Part shown: piece after piece, positions 1 through 64,000 of the stretch
Layout: each line of letters begins with the position of its first letter
Position numbering within the stretch: the stretch's first letter is position 1
Assembly (NCBI GenBank): GCA_026026165.1
Contig: JAPEUD010000006.1
Location: forward strand, 186,001-250,000
Reading direction: 5' to 3'
Length of the DNA stretch: 64,000 bases
Source of the DNA: Sarea resinae
Taxonomy: Eukaryota
Program-made: the position numbers and the translations under genes
The notes under the pieces: model-generated
What the model was told of the DNA's origin: nothing
Database searches by the model: none
What the model saw: only the letters and a program-made list of their open reading frames with translations

Positions 1-1240
1 GAAACACAATCGAGAAATCGAAGCGAGAGATCATGAAATAGCAGAAACCAGGGGCATGATGCGTGCTCTAACCAAAGAGGCCTTTGAATTGAAGATGAAG
101 TCGGCGGGTGCAGATGCCGAACGCAGCAGGAACAAGAAATGTAGCGAAGAAGTTGCTAGAATGAAACGCGTCCTTACTGAAAACAAGAAGATGATCAATG
201 CCCTATCAGAAGAGAATATCGAACTCAAGGAGAGGCTCGAAAAGACAGAAGGTGGAGTCAAAGCCAACAGTCCCTCGACTGCCAAACACGTGGATAATAC
301 CGAAACCGCGCCCTTAAAACATATGCCTCGCACGACACTGGGTTCAGCGAGAGGTATGGCAATCCGAAGTGAAGAGCAAGCTTCAAAGCAAGACCCCCCG
401 CTTCCGCCACTCAAGCGATCCCACATTCGGACATTGAAGAATTCCATGAAACGACGGGCTGAGAAGCTCAAAAATCGTGGTAGTGCGCCAGACTCCCACG
501 ACACCTCTGTCACGGGCTTTCCACTACCAGAATACCATCGGCCAGTCAACGTGGAAAACGCTGAAAGCCACTTCAGTAAAGGGAATCAGCCCAATGTTGC
601 TCAATTCCCCGCTCGTTCTGATTTAGACAGTTGGGATGAAGCCATGCTCCAAAACGAGACGCACTGGTACACCCATCAGCTCGTGTCTAATCTCGAGCGC
701 GCGAGTAATCTTTTGGACCAACGCCGCCGAGCCTGGCGCCGAGTTTTCCTAAGATTCGAGCGTACAATGAGATCTCTCCTACAACAAGATGACGGAGATT
801 GGCGCCGCGATCTCACCTCACTAGCCATCAGGATGAATCGAATCTCGGCACAGGAGGTTTTCGGCGACCAGCTGCGCATAACCGAGATCGTGGACGCAGA
901 CAGAGAAGTCGAGAGGAAGTTTCGAGAGCGATGGGGGACGCGTGCCGAGCAGGTTGGGATCATTGTGCAGATGCGGCTGTCCTTGTTTGGAAGGTTACTC
1001 GCGACTCAGATTAGCGATCACGACGACGATGAGCATGACCACGAAGACGAATCAATGAGCCTCGACATCTCGAAGCCTCGTCCAGGTAAATTCTCCAGTG
1101 CTGAGGAGTTTATCGTGAAAGATACGCACCACAGCTAATCCCCTGCAGCCCAGCCACATGCTGCCTCCAAACTAGAGGACAACACCAGCGATGACACTAC
1201 AGCAATTGAAACCTGGAATAGGATCTTAGCTCCACCGTAG
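1..1240 (+). CDS. Hypothetical protein with coiled-coil N-terminal part; 5'-truncated by the window edge
   Basis: Frame is open from base 2 through ORF 56..1138, with an E/K/R-rich helical region. A likely 63-nt intron at 1086-1148 (GTAAAT...GCTAAT...TGCAG) removes the TAA at 1136 and extends the CDS to TAG 1238-1240. Confidence 0.55.
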
Positions 1241-2219
1241 CATCCACAGTCTCGAAGACACGATCAATCTTCCAGACCCACGACCACAACTCAAGCATGT
1301 GACGAAACCGAAAAGATGTCTCGGCCAGAGGAAGCTCCGGGCTAGCGTGCGCAGGAGTGGTTCAACGAACTTGCTGATGATCAAATGTGGGTAGGGCTCA
1401 ATCATATTGCTCCGACTAAAGGGAATGCCGACGTGCTCGGCATTGTAAATCAAAGCAAAGGAGAGGCAATGCAGTGGAAGAAGGGTGATGACAGGCGAAG
1501 TAGACATCTTCGTGCGCGGGAAGAATCTGGGACAATACCAGATGATGGGCGCAAAGACAGTACTGCTCACTTCCCTACAGATCTCTAGACGACAACGATC
1601 GAGCTAGAGGATCGCAGTAGTACGCGCGGAGCGGCAGACGTGGCGGGTGGCCCGCAGACGCCGGCGGAATTACCTCTCGTCCCACAGAAACAGCGCTGAG
1701 TGGTGAATCTGAATTCGAAAAAACGAATAAAGCTCGGCACGTCGTCTTGTCCAGTCGCAGTCCAAACCCCTCTCTGCTTGCTCTACTCTATAGAGAAAAA
1801 GATGCCCTACCTGCAAAGGTACTTTCCCCTCTCCTTCCCGCTCATCACCCGACGCGTTTCTAGCGCACTATCCCCGAAGCGTGGTATCTCGTCGTCACCT
1901 CTGGTCTGGAAAGGACTCTACTTTGCCAGTTACGAAGAGGACGTTTTTTCTCTCGTTTGTCTACCGTTATGCTCACCGGTCGGGTGGAATGGCAGATTGG
2001 GAAGATAGGTCTTCTTAGATGGCGGTCATCACTTTATATTATATCGTATGATATCCCTATAGTCCTCTACTTCTACCGTACCCTCCTTCGACCACCTTGT
2101 GTAGGGCAGGAAAGTGATATCAATCCATCCATCATGATAGTGACAGTCATAGTGATAGTAGCAGTAGTAGTCGTCATCGTCGTCGTCGTTGTAACATTAC
2201 ACCCAATATCCGGCTACAG

Positions 2220-2870
2220 AAATGGATCCAGACCCGGATCCAGACCCGGATTCAAGCATGCGTGCCTGTTATGCAACATCGAATATAGAATATAGAGTTT
2301 CAGAGCTGAGATATTGATATTGATATTGATATTGATATCGATATTAGTATGCGATCCGATGATATACTGAACCACTGAACCAGTGGCATAGTGGCATAGC
2401 CATCAGAGTATCAGAGGATGAGAGGATGAGAGAATGAGAGCATCAGAGTATCAGAGTATCAGATAGACTAGATAGACTAGATGAATGGATTAGATGACCA
2501 AGAAGGCCGACATAACCAACCATATTGACCATACCCTACCCACCGAACAACCAAACAACCGAACAACCAAGCGGACGATCAACGTGAAGACAGAAACAAG
2601 CCAAGAGCAGAGCAGAAGTAAAGAAGAGGGAATCCCCACTCGCTCACTCGCTCGCTCGGTCCGCAAATCTGCAAATATGCAGATGCTAATCCCAGTAAAA
2701 GGAACCAAAGACGCTGAGCCCAATGCCATCCGTGCGGCTAGAGGAAAACGCCGGTAGGATTCGAGACTAGACCCCGACCTAGACTCGGTACCAGACTCGG
2801 TACCAGACTCGGTACCAGACCCAGACCAAGACCCAGCAAAAACGAACGACGACAACAACGACGACGGACA
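2220..2870. repeat. Cluster of short tandem micro-duplications
   Basis: (GGATCCAGACCC)2, (GATATT)n, (GTGGCATA)2, GAGGATGA repeats, ATCAGAGT repeats, (TAGACTAGA)2 and (GACTCGGTACCA)3, between convergent genes. Confidence 0.8.
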
Positions 2871-2872
2871 AA

Positions 2873-4927
2873 CTACCACATCTCGTCCTCATCCTCGACC
2901 AGGTCCTCCTCCTGGGTCGCGAGACGGCGGCCCCGCTCGCGCTCGCGCATGCGCCGCTCCTGCCGCGTCACCAGCCGCGGCGTCACCGGCGTCATGGGCG
3001 TCATGGGCATGTAGGGGCTGTATGGGACCTGGGGCAGGCCGCCGGGGGTGCGGGCGCTGTAGGGCATGGAGGCGTAGGGGTCGGGGTTGTTGTTGGCGGT
3101 GGTGGGTGACAGGGTTTGTTGGTGTTGGTGTTGCTGGTGGGAATAATGGTTTGGGGGAGGGAGGGAGAGGACGGTGGTTTTGGTCGTTGGGCTGGTGATG
3201 GTGGCGGGGGCATTTTCTTGTTGGTGCTGATGAGGATGACGGCTCTGGTCTTGGCTTTGGTTTTGGTAGGTGGGCGAGAAGAGAGCGGGAGAGAGAGGCT
3301 GAGGGTGAAAGGAGTGCGGCTGGTTGGGCGATTGCGGCGCCAGCGGGTAGAGATCCGTGCTTGGTTTGAGCAGGAACGTGGGCGTGGGCAGCGGAGGCGC
3401 GTACGTGGTCTGGGGGGCCGGGGAGGTCGGGTTATAGGATTGCAGCGAGGCGTTGGAGCGAAAGGGAAGGGTCGAGGTCGTGCTGTTCGTGGCGCTGTTG
3501 CTGTTGCTGTTGCTACTATGGCTATAGCTTTTTTGATGGTGGTCGGTCGGGATAGCCAGCGGCAGCAGTTGCGTCCTCGAGGAGCCATGGTTCCCGTGGG
3601 CTGGCGGGTTCTTCTGCCGCCGCTGGGGCGACGAGAGCGGGATCGGCTGCGGCGCATGCTTCTGGAGGCGTGGCTGGTACACCTGCGGGAAGTTCTGCCG
3701 CGATGTCGCACTGCTGGGTGTCGGCTCGTGCGGGGTGGTGGGCGAGGGGCCCGGCGCTTGTGCGTGGGCGTGGGCGTGGGCGTGGGCGTGGTGAACAGCG
3801 AGGGGTGGCGGAGGAACGACCAGCGGCGGTGGCGGCACGCGGATACGCTGCGGGTTTGAAAGCGGCGGCGAGTCCTTGGGCAAGGGTGGCGGCACGGGCG
3901 AGGGCGGCGACTCGAAGAAGAGCCGCGGTGTCGTCGGGCTTCTGTACGCTTCGGCGTCCGAGGCCTCGGTGACGGTGGGACTGCGGGCGTAGTCGAATTG
4001 CGAGTATTGCGGCGACGCGATCGGGCCGGAGATGCCCAGGTCGCGGATGCTGGGTCGCCGCCCTTTGCCCCATGACTTGTTGCTGTTGATGGTGCTGAGC
4101 GAGACCTTGCTGGCGAGCGAGCCCATGCTCAGCCGCGAGAGACGGGATTTCTTGTGCTCGGCTGATTCCTGCGGCGAAGAGGGCAATGGTGGAGGCGATG
4201 CGGCGACGCCGTGCTGAGGGGGCGGGCTGTCCCAGGACTCAAAGTCCTGATCGGCTTCCCGTTCGTAGACCAGATCCATCGGCCGCCGTGCTTCTTGGCC
4301 CATGACGGCATTGTAAAGCCGCTCCATCTCCTCCTCACGCTTGAGGCGGTCGTTCTCGATGACATGCTCGTCAAACGTCACCACGCTGTTCTGCTGCGAG
4401 AGCTGCCCGATCCCTTTATGATTCTTCTTCTTGCCCGGACTCGGCCAGGCAAACTTGGCCGCGCTGGCGCCCGACGTGGGCGTCTTGAAGGGGTCCGTGT
4501 AGCCGGACACGGGCGAGGGGTCGTAGTTGTTCTTCGAGGCCATGACCGGCGGCAGCATCTCCATGCTCACCAAGCTGTGGGTCTTGATCTGGCGACGGAG
4601 TCGGCGCCCGATGAAGAAGATGGCACTGGCGACGATGCACGCCGTGGCGAGGTAGGAGCCGACGATGCCGCAGATCTGGCCTGCAAGCAGCGATTTGTCG
4701 CGACTGGCTCCGCGCGAGATGGGAGGGCATTCGTCGGGCGGCGGAGCCGGGCCTTCGTCGATATGGACTCCCCAGATACTCGGCTTCGCATCGGCGAGGG
4801 AAAGATGGCAGCAGAAGCAGAAGACGACGAGGGACAGGAACATGGAGCAGCTGGTGGAGGTCATGTTAGACGACGGGCGAGCGTGCGACGACGACGACGA
4901 CGGTGACGCTGCCCTTGGAGAAGACAA
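2873..4927 (-). CDS. Pro/Ser-rich single-pass membrane protein (fungal hypothetical)
   Basis: 684-aa intronless ORF. Hydrophobic signal-like segment (FLSLVVFCFCCHLSLA), TM helix (QICGIVGSYLATACIVASAIFFIG) followed by RRLRR, long S/T-P-rich tail ending PYSPYMPMTPMTPVTPRLVT. True start probably an internal ATG near 4843-4864. Confidence 0.75.
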   Translation of the reverse strand: MSSPRAASPSSSSSHARPSSNMTSTSCSMFLSLVVFCFCCHLSLADAKPSIWGVHIDEGPAPPPDECPPISRGASRDKSLLAGQICGIVGSYLATACIVASAIFFIGRRLRRQIKTHSLVSMEMLPPVMASKNNYDPSPVSGYTDPFKTPTSGASAAKFAWPSPGKKKNHKGIGQLSQQNSVVTFDEHVIENDRLKREEEMERLYNAVMGQEARRPMDLVYEREADQDFESWDSPPPQHGVAASPPPLPSSPQESAEHKKSRLSRLSMGSLASKVSLSTINSNKSWGKGRRPSIRDLGISGPIASPQYSQFDYARSPTVTEASDAEAYRSPTTPRLFFESPPSPVPPPLPKDSPPLSNPQRIRVPPPPLVVPPPPLAVHHAHAHAHAHAQAPGPSPTTPHEPTPSSATSRQNFPQVYQPRLQKHAPQPIPLSSPQRRQKNPPAHGNHGSSRTQLLPLAIPTDHHQKSYSHSSNSNSNSATNSTTSTLPFRSNASLQSYNPTSPAPQTTYAPPLPTPTFLLKPSTDLYPLAPQSPNQPHSFHPQPLSPALFSPTYQNQSQDQSRHPHQHQQENAPATITSPTTKTTVLSLPPPNHYSHQQHQHQQTLSPTTANNNPDPYASMPYSARTPGGLPQVPYSPYMPMTPMTPVTPRLVTRQERRMRERERGRRLATQEEDLVEDEDEMW

Positions 4928-5776
4928 AACCCATGCGATTCACAGGCAATCAACGGGAAATGGGAGATTACATTCATGTTTAGAGCTGGCTGCGAGCTGG
5001 GGGAGTTTTATTCAGAAGCAAAGATACTGCACGCAGAGAGGAGCGGGTATGTGCAGCAGGTGCAGCGAGCAGAAGGCGATCGACGACGACGATTGGCGGT
5101 GATGCGGAGGGGCCCGAGATGCTGTGAGACGAGACCGGGGCCAGTGCAGCGCATCGATGGATCAGCATATAATTAGCTTGCGGCCATTGAACCCATTCAC
5201 CCCATTCACCCCATTCAATCCATTCGAGTCTCCCCTCTAAGCGCCCGTCCAGTCCACCATCAACACCGCCCCGGTCCCGCCCCCGTCCCGCCCCGCCCCC
5301 GTCCCTGACCCTCGCTAGCCAATCCACTGCGGGGGCCGCGCCTCGCCCCATCACCTTCGATACGATTACTCCGTAGTACAAAGTACAAAGAACTTCCTAC
5401 CTTATCCAAGGTCGTCCTCCGTACTGTGTAGTCCGTAGCTCTTCGCATGTCTGAGCACCATCTTGGCGGCAACATCAGTGCACGTGTCTCTCGCGCACGA
5501 TCGCACACCAGTCGCCAGACGGTCATGTCCGACGTACGAGGGTACCAAAGTCGCACAGATCGGACATCGAATTCGTCTACTACGTAGTAGGTACCTCGCT
5601 ATCGAATGGTATATCATACAGAGAACATCACTGCCCGTCTCGGGCACCGTGAACTCCGGCCCAGCAATGCCAATGTGGCCATCCAACCATCAGACCAGCA
5701 AACAGGGAGGGTATCATCGTCATCGTCCCCAAGCAACGCCCACCATACCGAGAGAGTGCAAAACTATCAAAAAGGC

Positions 5777-8058
5777 CTACTTCTTCCCCTTGCCCTTCTT
5801 TCCCTTCTTGCTCGGCGCCGGAGGACCCGGCACGCTCACCGTTCCCTCGACGATGTCCTCGCCCTCGCCCTTCAACCTTTCCGTCCCGCTGATGAAGAAA
5901 CTCAAATCTCGATTCTCTTCCTTGAGCGCCTCGACCTCCTTGCCCTTCTCCTCACACCCCACCTTGAGAGCCTCCATCTCTCGGTTCAAATGCTTAATCT
6001 TCTCCATCAGACTCCCATTCATCGCTTTCTCCTCTCGCCATTCCTTCTCCATCTTGCGCGCCATCGTCTCGAACTTCTCCGCTTTGCGCTCGGCGCGTGC
6101 ACGGTCTCGTTCGAGGGCCGGGATCGTCGACTCGAGCAGATGGGCATGATCAGACTGGAGCAGCGAGAGGTCATGCGACGCTTTCGTGGCAGCCGCGGCG
6201 GCCTTTTCTGCCGTGGCTGCGGCTTGAGATGCCTTGTCTGCGGCACGCTCGACTTTCTCTTCAAAGTAAAGGCGCTGGGAATCGAGCTGTGATGTCAAGA
6301 GGTAGGCATACTCCATGCCAATGTTGTCTAGCTTCTCGCGGGGTACATAATCTTCGACGGTGCCGCTTAAGGCCGAATTGGAGTTGGAATTGTTGGCGGC
6401 CGTGTTGTTGAGTGCCGAGGGCAGCTCGACGAGCTTACCGTCGGATTTGGTCTGAATGAGGCGATGGACGTAGCCGTCGCCGGCGTAGTCCCAAACCCGC
6501 TGCGTCTCGACGTCCATGGCGTAACAGTGGGACGTTTGCTGGTAATGCGCGAAAGCATGGGCTTCGTCGTAGCGCCCGCAGCCGATATTGCCGCAAATGA
6601 GACTGCTGGATGTTAGTTGGTGATCATCGGTAAAATTATTCACTGCACATACCAGATCCAGAGATTTGCCTCAGATCCACATACGCTGCACTCATTCCCT
6701 CGTAGCTCGTCATCCAAGCCATGAGCCCTTTTCCCGCTGATAGCATCGCCCTGAGTGTACCGACATACAGGACACCCACCACCGCGCCATTTTTGTAAGC
6801 AAGCACAATGAAAGACATGCTGACACAATATTGTGAGTAAGCCCGTCGTCTCATCCATACGCTCTAAACAAACAGGGCAAGTTGGTAATTCTATCAGGGA
6901 TGGCGTGGGAGGCGCTAGAGGTTTCGTAGTCAACGAAGCCGGTGTGAGTGGTGTTGGTCCTCCAGCGGACGACGTCCCGGGGGTTAGGGACGCAGCCTGG
7001 TTCTGCTTTCTGATCGCTGGAGTGAATGGATCATGGGTCATATCAGGGAAATTGGATGGATCGGCCGTCGGACTTGGGGTCTCGAAAGTAATGCTCTTGA
7101 CAAACACAACATGGCAGTTCTCCGGCTAGTAACTTTTAGCAATTCTTCAAGCATGATGGAATATTCGAACACTCACCTCCATACTGTTGAACACCTTTCC
7201 ATTGTACTCCTTTCTCCATTCCTTCGCCTTCTTAGCACTCCTGAACTTCATGAGAACCATGTATCTGTTTGTTGCGCCAGTTCGGATCATCCTGAAATGA
7301 GTGACTTCATCGCGCGTCTTCTCGCCAACAAAACCCAGGAAATCCGACGGCGTAAGGTAGGAAGGCACTGCTAATATGCACAATGTCGTACAGTCCTTTT
7401 CGTCAAAAGACTTCCCTTCTCCAACACCATCCCCACCCTTCGCCTGTGTGGAACCCTTCCTGTTTGCGCTGTCGTCGTCATGCAGACTAGGCGTTTCTTC
7501 GGCATCCCGATAGAGGTGGACTACACCCCATCCAACCTCCGTATTCTTCGGGTTCAAAGGCACATATCGACCCTTCGTAGCAAGCCCTCCAGGGCCTGCC
7601 CCAATTCCACTCGATATACGATCCGTCGACTTCGCCTTGGCTCTCTTTTCGGCTTGCGTTTCCGAAACCATGTCGATAGATTCAATAGACACTCGATCGA
7701 ATCGCCAGTCCTGATGCTGTATATTCTTCGACTTTGATTTGTAACTTGAAGTGTCGACAGTAGGAGTTGAATTTGATGAATGTTGGTAGGGTGTCGCCCG
7801 CTGACGGATGGGTACGTGAACGTTTGGATCGTTGTCCTCTAAGGGCAGGTCGTCGTTGTATGTTGGCAGATTGATCGTCGGACGGGTAGCTTCGCCCTCC
7901 GCTCTCTTTGAGCGCTCATGAGAGGGGAATGACGTTTGAAATATGTCGGTTTCTGGTGGTGGCAAGTAAACTGTATAATCTGATGCATTGCAGCCTGTTC
8001 GAGACAGTCCCGGAGCAGGATATAGTTCGAAAGAGATGTGATAAAAGTACGACAGCAT
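5777..8058 (-). CDS. ETP1: BRAP2/ETP1-family RING-H2 + ZnF-UBP ubiquitin ligase
   Basis: Exons 8058-7177, 7125-6653, 6602-5777. BRAP2 domain (LCILAVP...RYMVLMKF...YNGKVFNSME), RING CPVCLERMD..CQHVFHCACL..CPVC, ZnF-UBP (CSVC..LWICLICGNIGCGRY..HA..H..RVWDY), C-terminal coiled coil. Confidence 0.93.
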
Positions 8059-8516
8059 TAGGCTGGAACGAGCATCCTGAAATGAGGATTCAGCATTTCA
8101 GAGTCTGCCAGAGGATTCTTGTCGATGTTATGGAGTGGTTCATTTCAGTATGTCAGTGGGGAGTAGTGGGGTGCGATTTGGTGATGTTTATCGGCCATCA
8201 CGTGCAAGTATTGCTTTCGGATTCAACGTTGTTAAGAGCTGTATCTTAAGCTACCTTATTTAGAATCACGAAATGAGTCATCTGAACTGATAATTCGTAA
8301 AGCTAACAAAATATAAAGTTTATAAAAAAGCAATTGTGCGTATTTGCCACACGGAACTATTGCATTTGGACTATTTGAAAGAATATGTATGCCACCTGGC
8401 TTAGGTCAGAAAAGAAGCCATTGCGCCCCGTCCGACCCGCTGAACGGAAGAATTGTAGTGTCGTTTCAAGGCCACCCAGTCAAAGAAATATCCCAAATTC
8501 ATTACCAGCCACTGAA

Positions 8517-9580
<1,064 letters not shown>

Positions 9581-11187
9581 CTAGAGAGAGCTGATGCTGA
9601 GGGATAGAGGCAGAGTGCTTCTGTTCAGGCTTCGAGAGAGTAAAAAGGCTCGATATGGTGATGTTGGTGGATGTAGGAGAAGAGGTTGGAGGATGATGCG
9701 GAGTCGCCTTATGTAGTCAGCGTCTCAGCGGGATGGACTGAGATGAATGACACACATGAGGCGGAGGAACTCGCAACCGCTGCGCCTTGCTCTAAGCGAA
9801 CCAATCTACGGAAGACGGACCAAGTACTTCGTACCGATAACGGAAGGTGCACGAAATGGCTGGAAGGTGAAGGACCGAGACTGATGGGCGAATTACTCAG
9901 CACCACTCCCTCGTCCTTCGTACCTACCTTAGTGCACACCGCACTTCCATTGAGGGGCAACACGGAATGGCACCGACCTACTGCGCAAGCCGCTATCAGC
10001 AGACACCCGGGTTCGTTTGGTGCGATGTTTGTTTTGCATGCATGGATTGATTGATGAATTTTCACTCTTAGAGATGTTACAGGGAAAATCCACTCGTCGC
10101 CCCTCAGAAGGGAGGCCTTAATCCAGCTCTTGAAGGGCTACCTACCTTACCTCTCTAGTACCCAAGGTAGTATATCTGCGCTTCCTTCTCCTTCCGGCGA
10201 GCGAGAGGTGGTAGCGGAGGGTACGAAATACAAGTACCTTACTGCCTTGCTTGATCTTAGCCCCTCTAACGTCACCACGCCTAGAGCTATGTGATAAGGA
10301 CGGGAACCTGGAGACCACAACAACTGGAAGGTACCGGATAAGGTAGGCAGGTGATCTTAGCAATTCAACCTCTGAACTTCATCAACCACACTACTAACAC
10401 ACGAAGAACAGAGAGATACCTTACGGAACTACTCCGTACAGTCCCTTACCTGGCATCCTCATTTCGCTTCTGCATCCCAGGTCTGACCACGGAGTACTAC
10501 TTATCAACGTGTCCGGCTGACCTCCAGAATCTTACCTATCTTATCTTCTCCTTCTCAGTCTTCCATCGCATGACCACCGCTCCGTCTGCATCCTACTATG
10601 CCAGCCGCTGCGTCCTGGACCCGCTTGAAGCATTCTTGCCCGAAGACCGTATGAGCACGCACGCTAATCTGAGCTGCTCGCTGCCACTTACCCCACAACC
10701 CTTATTCACTACGCCCTCCAAATTGATCCATGACTGTAGATCGCACCGCCCGTCTACGTTTGCTTGAGATGAAAAGAGGTCGATTTCCGTTCTAGATACA
10801 GCATTGACGGAGAATCACTCGAGACTCAATCTTCAATCTCAACAACGAGCGAAAGCGAATAAACAAGTTTCGTATCAGACGCCGCCAAAGTGCTGACGTG
10901 ATCTTCGTGATCATCGATCATACAAATCTTCATCAGTCATGAATCGGACCGTCAGTTCAAGACGCTATGCGAGCAGAAGAAAATCAGGAAAAAGATAAAA
11001 GACATTGCTGCACCATCCCGCCGACGCTCACATCAAGCCATCGTACTTGCACAATCAGAGGAAAAGGAAATTGGGTAAAGAACGACATCGTTGAGGCGAA
11101 GACCATTGGGGAATCATCGTAAAAGGCAGCAAAACGAGCAAAACGTAGACTTGGACGAGGAGCTAATGATATGCTGAATAGCCATTC

Positions 11188-13550
11188 TTAGTTGGAACGG
11201 ATGACCAGCTTGGCGAGGAACTTGTTCGACAAGCAGTCAAAGTCCTGGCGGTCGAATTTTGACTCGGAACGTTTCTTCAGATAGGTTTCTAGAAAGCACT
11301 GTTAGTTGGGCAATATTGAAGAAATGGCTACGGGACAACCGTACCATATTTGCTGACATGCTCTCGCATCTCGGTCATGGCATCACAGACAGCGTGATTT
11401 GAGTTCAAGAGATGATGGTGCTTCCTCGTGTCCCATTCACTGATTGAGGGAAGCTTCTGCGAGATTGCGGAAAATAGGCCAACAATGACGCCGACGGGCG
11501 TTGTCTCCATGTCGTTGCAGAATTTCTGAACTGCCATTTCATCCGGGACGCGATAGTGGCAATCAAATTGCATCTCCTCCCAGACGGCCAAAAGGATGGC
11601 GGCCAGCATGAATATCGTGGGCCAATTCTTCAGCTTGTCCCCACTGTATACGCTAGAATACAGGGACGACAACTCTTCAAGAATGTCCTTCTGGAGCTCG
11701 CGCCACATTTCTGCCAAGGCGAATTTGACTTGGAAGTTGATCATAACCGGTGCAGCAGTCTTGCCTCTGAACTTCGAGCTTTCCTGATAGATCTTTCCGG
11801 GGAGACGGTCTTCCTCCGAGAGATCCTCGACCAGGGTCACATGCATTGTCAAGTTATACGCCAATACAAGCTTCAGAGCCTTCCGGATCACGGGGAGCTT
11901 CTCGCGGAGATAGTAGCGGTATGCTGTCTTGAGTATTTCCGTGAGAAAAGGCGTGCCATCGAAGAAGTCGTCGACGAACTTGTCAAATCCACCATCGATA
12001 TGTCGGTCGAGATATTCCGAAAGCTGAGCTCTGGAAATACCTTCAACTCCTGCTGACAACTTTGCCGTAGTGACTGCATAATCCTGTGGCATCTTGGGGT
12101 TGTTCTCAGTCGTCTCGGTCCAGTACGCCCCGAAGCATCTCTCGTCGCGGACATACACTTCTCTTGCAGTAATCGGCAAGAAGTATCCATACCCATGGGT
12201 AATAAATAGGCTCCTTTCCGTGGGCGCGAAACCCTTGATATTGCTGACTGAGAAGCCTAGACTAGCATGTCTTTCAAAGTCCGCTTTCCAGTCTTTCATA
12301 AAGTAACCAATATCCTTGATGTCGATACGAGTGCACGGGACTTGCCATAGCCGTGCATGAGAAGGCTGACATCCAGCACAAGGCTCTCCTTTATCGCAAG
12401 TTTTCTTGAGGAACTTGCATCGCAGGCAAGCCCTGAGCTTTCTTATCTCACTGGCTTGCTTCCTCTGGTCGGGACGTAGGGGGCCCCGTCTTCTGCCAAC
12501 GCGCTTCTCGGTATCCTTCTTCGGCGTCGTCGACGGTCGTCGAATGACTGGCTTTGTGGCCTTTGCTATCGGACTTTTACGCGAACCTCGCCTGGCTGAT
12601 GGGGATCCTGAGCCTGGCTTTGGAGAGGTTCGAGCGGACTGCGACTTCTTGATAGGAACCGGGTCTACGGCAGCTGACGGGCTGAGGATCGCCGCTTGGC
12701 AATGACCATGTTCATCATGCTGATGATTGTGCATCATTGCCGACTCGGCGTGCAGGAGAAGCTCCGCCTGAGTATCGGATTCCGGCGAGTTTAACGGGTA
12801 TGGCACCTCTTCGAAGCTACTTCCGAAGGAATATCTCGAGTGATCGATATCCGAGTGTGATGAATCAGACTGCGTGCGAATATGCAGAGTCTGGCTCGGA
12901 TTGAAAATTGCCCCATTCTGAGGGTCCGAGTATGAAGAGTCATATGACTGGCGGTAGTCGACCGCAGCCCAGCCATTGTCGCTGCTTGAACTAGTGAGCG
13001 AGCGGACCTCGAGATAGGTGTCGGTTGGCGAACTGTCGGGAAGATTTTGTGGCGCCAGAGAAGCATCCGTGAGGCCCTCTGAGGCATTTGGGTATGCTAG
13101 AAGCTCACTCGAGAACTCGCTCCAAGTAAAGGGCAGGCCGTCGAAACTCCCAGCAAGCGGGAGGAAGGATCCGTCCATCTGCAGGCTTGCGTCCATTGGC
13201 GCTTGGGTTGCCGACATATAGTCGATCGGGGACGTCTGAAAGGCATTGAAAGGTCCAGTGAATTGGGGGGCGGCAGGCGTGGCATCCTGGGCGTAGGCCA
13301 GCTGAGCAGCCTGTTGGATCTGCCAGTCCGTAAGCAGCGTTGAAGACTGCGATGTCGCTTGCTGTTGATATTCGTTGCCGCCGGTGGATTGTAGAGGTGC
13401 GGTTGCGTTCCTGGTCAGGGTCGGATTCTGAGCCACATTCTGCTCCATAGGCATCGGCCACGACGCCCTCGGGACATAGGAGAAGCGCTGTCCTCGAGGG
13501 TCGTAGTCGAGGCCGATGAGGCCTTCCCCTGAGTAATCGAGGTTCGCCAT
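11188..13550 (-). CDS. Zn(II)2Cys6 fungal transcription factor
   Basis: Basic region plus CLRCKFLKKTCDKGEPCAGC..HARLWQVPC, and a C-terminal helical domain. Intron 11344-11289 joins KY|ETYLKKRSESKFDRQDFDCLSNKFLAKLVIRSN-stop. Confidence 0.9.
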
Positions 13551-16500
13551 TGTCAGAGCCGGGCGAGATTGGATACGATACTAGAGCGTTGGGACGAACA
13601 TGAGGGAATGGTCAAGGTTCGAAGTGGGCAGTCGGTCGTGACACCGCCCTCTTCGAAGTGCAGTGTGTGCGGTGTGAATGGAGTTGGAGAGTGAAATGGA
13701 AGTCGTGGGGAGTGAAGCGGGCGATGTTCTACTGATACGGGAGCCACAGGCTGTTGGCGAAAGAGCGGTCAGCAGCTCGAGTACGGGACCGGTATGGGAC
13801 AGGTATGGGCGTATGGGCATCGACCATGGACGGCGGACAACCAAGGGTTGTGTGGTAGAGTAGGTACCTAAGGTAGGTAGGTAGGTAGGTACTCGGTAGG
13901 GTACCTACCTAGGTAGTCCAGTAGTACGCCGTACGCAGTCACGAGTAACGGGCACCTTGGGAAGCAAGCGATTCCCGTCTCCACCACTACGAGTACATAG
14001 TACAGTATTCGTCCACGGGTAGTCTGTACCCTCCTGCTACGACTATGTACGATTGCTCCATGCAGTATCTGATGCGACCATGCAATGAAGCTGCACGATT
14101 TATTGGATAGCACGGATAGCACAACCACCAGTGCACGACTACATGGTACATCTGACCATGACCTTGCCCCATGTCCTGGCCATGACCACGACCACGACCA
14201 CCGACCACGATCAGCGCGCCGCGCCCTCGCACACCCGCCCCCTCCCCCTCCACTCCACCCCCAGCCATTCCCACAACCGGACGTATCTGTAGTGCATCTG
14301 GACTCGTGATCACGCTCCACCAGTTGTATCAGAGTCACCACTACTCATGTCAGTACAAAGTGCGCAGTAGTAGGAAAAGCCACCTGTACAACGTACTCTA
14401 CTCGACTCCACTAAGGAGAGCTCTTTGACACTGACACTCTGACATTATCGTCCTCGGCTCTAACCCCCCCTCTTCCCCCTCGTGCTCCATCTATCCGTTG
14501 ATCGACCATATCAGCAGTTTCCTGCACTCTCCTGCTATTCTTATTGCACCGTCAGGTCTGTACTAGGGACGTGCCGGCCGTTATCACTTGCCGCCGCCAA
14601 CCCCTTCTCTTTCGGGGGGGTCAGCATTGACGATCTAATTCTCAAAACTCAAAACTACCTTAGGTATCTAATCAATTAGTATTCGTCCGTCGAAGGCGAT
14701 CAGCACCGCCCTTCTCCCTTCTTAGAGCGACCTCCACACATCGTGGGTTGCATGTCCGAAGGACTTCGTATCCATACGTCCTCTCTCGTACGAACGATGT
14801 ACCCTACTCACTCGAGGACCCCTCGGACCCTGAGTCTAGTAGCCGGCGAGACGCGGAGCCGCTGCGAGGGAATCGTTTGAATCGCTCGTTTAGCCTTGCC
14901 GTCGCGCCCATCAAATTAAGCCACGCCCACAGAATCCATGGATGGCAGAAGACTACTTAGATGAATTACCTAACACCGAGAGGTCGGGGATCTGCAAGCG
15001 CGGGCTCCCTGCCACCCCATCGAAAACATTGAAAAACCCGCGTACGAATACACGACTTCGGCCCCAGCCTGTCGTGTCCCCCCAAGACCGTTATGGAAGA
15101 CACGCGCTTACCAGATCTCGCCTAGACTCAGAGTACTTCTGCGAGTAGTCAGAGAGATCGCCATGGAGTGGCCGACGGGCAGAGCAGTTCGTACGAGTGA
15201 GTAGGCTCCTTCCGTAGCCGAGTACGTATTCGCCAAGGTGAGGGATCACATTCGTGAAACGTTGTCGAGTTCCCCAGTGCGGACCAAGTGCTTGAACGGG
15301 AGGCATGGCAGTCGATTTCGATTACCGGATCCGTTCTGCTTTCCGAGACGCATGGCCCTCGAAGTGAGGGGTCGACATACCTCGTGTACAGGACCCTTAC
15401 TCCCTCGTTGCGGCCGTGGGCAAGGCGGCAACAACGAGAACACATTTCAGCCCTTACCTAGTCTGCCTTAGTAGTGGCATTCGCATGTCTGGCCGAGGTG
15501 TCTATGGAGTACGCAGTTCTGTCCGAGGTCTCGTCCCTTGGGAACGTCGAACGTCGGACGTCGTAGGTCCGCCTCTCAGGCCAGGCTGTCATGATTCCGG
15601 GCTTCGGCCGGCCCCGTCAAGGCACTCAGGGCTTACACGCAGGGCCTCTAAGGTAAGGTAGTACTCTAAGTGCTTGTACATACTATGGTAGTAGTACTCG
15701 CATTTGTGCTAGTGCCAGTACCTTCTCCGCTGCCAATCATGGCTGGCAGCAATGGCCACCAGTCGCGTCGTGCGTTGATGCCATCGGTGGTCCGTGCCAA
15801 CTGAATTATCGATTCACTCCCCGGGACTGGCTGGCTGGCAGCCTGTCTGCTTGCCTGCCACTTTCGGACTGCGAAACCGGGAACGCCCCTCGTTCACGCA
15901 GCGACAGTATTCACTCCATTCACAGGGCCAACAGCACTGGAGCGACGAGCACGTAACAACGATAACGGTTCTGTCAGGCTACAGGCACTTGGCTGTCAAT
16001 TGTTCGCTATACTTCGCGACAGCAGTGTACGGTACTAGGTTTGTACCACATAGGAAGATCAAGTGATGACGCGATTCAATGATGATCCCCGGATGTCGAT
16101 CGCGTTCGAGCCCCTGGGTGCTATGCATCCCTAGATACAGATGTTACCGCTCTTATCTCCTGCCCGCTGATCGGTGCCCCAGTCACTGCTCGGCACTTGG
16201 CGCAATGATCGTGATTATGATCGTGACAATCATTGTAGTCGTCGTTGAGAGCAAATTCGCAGTCAAGAGTATCTCCTCGTTAGGTTTCTGGACCCGGTCT
16301 CCTTCGAATCATGCAAATGGGCGCCGACCAGAAGATGGAGCCGGAATCGACCGTCAAAGCGCATTAAGAAGTTGTAATAATAGTTGCTACCTCAATTTCA
16401 TGTGTATATCGAGCAGGGAGGCCATTCATATTTTCCTGGGCTACATTGGAAACCGGGGGACCTTATGCATTGAGCTATCATGATAGCAACCAACATAAGA

Positions 16501-17094
16501 TAAATCAGTCAGACGATGGCTAAGTAGGTAGCCTACGGCAGAGAAAAACACTCTACCGTTGTGCACTCCCTACTGCTCTTCACGCTTTTTTTTTTTTCAG
16601 AGACCGCGTATTTTGATAGGTTGACGGCATTTAGGAAGTGACCCGCTCCAAGAATCTCAATTGTTTTCCGACTATACCAGCAATACCGTATGAATTGGCC
16701 ACTACCGGGGTCCCGACTGCGAGTGATGGCGGCTCTCACTCCGCCTATCATACCCGCACAGGGACTTAAAGGAGGGTATTCTACCTCGCATGAGTCAAAG
16801 GATGCAATTTTCTCAAATAGATTCCATTCAGAAGTCTGGCAATGCATTGATCATCACATCTGTCTTCGTGTGCTTGAAAGATTAACTGCTTGCTTATTGC
16901 TGATTTGTTCATCTGCTTGATTGAGAATGCACCGTTGCTGAGGTCGAGCACTGCTGAAAGTGACGGGCGCAAGATGTGTCAGCAGGGTAGGCGGCGATAC
17001 CTTAATCGGCGAAATTTGATAGCTCCTGGGATACAAAGAATTAGGAACAATAGCAACGGCATCAAGGTGCCTTCAATGTCCTGGTATACTGCAC

Positions 17095-19052
17095 ATGCCA
17101 TTCCGTCTGAAAAACAAAAGGGCGCGATCTCAAGTACGTTTCATTCACCGGGTACCCGGTCATCCACCTCGAGATCAGAGTCCTTCCAATGCATTGAATG
17201 GTATCCTGTCCGACACTGGAAAATGGCAGCAGACCTCGAGCAAAATGCAAGATACTGAAGTCACTGGTCGCACCTTATTTCATGATCTGGATCCAGGCCC
17301 CGACTCGCCCTATTCTGTATCTGCCAGCTCCAACATGTTGCAAAAAGATTCCCTACTTGTACCAAAGGTGTTCTCGACGTGGCCGCCCATTCGGGACCCG
17401 TTAGTTACTGGAACTTCCGAAGCTCAGGATGAGACCGTGAATGAATGCCTGCCATTTCTCTCTGCCCCCGATGATCCTGACAGCTCTCTCGTGGACTTCA
17501 ATTTTCATGGAATACCAAGACTGGAACGTGAGAAGCACAAAGCCTTTCTGCATAACAGTCTTGGAAACCTGCCCGCGGGATTCGTTGCCGCTGATGCGAG
17601 TCGCCCATGGATGCTATATTGGGCCTTGTCTGGATTGCAACTTCTTGGAGAAGATATCTCGCGCTACCGCGAACGGTATGTACACTCAAAAATCGATTTG
17701 TGATTGCCAACAGTCATTGGGCTTTCCTCTACGAGAGACTAGGCACTGAACCTTCATAGGGTCGTATCCACTCTGACTCCCTTGCAAAACCCTGAAGGAG
17801 GTTTCGGTGGCGGTCATGGGCATATGTCCCACTGTGCTGCTTCATATGCGGCAGTGCTAAGTCTGGCTATGGTTGGAGGTGATGAGGCTCTAAACCTCAT
17901 AAATCGCAAGACTATGTGAGTAAGATTCATCGTAGGTCGTATCCTCCAACTAATGGTCAACAGGTGGAAATGGATTGGGGATCTGAAACAGCCAGATGGC
18001 GGGTTTCGGATGTGCGTTGGTGGGGAAGAGGACGTCAGGTAAGGCTTTTGTGAAAACCGTTGCGGTAGCTCGAGCTAACTCTCCCAGGGGAGCATACTGC
18101 TCAATGGTGATCATATCGTTGCTGAATTTGCCAATGGAGCTACCTCAAACCTCTACAGCAAGGACAGACGCCTGTGCTACGTTTCTCTCCGGGCTACCTG
18201 AGTATCTATCACGATGTACTATTTTGGGTCACTATGACACTAGGATTGTTGCTAACTCACTGCAGGTCAGAGCTTTGAAGGCGGCATTTCTGGTTCACCA
18301 AATACCGAAGCCCATGGCGCTTACGCTTTCTGTGCGCTAGCATGTCTCTGTATTATTGGCGAGCCTCACAAGATGATCCGAGAGTGCGTCTCTTCAGTGT
18401 CTATCTGCTTCTAGTGGCGTTACTGATTTGTTTTGAAAGATATCTCGATGTCGATCTTCTCGTTCACTGGCTCTCTTCTCGCCAATACGCGCCAGAAGGC
18501 GGATTCGCCGGACGTACCAACAAACTTGTCGACGGTTGCTACAGTCATTGGGTTGGCGGATGCTGGCCGCTCATCGAAGCAGCTCTAAACGGTCCAATCT
18601 CCACCGTCACGTCTACTCGACCTATTTGCGGAAGCCTTTACAGCAGAGAAGGCCTGATAAGGTACATCATGTGTTGTTGTCAGGGGACTCGAGGCGGTCT
18701 ACGAGACAAACCAAGCAAGTGAGTGACTTCTGCACCCTGATACATAATGACTAGAAATTTAATCAATCTCAGACGTGTGGATTCTTACCATTCGTGCTAC
18801 ACCTTGGCTGGCCTCAGTTCAGCACAACATTATTCTTTTTATTCGCCGAATGACCTTGGTATCGTCCATTCACCCCTGTCTGCGTCATTTCGTTGGGCCA
18901 GCTCTCGCACTATTCCGACTCCCACTGGCCAAACAGAGGAGCAATTATTTGATGAGGAGGACAGGGTTCAATTGATACACCCCATATATGTACTTCCCTG
19001 GGGAACTGCAGAGAGGACCCGAGCTTGGTATGAAGGAAAAACCGGATTCTGA
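17095..19052 (+). CDS. RAM1: Protein farnesyltransferase beta subunit
   Basis: DASRPWMLYW, GGFGGGHGHMSH, EEDVRGAYC, EAHGAY, GFAGRTNKLVDGCYSHW, GGLRDKP, DSYHSCYTLAGLS motifs across several exons. Start codon uncertain. Confidence 0.93.
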
Positions 19053-22000
19053 TATACGAGCTCGATAAGGGTTCATCTACATCAAAACGCATTCAATACA
19101 AAAATCAGCGATCATTCCAAGCCGGTGCCCTTACCGACTGGTCAGCGAACAATTACAATACGGCAGCGGCGAAGCGATTTCAGCTCGAGTCTTCCGAGAT
19201 CCGCCCGAGCTCTTGATAAGAGCAATCAGAAGCTTCCGCATTACCTTGAATCTATCCCAACTTCCTTCTGCCTCTCTAGCTCATCAAATGAGAAAAGCCG
19301 CTGAGGCCATGTTAATGAGTGATAAGGCCCTATAGTCAGCGAATATTATCTTTGAATATCAGGTGTTTTCAGGTGACAAGCTGCGCCTTGACCTCTATCA
19401 GTATATGAGGCAATGAATTCAGTCAGGCGCCAATTGCAAAGGCCAATTGCCTAGCTATCGTGAACGGCGGGCAATCAATACTTAAGATGGCCGATTATTA
19501 CAGATGAAGGCAAAGGCAGAGAGCACCGATAATGTCAATTCAAAAATAGGAAAGCTCTCAGACACGTAGACCCGGAAATTGATTGTTGAAGTATTCGCGT
19601 GGGACTACAGTTGGAAAAGGCCGTAGGGAGCCCCGTACATGTAACAACCAAAGCGGAGCTTGCATCTTGAAGACAGAGTGGTCATGACTTTGAGTGCACA
19701 ATGCTCGGCGCCTGAGAGTCTCCGATACAAGTGGGCCTATGCCTGCATGAAATCAAGTCGCGTTCTGGCGGTGGATGAAGTGTAAATATGTGGATGTCAC
19801 GTGTCGAGCAAATAAGAAGAGCTCCTAGGGCTGTGGGGTAGGAAAGGGTCCTGGAGATATCTTCTTGACTCAGGAGCCCTGAGCAAAGGCGTTGCGGCGT
19901 GACCGAGACCCGAGACCCGAGCATGTCATAAATCAGCAGCCTCGAAGGGTTGATTGATTGACGACATCGACGCCCAGGCACGGATCGCTTTGCCACGGTC
20001 AGTCCGTGAGGGTAAATAGGCAGGTTGGGAGATAGCTGCTTGAAGCATGCATCTGCGGGAGCTGCATTCCCCGTACTTGCAGCAAATGAAAGCGGGACTG
20101 TGATGGCAGCATGTAGAGCTCATATCCTCTTTCAGGAGATGATATCAAGAACGGGCAATCTCAGTCGAGATATTGCCTGAGTTGATCTTCTTCGACGTCG
20201 TACAAGTAGCATCCCTGGAGGAGTACTGTAGTAGGTACTCCGTAAAACTTCTCTTCAAGCGCCCCAATAGGTGAGCATCACATTAGATGATCATTGTCAT
20301 TGTTAGTCTAGTAGTACTGCCTATACGCAGTAGGGTCCCAGGTAAATGGTCGAAGGAAGAAGCTCGAGGATACCCACCTTGGTAGATCCCTCATGCCACC
20401 GTACTCTGTCCAGGGCTTTGAACTTTGTACTTCAGACGTGCATTCGAACCGAGCCAAAGTCACAGTCACTCGGGCTGTAGCCCAACAGATACCTCTAAAT
20501 CCATTATTGTCATTATTACCCTGACAAGCTTCTGTTCCTGGTCGAAGTCGCTCGTCATCTTTGGATCTGAGATGGTGATCAAGCACTAGGCATGGATAGA
20601 CTGACATTGTCAACTTGGGTTCTATCTTTGCTTGCATTGTTATCATCATGGATGGATGCTGGTCTTGAGTGAAATCGTAAGCCAGCAGCCCTTTCCGTTC
20701 TCTGTTAGCAGCGCTGCACCGGTATGCGGTCTCCTGTTATGGACTTTGGCGCATATGCTGCCGCTAGATGGGACGTCAAGCGTCGTGCCAACTCATCAAT
20801 GCATCTGATGCCTGTCAGGGTCCCCCCGCGACCGCAACCAGTATCACCACTTTCCAGAGCATGTCCTTTCCTTTTTCCTGCTTGCACGGCCATAGCCGCC
20901 ATGGATCTCATGCCAAGTTGGCGATTCGTCAAGATGGTCTTTCAGCTTGCTTATCAACAAAGCACCGGAGTGTTTCCAAAGCATGATAGACACACCAAAG
21001 ACGGAGTACGGATACAACTCATCTGACTACTCCTTCCACTACACACTCTATCTCACTACTACTGGATGCGCATCCACACTTACCCAGATCCTCGGGCTAA
21101 CCACATACACCGACTCCACGCGTTCCGTGAGCACAAGGAAGGCTTCCATGAGTGAGGTATCGATCAGAACATGGCATGGCGTGGCAAAGCAAATGTCCGC
21201 ACAGCAATCCAAACCCTCTCCATCAGCGTACATTCAGATGCTCGCTCCGAGCTTCCTTGATGCCCTCCTCCGCCTTTTAGCAATCCCTCTGCCTTCCGGT
21301 GAGGGGAGAGTCTTCCTGCAACGAGGTCTGACATACCTTTCGTTTTCACCTTACAGATCATGTACTGCATTAGCGTCCGCCGAACGCAACCCTAACGGCG
21401 CGCACTGGGTGAGCCTGTCATATAGGAAATCATGTAAACTTGAGCTGCAAGGTCGCGGGGTAGGTACTCGTTCCTTTATGTTCGACATCTTCGATTTTCA
21501 ATTAGATTGTGGGGCGCGAATAATGCCATATGAGTTCGCCACTCAGACGCGGATATAGCGCCTTGACCCGCAGACAAGCGGAGAAACTCTGCAAGCAGTA
21601 TCAGCGTTTCCTTTCTCGATCGATGCATTGGATTCGCCGTTAATAGGCTCGTCGTGATCGCAATCTCAATGGCTTGGAAGATTCCGTCGTCTGCCGTTGG
21701 TAAAATGGGGAGCCAGCACATCATTATGGGTCTGCCTATAGAGCCTCAACCATGCCTGCAGCATATCTGTTCTGAATTGGCCAATGCCTGTTCATTTCGA
21801 CGAAGCTCGGCTGGCGGTCTCGATCGTGTAAGTCGGATGTAATAAATTACACGTCTCGCTGTTGAAGGGAAGCACTTTACTGTGCCTGAGACTCGCTCCA
21901 CCATTCATCCCACCTTGCAAGTTGTTTTTCCGGCCATATTATCGTCTAGTAAGCAGCACTGCCATACTCCTCAATTGAGCTGTTGACACGCTGCAATTTT

Positions 22001-22202
22001 CATGTTGTACCACAGTGCAAGCTAACGGTTCCAAGCATTGGCAGGCCAAATTATTGGGGAAATTGCCCGATTCTCTCAGCATCATCTCGAGAGCACTTCC
22101 CTCTTTGTCGAACTCATCGTCTGCGTCACCGCCCAATCAATTGCATTAGAAATCTCGTCGAGCCGAAACTGCCAGCATAATCACGTCCACACCACGACAA
22201 TA

Positions 22203-22958
22203 ATGTACTACATTCTCTATCTCTCGAGTAGGTGTCTTCTTGGTTCTCAGTCACCTTCGAGTCCGCTGCTTGTTAGGTGAAATGTATGCACCATCAATTA
22301 GCATTTACTCAGTGCTGCTTGATACCCGGGTCTACGTGTATCTAGGACCCCACGACTCCTCCGATCCAGCCGGCCCGAAGAACGATAAATGCAAAAATGT
22401 TCAATTTCAAAGCCGTTCCGTGTACAACCTCTGTAATTTATTGCGGAATACTGTTCATTGTCCAATCGCTTACTTGTGTTCACATTGTTGGCAATCAGAC
22501 GTTCACGGTCATCAACGGCTAACCACTACTCTCTAATAGGCCTCTGTCGTCGCCGCCATTGGCCTGATCCTCTCTACGAATCTTACCGTACAACTGCCGG
22601 TTACACTTGTACAGTTCGAGTCAACAACCGCGAGTACCAAACAGACACAGTTTACGAGTCTGATACTTTGGCACGAGAGAATGCAGCAATGCGAGCTTAT
22701 CTCATCTGCCGAAATTTCTCTGTCAACGACGGCATGTACCCTGTTGGTCAAAACAAAGGTCGTGGAGCCATCCAGGGTTTGCCGGTGGCGATTGGTACAG
22801 GCAGACGCAATACCTACGTGGACGAATACGACGGCAGTGGGAGCTTTACTTCCAGCGGCAGCAGCCCTTCAAGTAGCGACAGTGGAAGGGAAGCGGATGT
22901 AAGAGGAGGCCGGCCAGTCAGAGTTTCTCGAACATTGGCATACGGTCGCCGGATGTGA
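22203..22958 (+). CDS. Small protein with dsRNA-binding-motif-like fold
   Basis: Exon 1 22203-22227 (MYYILYLS), 312-nt intron GTAGGT...GCTAAC...TAATAG, exon 2 from 22540: LCRRRHWPDPLYE..GYTCTVRVNNREY..LARENAAMRAY, an alpha-beta-beta-beta-alpha dsRBD-like pattern. Confidence 0.72.
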
Positions 22959-23847
22959 GCCCGTTTGGTTCGAGTTGACGGCCAAGCCCACGACGAATGA
23001 CACTGGAAAATATCACGACTGACGAGCTTATAACGACACACATTATGAATAGACGGGTATGACAGAACCGTCTCACGATGATCATACGAATTTTGACGAT
23101 TGCGGTCTATCAAGACATCATAGCGTTGCTTTCTTTTCGAGCCTACGAGCCTCGTCTGACTATCTTTACAGCAGAGGAAATCACTCCAGGCATTTGGCGG
23201 ACTGTCACTGACGGGAATATCTTAAAAGAGCGAAGGAAGATTCTTATGACTCCTGGTTGGCGGGCAGGATTTTGGGGGGAGGTCGTCTCAGTCACATGAG
23301 TCGTGATGGCCTTTTTTTGGACAATTTCTATTCTGATTCTGTCTCTAATGAGCATTGCCTTGTGAGGCGATCGATGAAGATTAGACTTCTAGGCTCACAC
23401 CCGAATGAAGATAATGGTCTGTGACTGATTCATTCGACTCATCGAAATCAATCGAGACTACACTTTGGAGTCTTGCATGATTTTTATACTAGAGTTCGGA
23501 AGAAGAATTACAATCAATGGCGAAAGAATATTGAGTAGTTGCCGAAAACGCAAATTCGCAGGGTCGTGAATTCGTAAATTTCGGCTGAATTGGTGTGGTT
23601 GGTGGTGAAGATCAGCCATGACGTCGATGCCGACTAGGGTCCAGGGAGCCCTGGCATCCATGCCATGCGTTGATGGGAGCTTCCAAGTTTCGTTTCGCCC
23701 CTAACAGTTTGACAGCCAGTTCACCAGCCACAAAAACCATCCATTGATCGACTACACTACGCGATGGCATGGGCACGGCATTTCAGCGGGCTGTCATATG
23801 TGAAATCACTACGAACACCTTTTCTTTGATCGCGTTTCCTACCAAGC

Positions 23848-25449
23848 ATGGCATCCATTGAGGCAACCCATAGCCTCAGGCTCCAAGTAATCACACGGGT
23901 GACGACTGCTTTGAGTAGAAGAGCTGTCCCCCGCAGAGATTGGAACGTCTCTCTCTGTCGGACTTCTCCGAACGTGTCTGGGTTGGTTGCGAAACCCGCC
24001 GCGAACCCGCTACCAAGAAGACTTCATTCGACCACATCCAAATGCTACTCTAGCTCTTCCCACACCCAAGCGGCTCAGAAGCTCAATCAAAAGGGACAAG
24101 ATGCACAGGAGTCAGCTTTTGAAGATGCTATCGGGCAGGAGAAGGAGAAGCAAAAGCGGACGCCCTGGCATCGAGAAGGTCCTCAAACACCTCCAGTGAG
24201 AAGGCAGCGTTCAGCTGGTGCGATGACGAAAGGTATACCCCAAAATTACAAAACCAACACAATCGGCGAATCTCTGACTCTCGGACAGGAAAACTTCTTA
24301 CCACACCATCGCGCTTATTAAAGCTCATACTTCCCCTTGTTACGACTGATAAAAATTCCGATCGCAAAGATATAGAGCCATTAGCATTATTGGTACACCC
24401 ACAACAACCTTTATCGTACCTGGAACGCCTAATTCAATCTGAGCTGCCGACGATCAAGAAAGAAGACGGAGGCGAGAAGTTACCACAAATACATTTCAGG
24501 GCGGAGGATACGGAACAGGATGAGATCCGACCGAAGGAAAAGGCAGAGGACTTAGACGAAGAGTCAAGAAAGAGTTCTGACGAGTCCGGGAAAGCATCGA
24601 AGCCGGCCTCCAGCAACGCTCGTGAGCTGCGAGGAGGTCCAGGAGAAGGAGGCGTCGAGACGTATAGCGGGCTTGGTCATGAGGCAGAGGATCAAGACAG
24701 CCGCAGAAAGAGATTTGTACGCTGGTCATCCTCCACAGAGGTTGGGGACTTCATTCGCGATGCCGCTAGAGGCAAAGAATTTGCCGTGGAGATTGAAGGG
24801 GCCCCGAAGCCCATTTACGTCGGTGTCCCATCATTCGGTGACCGGACTCATTATTTGAGGACACGACTTCGGAAGACATCTAGAAAGCTTATGGATATGG
24901 CAAGCATCAAGGAAGAGTGCGACACGGCAGCACAGAAAGGAGGACAGCGGGTAGCCATGGCTGGCTTCGGTATATTAGTCAGTTGGTGGCTTATAGTATA
25001 CAGGCTCACATTCGAGACTTCTTATGGATGGGACACAATGGAGCCCGTGACGGTAAGCCCTTTTGCTAGACAGGCCTCAAGTGAACCCACTGACACTCGT
25101 CATATAGTATCTGGTCGGACTATCTACCCTAATGGGAGGCTATCTCTGGTTCCTCTACCACAATCGTGAAGTCTCTTACCGTTCCGCTCTCAACCTCACT
25201 ATAAGCCGGCGTCAATCTCGTCTCTATAAGACTAAGGGCTTCGACCTTCAAAGATGGGAGGCTCTTGTCGAAGAAGCGAATGCGCTGCGAAAGGAGATCA
25301 AGGCCGTTGCGAATGAATACGACGTCGACTGGGATGAAAAGATTGACGAGCAGGACCCAAGGGTCACAGAAGCGCTCAAAGAGGATCGGGAGGAAAAGAA
25401 GGAGAAGAATGGAAAGAAGAAAGGGGAGGACCAGGGTGATGATGAATGA
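23848..25449 (+). CDS. MCU: Mitochondrial calcium uniporter
   Basis: R/S-rich presequence, [18 protein letters not shown], two TM helices flanking the pore motif WDTMEPVTY. Introns 24233-24288 and 25053-25107. Confidence 0.92.
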
Positions 25450-25916
25450 CGAGTATCAAGAGACGCTTTTCCCTTCTTATATTCGCAAGCCTAGAAGGCC
25501 GAGAATGCCTGTCGTTGCATACGTCATCTCCTCTTCACTACTCCGTACATGTTTCCTGCACATACGAGCATCAAGTGTCATAGCAAAGGATGGCATGCAC
25601 GTGAAAGACTTCAGACCGGAATAGTTGCACCGATCAGCACCTGGACGGAGTTCACCAGAATTGTCTATATACCTTACTGATTAAAAACAATGAAGACCCA
25701 AATGATGAAAACTGTCCACTAGCAGCTACCCGTACGTCCACTCTAGGTGGCCCCAGGTGGGCTCGGCTACCCAGACAAACCATCAGGACGTTTCGCCTTG
25801 CAAATACAGTCACGCCAAACGCAGAGATTCCGAAAGCATCCCTCATACAGCAACAACACTCCCGACCAATATCAACAGCATCAAGAACATCAAGAGCACC
25901 AAGAATACCGAGAACA

Positions 25917-26569
25917 TCACGTATTCCGAACCGGATCCCAGTAGCCGCCGGCACTTCTTCCTGGACTCAGTGAACCATCGGAAGATGTATCGGGGAGATC
26001 ATCTGAAAAGCGGATCGCCTTGTCAACGCTGCATCTCCATAGCACAAGAATGATAGGCTTGCCTTCAAAGATATCAGGACTATCCCGGCTCGCTCCAGAG
26101 CCGTTTCTGAGACCCTTATTACGCCCACGATTGTTTCGCCGATCGGTATTGCGGAAACTATGCCACAACAGCCATCGGATGATCCAGTTGTCCGTGTTGC
26201 CCTTCTCGTCGGTGAACCAGCCCTTGGTATACCAAACTTTGGTGGCTGGACTCGCAGTTGCCCAGATCACTCTGATGGCATTGTCTATTGGCGCTTGTTC
26301 CATCTGGGCCCAGGAGAAATTCGGTTTTATTCTCGGGTCATCTCTGAGGTGCGCCTTCAGATTGCTTCGGTCGGCGTTGAGCTGCTTGTGTAGTGGTTTT
26401 CTCTCTTCCTGGCCACCGTCAGCTTGGCCTTTCATCCCTGTGTGCCGAATCATTGTCATACCCTCATCGTCTTGTACAAGAGCTTATGCTCTTCATTTTC
26501 GGCGCTCAGACCTAGCCGCTGGAAGAACTCCCGTACCGACAAGGACGGACCAAGCCCGGAGTTGGCCAT
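25917..26569 (-). CDS. Small fungal hypothetical protein (NWIIRWLLWH...YWDPVR)
   Basis: ATG at 26569, exon 1 of 36 codons, 53-nt intron 26461-26409 (GTATGA..GCTGAC..CAG) in phase with ORF 25917..26459. Possible second in-frame GC-AG intron 26062-26003. Confidence 0.65.
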
Positions 26570-29500
26570 AATGAACAGTATGAGAGGATGAGGCTCTCGC
26601 GTTTTCAAGGCGCAAAAGACGAGAAAATTAACCCGAAAGTAAAATGCCAGCGATACTGAGCGGAACGAGAGGACAGCGTCGCTGATATAAGAGCATCATG
26701 AAGCCGTGGCTGAAGCCTTCGACTGTGCCATCTAGACGGACCAGTCTATCCTGGTTCTTCATTGCAGATACGGATGGAACAGCTCTTTGCTGTGCAACCA
26801 TCGCGAGGGCATGGCGCTGGGGCCTCACATATAATGTCAGTGTGCTTAGGGCATATCTCATTATCGGCCAGTAGGAACATTGCTAAAGCACGTGCAGGTG
26901 ACCTGCATAACATGAAATCATTCTGGGTACCGGGCCAGGAGTGGATGACGATTAATTACACGAATCGGCGATTGGTCTGCCATGTGGTGAGCTGCAAGGT
27001 CTGTATCCCTGGGCCATGGTCCGAAGGACAGATGCAAGATGTCGACAGGCTACTGGGACATGATCTACGCCTTAATTGGGAGTAAAAACTCCGGGTACTC
27101 ATTCTTCCCGCCCTGGTTGTTCTGCGGGAGTGCTCATCGCGATCTCCAAATGCCAATCGAATGGGAGATCATTCATCGACGAGCTGAGAAGAAATGCGCG
27201 CAAGACGGGGCGTGCTCCCGGCACCTCTCGGCACGTCGTCTTACAATCGCTGGAGAGATCTCTGATCCTGTCACCATTTTTTTGCGGATGCGGCGGGTTC
27301 ATTCGTACGTACGAAAATAAGCTTTCACCATCAAGCAAGGATCAAACCGGGATATGCGCCTAAGTGTGTATCTGATGCATTGCAGTACGATATCGAGAGT
27401 CAGTTGCCCAGCAACTTCTTAACGGTCAAGGTTGCACAGGCTATCTGAGCACTATCCGCTCTTTTTAGAATTGGCGCGGGCCGAGGAGACGATGGATTAT
27501 CGGAAATGATCATTGGGGACGATGGATCGACGATGTTATTATCAGTATCACGATTCAGGACGTCTGGACAAGTCTTCACTCAATCCACGATACGACAAGG
27601 TCAGGGGTCCATGTAAAACTTGGTACTCGAGTAGGCTAATCCCCAGTTCATCCGATCGACCGGGTTGTGGGAACAAGCACCGGCCGGACCCTTGGGGCGC
27701 ACTCGGGCCCCTCGGCCAGACCCTTCGCCTAGTCAGTTAATCTGGGCCCTATTCCATTTTGTCATATTATGGTCGCCTGGTCTCGGAACCAACAACTTCG
27801 ATGCATATTGATGGCTTTTTCCTTGTTCTGAAAACGAGCTGCGTCGTTTCCTTCGACAGTGTTTCACAGGTTCAAATTACCACGACCATTGACTGCCCTC
27901 ATCTCTCATTCTTGTGTTTTTCCATGTCTGGACTGCACTTTTCCTGGCTCCAGCCGCGGTGGCGCTTTTTGCGACCATTGCTAATTGGCTGTGGGCTCGG
28001 TAGCAAATGCCTCGCAAAGGCATCGCAATCCTACCTCTCTGCCAGTCACAACAGGAATTGAAGCAAGTACCCTGCAGCCACCGAACGTGGCTCTCCACAC
28101 AGACATGTTTTCCTCGGGTCCACTGCCACATACTCGTGTCGCATAGCCTCGTTTTGTCCTCATTCCTACCGCCGCGGTCTCCACGTCCCAACCAGAGTCT
28201 CGTTCGCTCCCATCCGAGCCACGCGTTGGGTGAGCCATGGCGGTGCCAGATAGAGCACCGCGCATAGGGCCACCAGACCATGTCAGACCATATTCTCAGC
28301 CCTGACGGATTCCAGTGTCTTGAATTCGGAGCAGGCGGCAGTGGCGTCTCGACGGCCACGTGTTTCTCGCGTTTGCACACTTGCAGGTTCGCTGCGCGCT
28401 GACGCCCTTGCATGAGGAGTTGGAGAACAGTTCTAGAAGCGTTCGAGAATGGCTATCGTGCGTGCGTTGGTGTACGACCATTTTCTATTATCTGCTGTTG
28501 CTGGCCGGTGCTGCTGCGCATGACATTATTGCAACCCCACTGCTCTCTGGGTCCTCTCTCCGGGTCCCATTCCCGGATCCAGGCTATGACGGGCCGGAGC
28601 TGCTTTTTGGTGCTGTCGTGTCTCGAACCATGAATGGAGTGGGCAGGAGGAGCGAGCAGATCTGGCGATCCGATGCAGCAGTACCCCACGAGCCTCGCGA
28701 ACAATCTCCCCGGCGTCGGGAACATGAGCCGGGTATTGCTTCAGTCCTTTGCTTCATCGGTGTTACCAGCTAGCAGCCTTTTCTCTGCACGCGATTCAGG
28801 CTTCGAAGTCAATTCTGGATTCTAGTACCACAAAAGACAGATACACGGACATGCCGAGATGCTCGATATGCGTGCGTCGTTCCGCCTTGTGGTTTGACGG
28901 CGATTTTGCATTTGTCGGTTTCCGGTTGCCGGGTGAGGGGGCGATTCTCGGTAGTTCTGCGCTCTTCCGACCCTTTCTCCTTGTGTTCTTCTGCCGATGC
29001 TGCTTATTCCCTTGATATCGTCACTCTTGTAGCCAAGCATTCTTCGGTCAAGCAGCCAAGATGATGCCTCATGCCTTGAACTGGGCGTTTTCCGCCTCCT
29101 GTTGTGTTCTTTTGACGGCTATGTCCGTCGCCTCCGCCTTTCCCATCTTTCGATCCGTTTTCAAAACTCAGTACTGCGATCTCACGTTCCCAGAAGGGTC
29201 GCACTATCCACCACCTCACCACTACCGCCACTCCTGCGCCAAGCGTGCCCCTCTATCCCATTACGACGGGCCAGACGTTAACGCGCGTATCCCCCACCCA
29301 GCATGAGGATTGTGGTTATCTCCGGCTATTCCCGTCCGTCGAGAGCTAAGTAAGCTGGCCTCAGCATCCTGCAACTCAATCCTCTTTTCATGTCGTGCAT
29401 CTAAATTGTTGTGTTTCTCCTAGATGTCGTCTTATTGTCCCATGACTAATCATTTCACGATTGAGCCTATACACTGTGTGCGTGTATTGTCCGTGTTCGA

Positions 29501-30699
29501 TTATATTTACTATCTAAAGATGCTAGTCTGACTGCGGTGCTGGCTACTGTTCCTTTGCTCTATCTAGCCTACCGCCTTGTTTCCCCCAAGCATTGCTTCT
29601 CCTTTCCTAATTATTGCTGCGATCACCTCTGCGCATCCTTCTAGCAAGCTTTCCATCGGCCTTTGCAAATGTGCCCATCTCCACCTTTCCTCCTTCGTAG
29701 AATGGCCCAACCATTCTTTCTGGCTACGGCTGATGGCATTCCTCATCATCATCTGGTCGCTCGCGTTCAAGGTTTGGCGCCAACTATTCTCTCCCTCGAT
29801 GCCACCTAGTCGCATTCGTCTATCATTCTTTCACCCCGCAATGAACCAACAAGTCTCGCCGGTCGTACGCCTTGGTTTCGTGGGCGATCTGTTGGGCCTC
29901 TAAGCCCGGGGTTTTCTGCGGCCTTATTCATATCATCCAGGACCGGAGCCTTTACGTTGGGATATTTGTTAGGACGAACGCCAACCGCAATTTGTACCGG
30001 CGTCTCGTCTCCCATTCCTCCTCCTCCTCCTCCTCCTCCTCCTCCTCCTTCTGCTCCTTCTTGGCCTTTGCGGCCACTTGCTGCTAGTCCACGGCTGCTG
30101 TCCCCTGGAAGATTACATCTGAGGAATCCGACTTTTCAGCCAGGCTTTCCAAGATCTAATTCTCAGCTAAACAATCAGCGTATTCGATGAGAAGACGAGT
30201 CTCTAGAAAGCCGCACACGCAGCTGCGCAGCGCCTCGCACAGCCGTCCTAGGCTGCAGAAATCGTCCGTCCGTCCGTTTCTTACGTTCTCGATACCTACG
30301 GCCGGCCCTCTTGTCGCGCTCCCATCCCATCTTGGCCTTCGCGGCGACACACACACAGTTCAACCACGGCGCGGATATGCCCTTCGAGTCTTCAGTCTCC
30401 GGCGCCGTGATCATGCATATATGCGTTTCTCTGACCAGAATCCGAAACCGCGCGGGTATGGTATAATAGAACGACCTCTCCCTCGTGCATCTCGTGCATC
30501 TTGTAAGTGTTGGGCAATAAACCATGATCGACCGCATGATCCGTACGTTTTCTCTTTCGGTCCTTTTTCGTTCTGGCCCGACAACTCTCTATATTAACTT
30601 ATCACCCAGCTATCTTCTTCCCGGAAGTAATTTCAATCTCGTGGAGAGATTTCGGCTATAGGGCCATCTAGATATCTATATAGCTTACCTCAGCTGTTG

Positions 30700-31450
30700 A
30701 TTTCCCATCTACCCTACCCGGTGCTACTGACCCGGTTGAAAAGAAGGGCATGTGTGCTTCTAGACTACAGCTAGCAATGGAATGGATTTAGGGAATAGAT
30801 CTATCAAGGCCCCGTAAGAATAATTATCCACCAAGACATGATGCGTCAGCGAAGGAGATGTGGGAGAAATTAGAGAAACGATATACACATGTATCGCTCG
30901 CTGTTCGAGGCGACCTGATCCGGGAATTCATCCATCTCCACTATCGGGACTGCGTCGATGCCGCCGATTTTTGTCACAAGTTCAGCAGCCTAGTCTTCCG
31001 CCTCAAGAGAACTGGGTGGAAGGAGGATCATTGCAACGTATGCTTGCTGTTCCTAGCCAAGTTGTTCAGTTCCTTTGAGGCATGGCAAATCGTGAAACGA
31101 CACACCGAAAGTTTTGAGACGTTGAATCTGAATCGCCTCATGCGCGAACTCGAAGACGAAGCGCGCTACATCGAGTCAACTCGACCAGTTACCTTCTCTG
31201 GCGAGGCACGCACGAAGAAGGCAGCCAAGAAGAACAGCCCAGCCCGCCGGTCGCGCTATCAGGTCAAGAAGACCTGCTCACACTGCCGCAAGAACGGCCA
31301 CGTGGAGGCAAATCGCTGGATGAAGCATCCCCAAAAGAGGCCTGCTTAGTTCCGAGACGCAAGCAATGCTGCGAAAGCTCCTGACCAGGCCGGGTTCGCT
31401 GCGAGTACTGAGCCACACGGCCCAGTCCAAAGTGACAATATTCCTGTTCC
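30700..31450 (+). mobile_element. Ty1/Copia-type gag relic without pol
   Basis: SAKEMWEKLEKRY...LLFLAKL..SFEAW...LEDEARY is typical of Copia gag. Degenerate zinc knuckle CSHCRKNGHVEANRW..HP. Upstream part is broken by stops and frameshifts. Confidence 0.75.
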
Positions 31451-31849
31451 GAGCTATCGTATTAGAGTAATGTCCAGAGCAAAGGAAGGTCGGAGGTCCC
31501 TGCTGCGGAGGCGAGATTCCCCGCTTAAGATGGAGCGACATTCTTGTTTCCAAGCTTGCAGCAGGCATGGGGGATCAATCAACCGGCCAGAGGGAGGTCG
31601 TACGTAGTATGCCTCTCATACCATGGAACAAGCTTGCGGTGGCCATGAAATCGGCGTTTGGCACCGAACGAGCTCTCTGTCCCCATTTCCAGAGCTCACA
31701 GCAGCCGCAGTCATACGTTGGCTGTGTAGCTCCGACCTCTCCGCTTTATAAGAGTAGCCATGTTATGTTTCTTCTCTCCCCTCATGCCATTCTCCCAGCT
31801 AGCGGGCGCTCGACTCGACTGTGCTCTAGACTCAGGCTTTAACTCCGAG

Positions 31850-32660
31850 TTCCTAGGGGTGATCAGACTAGTTCTCCATCTGGCATTCTAGCTACTTTAC
31901 CTAGCTATATATTGCCGACAATAACATTGTTGTCTGGGACATATGCCTAGCGTACAATTTCAAGTAGCTTATCAAGCATCAAGCAGTCAGCGTAGCCACG
32001 ACGGCATCAGACAGCCCTAGTGATATATCTTAGCTAGTCAGACAGACAGACGGACAGTGGCACAGACAGTGAAACAGACAGGTAGTAGTCGATAGCCGAT
32101 AGTCGATAGTCTTCAACATCTCAGTCCTTTTCGACGTTCCACAGTAGTCCGGACACTTTAATCTTTCTCCTTTCTGTGATCATCAAGGGCCGTGGAAAGA
32201 GAGATTCGGATCCACCGCCACCCTAAAGAGAATTAAAGAAGAGGACAAGCTCACTATCTAGGTCTAGAAGATATCTATATACTAACCTACCTACCTTACT
32301 CTTTACATAACAAACAAACAAATAAGGAAGAATATATATCTAAAATAGATGACTTGCTCTTATTTAATTACCTGATATAGTGGATAGCTTTATAAGCTAT
32401 ATAGATACATAGGTAGAATACATATATACCTAATCAGCAAGGATACTATAGCATCTTACATCTTACATCTTACATCTTACTCTAGGTAATTAATTTACCT
32501 TAGCTTACCCCTTACCTAGGTAGGTAAAAGCAGAGCCAAGGTAGTAGCACCGACCTTTCTTCTATACCTAGGTAGGTAGGTAGTCTCAAGGTACACCGGC
32601 TAACTCAATAAGAGGCTAGTCTTGTTTATCAAGACCCTTCTCTGATTTTCTATTTATTTA
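31850..32660. repeat. AT/TpA-rich degenerate repeat tract (RIP-like)
   Basis: No ORF of 60 aa or more. Dense TA/CTAG/TATA, far more AT-rich than the flanks. Includes (CATCTTA)4 at about 32452-32480 and TAGG runs. Adjacent to the gag relic. Confidence 0.6.
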
Positions 32661-32901
32661 TTTTCCGACTTGACTTTCCGTACGTGTTTTGATTTCAGAG
32701 AAAAAAGGACCGACCAGCCCCCAAAAGACGGTTTGGTTTGAGATTTCATTACCAATTTTTTTTTGGCAGATTCCACCCCATTTTGGCGCCCAAAGTAAGT
32801 TCGCATAAAAACAGTCATGTTCCCCGTATCCATTATCGATCATTACTACTCTGGCATCCCGGACTCGTCCCGAAATTCGGAGCGTCGCGTTCTCGTGTTT
32901 T

Positions 32902-34646
32902 CTACACCAGCGGCGCGCCATTCGTGATATTCCCCGGCGGCCGGCTGGGATAGTCCCCATTGCAGGCGTAGTCAAAGTTGGCGAGGGCGACCGAGTCGGC
33001 CTGGCTGGCGATGAAGGCGTTGATCTCGCACCAGCCGTCCGTGCGCAGGCCGCACGGCGGCAGGCTCCAGCCGAGGGGGATGGTACGCTGGTTCATGACG
33101 AAGTGGACGTAGGTGGTGGGGGGGCTGGAGAGGTCGTAGACGGGGGAGGAGGTGGCGGTGCGGTTGGAGAACACGGCGTGCGGGGCGTGGATGATCTCGA
33201 TGTCGAGACGCGCGCCAAAGGGCTCGAGGTGGCTCACCGTTAGATTGCGGGGCACGATCCGGGTCGGGGGCAGGTATTGCGCGAACTGCGTGAGGCCGAA
33301 TGCCGTGAGGATCGACATGATGTTCGTGTCGTGGGAAAAGTCAAAGTAGAGGGCTTGGTTGAGCGGGAAGGTGGCCGTGCTGTTGTCCAACGTTGCGTTG
33401 TTCGAGGTCGCGTTGATGGGGGCCGGCAGCACATTTTGCAGGCGGGCGAGCACTTCCTGCACGTAGCCTATTCCAATCGCACGTCCCGTTGGGGAGCCAA
33501 AGGAGTCGGAGCCGTAAAAGGAGAGGTCGTTGGAGTACTCGAACCCTTCCCATTCGGCGTAGGTAAAGAGGTCGCAGAAGGCCGAGTAGCCCAGCGCAAC
33601 GGTTTCGTAGGGACACAGCGTCTGTGCGGCGTACGTGTCCGTGAGCGTCCAGTTATAGCCCGATACGAGGGCGCCGAGACGCGCGGTGGCATTGGCGAGG
33701 TAGATGGCCTCCCAGGTGGCCGTCGCGTTGGAGCCACCGGCCGACACGTACGTGTTGGAGTTGTTGCAGTTGTCATAGCCGGCAAGGCTGTTGTTGAAGC
33801 CGTCGGCTTCGATGATGACTTCCAGAGTGGCATTGTCGGTCCAGCCGAGGCCGAAGAAGCCGGCCATGAAGTTTTCGGCGCTGTGCAGCATACGGTCTTC
33901 AGTTGTCGTGCGGGCGATGATCTTGGAGCTGGTGTTGTAGAGGTGCCCGTATTGGTAGTAGTGGAGGATGCCTGAATTGAGAAGTCTGGAGTCATAGATT
34001 AGCTACCTGATATGCTCCTCGAATCAAATCCTAGACTACGCACTCGCCACGGCCGACAGGCACGAGGATCTCGGCGCCAAGTTGAAACTTCCAGTCGTTC
34101 AAGAACGAGAGCGCCCCCGTCGCATTCAAAGAACCCGCGGCCTTGGCGATGCGCTTTCCAAACTTGGCCACACTGCTGTCTGACGTGGGGTATCTGCTTC
34201 CGTGCCGATGAAGCATTTGAACCTGGGAGATGTTGGCGCCAGCAGGCAGGGGGTATTCATCGACGCCGAACCCGACGGGGTTTGGAAAGTAAGGACTGAG
34301 GTTGGCCATCAACTGAAAGATGCTCGCGTTGTTGGTGTTTCCCACGATGGGCTCGGCCGTCTCTAGTGGAGCATTGGCCACGAAGACCGGGGATCCAAAA
34401 GGCGCTGGGTTCGACTGCGCCAGGAATGGAGCGACGCCGGTAGGTGTTGGTCCTTGACTGTCATCAATTGCGGTCTCCACAGCAGAAGGCAAACATACCA
34501 GCAAAGATCTCAGGTGTGGTCTGAAAATAGTCCGGGACCGTCGTGGGGCTGCTGCTGGTGGTCGAGGTCGAGGTCGCTCTTTTATCCATGTAGGCTGCTC
34601 GTGCGCAGCCGGCAATGGCCAGCAGAAGAAGCTGAGGCCGTGTCAT
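32902..34646 (-). CDS. Secreted histidine acid phosphatase / 3-phytase
   Basis: Signal peptide MTRPQLLLLAIAGCARA, catalytic RHGSRYP and FSHDTN motifs, many N-x-S/T sequons. Introns at about 34498-34454 and 34045-33986. Confidence 0.92.
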
Positions 34647-35875
34647 GGCGGCGAAGCTCTCGAGGAATACGACGCAGCAGACGGCGGACAGCAGACAGCA
34701 GACAGCAGACAGCACAAAGCAACCAACGAAGGGATTCCAATTCACGCCGTCACGAGCAAACGAGAGAGACCTGAGCAATAGCAACTCGACTGAAATTGAA
34801 GCTGAAGCTCAGGCTATATACATCCAGTGCAGTCTGCACATGGACGTGTTGTGCGTGCATGATGATCCAGGTCCTGCTAGCCTTTCCCATCATCGAACTC
34901 TGCTCCGGACCTTCCTTCTTCTGCAGGTGCGTATCAGGGAGCAAGGAGCAAGGAGCCAGAAGCCAGGAGCAAGCATAGACGGAATTGACGCAGCGTGTGC
35001 CCTTATCAGGGCGATGATAGGTCGGCACCAAGTCAGAGGCCGCCCTGCTCATCCGATCATTTCGGCCTGTTCCTGACTGAAGCCTTTCTGGTTCTCCGGC
35101 TGCTCGCTACAGACCAATGGCATGCCAGAGAGGGACGCGTGGGGGAGGGCGGAGAGGATGGTCGATCGAGGTACTCCGGAGTAGAGCGGGAGGGGGCGCG
35201 GACGGCGAAGGGCGGGCACCATGGAGACCGGTCGATACTTCGGGCACGGTACAGAGTAGTCAGCATCGTAGGTACCTACTTCGTACTACCTCCCTGGGTA
35301 AGGTAGGTCGCCCGCGGCCTGAATCATCCTTTCCGCTTCCCTGGGTTGTCACTATCTCCCCGCCGCCTTCCCGCTCCCTCGGGGCTATGACAGACTGAGG
35401 TAGCCGCATCCTCTTGCACGGGCACCCACGTGCAGCGACCGACAAGAGGATTGGCGTTGAGCGATATGTAACTACGCCACATCGCTATTTCCTTCAAGTA
35501 CTCATCGTATTCTTGCAGGTCAGGGCCAAGGCGGGGATCAGATGGGATCGATTGGGAATGTGAGACTCTGGTGTTCATGGCTCTCCGACCGCCATCTTGG
35601 TCGGGTGGAAATCATGTTGGGCTTCTCCACGGCTCAGCCCGGATGCACTCTTAGATCATTACAGTCTTCTCCAACGCGCCATCCATGGTCACTACGTTGC
35701 CCCAGCTCTGCAAGAGATATGAAAGGCGAGCGATTGGTGAGTCTCATCGATGATTTAGGTACAAATATAGTCAAACCTCCTGGGGAATCTCGAGCATCAA
35801 ACAAGTCCGTGGCTCTGCCAAGATACTCAGAATTAAACGCCATCTTCCGGTGGCATCGGAAGAAGTAAGAACTTC

Positions 35876-38355
35876 TCAGCACTCATCGTTGCTTATATTC
35901 CCATCATCAAAGTCGACTTCCCCATAACCCTCATCATCGTAATCAGGATAGTCGCCATACTTTCGACCGATAGGAGAAGGACTCCCGAATGAGCTTTCGT
36001 GAGATGCCGCCAGACCAGGACGAGAACCAGGTTCGGGGCTCGGACTCAAACGTCGAGCCTGCATCATGACCTGTCTCTGCGTGAGAGACTGAATCTCGCC
36101 CTCAGCATCCAGTGGCAGGAAGAGATGCTCATGCGGAGGCTTGATCTCGTGGATAGCATGCCTGCTGATCAATGGACTCGTGAAGAGAACTTTCAAGACA
36201 ACATCGACGTCCTTGTCATCGGCTAGCTCTCGAAGCTTCCGAACTACGAAGCAGAGCTGGGCCTGCCAGCGTGTATGCTCGTACCATGAAATGCCATCGA
36301 TGACGCAGAATAGGACTGTACCGACGGCCAATTGCTTGGCTAGGTCCTTGAATAGCTGACACAGATGGTCAATCTCATGGCTCAGAATCTGCTCCTGCTG
36401 TCGCCGATGCTTGAGAAAGGACAGGTCAAAGTCCCTCAGGAAGAGGAGCTGTACAATAAGGCTTCTGACGAGTCCAGACGGGCTGCCCAGAGGATCTTCT
36501 GCCTCCGTGTGAAGGCCGCAGAAGAAGTGAATAGCAATGACGGGTTCTAAAGCTGATAGACTGTGGACCAGAGTCGCGCTCAATAATGACATAGGTGTAC
36601 ACCGTGCCAGTCCGTCGGAATCGGGTTCACCGTCGACTAGAAGCAGCTGAGGCTTCCGTGACTGAAACCACTCTTGAAATTTGGGTCGTCGTATGACCCA
36701 TTCGGCTCGACCTTGAGCCTGAGGTTTCATATCCCTCCCGCGCTTCAGTGATACCTCGATATCATGGACGGACGCTTCTGGGACAACCCCGAGGAGCTCG
36801 ATGAGCTGCTCTCGCGTGATAGAAGGTTTTTGAACGCTGTTGGACGACCCAATGCGTTTTAACTCTGTCTTCATTGACTCAATTTCTTTAAACCCTGGGC
36901 TGTATTAGTATTGAGAAGTGACTGGATGGGCAATACTGACAGAGGGCACTGAGAGTTTGATCATTGAAGAGGTTAAGAAGGTGGTTGAGGCCATCCAGTG
37001 ACGTTTGCATTGAACTCGTGGTGTTCACCACGGTGGATACGTCAGAGCGCATTCCCCGCATATCCTGCTCCATGTTTTGTACCACGAATTGGGTTCCGGC
37101 TGTATTAGCTTGAATATTGTCAACGCCGATTTCCATGTTCCCGAAGCCTGTCACTAGAGTCCCGACAGCTGATTCTGTTCTACCCACGGCAGATTCTGTT
37201 CTTCCCATTGAGGACTCGGTCCTGTTCACGGCAGATTCTGTTCGACTCATTGCGGATTCCGTCCGATTCACGGCCAATTCTGCCCTGCCAACTGCCGTTG
37301 CGGTCCTTCCTACAACATTTTCTGTCCTATCTGCAATGGCTTCTGTCCGCAGAGAGGAGGAGAAATGCAGGTATCTGATGTGGCCTTCCAGATCGTTGAC
37401 TTTCTTGTCAACCAAGGCGATCTTGGCCTCCAATGGCTGTGCATACAGCGGGCCCTTGACTAATGCCTTGATCTCTCTCCCTAAAGACGCTGAGCAAATT
37501 GCCAGGGCATACAAGACTCGAGGTTTGCTTACAACCGTCCCGCTCGACCAGCCACTTGATCATCCCTTCAATCGCACAGAGAATTGCCAGATATAGATCC
37601 TTGACCATCTCCCCCAGCTTGTCGTCCGATGGGCATTTCTCTCGGTAACGCTGGGCCTTGTCAATGATGCTGGGGACCCGTCCCAATGCATCTAGAATCT
37701 CCCCCCTCTTCTCGCTCACGGCAGTTGCGGCCTATCCTAGTTCAGCATGCGGCTATGGGCTAATGATATGGGTAGATGCTCACGGACCCCAAATATGAGC
37801 TTTAAACCCCCGCATAGCACAGATCCATAGTCCCCATCCGGAAGAAGTTTCAGCCATGGTGCGATGGCTGAGCCATATTCTCCCGTCACTCTAATCGCCT
37901 TCTTTCCAAAACCCATGACGCCCTTGGCCTCTTCATTGTATTTCTGCTCAGCATCTTTTGCTTCTCGGATCACATCATCCCATGTATATTTCTTGGAGAT
38001 ATCGAAGCTACCTCTCATCTTTGGCTTAGCCCTCTTCTGAAAGATGGCCATGACCTCGAGAAATTCATCTGTATGGGTACGCAAGCTGGGGTCACTGGGC
38101 AGATAAGCATGTTTCTGGGGTTCCTCGAGTTCCGTACAATCTTGGAATCCCCTCAGCTGTCGCTAAACGTGCAGAGGATTAAGCAAGAACTTACTCCAGA
38201 GGATCCTTCATCACGAATTCAGCTCGTTGATTGTCGTATCGCGCCGGAATATTGAGAGCTGGATGAACGCGTGCCGCATTTTCCGACAGCCATGCCGGAG
38301 CCAGCTCCTGGTAGTTGTCTCGGGAGACATGAGATGGTCGTGGAATAGCCGACAT
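35876..38355 (-). CDS. NACHT/NPHP3-N-like P-loop protein with degenerate Walker A, helical N-domain and coiled-coil repeats
   Basis: Multi-exon; first intron acceptor uncertain. WLKLLPDGDYGSVLCGGLKLIF N-domain; FQEWF..LLLVDG, IHFFCGLH, LVRSLIVQL, VLFCVIDGISWYE, KVLFTSP follow the fungal NACHT layout. No C-terminal repeat domain. Confidence 0.75.
37160..37350 (-). repeat. Coding 21-bp tandem repeat (about 9 RTESAVG-like heptads)
   Basis: RTEAIAD RTENVVG RTATAVG RAELAVN RTESAMS RTESAVN RTESSMG RTESAVG RTESAVG; GCAGATTCTGTTC recurs in the DNA. Confidence 0.85.
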
Positions 38356-40124
38356 ATCTGCAAAGACGCTGTAGTCACGTAGGCAAGCCGGGTCTCTTTG
38401 GGACCCGGTCGTATCAGCGCGGGGCCGTAATCCAGCTCACTTCAACTCCAAGTCAAATAGCGGTCGACATCGATGAGCGCGCACTGGTTGACGTTTTCTT
38501 CTGAAGTGCAGTCCCATGTAATAGAATGAGACGCTCGATGCATACACGGAAAGGGAAGTGGTGAGAGTAAGAGCGGCGACTGTTTTGATGATATACGGCT
38601 CGCAAGTGACCAGCCGTCGAGATGAATCTCGTAAACAGTGCCGCGAACGGCGCTCTTTCACATCGTCACTTGCTCCTTTGCATCTGCTCGGCGCCAGAGC
38701 CAATGGATCAACTCATGCCCTGGCTTGGTGACTGCTAGCATGACCCTTGACTGCGGATTACCGCGGATTACTGCGTAAGACTGCGCAAACCCTCTGCTCT
38801 AATAGATAACACACTGCGACCATTAAACGCAGGTAGTGCACCTAGAGGAACGTGGCTTAGACCGACCCGCTTGAGGGGTCAGAGCCCTCGACAGCTGGAG
38901 GTACTTGGTGCTTGGACTCGTTTCCGAGGGCGACTTGTGCCATCAAACGTCTACAGCGTACCCCGCCCCCCACCATGGATGAAGTTGGGCTGGTCTACTC
39001 CGGAGTACATTCGCCCTTAGGTACCGTAGCTTACCTTAGGCAGTACCTAAGCCATTGATCCAATTTGACATGACCTTAAGTAGTACTATGTAGTAGAGTA
39101 GTGGCTGGAGAGCAGACTCTACTCCGTACAGCGTCGAGACATCGTGCCACCACTCCTGGAGCGGGTCCTTCAGGCACTTCCAACACTTCCAACAAACCTT
39201 CGAGTTGCTCGTCTGCAATTGGTCGCTCGAAGAAGGGTCGCAGCAGGAGATCACGGATCATTATTGATGGGCTTCAGGGATTGTGGCAGGTCGCTGGCCT
39301 CCCAACCCCCTGATCCATCTCCCGTCAATAGTTGTCAATCATTCCAATAGTATTCGTGCGGTGGACTTTAGGCAACAGCAGCAGCAACAGCAACAACAAC
39401 AGCCGCCTTCCGAGAGCATTTGTCAGAAGCCATCTGCTTCGTGCGACGACACCCTTTCGAGGTTGTGATCTCCTGGGTCAATGTCCGGTGTAGCCGTCGA
39501 CCTTGTGCAGCGAAGTCGACGCCGACACTCACCTCACCGTCGAAGTGAAGTGGAGTGGCTCGAGTGCCAGGCGCCTTGGTCATCCAGTGCCTTCATCATG
39601 GCTGTGGGTGGATGGATGGGAGATGTGGAGAAGATGCCTTGACAGGACATCATCTACGAATGTACTTCATAGTGGCACTCCCCGGGCGGTGTCTCGGGTC
39701 CCTCGGTCGCTAAATCACAGAAGGCCCGAGAGGGCGTCCCGGGCCCCCTTGGGTCCTCAACCAGGGTTGAGCAGCCGAAAGACAACATAGCGCATACCGC
39801 GGGAGCCAGGGACTGAATACATCCTTAGTATACGTAGTAGCTGGAGGTGACGATGGACTGGATGCCAGCGAGAGTTTCCAGCTGATATAGTACATCTCCG
39901 TTGGAGGGAGAGGAGGCAGGGACACGAGAGATACAGGGCATGAAGGACAGACCTCCACTCCTCCATCCCTCTAGGGCTCGTTGACTCCAGACTCAAGGCC
40001 GGTTGGCTGCATCACACAAGGTTTCCCTGATGTTCATCATTCTTGAGTAAGGTAGGTGTTCCATCCAATCTCACTGCCCATGTAACGAGCACAATGGTGC
40101 CGTACGGACGTACCCATGGTGCAC

Positions 40125-40155
40125 GGTAGGTAGGTAGGTAGGTAGGTAGGTAGGT
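40125..40155. repeat. (TAGG)7 microsatellite
   Basis: Read directly. Confidence 0.9.
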
Positions 40156-40879
40156 CCTAAGGTATACTTCGTATGTACACCTTACTCCTCGTACCTCAAT
40201 CTAGACTCCAGCTGTTATTCCCGCCACTTGAGCACCCCAAAGTCTCAAGGGCGGAGGGAACCCTGGTACCACTTCTGCAGTATGTCAGAGCTGGACAGTT
40301 CTGTGTAAAACCCATGCAGCCATGAGTTCCAACACTCGCCTGCATGCTGATCCCACTGTCCCACTGTTGCTAGCCATATCATGTCGCGTGCGAGTCCTAC
40401 ATAGTATGCCATGTCTGCTTCCCTTGGCATCCCGGATGCAGACCAGGAGTCGTCGTCGTGGGCGAAGACCTCCCGGGCTGAAACGGTCGATCCGCCGATG
40501 CTGTATGAGGCAAGGCTGAGGGCTCTTCCCTCGCCCAGACGTACATCTGGAGAAAGTCTTAAAGATCATCATCCGTCATCTTTTGCTTCTACTTCTACTT
40601 TTCTTGGCTACCGTGCTTGCTTGTGTGATCGCCGCCTTTGTGGTTATTCGTTGGTCCCGAAGTGATTGGAATTCCCCGGCGCTGGCTTGCCTTCTTTCTC
40701 CCACAAGGTGGTGCTGAAGCGTCCCGTAGCTTCCTGAGTCCAAACGGACCCTGGATCGTTGAGGCGCCGCTATCGAGCGGAGGTAAGTCTTTCGCTTTAC
40801 AGCTCACCCACAAAGCTTCGAATGTGCTGACGGGATTCGTAAGTTTACGACTGAGAGCTTGCCACCCCGTCGTAGAGCT

Positions 40880-43800
40880 ATGGCTACCTTGATCGCCTCA
40901 AGTCCTCCCATGCACCTCCCCTCGGAGCCCCACCCAGGTCCGGAGAAGATGGAAACGTCATCTCTGCCTCCAGTCAACACCAGCCTTGATGATCACCCTG
41001 TGGACAAGCCTGCATCTGGCACTGGGAGCTCTCCTGTACATTCAGAGTCATCGCGAAGTCTGAGGACTACCAGCAGTCGTTCGGATCCTGAGCCAGGCGA
41101 TGAACGCTCAGGGAATCTCGCGGAAGTTCAAGAGATAGAACGTCCAGCAGAAAATGACGTCCCGCGTCCGCCTACGCCTATTACTAGGTATCCCAGTGTC
41201 GAACGCCTGGGTCCACCGGGAGAAGCAAAGCAACTCAAAAGCTACCTAGAGTATATTGAGACCATGGAAGATCGCGTGGCTCGGATCGAGAAGAGGCTCA
41301 GGAAATTGGACGAGGATGGTGTAGATCTCAAGAAATCGGACAAGAAACCTCCGAAACATATTCCAGTGATCCCGAAGATGCGTCGTGTGAGATGGTTTGA
41401 GTTCAAGAATAAATTTTCCGAGGACGATAAACCTTATGCGATCGAGCTTCTCACTGGGCCAGCCAGATACTTCTGGCAGCTCGCTGCCGACAAGAAGAAG
41501 AACAAAAGGATGATCGCCTCGGGCGAACAGCAAACAGAGGATGCAAAGGAACCAACCCTTCCGGCAGACAAGAGCCCCTCACTGAAGGAGTTACCAGAGC
41601 GAATTCGAATCAATTCAATGCCTATTGTCACCCTTATGGGAGAGATCAGTTCAGAAGATTGGGCACTCGAGCCAACGCTAGTCCTGAGACCTTTCAAAAT
41701 CTTGATATACCATGAGAAAGCCATCAGGGATCACCTGAGCAAGCTGGAGACTAAGTGGGGTGCTATCGAGAAGGAAGAGACTGAGAAAGCCAATGCCGAA
41801 TCGACCGACTCCAAAAACGATGAGCCCAGTCCAGTCAACCTCAACTCACCAAAGGACATTCCTTCGAGTGCATTCCACGAATCGCCGAGGCAAACATCTA
41901 GCACTTTGACCCCATCTGTCTCTGCGGTTGAAGTCAATGCAGTGCCAGAAGTCAAACCAAAACTGCCTGACCAACAAGCAACGCCTACCGAGAACGCAAC
42001 CAGTCCTGCAGACACTGACGGTGGCGCCCGATCGGACCCCAGTAACGCTAATGAGACTCCCAACTTTCCCAAGTCTCCCAAGTCTCCTAAAATGGCACCA
42101 ACAACGGATGAATTGATTGACAGTGTGGAAGCGCTGAGGGACATTCGCTGTCTTGTAGAGTTTATGGACAACGAAGTCTTTCCGGTGGCGAACCGCTTCA
42201 AAGATGGGTCGTGTCGAACAATTCGCTTCAATGAGCTGTGGCACCTCTACAAGCCGGGCGATGAGGTGTTTGCTCCTCTGGGCAAGAAATCAACCTCAAC
42301 TGCGAAGTCGGACGCGTCAACAAAAGGATCCGCCGCCAGGCATACCGAAACGGTCTTGCCAGGGACGCAAAAAACTCATAAAAGATATCAATCTTCCTGG
42401 CGGGTCTTATCAACAGCGAATGGAAGGACTCGTCTTTCTGCAGAAGACGACGAAGGCGACGGAAAGCCGAAGCAGCCCGTCGATGCCTTTTTGGTGGATT
42501 GCTATTATCTTGATTTTGATGGTAAACGCGTCCGGCCCATCACACATACATTCGCAATCCCACCCTTTGAAGAGGAAAGAGACGTCACTTCGCTTGAAAT
42601 ATATCCCTGGCAATTTGTGGACAGCGCGGCGGAGATCAGAAACGACCTGAAAAAAAGAGGCGAAGCTTTCCGGAGATTTGCAACGTCCAAACACAGTTAT
42701 TGTAGCGGACCAAGCCTTCTCTGCCATCCTTGCGGATGTCCTATCTTTGAATTTGATAAGAAGCATGTCGAAAATATCGAGAGCGAGGTAATAGTCGATT
42801 TCAACGAAGCGCTTCAATCCGATCGAGATTGGGTCTTGAATACGTCCCTGGCGCCGCTTTCTTCGGAGACGAAGGAGCTGAATGAGACTTATCCGAAATT
42901 CATCTGGAAGGATCACGATACAAAGGAGATTGACCGGGAAGTAGATGAGTTCATGCATTATGATGATTATATGGATAGAGTACGATCAAGGGAATTTTCG
43001 AACAAGGAACCGTTTTTGAAGGACGACAATGAGCCAGCGGACCCGGATGCGATCACCGATATCGAGTTCCGTGACAAAGACATCATCCTTCTTCCCAATA
43101 GGGTCTTCGCATTTGTCCTCAAAACCAGAAAATTCGGTACGGTGTTCTTTTTCCTCAGTCTTTCCTGGATGCTCACAGTATACGATAGCACTTGTTAGAG
43201 TTGAGGATCTCCGAGCCATCAAACCGCAATTAGATGGGTTTAATAATTTGAAATTACAGCCTGGCCACAAGACAATGGTACAGGCGCTGGTAAGGAGTCA
43301 CTTTACGGAAAAGGTCTCCAAAATGTCGGAGGGAGAGGAAGCCTTGGAATTCGATCTCGTTCGCGGCAAGGGTGAGTGCAGTAAACATTTCTATCAGGTC
43401 AATGGACTGCATGACTTGGTTTGAAATGAAGCTCAAACAGACCAACATTGGGGCCTCAAAACGGTCCTTTATAGTGCCAACCAGTCATATACTGACAAAG
43501 ATTCTAGGTAAGGGACTTATCGTGCTCCTGCATGGGGCACCTGGGACTGGCAAAACCTCGACAGCGGGTAAGTTCGAGTCAATGATAGATATATATATTC
43601 TGGATACTGATTTTGAGGTCAAGAATGTGTTGCTGCGGCTAATGGCAAGCCTTTGTTTCCCATAACCTGCGGTAAGTTCAACTAAACACATTTTCTGGGG
43701 AAAGTATCTCATGAGTATCACAGGAGATCTTGGCCTTTCGGCTCCAGACGTTGAAAGAGAACTCAACGACATATTCCACCTTGCCCAACAGTGGGACTGC

Positions 43801-44903
43801 GTGCTCCTGCTCGACGAGGCCGACGTCTTCTTAGCACAGAGAACCAAAACCGATCTCAAGCGTAACAGTCTCGTGTCTGGTATGCAAGCAGTCCAAGCGC
43901 AGATAGTCCATATACTGACTACCCAGTTTTCCTCCGTGTCCTTGAGTACTATACTGGAATACTGTTCCTAACCACGAACCGAGTGGGAGCATTCGATGAG
44001 GCGTTCAAATCTCGTATCCACATGAGTTTATATTATCCGCCATTGGACGAAGCCCAGACGTACGCCATTTGGGAGATGAATCTAGATCGAACCGTAAAGA
44101 GAAAGCAAGGCATGATGGATTGTGAAAAGGGCGACATCATGAATTTCGCAATAGCCCATTATAGAGATACCTTTCCGACGGAATCGAACTGGAACGGAAG
44201 GCAAATACGAAACGCCTTCATAACGGCCTCGAGCTTGGCAGAATACGAGAAGACCAAGGAAGACAAGCGCCGAAAAGCCGAATCCAAGTCGGACGTTCCA
44301 TTCGGCCTCGCGAAGCTGGAACGGAAACACTTCGTGACTGTCGCTCAAGCATCTCAGGATTTCGACGATTACATTGCGAAGACGATAGGCCAGACAGACG
44401 CAGAGCGAGCGCTCAACAGCTCCGAACGAGCTGACAATTTCCGATCGTCGCGGATCGCCTACCAGCAACGCGATCAAGCGATGACATTCCGGGGAGGACT
44501 CCCTCCAGTTAAGCAGAACCAGTATCAGTGGCCCCAGCAGGCCAATACTGGCGAGCCTTCTTATCCTGCAATGCAGCAGCTGGGTCCACCACAAGTGCAG
44601 CCATCGGTCCCGGGAACGACACCTCCTATGGCACAGCGCTTTGCACAAGGGCAACCAGGGCAACCAGGTCCGCCATCTGAATACCCATACAAGCCGGTCC
44701 AACAACCCGGCCCTTCTCCTCAATGGCCACAGTCATCTATCCAGCACAACTCGGAGTCGATGTCGTACCAAGCACAATCTTCGCAGGCTACTAACGCTGG
44801 TGGTTCGCGATGGGTTCCAGGATCCCCATCGGGCCGGCGCCCCATTGACAACCTGCCTCGGCAAGAAAGTCGACGAGGGTACTACGAGGACGACGACTTC
44901 TAG
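40880..44903 (+). CDS. Large fungal AAA+ ATPase with long N-terminal domain and P/Q-rich tail
   Basis: LPERIRINS..RPFKIL, IRFNELWHLYKPGDEV, YLDFDG, FDLVRGKG|KGLIVLLHGAPGTGKT (Walker A), CVLLLDEADVFL (Walker B), LTTNRVGAFDEAFKSRIH (sensor 1/Arg finger), WNGRQIRNAF (sensor 2). About 5 introns at 43137-43927; probable 5'UTR intron from 40783. Confidence 0.9.
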
Positions 44904-45601
44904 AGCAGTGAGCATGCGCAGCCATGTCTTGTCACGATTACTGCATTGGGAAATGCGATCTGTATGTTATCGTCATCCATAGGGTTTGGGAAATTGTGAC
45001 TAGGCCCCGCTTCTGGTAGTATCGTACCTCGGGAATGCAAATTTGGATTGAAACAATGTCCAATTTCAAAACATCAGTCGCCGAGGTCAGATGAGATGCA
45101 TTCAGGACTTGCCCGCGGAGAACGAGACGATACTCTGGAGTACCTAGTATGAAGGACTACGTCGTAAAGCAAATACGGGGTAAGACTCCTGCGGGTAAGG
45201 CTGGGGGACTGTACTCGTACAGATGTGGGGATGGGGAGAGAAGGTCCCATAACAAATGCATGTGAAATAATCCGAATGTGAACGTGAGAGGGAAATGCCG
45301 TCGTCTGATTGGCTGAGCCCGATGCCGAGGCATGACCGCATCGAGTCTCCCTCCGACAATCGACTGCCCCGGGGTCGTACCCGTGGTACTGCAGTAATCG
45401 TGGTATTCATCCTCCGCAGACAAGAAAGGGCACGCGTGATCTGATGATGATGATGATGATGGTGATGATGAATCAGACACTTCATGAACAGTCAACAAAT
45501 GCTTGAGTGACTCTCTATTATCATCATCATACGTGAACCACCTGCCTCTGTCCTTCCACCCTCGGTCCCAAATGACACCCGCATCGACACCATCAACCAC
45601 C

Positions 45602-47062
45602 ATGTCTGGAGGTAAGTCAATAGAGGAGCATCTGGAGCTGGTAGACCCAGACACTGATCGTCGACGGTACGTCTAGCTCAACAGAGGCTATCACAGGTGG
45701 CCAGCCACCTCAGCTCGTCCGAATCGGACATCAAGCGCGGTCGGGAGAGCGTCCTCAGCAAAGGCCCCGATGATGTACGTCTGATAGCTCCTAGAGACTC
45801 GTGACCTTTCCTGACATCCTCCAGATCGTCATCACCGCTGCCCTCCGCACGCCCCTCACCAAGGGCGGCAAAGGCAGCTTCAAAGACACGGCAGCGGCCG
45901 ACCTCCTCCATGGAGCTTTCAAAGCTCTGATCTCACGTTCGGGCATCGATCCCAAGCTCGTTGAGGATATAGCAGTGGGCACCGTCCTTGCCCCCGGAGG
46001 TGGCGCCACCGAGTTTCGCGCTGCCGCTCTCGTAGCAGGCTTCCCCGAGTCCACGGCCGTCAAAGCTCTCAACCGACAATGCAGCAGTGGGCTTCAAGCG
46101 TGCGTCGACATCGCCAACGAGATCCGCTCGGGCATGATCGAGATTGGTGTTGGCGCCGGTGTCGAGAGCATGAGCTCGCAATACGGGTGAGTCTCGCTAC
46201 ACCTCTTCACTCCATGCTCGAAATATTCTCACCAGAATCTCTCTAACCTCGGTCTTAAAACAGACCTGGCGCTGTGACCGAATTCTCCGAACTTCTCGAA
46301 TCTCACCCCGAGTCGAAAAACTGCAAAGTCCCGATGGGCGTGCTCTCGGAGAAGATGGCACAAGACCGGCACATCTCGCGCGCGGACCAAGACGCCTTCG
46401 CCGCGTCGTCGTACCAGAAAGCCGTCAAAGCGCAAGCGGCGGGTCTCTTCGATGCCGAAATCGCCCCCCTTACAGTGAAGTGGACGGACCCGAAGACGGA
46501 CGAGGAGAAAGAGATCACCGTGTCAAAGGACGACGGGATCAGAGACGGAATCACCGCCGAGAGCCTCGGCAAGATCAAACCGGCCTTTTCAAAGACCGGC
46601 TCCATCCACGCGGGAAACGCGTCGCAGATCTCCGACGGCGCCGCCGCGGTGCTCCTCATGAAGCGCTCGACGGCCGAGCGACTGGGCCAGCAGATCATCG
46701 GCAAATACGTGACGGCGTCCGTGGTGGGCGTGCCGCCACTACTAATGGGCATCGGGCCGTGGAAAGCCATTCCCGTGGCGCTGGCCCGAGCCGGCCTCGC
46801 CAAGGACGACGTCGACCTCTTCGAGATCAACGAGGCCTTTGCCAGCCAGTGTCTGTGGTGCATGCGCGAGCTGGGCCTCGACGAGCGCAAGGTCAATCCC
46901 AAGGGCGGCGCCATTGCCTTTGGCCATCCGCTCGGCTGCACGGGCGCCAGGCAGGTCAGCACGCTGATGACGGAGCTCGGCCGCACGGGTGGCCGCGTCG
47001 GCGTCACCAGCATGTGTATTGGGACTGGGATGGGCATGGCCGCGGTTTGGGTCAAGGAGTGA
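45602..47062 (+). CDS. POT1: Peroxisomal 3-ketoacyl-CoA thiolase with PTS2
   Basis: Exons 45602-45611, 45677-45774, 45825-46186, 46265-47062. PTS2 RLSQVASHL; NRQCSSGL, EINEAF, GHPLG and CIGTGMG motifs. Confidence 0.95.
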
Positions 47063-47141
47063 TCTTTTCTTTTTTTCGACGAGTATTTCTGGTCGGGCTT
47101 CCCCTCCCCTCTTCTCCACTCGCGCACTGGGTTGGATTATG

Positions 47142-47188
<47 letters not shown>
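47142..47188. repeat. (TCTA)~12 microsatellite in thiolase 3' region
   Basis: Read directly. Confidence 0.95.
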
Positions 47189-47611
47189 CCAGTAGGGCGA
47201 GAGAAAAACGGGGACGGGAATATTGTCCGGGGCGGAAATGGGATATACGTTCTGTTCGCCGTGTCAAGAATCGAGCTAATGTTACCTCTGATACTCTGCC
47301 TGCAACGGGCAACGGGGATCCTCCCTGCCTTGAAACATGATCTTGGCTCCGGCTGTCTCTCTGATATGTAAAAGCTTCGTGCTCCGTCTGCCATGAATCT
47401 GTCGGCCCGTGAGCCGCATCCACGTACTTCCTTTCGACGCTATATATACCCAGCCCTCGAGCCTCCAGCCCATTCATCCATCCATCCATCCAACTCATCT
47501 GAAAATCTATCCCCGCTCCCTCTCCCTCTTCCTCCCTCGCCAATAAATAAGACCCCTCCCCGCCTCCCCAAGATCCCACAGACCCCGAAATCTCACAGAC
47601 GCCACAAAATC

Positions 47612-48881
47612 CTACAATTTCCCCTTTCCGCGATACTTGCCAAACGCCTCCTTGACACCGCACACGCCGGCCTTGACATCCGCGAGCACGTGTTCATCGG
47701 CCGCGACGATTTCAGGGAGGATGGCGAGGACGGCCGCGAGGTGCGCCGCCGGGATCACAACCGTGCCTTCGAGCGCGTCGCAGAAGATGGTGTCGCCCTG
47801 TTTTCGTTCGGTGAAAGTTAGGGTTCGGGTAAGGGATGTTTGGTTTTTGGGAGAGGGAGGACGGGGGAAGGGGGAATGGGAAAAGTGTGAGGATGGGGGG
47901 GGAAGAGAATTGGGTAAGGATTTACCTACCGGATGGATGAGCGTGCCGCCGATTTCGATCTCGACGTTGATGGCGTGCGGGACTGCCTCGGCCGCTGTGC
48001 CGACCGTGGAGGTCGAGTGCGCGAAGACCTGCCCGTGAACCCAGCTGGTCAGTTGCTCTGCTCTGCCCTGCTATGCGCTCTTCTTCTCTCGTTTGCTCTC
48101 GTCTGCTCTCGTCTGCTCTCGTCTGCTCTGCTCTCCTCTCCTTTGCTCTCCGCGCGTCAATAAGAAAGGCAAACATACAGGAAAGTCCAGACTCCTCAAC
48201 TCCCCGAGATCGCGGATGCGGCCCCCGACGACGACGCCTCGCGCCCCGCACGCCCGCATCCGCGCCGCCATGATGCCGCCCAGCACGGCGCATTTCTGGC
48301 CCGGGGGCTGCGCGAGCACGGGGATGTGGCCGGCGGGCGTGAGGTCGACGTAGTGCGTGCCTGGTGGGATGTTGGCTGGTGGGAGGCTGGGTGAGGGTGA
48401 GGGCCAGGAGGAGGAGGAGGGCGTCTGCTTCGTGGTGTGCGGTGTTGGGGTGGAGGCTTGTGGGGCGGGGGCGGGGGCGTCTTTCGCGGCGAAGAGAACG
48501 GGGAAGGCGGGCCCGATTACTTTCGGTTGCGTGGCGAGGTTTGGGGAGTGTGGTGCGTTGGGTGCGTAGGGGTCTGGGGTGGAAAAGTGTTAGTGGGAGG
48601 GTGAGAGATGGAGGCGTGTGGATTGAAGGGGGGAGGAGGTACGCAGGTCCGAGATGAAGCCCGCTGAGGGCACCTTCAGCTTGAGAAGGGCATCTGAAAT
48701 CTGTTGGCGGGGGCTATTCAGCTATTTTGGGACACGCAGTTGAGGATAGATTGCAGGGCGGAGAGGAATTGCGGTTGATAGGGACGGGGCGTGGTGGGGG
48801 TGGGGCGGGGGATATAGAGAAAAGGGCGCATACGTCGCAGGCGGAATATTCATGCAGAGCGGCGAGCTGTTCCGATGTCAT
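47612..48881 (-). CDS. RraA-like / HMG-CHA aldolase family protein
   Basis: Five exons: MTSEQLAALHEYSACD|ISDALLKL..|..CAVLGGIMAARMRACGARGVVVGGRIRD..|VFAHSTSTVG..IHP|GDTIFCDALEGTVVIP..VKEAFGKYRGKGKL-stop. Confidence 0.88.
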
Positions 48882-49258
48882 GGCTGAATCCTGTCAATTA
48901 ACGACTATTATGTTTTTGGCGTGCAGCAATGATGATGATGACGACGACGGTGATAATGATCTGTTGTTGATATTGATATAGAGAGACGGAGGGACGGAGC
49001 TCTTGTTATCGGCCGCGATACGCAGATGGCTCGCTAAAGACGGACGTCATATCAGATGTAAGAGGGTCCCCCAAATACTGCCGCATGAAGCCTCACCGCT
49101 TTCGTAGCCCACTCTGCTCAGTCTTCAATGCTCTGCAGAATCTCCAATTTCACGACATCCTCCGCCCCACCGCCGTCCCTTCTCTCTCTCACCAGCACCC
49201 AGAGGCTCAAATACAGTCTTAGCCTCTGGACGCACTGATCTCAAGCCACTCCGCAGCA

Positions 49259-51336
49259 ATGGCCTCCGCCGAACAGGTCCAGGCGCTCACGCACTGGGCC
49301 CAATCGCACGGCGGTTCCATATCCCCCCACGTCACACTAACATCCACCCCGTCGCACGGCTCTCACCTCCTCGTCAACACCCCGCTTTCAGCCCAAACTC
49401 GCGTCCTTAACTGCCCGCACACAATCACTCTATCGTACCTCAATGCCACGGCCACGGCGCCTTTCCAGCGCCACGGTCCCCCGTTCCCAGACGCTTTCCT
49501 GCGGACACTCCCCGCGCAGACCGTTACGGTCTTTTTTCTGTGCCAGCAGTATCTGCTCGGCGAGGAGAGCTTCTGGGCTCCGTACATAAACGTGCTTCCT
49601 GGACCGAATGAACCCGATCGTCTGGGTACGCCACTATGGTTCGACGAGGAAGATCGGCTATGGTTGCGGGGCACCAACGTCGAGAAGGGATATCAGGACC
49701 GAGAGGTCGAGTGGGAGAGACTATGGGAAGAGGGCTGTCGGATACTTGATAAGGAGCATTTCGACCGTACGGGCTATACGTGGTGCGTGGACCTCCCATC
49801 GATTTCCGCTACCCCCTTTCCCTCTGATCTTCACATCTAATTGGTTTTTTCTCTCCTAGGCTACTCGCAAAATGGGCCGCCACAATACTCAGCTCAAGGA
49901 GCTTCATTTCTTCTCTACTTCTTGACGCATTACCACAGGAACAACGAGACAGTAATGAGATCTCGAGGACAATGAAGAACAACAAGGACAATACTCTCCA
50001 AGAAACATTCCCCGTTCTCTTCCCTCTAGTGGATATGCTAGATCACCGCGGCACGGCGAAGATCGGCTGGCGGACCAGCGAGAAAGAATTGACTTTGTGT
50101 ACAGAGGAGGAGGTCGGGGCGGGTGGCAGGATATATAACAATTACGGGCCGAAGAGCAACGAAGAACGTAAATGACTCTCCTCCCCTCTCATTCTCTCAT
50201 TCTCTCTCTCTCTCTCTTCCTCTCCTTTCTTTCTCCCTCCTAGCTCACCAAAACTGTAGTCCTACTAGGATACGGGTTCTGTCTGCCATCCAACCCCTGC
50301 GACCAATTCGCCCTGAGGTTACGCGCCACGGCCACAGCCACGGCAGCCGCTCCCTCCAACCCTGCCGCCTCAGCAGAGACGCTCTACTACGTCCGCCCCG
50401 CCACACATTACACGGGCGGCTACCCGTCGCCGTACCCCGAACTCCGCCCGTTCCCACCAGAGCTCCTAGCCATTTTCGCGCGGCTCGTGGCGAACGAGCA
50501 AGAACTCTCCACCCTGAATGCCACATCCACATCCACATCCACATCCACATCGGCCCCAGCCCCAACCCCGGCCCCGAAAAACGAACCAGACACAGACCCA
50601 GCAAACCCCCTCTTCGAACCCCTCTCAGGCCTCCTCTCCAAGCACCCACGGATCCACTTCGCACTGCTCTCGCAGCTCCTGCTCGGCCTGCGCCAAAAGC
50701 ACGCCGGCATAGCGCAACACACGTCATCGCTGCCACGAACGCCGCAGACGGCGCGCCAAGCGAGCGCGCAGCTCTACCGCGACGGCCAACTCGCGATCCT
50801 CGGGAGCGTGATCGCGGGCCTGGAAGCGCGTCTCTCGGCCGCTCTGGTGGTGGTGGCCGCGCGGACGCCGACGCCGACGCCGACGGAGCGCGACGAACTG
50901 CTCGATCTCGGCCCCGCCGTCGCCGCGCTCTCGCTCCTGCGACCTCGCCTGCGCACGACGTTCCTACGCGGACTGGAAGACGCGTTGGGCAGTGGCGATG
51001 TCGCCACGCTCCGGGAAGCGGGGTGGGAGGAAGGCGTCTGGGTCCTGTGGGTCGCGGTTGCGTTTATCTGTTCGCGGGACCTTGATGGTGGAAGAGCCGG
51101 AACCGCAACCGCAACCGGAACCGGAACCGGAACCGCAATCGCGCCGCTTGAGGACGAGAGGAATACAACAAAGGAAGAGGAAGATGAAGAGGGAGGAGAA
51201 GATCAAGACGCGCGGGCGGCCGGCCCCACAGCCAAGACCCTACGCGGTTTTCTGGACCGGCTAGGCACGACCTATCCTTTCCCTCTCCCCATCGCCATCC
51301 CTCTCGGCCAACAAAACCGCCAAGGAGAACTCGATC

Positions 51337-51370
<34 letters not shown>

Positions 51371-51590
51371 AGAGATAGCCGAACTCAGCTCCTTGGCCCA
51401 ATCCTTTGCGTTCGCTTCCACGACGACCCCATTATCATCGTCATCATCATCGTTGCAGGCCCTGAGCCCCGCCGTCCTGCGCTGGGCGCGCCATGTCGTG
51501 CGCGAGGAGGCGTTTGGCGTCGTCTTGGATGCGGCCGAGCCCGAAGCAGAGACGGGTGGCGCGGGTATGTTGGTCGTGTGTTTGGGTTAG
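49259..51590 (+). CDS. SET-domain protein-lysine methyltransferase (Rkm1/Efm1-like)
   Basis: Exons 49259-49782, 49860-50167, 50260-51590. SFWAPYINVLP, TPLWF..LRGTN, WAATILSSRSF, LFPLVDMLDH, YNNYGPKSNEELLLGYGF. Confidence 0.87.
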
Positions 51591-52255
51591 ATGTAGACAT
51601 GGAGTCTAGCAATTGGCTTCCAAGAAAGAGGGAGACGGAGACGGAGAGGGAGAGAGAAAAAAAGAAAACGTGGAGTATGAATATATAGGTATCTAATTTC
51701 CACTTATTCCCTTTCTTCCTTCCTCTCTGCTAAAAGGCAAGGTCAAGGCAGATTTGCTATAGATGTTGAGGCGTCAAAAAAAGGGCACCTTCCACTATGA
51801 CTAATCTGCATCTTTTCCGCATCGTGTCATTTTCCGCATCGTTTACCGTATCGTATAGCGCATCGTGTCATTGAAACATATGAGAGAGATAAATAGTAGA
51901 GGAAAAGGAGATGTAGATGATGTAGCATACATGAGAATGTCGACGCGAGGACGATGAGGTGCCGATGCGATGCGATGCGATGCGATATGATGTAATACGA
52001 TGCCGATAAGAGAGCAGAGAAATCGAACGTGGACGATAAGAGAGCTCCAATATGCCTCGCTGCAACCCATAAGTCACCCGCAGACACAACAAGGTCCGAG
52101 GAAGAATGAACAGAGAAAAAAGAAAGAGGTAGAAAGACTCAAAGAAGAGAGGTAGGTGACTAGCTGGCTAGCCAGACCTAAGGGAAGTCTGGACTTTTTT
52201 TCTTGAAAGGAGAATACACAAGAGAATAATTGGAAAAAAGTGAGACACGCCGGGT

Positions 52256-54098
52256 TCAGAGCTCAGGCTTCTCCCACACGTCGCGCGTGATTTTCATGAT
52301 GGCGGATTGCTTGTGTGGAAACGCTATCTCTTTGACCTTGAAGAAACCTATGCTCTGGAGATAGGATATGAGTCTAGTAAGATCGAATTGATTAGCAAAA
52401 AAAGGTATACCATCAAAGGAGAAGAAAGAAAGTCGAGCGACAAATGCAAAAAGGATCCGGAGGAGGCAAAAGGACAAGGGAGACTAACTTCTCATTATCG
52501 ACTCTCGGTTCCAGCCATACGGCATTAGTCCTATAATCCGCCGTAAAGAAATGATGCACCACTGCACTCAGCCAGACCTTGACTCTATGCGGTCCTCTGA
52601 ACTCTTCCTCTCCAACAAGCACATGTACACCCTTGTCGTGTTCGCCTGCCTCGCCGCCCAAGTACCGCCCCAGGATATCTTCTTTGACCCAATATAGCTC
52701 AAAGTAGCCAAAGGGCTTGCCGTCCCAGCAGCCAATGACGGGGAATGAATGACGGTTGGAGAGGTTGGCACGGAGAAAGGCTTCTTGGTGGCTTCGCGGC
52801 CCGGATTCGCCCCAGAAGGCGGAAACTCGAGGGTGGTTCATCCAGCGATGGAGGAGCTCGACGTCGCAAGGGGTCTGTGATGATGCATTGGAATTGGTAC
52901 TGTCGGTGTTGATTGGAGCGGTAGTGCTGGGAGTAACGCTGCTTGGAGGGAGGGAGATGACCGAGGCCGGGCGGTTGGAAAGGGCGGAGGGGGATGACGA
53001 GGAGGGCAGCATGCTCGTTGTGTGGTGGTGATGATGATGGGAGACGACTCCATTGTGGGCCGGAGATGTGGATGACAGCGACGCGACACGGAGAGACAGG
53101 TATTGACCTAAGCTGGGTATGTAACGCGTGTAGAAAGTCTCGCCCTGACGAGGTGGTTTTGGTCGGATAGGGTGACGAATGCCGTCTGTGAAAGTGTACT
53201 GAAGGGGCGGAGGAGGGAAGTATGTGGGAAGATGACTGCCCGATTCAAAGGGGCCCGAGGGACTAGGTGCCGGCGTCCAGAGGCCGTGCGAGATGACTTC
53301 GGCTTGACTGTCGGATTTTGGGGATGTTGCATTCTCCACGCTTGGAGAGTTCGGACGAGAGGGTAGCGGGGAGGCGGCATTGGAGTAGGGGGAGCCAGAT
53401 TGATAGGGAGATTGATGGCGAGGGGAGAGCGTGAAGAGAAAGATGCGTGGATCAAGCTGCCAGAATTGGCGTCGGCTGATGAACATTTCCGACCATCCTT
53501 CTGCCGTTCGTTCGTCCGGATCGCAGCCCACGGAAGCGTCCTCGCTGATCACCAAGCCCATCCTTTCGAGTTTCTGCAGCAGGTTTCTCCCCTTGAAGAT
53601 GCCCTCGCGCTTGATGTTGATCCTCCACTCTCCCCTCGGCTTTCCCAGATCCGACGTCGTCGCAGACGCGCTGTTATACAATCGCGTGTCTGGTTCGGGC
53701 TGGTGAAAGTACCAGTACAGCGTGGCCCAGAGCATCATGGCGATCTGACGGGTGGGGGAGGTGGCCGGCTTGAAATCGCTACTGCTGGGGTTGGAGATGG
53801 ATGACATAAAGAGGCTGTCATTGCGGAGGGTAGGCTTCTGAAAGCGATAGATCTGCGGCCTCTTTTGGGGAGGTAGTGATGGCGAAGCCGGTTGATCGGG
53901 CGAGGACGCTGTAGTCTCGACCTCGGCGGGAGCAGGCTGCTCTGGTGCATTTTCTTCCGAGTGCAGAATCACGGTCCAGCCTGGTGGGAAGATGGAGTGG
54001 TGGGTACTCAGGTTGTTAGACTTGAAGAACAGACCGCCGAAGACGGGGGAGACGGTGATGGTCTGTCCGTTGGGAAGGTGAACGAGTGACGGGGCCAT
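52256..54098 (-). CDS. sidL: Siderophore N5-hydroxyornithine acetyltransferase (IucB/Acetyltransf_8; SidL-like)
   Basis: [69 protein letters not shown]. One intron at about 52489-52374. Confidence 0.85.
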
Positions 54099-54386
54099 GA
54101 TCTGTGTGTGGAGTGCCCTCCAAACACGCAGGCCAAGAAGAAGTGAAGGAGATGAAGAATTGGGAGGATAGGAGGATAGGAGGGTAGGAGGGTATGAGGG
54201 TATGAGGGCGTGAGGGCGTGGATCACCCCGCAAAGTGGAAGTGCTCAAGGTAAGGTATGAAGGTACGAAGTCGCAGTGGAGTTGTAGAGCAAGGTGACTA
54301 CTCTACCTACTTCCCCTCCTCCGTTCGGACTTCAGCCTTCAGCCTCTACCTCCTTTAGGCAGCCTTCAGCCTCTCGCATTGATGAC

Positions 54387-54402
54387 TACTCCGTACGGAG
54401 TA
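54387..54402. promoter_or_regulatory. Perfect 16-bp palindrome TACTCCGTACGGAGTA
   Basis: About 290 bp upstream of the sidL ATG; related perfect palindromes at 35172 and 38996. Regulatory role is inferred. Confidence 0.45.
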
Positions 54403-55154
54403 TCCGTCTTAACGTTCTCGTCCCCTTCAGCAAGAATCTACTTCAGATGCATCCGTTTAGCGTCTTGTAACCGTGAGGCGTGGCATGATCTTCGGTAAGG
54501 ATTCTGCACTTGCAAGCCGAAGGGCGAACACAACAAACACAATATATCTTCGTACACCATATGATCCAGGTGGGCTGGTGACTGCGACCGCGGTGCCTGG
54601 TATCGGATACCACCTGTCTCGTGCCACTTACCCCATACCCCATGTCGTGGAGAGTCCCGTGCCAGGTACCGTGGACGGATACATGGACGAAGTCACAGAC
54701 ATTCATGGAACCCCAAGATTACATGTGTCCTCTCGGCCCGCACCGGGGGATATCCGGAGGGTAGAAGATATGGTAGAAGATATGAAAAGACAGGATCTGA
54801 TAACCCGATGCCAGAGGCAGATTTTCTTTTCATCTATGGACGCTTGCGTAAAAGTACATTCGAATAATAGGCAAACTTGAGTAGGTATCCTGCATAGCAA
54901 GTTGGAGACTCCTTTTCTCCCTTTCTTCATGTTACGTTTTATCCGCCGCCATCATTGGAGCCCCCGACATCGGCTCTAATCGGTCCACGTATCCTGAGCC
55001 ACAGCACCAAGCACTAGTATCCGGGAATCACAACTTACTCTTCCGAGAAATTGAAGCAGATATCCCTAGGAGATGGGAGCTATACCCGGCCTTCAAAGAA
55101 TGGCAAACGGGAGATCCTAGCTGACGATCTGTATCGAGGGAAGTGTTCTGCTCC

Positions 55155-58100
55155 TCATTGCCAACCTGTCTTCCTCGTCGCGTGCTCTTCGTCGATGAGT
55201 TCGCACAACGAAGCGCCACAATTAGCTTCGATCTCTTGGCCGTCTCGACCGACAAGAACGGGCTGATGTTCATTGAATGAGTTTTTCAATCGGCCAGCGA
55301 GGCTGAAATGGGTCTCTTCTACAGTGATCCAGCGAATGCGGAACGGTGGAGAAGCTTGCCAGTGAAGGCTACTTTGCCACGATGGCTTCTCGGCTTCGCC
55401 TGGTTCGGTTTCCATGCGCGCCTGCGATGCTTTTAGCCCATCATCTGAGGGAATGTGATATGAAGCCACTTACATATCCTTGAAAAGCTGTACTCTTGTT
55501 GACAGAAAAGACAAGAATAACGTGGCGACAAGTAAGAAACGCCTCTCTGAACAACTCTGTATTCTTGGCCTGGGTAGCCCAAATCTCCTAATAAGGTGTA
55601 AGCTACAGCCTTCTGTTCCCAGCATGTATACTCACCTCTCGCTGAGCAACCTCAACGTTCTCAAAATTCCAGCTCTTCACTAGAAAATATCGTGTCCCTG
55701 TATTTAGTGTTAGCAAAGGAGGCTCGGTTTGATGCTTGGATTCTACTGACCCCCGTCGCGAAGCAGCAATGGGTCGGATCCCCTACGATCAAATTTGCTC
55801 AACTCTTGTTCACCAATTCGGCTACCGCCACGGCTATGATAGTACCCTCCTCTTCCTCGACCACGGCCCCGACCGCGAGTGCTATTGACGGGGTAATTGT
55901 GACCATAGGAAGCTCGTTTCTTGTACCCGCCTCTATAGGCGACTTCAGGGGATCTCCCACGGGAGAATTCACCTCCTTCAACGTCGTCGTCAAAATAAGC
56001 TATGTCCCTCGGTCTGTCCCTACTGCTCTGTCGAGGAGATGGCGTGTCACGGTCATACTGGATACGACTCCGAGCTGAAGGGAGATCGTTGCTTAGCCGA
56101 CCTTGCTCGGGTGAAGTTGACTTGCCTGGCCGCTTTTGTGAGTGTTCATGCCAACTCGTATCCCTACTAGCAGCTCTGGCCTCAAGTCGCTTTGTAAAAC
56201 TACGTTGATAGTCTTCAGGACCAGATTTCGAAGCCGCGGTCAATTGTCGGGCATCTTCATGATATCTGACGTCGCCATCTTTGTCAGTACGAGCATACTT
56301 CTCTGCCGGGCTCCGAATGGGAGATCCGTCCTTTCGCTCGGAGTACTTTCTCTTAAGAGCACCATTCTCGATGGGCTCGCTTGTCTCTTGTATAGCGTTT
56401 TGGTCATGCTGAGGTGTTACCGGATAGCTTGACGTTGGAGTATCAGATAGAGCTGTGTCTCCACTCTCGTATTCACGGCGTGCAGGAACCGGTGGTGGTG
56501 GCATTGAGATAAGTGATGATGCCCTCGTGCTCACGGAGGGCATCGTCATCCGAGATGTATTCTCAATGCCATTGATGGGCATCATAGATTGGGCGCGCGC
56601 GAGATGAGATCGTTCCTCCTGCTCAATCTGGGCTTCGCGTTCTAGCTTGAGTCTTGCTCGGTCAAGTGCGATCAAGTCTCGATGACGTCGGAGCGCTTTT
56701 CTGCGGTAGTCAACATCATTATAGCCGGTCATCTCCAACCACTCTTCCAATTCATGACGCTGCGCTGCCCCCTTCCTCTCTTCATCGTGCTGCAAAATCA
56801 GAGCTTGTGCAACTGCGGGAGAAGAATGCAACTCTGCGCGATCATTGAAGTGACCTTTGACTCTCTCCATACAGTGCTCTTTGGTTGGGTCGCTTCTAGA
56901 TGGAAGACAAGCGGTCGATTGCTTCTCGGGGGTTCGATTATCTCTTGGTTTCGACAGCTCGGATGGATGTAATTCCCTGCCGTATCTCGATTGTTTGGTC
57001 TTAGGACTGAGGGGTCTCTTTTCTTGATCATCCGATTTTGCCGGCAACTTTGAAGTTTGATGACTAGAGGACAAGCCGAGTGCAGCACTTGTCTTTTCCT
57101 TTCCTTGCAAACGCTGCGAAGGCTCTTGTTCGCCTTGTGGCCTAGGAATTTTCAAAGCAGTACTGGGGTCTCGGACTTGATCTATACCCTGAGCGGTGAA
57201 TAGCTGAGTTTTTGGATTCCTCTTCGCTTGAACGTTCTTCGACTGGGCAGTGTGATTTTGTTCTACAGGCCCGCTAAGGTTCGGACCTCCTGATTGTGAT
57301 TTGGGATTTTCTCCAGACGTCTGCTTCTCTTTTATCGCTGTGGCCGGAATATTGTTTTGCTTACTATCCTTCCGAATTTCTTTGCTCATGGGTCGCCTGT
57401 TTTCCGAATTCACCGACTCGGCTCGATGCGCAGTGAATATTACTCGAGTCTGATCTAGACCATCATGTAACTTGCTACCCGCATCTGCGGGCTTCTCACG
57501 CTTAGTTGCATCTCCCTCAGGTGGTTTGCCTGCTTCCGCGGCAGCTCGACCTTCTGCGAGTAGCTCGTCTAGATCAGTCCTCGAGTCCGTTCTCCCAAGC
57601 TGCGGGCGTTCTGATTCCATTATTTCTCCATCTTCCGCACTGGGCGAGCGCTTTGCTCCATCAACTCCTTCTTGGTTCCTTGAGTCACTAGCAGGCGTGC
57701 CTCCGTTAGCCGATCGACTCGCCATCAATTTGGCGCGTAATTCCGCGAGCTTTCCAGACACATCTTGACCAATAGCACCTTGTGACTTGTGTTCGAGCTT
57801 TCTCGAGTCGGAACTACTAGAGTTGGTATGGGAAGTGGGCGCCTCCGTTTGCGTGAGATGGTTTGCCAATAGCTCATCCTTTCGAAGAACACGATGGTCA
57901 GCACTGCTATTATTCCGGGCAAGAGCGGCTTACGGTACTCTGTCGATCATGTCTTTCTTGGCCAGAACCCTCATGATGTCTTGATGCATCTCGGCTGGGA
58001 TGGTATTCTGGCTGTTGGCCACCCGGCTCAATCTCGCACTCCTCCACCATATCTTCTTCATTGTAACCATAGTAATCTTGTGGAACGCCATTATAGAAGG

Positions 58101-58332
58101 ACTGAACAGAGTGTGTATTAGGACCTTGATAATAGTCATTGTAGTCATAGCCATCAGCCGTCTGATCGCCTTGCTGCTCCCAATCCATGCCCGACATCCA
58201 AGCCTGCTGAGGGTAATCTTGAAAGAAGGGAATAGAGGGTACAATCAGATGTTGATTGAGTCCGTGATATTCTGCGATATTGTTTTCGTCGCCCTGTCCT
58301 GAAATAGTTTCCCTAGCGATATTGGGTAACAT
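55155..58332 (-). CDS. YTH-domain RNA-binding protein (YTHDC1/Mmi1-type, C-terminal YTH)
   Basis: Long disordered region with RGRGRGRGG, then TRYFLVKSWNFENV..|IWATQ..N...VILVFSVNKSTAFQGY|ARM..PSW..PFRIRW..LKNSFNEHQPVLVGRDGQEI. About 4 introns; start uncertain. Confidence 0.88.
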
Positions 58333-59533
58333 TTCTCGCTGCTGGTTGATTCAATAATGTGAACTTGTTTCAAGGGAGAGTATGTGCTTTTCTGACAGAA
58401 TAGTGAGATCAGATTTGGATGCTGTTCAGCGAAATGAAGACAAGTCTTTGAAACGACGCGTAACAGATACCGTATTGATGGAAGAAATAAAATAGATTCT
58501 CAATGTTCCGAGCTGTTCTACCTGGGTGTAGACTGATAGATAGCATATGCTAGATCTCAGTGTCGCATTTGTAAGGCCTTCCTGAGTAGTGACTATAGCA
58601 TTGGCGACGAGAGATCTTGAGTAGACGTGAAATAGTCGTTGAGATGCCTCGAGGATGTAAGATAGCTTGATCAATGAACGACCAATGAGTACGGGCTGTC
58701 TGCCTCGAGTCTGTACGCAGTGCGTGACAGGGGCAATGTGCGTGACGGGTGCAAGCTGCGAAGCAGTCTATGCAGCACGTATGTATTACAACAGAGCTGG
58801 ATGTGTGTTCGACAAAAGTCATCACTGACATAGAGACTGTCAGAGGCATTATTGTGCCGTTGTCTTGCCTTGCAAAAGACATTCATAGGCGTGCCACAAA
58901 GAAGGGGGCATATTATCTGTATTGCGATGAACGTGATTAATGACAGGACTGGCTGGCATTTGGCATGGATAGGTAGGCAAGGTATGGACAAGCACAGGGT
59001 CTCTCACGGCACGAAGTCGTGGAAAGGAAAGCCACGCGGTAAATTAACCGACCCCGGCGCTTCTGAGGTTGGCCGCCTCGAAGTCCTTCGGGCGGAAGCA
59101 CATCTCCTCGTGCCGGGGCCCAACAAGGATCCCCGCGTAAAGCTTCACATTACCGTAAAAGGATGTTCGTATACATACATAATCAATGTGAGATGTCACA
59201 TCCGCATATATCACTGCTACACAGGCAGCTATAATCAAATGAGATATCTTATAAAGCCGAAGGAAAAAATGTTTGCTATGGTCCGGTATGTATGTGCCGC
59301 TTGATGGCGTGGGTATCTACAAGAATTATACAAAAGGGAATACAATTGCCGATGCTTAGGCGTTGTCTCGAGAAAATGTGTGCGGGCCCTGCCCGGCGAT
59401 GCAAACGCAGCCAGCGCATCCTGTAGCTGGTGCAAACAAAAGGTATGCTGTAACGAGAAAGATGAAGCAACGATGGAGACAAAGACTGCCAGCTCGAACT
59501 CCGTCCTAATGAAAGTCATCAAGAACAAATGTC

Positions 59534-61411
59534 TCAACGATCACTACTTCTTTTGATTATGTTGATAAGTCCCTTCAACTTTGTCCACCTGCGTCTGTCG
59601 TTGTTGGCAGGCCGAGGCTCATCATCAGGAGGTGACTGTGTACTGGTCTGTGTACTGGTCTGTGTGCTGGCGGCTACGGAGTCGCGAGCGGAACCACTTC
59701 TCAAACTAGCCTCCTCCGTCGCTCTGGGTACCAGGAGGGATTTGTCGACTTCACTCATTGCTTGTGGTGAAGCTGTTGACCAAGGTGCCGGAGACGTTGA
59801 GCTTTCGAGTCGAAGTGATAGTGGCCGAGGCCGACGTGGGGTTTGAGACCTTTCAGTATCGCTCTGAGCCGATTGCTCGCCAGGAGGAAGTTGACTCAAA
59901 CGCCTCGTAGAGGAACGGTTGCGGCTGTTGGCGCGCTCCATAAATGCAGCCCCGGTCGAACTTGCTCGCCTCGGCCTTCCATGAAACTCTGGCTCCTCCA
60001 AGACGCTCGAAGAGGCGACAAGTGAGCGGTGACGCAACATGTTAGTACCGGTGTGGATGATTTTGCCGCCAACGCCATGACGCCCATGATCACGACCATC
60101 TTGACTATCTGGGGTAACGGCGCGGCTTTCGGGGTTCTTTGAGGGCGGCATGGAAGCAGCGCGCTGTGAAGGGCGCAAGCTAGAGGGAGGTGAGGCCACA
60201 CTTGCCATGGCATCGTTATACCTGAAATTCCGAGACCAATTTTCTCGGAATGCGACCCAAATGCCGGTGACTACTATCAATGCGCGAAGCCTCTCGTCGG
60301 TTGGAATTAATACTCGATCTTCAGAGACGGGTAGGTCGAAGAATGAGCTTTGCCCCGAGAAAACACTGGATGGTGTACATATGGGGGAAGTTGGAGGATG
60401 GTTGGCGTTGGATGTCGATGGGCTCGGGAAATGATCTAAGATGTCGATAGTGTTTCGATTCATCGAAGCAATGATGGGATGGCGTCGCAGGTTCGGGTTG
60501 ATAAGGCTGAAGTTGAACTTCCTCTCTTCCTCCACCCAATTTCCCGATGCCCGATTTTGAAGAGTGTTTGATTTTCGGCGGGACGCAGGGATTCGAGGGA
60601 CCCAACGGGCTGTGGTTCGACGACCGTCTTCTTCGATGGCCACAAATTCATAGCCGCCGCTCGCCAATGGGGTTGCTTCCCATGCTGGTCCTTGGTTGAG
60701 ACAAATCTCAGCCCTGCCACGGCCACCTCCTTCTTCTCGTCGTAGTTGACAGATTGTAGCAATGACTTCCCTTGAACCCCAGCCCTCATGATCCGAGTCG
60801 CTGTTTCCTTCGTCTATTATCTGAGTGGAAGAGTCATACTCGTCGCTGCTCACGATGACCAGATCGTTCGGGCCAAGGCCATCTCTTCCTCTAAAGACTC
60901 GGGGAAACCGTCGAGCCAGTCGAGGAACGTAAATGGCTGAAGGCAATACGTCGAAAGCAGGCTTCGGCCGTGCTGTTGTCGACAGCTGTTGGAGTTGCAA
61001 TAGTAGTCGCGGGCGGATCCTTAGCATTTGCTTGTGTGATTGGATTGGAGGCGGATGGGCGATTTGGAACGACATTCTCGACCGAGGCATGGTCCTCTTT
61101 GGCAACTCTGCATTTGCATGGCTTCTCGTAAGAGTCGACGTTGACATGCCATCATCGCTGATCACTTCTGGCTCGCGTTCAGAAAATTTGACCGAAGGAG
61201 CGCTCTCGGCACTTCCAGCAGATGCAGGTCTCAGTGGACTGTTGCGTGCGGGCATGGCAGCACCTCTGAGAGCACTCGAAGGATATCTGGAGAATGAGCT
61301 GCGTGAAGGAACAGGTTGACGAGATGCTGAAGGCGATGAAGGGCGAGGGGCAGAGAATTCATGTCGATGGGCAGCTGCAGCGTCTGCCGTCATCCCCAAG
61401 GTGAGGAACAT
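59534..61411 (-). CDS. Fungal hypothetical protein
   Basis: 625-aa intronless ORF with a globular core (RLLLQLQQLS..PAFDVLPS, WEATPLASGGYEF, FNFSLINP..RRHPIIASM, LIVVTGIWVAFRENWS) flanked by S/R-rich disorder. Confidence 0.8.
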   Translation of the reverse strand: MFLTLGMTADAAAAHRHEFSAPRPSSPSASRQPVPSRSSFSRYPSSALRGAAMPARNSPLRPASAGSAESAPSVKFSEREPEVISDDGMSTSTLTRSHANAELPKRTMPRSRMSFQIAHPPPIQSHKQMLRIRPRLLLQLQQLSTTARPKPAFDVLPSAIYVPRLARRFPRVFRGRDGLGPNDLVIVSSDEYDSSTQIIDEGNSDSDHEGWGSREVIATICQLRREEGGGRGRAEICLNQGPAWEATPLASGGYEFVAIEEDGRRTTARWVPRIPASRRKSNTLQNRASGNWVEEERKFNFSLINPNLRRHPIIASMNRNTIDILDHFPSPSTSNANHPPTSPICTPSSVFSGQSSFFDLPVSEDRVLIPTDERLRALIVVTGIWVAFRENWSRNFRYNDAMASVASPPSSLRPSQRAASMPPSKNPESRAVTPDSQDGRDHGRHGVGGKIIHTGTNMLRHRSLVASSSVLEEPEFHGRPRRASSTGAAFMERANSRNRSSTRRLSQLPPGEQSAQSDTERSQTPRRPRPLSLRLESSTSPAPWSTASPQAMSEVDKSLLVPRATEEASLRSGSARDSVAASTQTSTQTSTQSPPDDEPRPANNDRRRWTKLKGLINIIKRSSDR

Positions 61412-63849
61412 CGTGGCCGGGGTGCGGGAGACCGTGCCTTTCTCCTTCTAGGGTGTGTGCTAAATAGTGCTGTAAGAAAGCTAAGGTGGGAGCTGGAGTC
61501 TTGGGTTGTTGCTCTAGTAGTAGGAATATGCGGCAGCCGGACAACACCGACAACACCGACGCTACCAAGAATCGGGTCACGGATGGCAGACGCGGCCGGT
61601 GGGGGAACGATGATGTCCGACGGAATAGAAATCGACGACAAGAATACCTAGTTGATAATGAGAGCGACCAGCACACGGCTCAAAAGGCGGTCATTTGAGC
61701 CGGCCGGAAGTCGGTCGCTATTTTATGGGACCAGACCGTCCAGCCAGTAGGGCTTGGCGTTGGACCGAGGGGGTGGCGTCGAACGTGGGACCCTTTTTCG
61801 CGTATTTTTCACAACAGTACGAGGAATGGTAGTAATACGGGTACTCTGGGTAGGAGTAGAGTTAATCGCAGCCGTAATAATAAGGCTGAGACTAAGGGAT
61901 GGTGCTGAATCCTGATGACGATGATGAGGTGAGCAAGGCTCGGCTCCATGTATCATGAGGTTCCAGTTGCTTCGCGACGACGAGAGAAGGAGGAGCCTGG
62001 CTATTGTAATGATAACGAGAATTATATACTCCAAGCAGTGAGTAGTAATAGCACGAAGTGTTGGGATTCCAATAGACTGATCATCCAGCACGCACGGATT
62101 GCGATGAGGTCTCCTCTTGTCTCTTTTCATGAGCCGTGAAAGATGATTGATGCTACGAGAACAAGTGGCATGGAGAAAGGCGTGTCCATGACTAGCTACG
62201 AGGTACCGCATGGACGAATCCAGTGCGCGGACACGATCGATGCTGAGATTTCGAGCATCAACCCTTCTTTTGGAGTGCTGCTAGCAATGTAAGCATAGAC
62301 TTAGTTCGCAAGTATTCCCTTAGGTGGGAGCTACGGAGTGCTACTGTACGGAGCTCGGGAGCCAGCAAAACATTGTCGAACTTTTCTTCCCCTTCATTGG
62401 AAGCTTCTTCACACCCTCCCCCTCGGTCCGGGGCGAGTCATGTTCCTGCTTCCACGCGCTGCAAACGGATGCAGCCCATGGTACTCCGAGTACTCCAGAG
62501 ACCAATAGGTCGCGTGATTGAGTCGTGCCATATGTACAGTTGTACGCCGGAGTTACCCCCTTCGGACCCTGTTTGGACGCTTCCCATGTGGTGATGCATG
62601 TCCCTTGGCCGTACCCATGCGACCAAGTATCTACCTACCTACCTTACCATGAAGATCGACATCATCATAGATCATGATCAGAGTAGGTAGGTACCTAGGG
62701 AGGTACCTACCTTAGGAGTAGTGATTCGTACTTCGTACATTTAGATTATGGTCGCAGTGCCTGCCTCACTTCCGCTGACTGATCTCTAGGTACCTCAAGG
62801 TACCTACAGTAGGTATCTTACGATGCGCTTTCATACTCGCACGACTGCGTGTGGGACTGAGCTCGAGTGAAATCTATATGAAACCGAGTACGTGCATGCG
62901 AAGTATTCCCAAAAGTACCTCATCAACGATACCTCATTCTCATGCAAAAATGAGCCGACGAGAAGCGGTATGGTAATTCAACAAAATCATCGACAACGAT
63001 GAAAGCCTTCTTGACGATGAAGAGTCCTCGGAGTAGTCCAGAGCAACGATGCCACGATAGACTACCTACATTAGTACTTGCCTTAGTAAATACTTCGCTG
63101 CAAAACGTTCGAGTTCGAAAGAGCGGAGAGCGGGCGGAGCTGGGATGCCAAGATGCCGAACGGCCTTGAGTCGCCGAAGTTCTCCTTCGTTCTGGGGGAA
63201 GGGCTCCAGACCGCCCTCCCGCCAGGAAGAGACGGTGTGAAGTACCTACCGGGCGGGCGAGGACTAGGTAATCGAGATCCTTCAGGCCCTGGTGCTCCAC
63301 CTGACGACGAAAAAAGGGTTCGTTGGACTGCTTACCTCGGATCGGCGTCCTGGAGGTTTGACAATCCCGACGCTATCTCGATTCTAGCAGCCCGAGCCAC
63401 ATCCTGGAGCTCCGCTAGACCATGAGTCGCACACCCTTTCGTTCCTTCTAGAGACCTCGCCCGCAAGCCTTAGTCATCTATAGAAGTACTCTATGGAAGT
63501 ACAGAGTACTATTCTGCTCATACCAAGCGTACGATATAGGCGCTTTCATCCCCATTGGGCCCCTACCTGGTATGCTGGACTTGGTGGCGGCTGATGGCTT
63601 ACTGACAGAGTTAGTGATTGCTCAGGTGAATAGCGAAAGAGGCTCCTGCTCTCAGGTCAATCTCAATTTCACTGCTATTCCCAAAGGCAACAATGTTCAA
63701 TACTCGAGCTGCTGACACAGCGTTCTTACCGGCTGCAAGCCTACGCTGCAATGCTGTGTCCTCCAATCGGTGCCTTTATCGAAAAGCAGAAGGTTCGCGC
63801 CAGAGTTCTTTGCTACTTTACTGCCACTTTGCGAGTGAACTTGACCGGG

Positions 63850-63890
63850 TATTATTATTACTATTATGATTATCATCATCATTATTATGT
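63850..63890. repeat. Compound (TAT)n/(CAT)n microsatellite
   Basis: Read directly. Confidence 0.8.
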
Positions 63891-64000
63891 TGTTGTTCTT
63901 ATCATCACAAGGGTCGTTGCATCCATAGCCTTAGGACTCTGTCACAGTCGTGTTGCTGAGCCTCAATGAGGCTGAGTGTGGCGCTTGAGGCGGCTGTCCA

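Follow-up and report, generated by a model that had tools for sequence, protein, structure and literature searches.

Two divergently transcribed genes with consecutive locus tags, M1819_005575 (minus strand) and M1819_005576 (plus strand), lie in the window, a 64,000-nucleotide stretch of a Sarea resinae contig. Do their products, an NLR-like protein and an AAA+ ATPase, belong together? We consider it probable, at about 0.6, that filamentous ascomycetes have an old module of two genes inherited together, that this pair is one copy of it, and that the two proteins act together.

The locus

The main features of the locus are as follows.

35876..38355, minus strand: coding sequence of the NLR-like gene (P0001 = M1819_005575, 741 aa), five exons, stop included
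38355-38195, 38094-37788, 37731-37533, 37480-36941, 36894-35876, minus strand: exons of the NLR-like gene, GT-AG introns read
38356..40909, no strand: divergent intergenic region common to both genes, 2.5 kb, presumed bidirectional promoter
40910..44903, plus strand: AAA+ ATPase gene (P0009 = M1819_005576, 1216 aa), public protein maps onto the window
40910-43136, 43189-43371, 43508-43567, 43624-43671, 43724-43879, 43927-44903, plus strand: exons of the ATPase gene, GT-AG introns read, stop included

The public models confirm the two divergent genes where an earlier note on this DNA had placed them. The coding sequence starting at ATG 38355, as proposed, is identical to the public protein P0001, with exact mapping. 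For the ATPase gene, which ends with a stop codon at 44901-44903, the proposed ATG 40880 is in frame, but the public model begins 10 codons downstream, at ATG 40910. The intergenic region holds (GCAACA)n and (GGTA)n microsatellites. It contains no ORF of at least 130 aa, no tRNA and no Rfam match, in agreement with the claim that no clear gene separates the pair.

Flanking the pair are genes of ordinary metabolism, one for an acid phosphatase and one for a thiolase. A block of transposon relics had been described nearby; a copia gag fragment does lie at 30792-31346, but the acid-phosphatase gene sits between it and the pair.

A sensor-less NLR-like protein

Three parts make up the NLR-like protein. 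A Goodbye/DUF7708-like domain at the N-terminus is followed by a long coiled-coil hairpin and then by a NACHT-type nucleotide-binding domain (NBD; Pfam NPHP3_N).

37443..38093, minus strand: N-terminal helical domain, Goodbye/DUF7708-like, residues about 55-235, helices in the AF2 model
36848..37433, minus strand: antiparallel coiled-coil hairpin, residues 239-418, AF2 helices 239-319 and 353-418; the range takes in the 46-nt intron 36895-36940
36032..36814, minus strand: degenerate NACHT-type NBD, residues 430-690, Pfam NPHP3_N, pLDDT above 90
36587..36634, minus strand: lost P-loop site, DGEPDSDGLARCTPMS, residues 490-505, read directly
36296..36298, minus strand: Walker-B aspartate still present, D602 of the FCVIDG motif; 148 of 155 family sequences have Asp here

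The N-terminal part resembles the domain type that fungal NLRs carry at this end, a likeness that for P0001 comes from a sub-threshold Pfam match and a language-model look-alike search. For P0001, DUF7708 gives 16.3 bits, under the cut-off of 25, and for the Circinaria orthologue 27.3 bits; among 60 family representatives, 6 reach E <= 0.001. In the look-alike search, each of the 30 nearest named ESM-Atlas clusters carries one of Goodbye, DUF7708 and NACHT_N, with a best score of 0.94. Structural matches to the helical bundle, at Z 8-11, are generic. The tip of the hairpin contains RTESAVx heptad repeats, seen in the DNA as a 21-bp tandem repeat at 37171-37282.

The NACHT scaffold reported for the minus-strand gene is borne out by NPHP3_N, which reaches 46-48 bits where the cut-off is 24.8 (E about 1e-12), and by the AlphaFold model. 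For residues 432-667 of the model (pLDDT above 90), the best structural alignments are with nucleotide-binding domains of the STAND and initiator types. VIA-align gave Avs3 at Z 12.7 (rmsd 3.5, 187 aligned), followed by Cdc6/ORC at about 12 (Cdc6 12.1), ZAR1 at 11.1, CED-4 at 10.1 and Apaf-1 at 9.5. The chain ends about 50 residues past the NBD, with no winged-helix arm in the AF2 model. No repeat domain was detected in P0001, and repeat families are absent in 60 of 60 family representatives, in line with the reported lack of WD40/ANK/TPR sensor repeats. The description “effector-less”, on the other hand, does not hold, given the N-terminal domain. Because it lacks GxxxxGK[ST], repeats and a winged-helix arm yet keeps this domain, the protein is sensor-less, not effector-less.

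At the P-loop position the protein reads VDGEPDSDGLARCTPMS, so that the reported absence of GxxGxGK[ST] stands. In the family, GxxxxGK[ST] is missing from 154 of 155 sequences and found anywhere in only one, and the loop is lengthened and variable. Judged by this count, the missing canonical P-loop characterises the whole family and is not local decay. Other NBD columns are strongly conserved (K637 in 149/151, H531 in 145/154, C528 in 142/154 and Q551 in 142/155).

We also considered that the minus-strand gene is a decaying pseudogene, or the adjacency a product of chance or annotation. Only the missing P-loop speaks for this. The frame is open over five exons and identical to the public model, with family HMM matches spanning all five; 937 cluster representatives of this Walker-A-less family, at E <= 1e-30, have the same degenerate loop; the AF2 model is confident; and the adjacency recurs in 5/5 informative loci and nine named genomes, described below. 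Contradicted on each of these points, this reading has next to no likelihood.

A second alternative is that the NACHT-like domain is a working switch with a non-canonical loop, in a minimal true NLR that has the ATPase as downstream target or helper. Besides the Walker-B aspartate, position +6 is acidic in 148/155 sequences. The Lys-equivalent column (n=154) has R in 71, K in 36 and N in 11 sequences. It is thus basic in 107/154, with Ser/Thr two positions on in 148/154, and a few members still have SGKT. Given these two columns, the NBD may bind nucleotide in a non-canonical way. Against a working switch stand the loop itself, lost as a motif in nearly all members, the lack of a winged-helix arm that could pass on a nucleotide-dependent change, and the sensor-1 position after beta-4. 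This position reads TSP in the family columns, where NACHT domains have TSR. We regard this alternative as very unlikely.

The AAA+ partner

The plus-strand gene encodes a DUF7025–AAA–AAA_lid_13 ATPase, with all three Pfam models above their cut-offs.

41216..43135, plus strand: folded N-terminal region, AF2 pTM 0.71, 381 residues at pLDDT 90 or more
42203-42619, plus strand: DUF7025, residues 432-570, Pfam 74.5 bits
43522..44036, plus strand: AAA core, residues 809-928, exons 3-6, Pfam AAA 65.7 bits
44043..44387, plus strand: fungal lid AAA_lid_13, residues 931-1045, Pfam 60.4 bits

Within the N-terminal region, residues 103-300 are alpha/beta, 310-390 disordered and 399-742 beta-rich. The complete Walker A/B, sensor and arginine motifs noted earlier are all present: Walker A GAPGTGKT, Walker B LLLDEAD, sensor-1 N909, R921, and R983 in the WNGR motif of the lid. 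Across 81 relatives, Walker A/B, the sensor-1 Asn and the arginines R921 and R983 are either invariant or conserved to at least 90%, and W980, N981, G982 and R983 are invariant. The closest solved sequences are those of the classical AAA proteins VAT, Rix7, fidgetin-like 1, p97 and Msp1 (E 3e-9 to 1e-6). From its motifs, the ATPase is predicted to be a catalytically intact, classical-clade AAA+. Its pore-loop site, CGDLG, has no aromatic residue, unlike that of classical unfoldases, which makes a remodeller acting by threading doubtful.

The AAA+ family is very large: of 8000 proteins scored, at least 4758 reach E <= 1e-20. It may have other partners, or none. Acidic-aromatic tails are frequent at the ends of both proteins of the pair. 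Profile-profile comparison of the NLR-like and AAA+ families found no common motif.

Conservation and possible role of the pair

A profile search found 14 metagenome loci, of which 9 are non-redundant. In 7/14 loci an AAA+ homologue is encoded upstream on the other strand, and so it is in 5/5 of the non-redundant loci that reach far enough upstream. The first detectable HMM matches of the two genes are 1.0-2.9 kb apart. The remaining flanking sequence of these loci, roughly 30 kb when summed by hand, contains no further copy of either family. Neither the spacer ORFs nor the other ORFs of the window have a homologue in the related loci, and besides the pair no ORF is common to the non-redundant loci.

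The two genes have consecutive locus tags in nine genomes (Sarea, Circinaria, Cirrosporium, Watsoniomyces, Boeremia, Phylliscum, Bogoriella, Elasticomyces and Xylaria), spanning six Pezizomycotina classes, and in each the contigs of the two genes are equally long. These are nine of the 12 genomes with both a looked-up NLR-like and a listed AAA+ protein. Orientation was read in the window and the metagenome loci; the eight other named genomes give adjacency of annotated genes alone. In Fusarium mexicanum, outside the count of nine, both genes are on equally long contigs. The looked-up and listed proteins of Lobaria immixta and Lepidopterella palustris are on different contigs, so not every NLR-like member adjoins the listed AAA+ member. 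Cirrosporium, Elasticomyces, Phylliscum and Bogoriella have more than one copy. The neighbourhood check suggested earlier thus supports the two genes as a conserved unit and not a chance neighbourhood.

The trees of the two genes, the other check proposed, are congruent. For 15 pairs, 7/12 splits are common to both, a number reached by 0/10,000 label shuffles. The Mantel correlation is 0.81 (n=8 pairs; 4/10,000 shuffles reached r). The shared groups cut across taxonomy: Watsoniomyces (Lichinomycetes) clusters with Dothideomycetes, and Phylliscum, also Lichinomycetes, is placed elsewhere. Deep lineages have apparently arisen in which the pair diversified as a unit.

A bidirectional promoter or the chromatin context could alone keep the genes together, with co-regulated products working independently. 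In every case where orientation was verified, the genes are head-to-head and the spacer is short, a layout typical of promoter sharing. Nevertheless, the adjacency persists to p-distances of 0.8 and 0.7 and across the six classes, with every other neighbour changed, and the pairs seem to diversify as units; promoter sharing would usually preserve less than this in these fungi. We therefore find this explanation unlikely.

The joint action that we favour could take the following form. The first gene encodes an NLR derivative that has kept a Goodbye/DUF7708-type N-domain and a NACHT-type fold. In it, the canonical P-loop, the sensor-1 arginine, the sensor repeats and the arm of helical and winged-helix domains have been lost, and the long hairpin has been gained. 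The second, divergent from the same spacer, encodes an intact classical-clade AAA+ with a large family-specific N-terminal region (DUF7025). The ATPase would supply the nucleotide-dependent switching no longer possible for the degenerate NBD. It could hold or dismantle NLR-like assemblies, or else load and activate them, with output through the Goodbye-like domain. In bona fide fungal NLRs, this domain is regarded as a membrane-targeting cell-death domain. We infer an NLR-derived scaffold or executioner under control of a dedicated ATPase; the adaptor or substrate of a remodeller, and the non-self recognition or cell death, of the earlier note are proposals of the same kind.

The module might instead serve housekeeping, with the NLR-like protein as scaffold or adaptor that brings the ATPase, for quality control, to, for instance, a membrane, an organelle or the cytoskeleton. 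Its extended coiled coil and its helical N-domain do resemble scaffolding proteins, the tails recall docking motifs, and the window copy sits between metabolic genes. Several genomes are multi-copy, however, the deep lineages do not follow taxonomy, and the domains derive from NLR parts, which are features of conflict or immune families and not of single-copy housekeeping. This makes the alternative rather improbable. A conflict or regulated-cell-death role fits better, because of copy number, deep paralogous lineages and NLR ancestry.

Among known systems, the fungal Goodbye-like/NACHT NLRs (NWD/HET-E type), as far as the surveys describe them (PMC4986451, PMC9815663, PMC12258605), share the N-terminal domain superfamily and the NBD Pfam model. 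NPHP3_N is assigned by current InterProScan to most fungal NACHT proteins, according to a preprint (bioRxiv 10.1101/2025.09.29.679196). Unlike these NLRs, the window protein has no Walker A, WD40/ANK/TPR/HEAT repeats or post-NBD arm, has a 180-residue hairpin between N-domain and NBD, and belongs to a family with an AAA+ neighbour in all five informative metagenome loci. Surveys demanding GxxxxGK[ST] or C-terminal repeats would leave the family out.

In the NWD2/HET-S, sigma and PP motif systems, as outlined in the cited accounts (PMC3321046, PMC9815663), NLR/effector two-gene clusters signal by amyloid templating. Here too an NLR-family gene adjoins a functional partner in a conserved cluster. 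As far as those accounts go, the partner there is small, of the HeLo, HeLo-like or lipase type, and has the short amyloid motif of the NLR N-terminus, whereas the window families share no motif, the partner is a 1200-aa AAA+ ATPase and the NLR-like member has its own N-terminal domain.

Plant head-to-head NLR pairs consist of a sensor and a helper, e.g. RGA4/RGA5 and RRS1/RPS4. They are likewise divergent from a common promoter with one non-canonical member, but both partners are NLRs, whereas here one is NLR-derived and the other a classical-clade AAA+.

A functional analogy for the proposed mechanism is the bacterial immune system CBASS. As sketched in the source (bioRxiv 10.1101/694695), Cap6, a dedicated TRIP13/Pch2-like AAA+, is encoded beside non-enzymatic Cap7/8 HORMA adaptors and controls adaptor assembly. 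The window system is eukaryotic, and its partner is a degenerate STAND domain with no HORMA fold. PADLOC gave the window ATPase weak matches, 31 bits for TRIP13 and 43 bits for IetA, which cover the generic AAA core only.

Lastly, a literature search found no paper on this NLR-like/AAA+ pair and no mention of DUF7025, PF22942, PF23232 or AAA_lid_13. The window ATPase is a typical member of the fungal DUF7025/AAA/AAA_lid_13 family, with no structural difference; what is new for this family is a conserved partner gene. The recurrence of the pairing across many distantly related filamentous fungi suggests an undescribed two-protein module.

The divergent gene pair and its inheritance

The two genes, one coding for an NLR-like protein (P0001) and the other for an AAA+ ATPase (P0009), have identical public proteins named Sarea resinae (Sareomycetes). 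As the earlier note described, they are divergent with no clear gene between them: the 2.5 kb spacer has short ORFs and microsatellites only, no tRNA or Rfam family was found in it, and the locus tags are consecutive. The ATG at 40880 proposed there as the start of the ATPase gene is in frame, ten codons upstream, but the public model begins at ATG 40910.

Features of the locus
ATG 38355 to stop 35876-35878, minus strand: NLR-like gene, five exons with GT-AG introns, product letter for letter identical to P0001 (M1819_005575, 741 aa)
40910 (ATG of the public model) to 44903, plus strand: AAA+ ATPase gene, six exons, product P0009 (M1819_005576, 1216 aa)
39372-39403 and 40125-40155: microsatellite sequence within the spacer, (GCAACA)n and (GGTA)n
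32905-34642, minus strand: histidine acid phosphatase gene, flanking the pair
45795-47059, plus strand: thiolase gene, flanking the pair

The flanking genes are ordinary. A transposon relic had been reported near the pair, and a copia-type LTR retrotransposon gag fragment (Retrotran_gag_2, E 6e-10) is indeed present to the left, at 30792-31346 on the plus strand, but with the acid phosphatase gene (32905-34642) in between. Elsewhere in the window, a BRAP2/RING/zf-UBP gene (5780-8097) sits beside a polyubiquitin gene (8520-9245), together covering 5780-9245 on the minus strand. There are also genes for a prenyltransferase subunit (17023-18719), a mitochondrial calcium uniporter (24123-25166) and an Acetyltransf_8 GNAT protein (52416-54302). 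All five are ordinary housekeeping or metabolic genes.

Next, JGI metagenome contigs were searched with the family of the NLR-like gene, keeping 10 kb of flank either way. Fourteen loci came out of this search, nine after collapse by DNA identity. In L001, L002, L008, L009, L010, L011 and L013 an ATPase homologue lies upstream and is read from the other strand, so that the partner is head-to-head in 5/5 of the non-redundant loci with enough upstream DNA. The first detectable profile matches of the two genes are 1.0-2.9 kb apart. Loci L004, L005, L012 and L014 are uninformative because they run no further than 1.25 kb upstream of the first match to the NLR-like family. No ATPase gene lies downstream of the NLR-like gene in any of the 14 loci, and the remaining flank, about 30 kb when summed by hand, has no further copy of either family. 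The other ORFs of the window have no homologue in these loci, and no other ORF is common to the non-redundant ones.

As for named genomes, 30 representatives of the NLR-like family were compared with 23 + 120 listed ATPase relatives, and 12 genomes appear in both lists. In nine of these 12 the two genes have consecutive locus tags and contigs of equal length; adjacency here comes from the tags, orientation being read in the window and the metagenome loci. Co-occurrence and, where it was read, orientation of the neighbours bear out the proposed pairing.

Named genomes with consecutive locus tags (NLR-like gene, then AAA+ gene)
Sarea resinae: M1819_005575, M1819_005576
Circinaria calcarea: Q9187_004777, Q9187_004778
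Cirrosporium novae-zelandiae: M1834_009504, M1834_009503
Watsoniomyces obsoletus: M1823_005680, M1823_005681
Boeremia exigua: OPT61_g6490, OPT61_g6491
Phylliscum demangeonii: M1826_000266, M1826_000265
Bogoriella megaspora: M1820_006915, M1820_006916
Elasticomyces elasticus: LTR66_011427, LTR66_011426
Xylaria curta: NUW58_g1940, NUW58_g1941

These nine genomes span Sareomycetes, Lecanoromycetes, Xylobotryomycetes, Lichinomycetes, Dothideomycetes and Sordariomycetes. Fusarium mexicanum, which is not among the nine, has both proteins on a 193,815 bp contig. For Lobaria immixta and Lepidopterella palustris, the NLR-like and the ATPase protein that were listed sit on separate contigs, and may be non-cognate paralogues or unpaired members. 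The NLR-like family alone is also found in Orbiliomycetes, Pezizomycetes and Aspergillus niger (An01g02260).

The histories of the two genes agree as well. The p-distance matrices of the two genes, computed on eight pairs, have a correlation of r 0.81, a value reached in 4/10,000 permutations. Quick maximum-likelihood trees of 15 pairs, in which some branches have low support and the metagenome loci enter as spliced-by-profile segments, have 7 of 12 internal splits in common between the families, a number that 0/10,000 label shuffles reached; the congruence expected of a true pair is therefore present. The shared groups depart from taxonomy: one Lichinomycete pair falls with Dothideomycete pairs and the other elsewhere, and one pair from a Dothideomycete joins those of Sordariomycetes. 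The pattern suggests that the paralogous lineages are old and that each pair was duplicated or moved as a whole.

An NLR derivative with a degenerate nucleotide-binding domain

The NACHT scaffold recognised in the minus-strand gene is real. The Pfam model NPHP3_N (PF24883) matches P0001 at residues 466-642 with 46 bits (46.1, cut-off 24.8); this model is the one that current InterProScan assigns to most fungal NACHT proteins, according to the available part of a preprint (bioRxiv 10.1101/2025.09.29.679196). An AlphaFold2 model built on a 102-sequence alignment (mean pLDDT 77) has a helical N-terminal part (residues 10-230), a long hairpin formed as an antiparallel coiled coil by helices 239-319 and 353-418, and an alpha/beta domain (430-690) with pLDDT mostly >90. 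Compared with 48,161 PDB representatives by VIA-align, the alpha/beta domain is closest to the nucleotide-binding domains (NBDs) of STAND and initiator ATPases, with Avs3 at Z 12.7 (rmsd 3.5, 187 residues aligned), archaeal Cdc6 at Z 12.1, ZAR1 at 11.1, CED-4 at 10.1 and Apaf-1 at 9.5. This search was clearer than Foldseek on the whole model, which gave weak ORC/Cdc6 rows at E 2e-3 or worse, and a sequence search of the PDB with the family profile returned coiled-coil noise and no NBD match.

The absence of GxxGxGK[ST] was also correctly seen: the P-loop site reads DGEPDSDGLARCT (residues 490-505), or DGEPDSDGLARCTPMS in a longer reading. After the NBD, the model has one short helix (675-683) and then disorder up to the C-terminus at 741; a helical and winged-helix arm was not found in it. 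Since nothing folded comes after the NBD, P0001 has neither the arm nor repeats, and in agreement with this no repeat family was detected by Pfam in P0001 and seven homologues (P0001-P0008) at E <= 0.1, as had been claimed for sensor repeats. Missing three defining features of NLRs (Walker A, arm and repeats), the protein is an NLR derivative and is not filed as an NLR.

Is this a decaying gene? Among 1.84 billion cluster representatives, a profile made from eight homologues matched 3310 proteins at E <= 0.001, 2211 at E <= 1e-10 and 937 at E <= 1e-30, with full-length members of about 600-790 aa. Motifs were counted in 155 sequences (147 listed representatives plus P0001-P0008). GxxxxGK[ST] occurs anywhere in 1/155. 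The column equivalent to the Walker A lysine is R in 71, K in 36 and N in 11 of 154, preceded by a loop that is variable and longer than a P-loop, and two positions past it a Ser/Thr is kept in 148/154. The Walker-B Asp (D602) is Asp in 148/155, as often as an acidic residue is found six positions beyond it. Other kept columns are K637 (149/151), H531 (145/154), C528 (142/154), R546 (138/154) and Q551 (142/155). When 60 representatives were scanned with Pfam at E <= 0.001, NPHP3_N was found in 43, DUF7708 in 6, and repeat families (WD40, ANK, TPR, HEAT, LRR) in none. Judged from these alignments, loss of the canonical P-loop is a family trait. The gene is not decaying; its product derives from the NACHT fold, has no sensor and is under constraint. 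Such an NBD may bind nucleotide in a non-canonical way.

The gene had been called effector-less, a description that probably does not hold, because a Goodbye/DUF7708-type domain is predicted at the N-terminus. The DUF7708 match in P0001 itself is below the cut-off of 25 (16.3 bits), and the Circinaria orthologue P0002 is above it (27.3 bits). All 30 of the 30 nearest named ESM-Atlas clusters of the P0001 region are Goodbye (PF17109), DUF7708 or NACHT_N (best score 0.94), and two family members are named “Fungal STAND N-terminal Goodbye domain-containing protein” in UniRef. In the PDB comparison no specific solved fold stood out for this region, only generic helical bundles. The Goodbye type has been placed in the MLKL-like four-helix-bundle superfamily of fungal NLR effectors, in the available text of that paper (PMC9815663). 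On these indirect grounds for the window protein, the domain type of fungal NLRs is predicted to be retained.

Some further peculiarities were observed. A short motif, …HPxxxxPxxFDxQRAxF…, precedes the helical domain at P0001 residues ~25-50 (window 38206-38283, exon 1); it is kept in 6 of the first 8 homologues aligned and modelled as two short strands with pLDDT 82-95. RTESAVx heptads come from a 21-bp/42-bp tandem repeat at 37171-37282 (3.5 and 2.3 copies, 65-82% matches). They occupy the tip of the coiled-coil hairpin (residues about 296-345), which is modelled with low confidence, and are absent from the aligned homologues; the tip may be lineage-specific and length-variable. Both proteins of the pair end in acidic-aromatic tails, …DFDDGNISNDEC in the NLR-like protein (35879-35940, minus strand) and …GYYEDDDF in the ATPase (44840-44900, plus strand). 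The last 20 residues carry on average 4.6 acidic residues in 102 NLR-like and 4.7 in 81 AAA+ sequences, vs about 2.7 and 3.1 expected by composition, and the tails are net negative by at least 3 in 52/102 and 37/81, respectively.

The partner AAA+ ATPase

P0009 is a regular member of the fungal DUF7025-AAA-AAA_lid_13 family, with the three models in order and all above cut-offs: DUF7025 at 432-570 (74.5 bits), AAA (PF00004) at 809-928 (65.7) and AAA_lid_13 at 931-1045 (60.4). At least 4758 proteins belong to this family at E <= 1e-20, among 8000 candidates scored. The nearest solved sequences are classical-clade AAA proteins, namely VAT, Rix7, fidgetin-like 1, p97 and Msp1 (E 3e-9 to 1e-6).

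The complete set of Walker A/B, sensor and Arg-finger motifs attributed to this gene is confirmed. Across 81 relatives, K819/T820 are conserved in 90% or more of the sequences, and D870, E871, N909 and R921 do not vary; we take these motifs to be Walker A, Walker B, sensor-1 and the arginine of the second region of homology. R921 falls on the GR-F-D arginine in the alignment to VAT. A WNGR motif including R983 is likewise invariant or at least 90% conserved. The pore-loop-1 site differs from the K-W-V-G of VAT, reading G-L-S/CGDLG.

Pore-loop site of the ATPase gene
about 43663-43734, plus strand, spanning the intron 43672-43723: pore-loop-1 site ITCGDLG, P0009 residues 837-843, with no aromatic residue

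C839, G840, D841 and G843 of this site are invariant or at least 90% conserved in the same 81 relatives, a family hallmark. Because the site has no aromatic residue and is itself conserved, classical polypeptide threading by this ATPase appears doubtful.

The AlphaFold2 model of P0009 residues 1-742 (pTM 0.71) is folded at 103-300 and 399-742 and disordered at 1-101 and 310-390. Foldseek found nothing in the PDB at E <= 0.001 for it (best 0.19), and a wide VIA-align search gave a best Z of 4.5, to a single helix only. As this model is multi-domain, the lack of a fold match does not show a new fold.

Long relatives were considered as possible fusions of the ATPase with an NLR-like part. P0195, P0197, P0220 and P0221 (1464-2011 aa; Xylariales, Magnaporthales, Apiospora) instead carry the DUF7025-AAA-lid architecture twice in one protein, as tandem duplications. 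Separately, the public model of the Circinaria calcarea protein P0011 (Q9187_004778) has no Walker A stretch and reads LLHGAPECVAES. The absent stretch corresponds to exon 3 (60 nt) of the gene in the window, and this is probably a micro-exon missed in annotation rather than a real loss.

Comparison with known systems and a proposed mechanism

Fungal NLRs are numerous, with a known mode of action for a handful. To our knowledge, the known NLR two-gene clusters all act by amyloid templating, so a second kind of conserved NLR-linked pair would be new. In the NWD2/HET-S type, a short motif is common to the NLR N-terminus and the partner C-terminus, whereas here hhalign of the two family alignments found none (best probability 0.3%); the partner in that type is a HeLo, HeLo-like or lipase protein, here an AAA+ ATPase. 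In plant head-to-head pairs, unlike here, both partners are NLRs. TRIP13-HORMA modules (CBASS Cap6/Cap7) have a HORMA-fold adaptor, in contrast to the STAND-like NBD of this partner, which has no HORMA fold. The PADLOC match of P0009 to TRIP13 (31 bits) covers the AAA core only, and IetA scores higher. The pair is thus an NLR-linked gene cluster that differs from all three systems.

We found no paper naming DUF7025, DUF7708, AAA_lid_13, PF22942, PF23232, PF24809, An01g02250/60/70 or this pairing, in a literature search whose scope ended short of the supplementary NLR-neighbour tables of PMC9815663. Those tables, as far as the available text of the paper describes them, list gene neighbours of NLRs starting from Pfam NACHT/NB-ARC proteins whose N-termini are short. 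The pair is not mentioned in the accessible portions of the fungal NLR surveys, which, as described there, require a Walker A motif or repeats at the C-terminus and would leave this family out.

Taken together, the locus comparisons and trees show an NLR-derived protein with no canonical P-loop, arm or sensor that has been passed on together with an intact AAA+ ATPase as one unit, the two genes being transcribed from a common spacer. We infer that the ATPase would supply the nucleotide-dependent step that the degenerate NBD cannot perform. It could act as a brake, holding the NLR-like protein disassembled or taking its assemblies apart, by analogy with the TRIP13-like ATPase and HORMA adaptors of bacterial CBASS. 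Alternatively, it could assemble or activate the NLR-like protein on cue, the cue perhaps being sensed by the large N-region of the ATPase. For either option, the output would pass through the Goodbye-like domain. That the pore loop has no aromatic residue speaks for a clamp or switch rather than for threading. A role in conflict or cell death would be favoured by descent from NLRs, by the presence of several copies in some genomes and by how deep the lineages are.

A bolder and tentative reading, to which we give a probability of about 0.3, is that the pair is a “split NLR”, an ancient innate-immunity or cell-death device present across Pezizomycotina. One protein would hold the Goodbye-like executioner and the oligomerisation scaffold (dead NACHT and coiled coil), and the separate AAA+ protein would act as the ATP-driven switch, with its DUF7025 N-region perhaps doing the sensing. 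Fungal NLR catalogues would have missed such a module because they demand Walker A or C-terminal repeats.

The pair ranges from Sordariomycetes to classes of lichen-forming fungi, and Aspergillus niger and Fusarium are among the tractable species that probably carry it. If true, the proposed mechanism would show how a STAND scaffold is maintained once it has no nucleotide switch of its own, and would give a first functional handle on the Pfam domains of unknown function DUF7025, DUF7708 and AAA_lid_13, together with a very large fungal AAA+ family. It would also draw attention to a class of proteins related to NLRs that is lost in the filters of current surveys.
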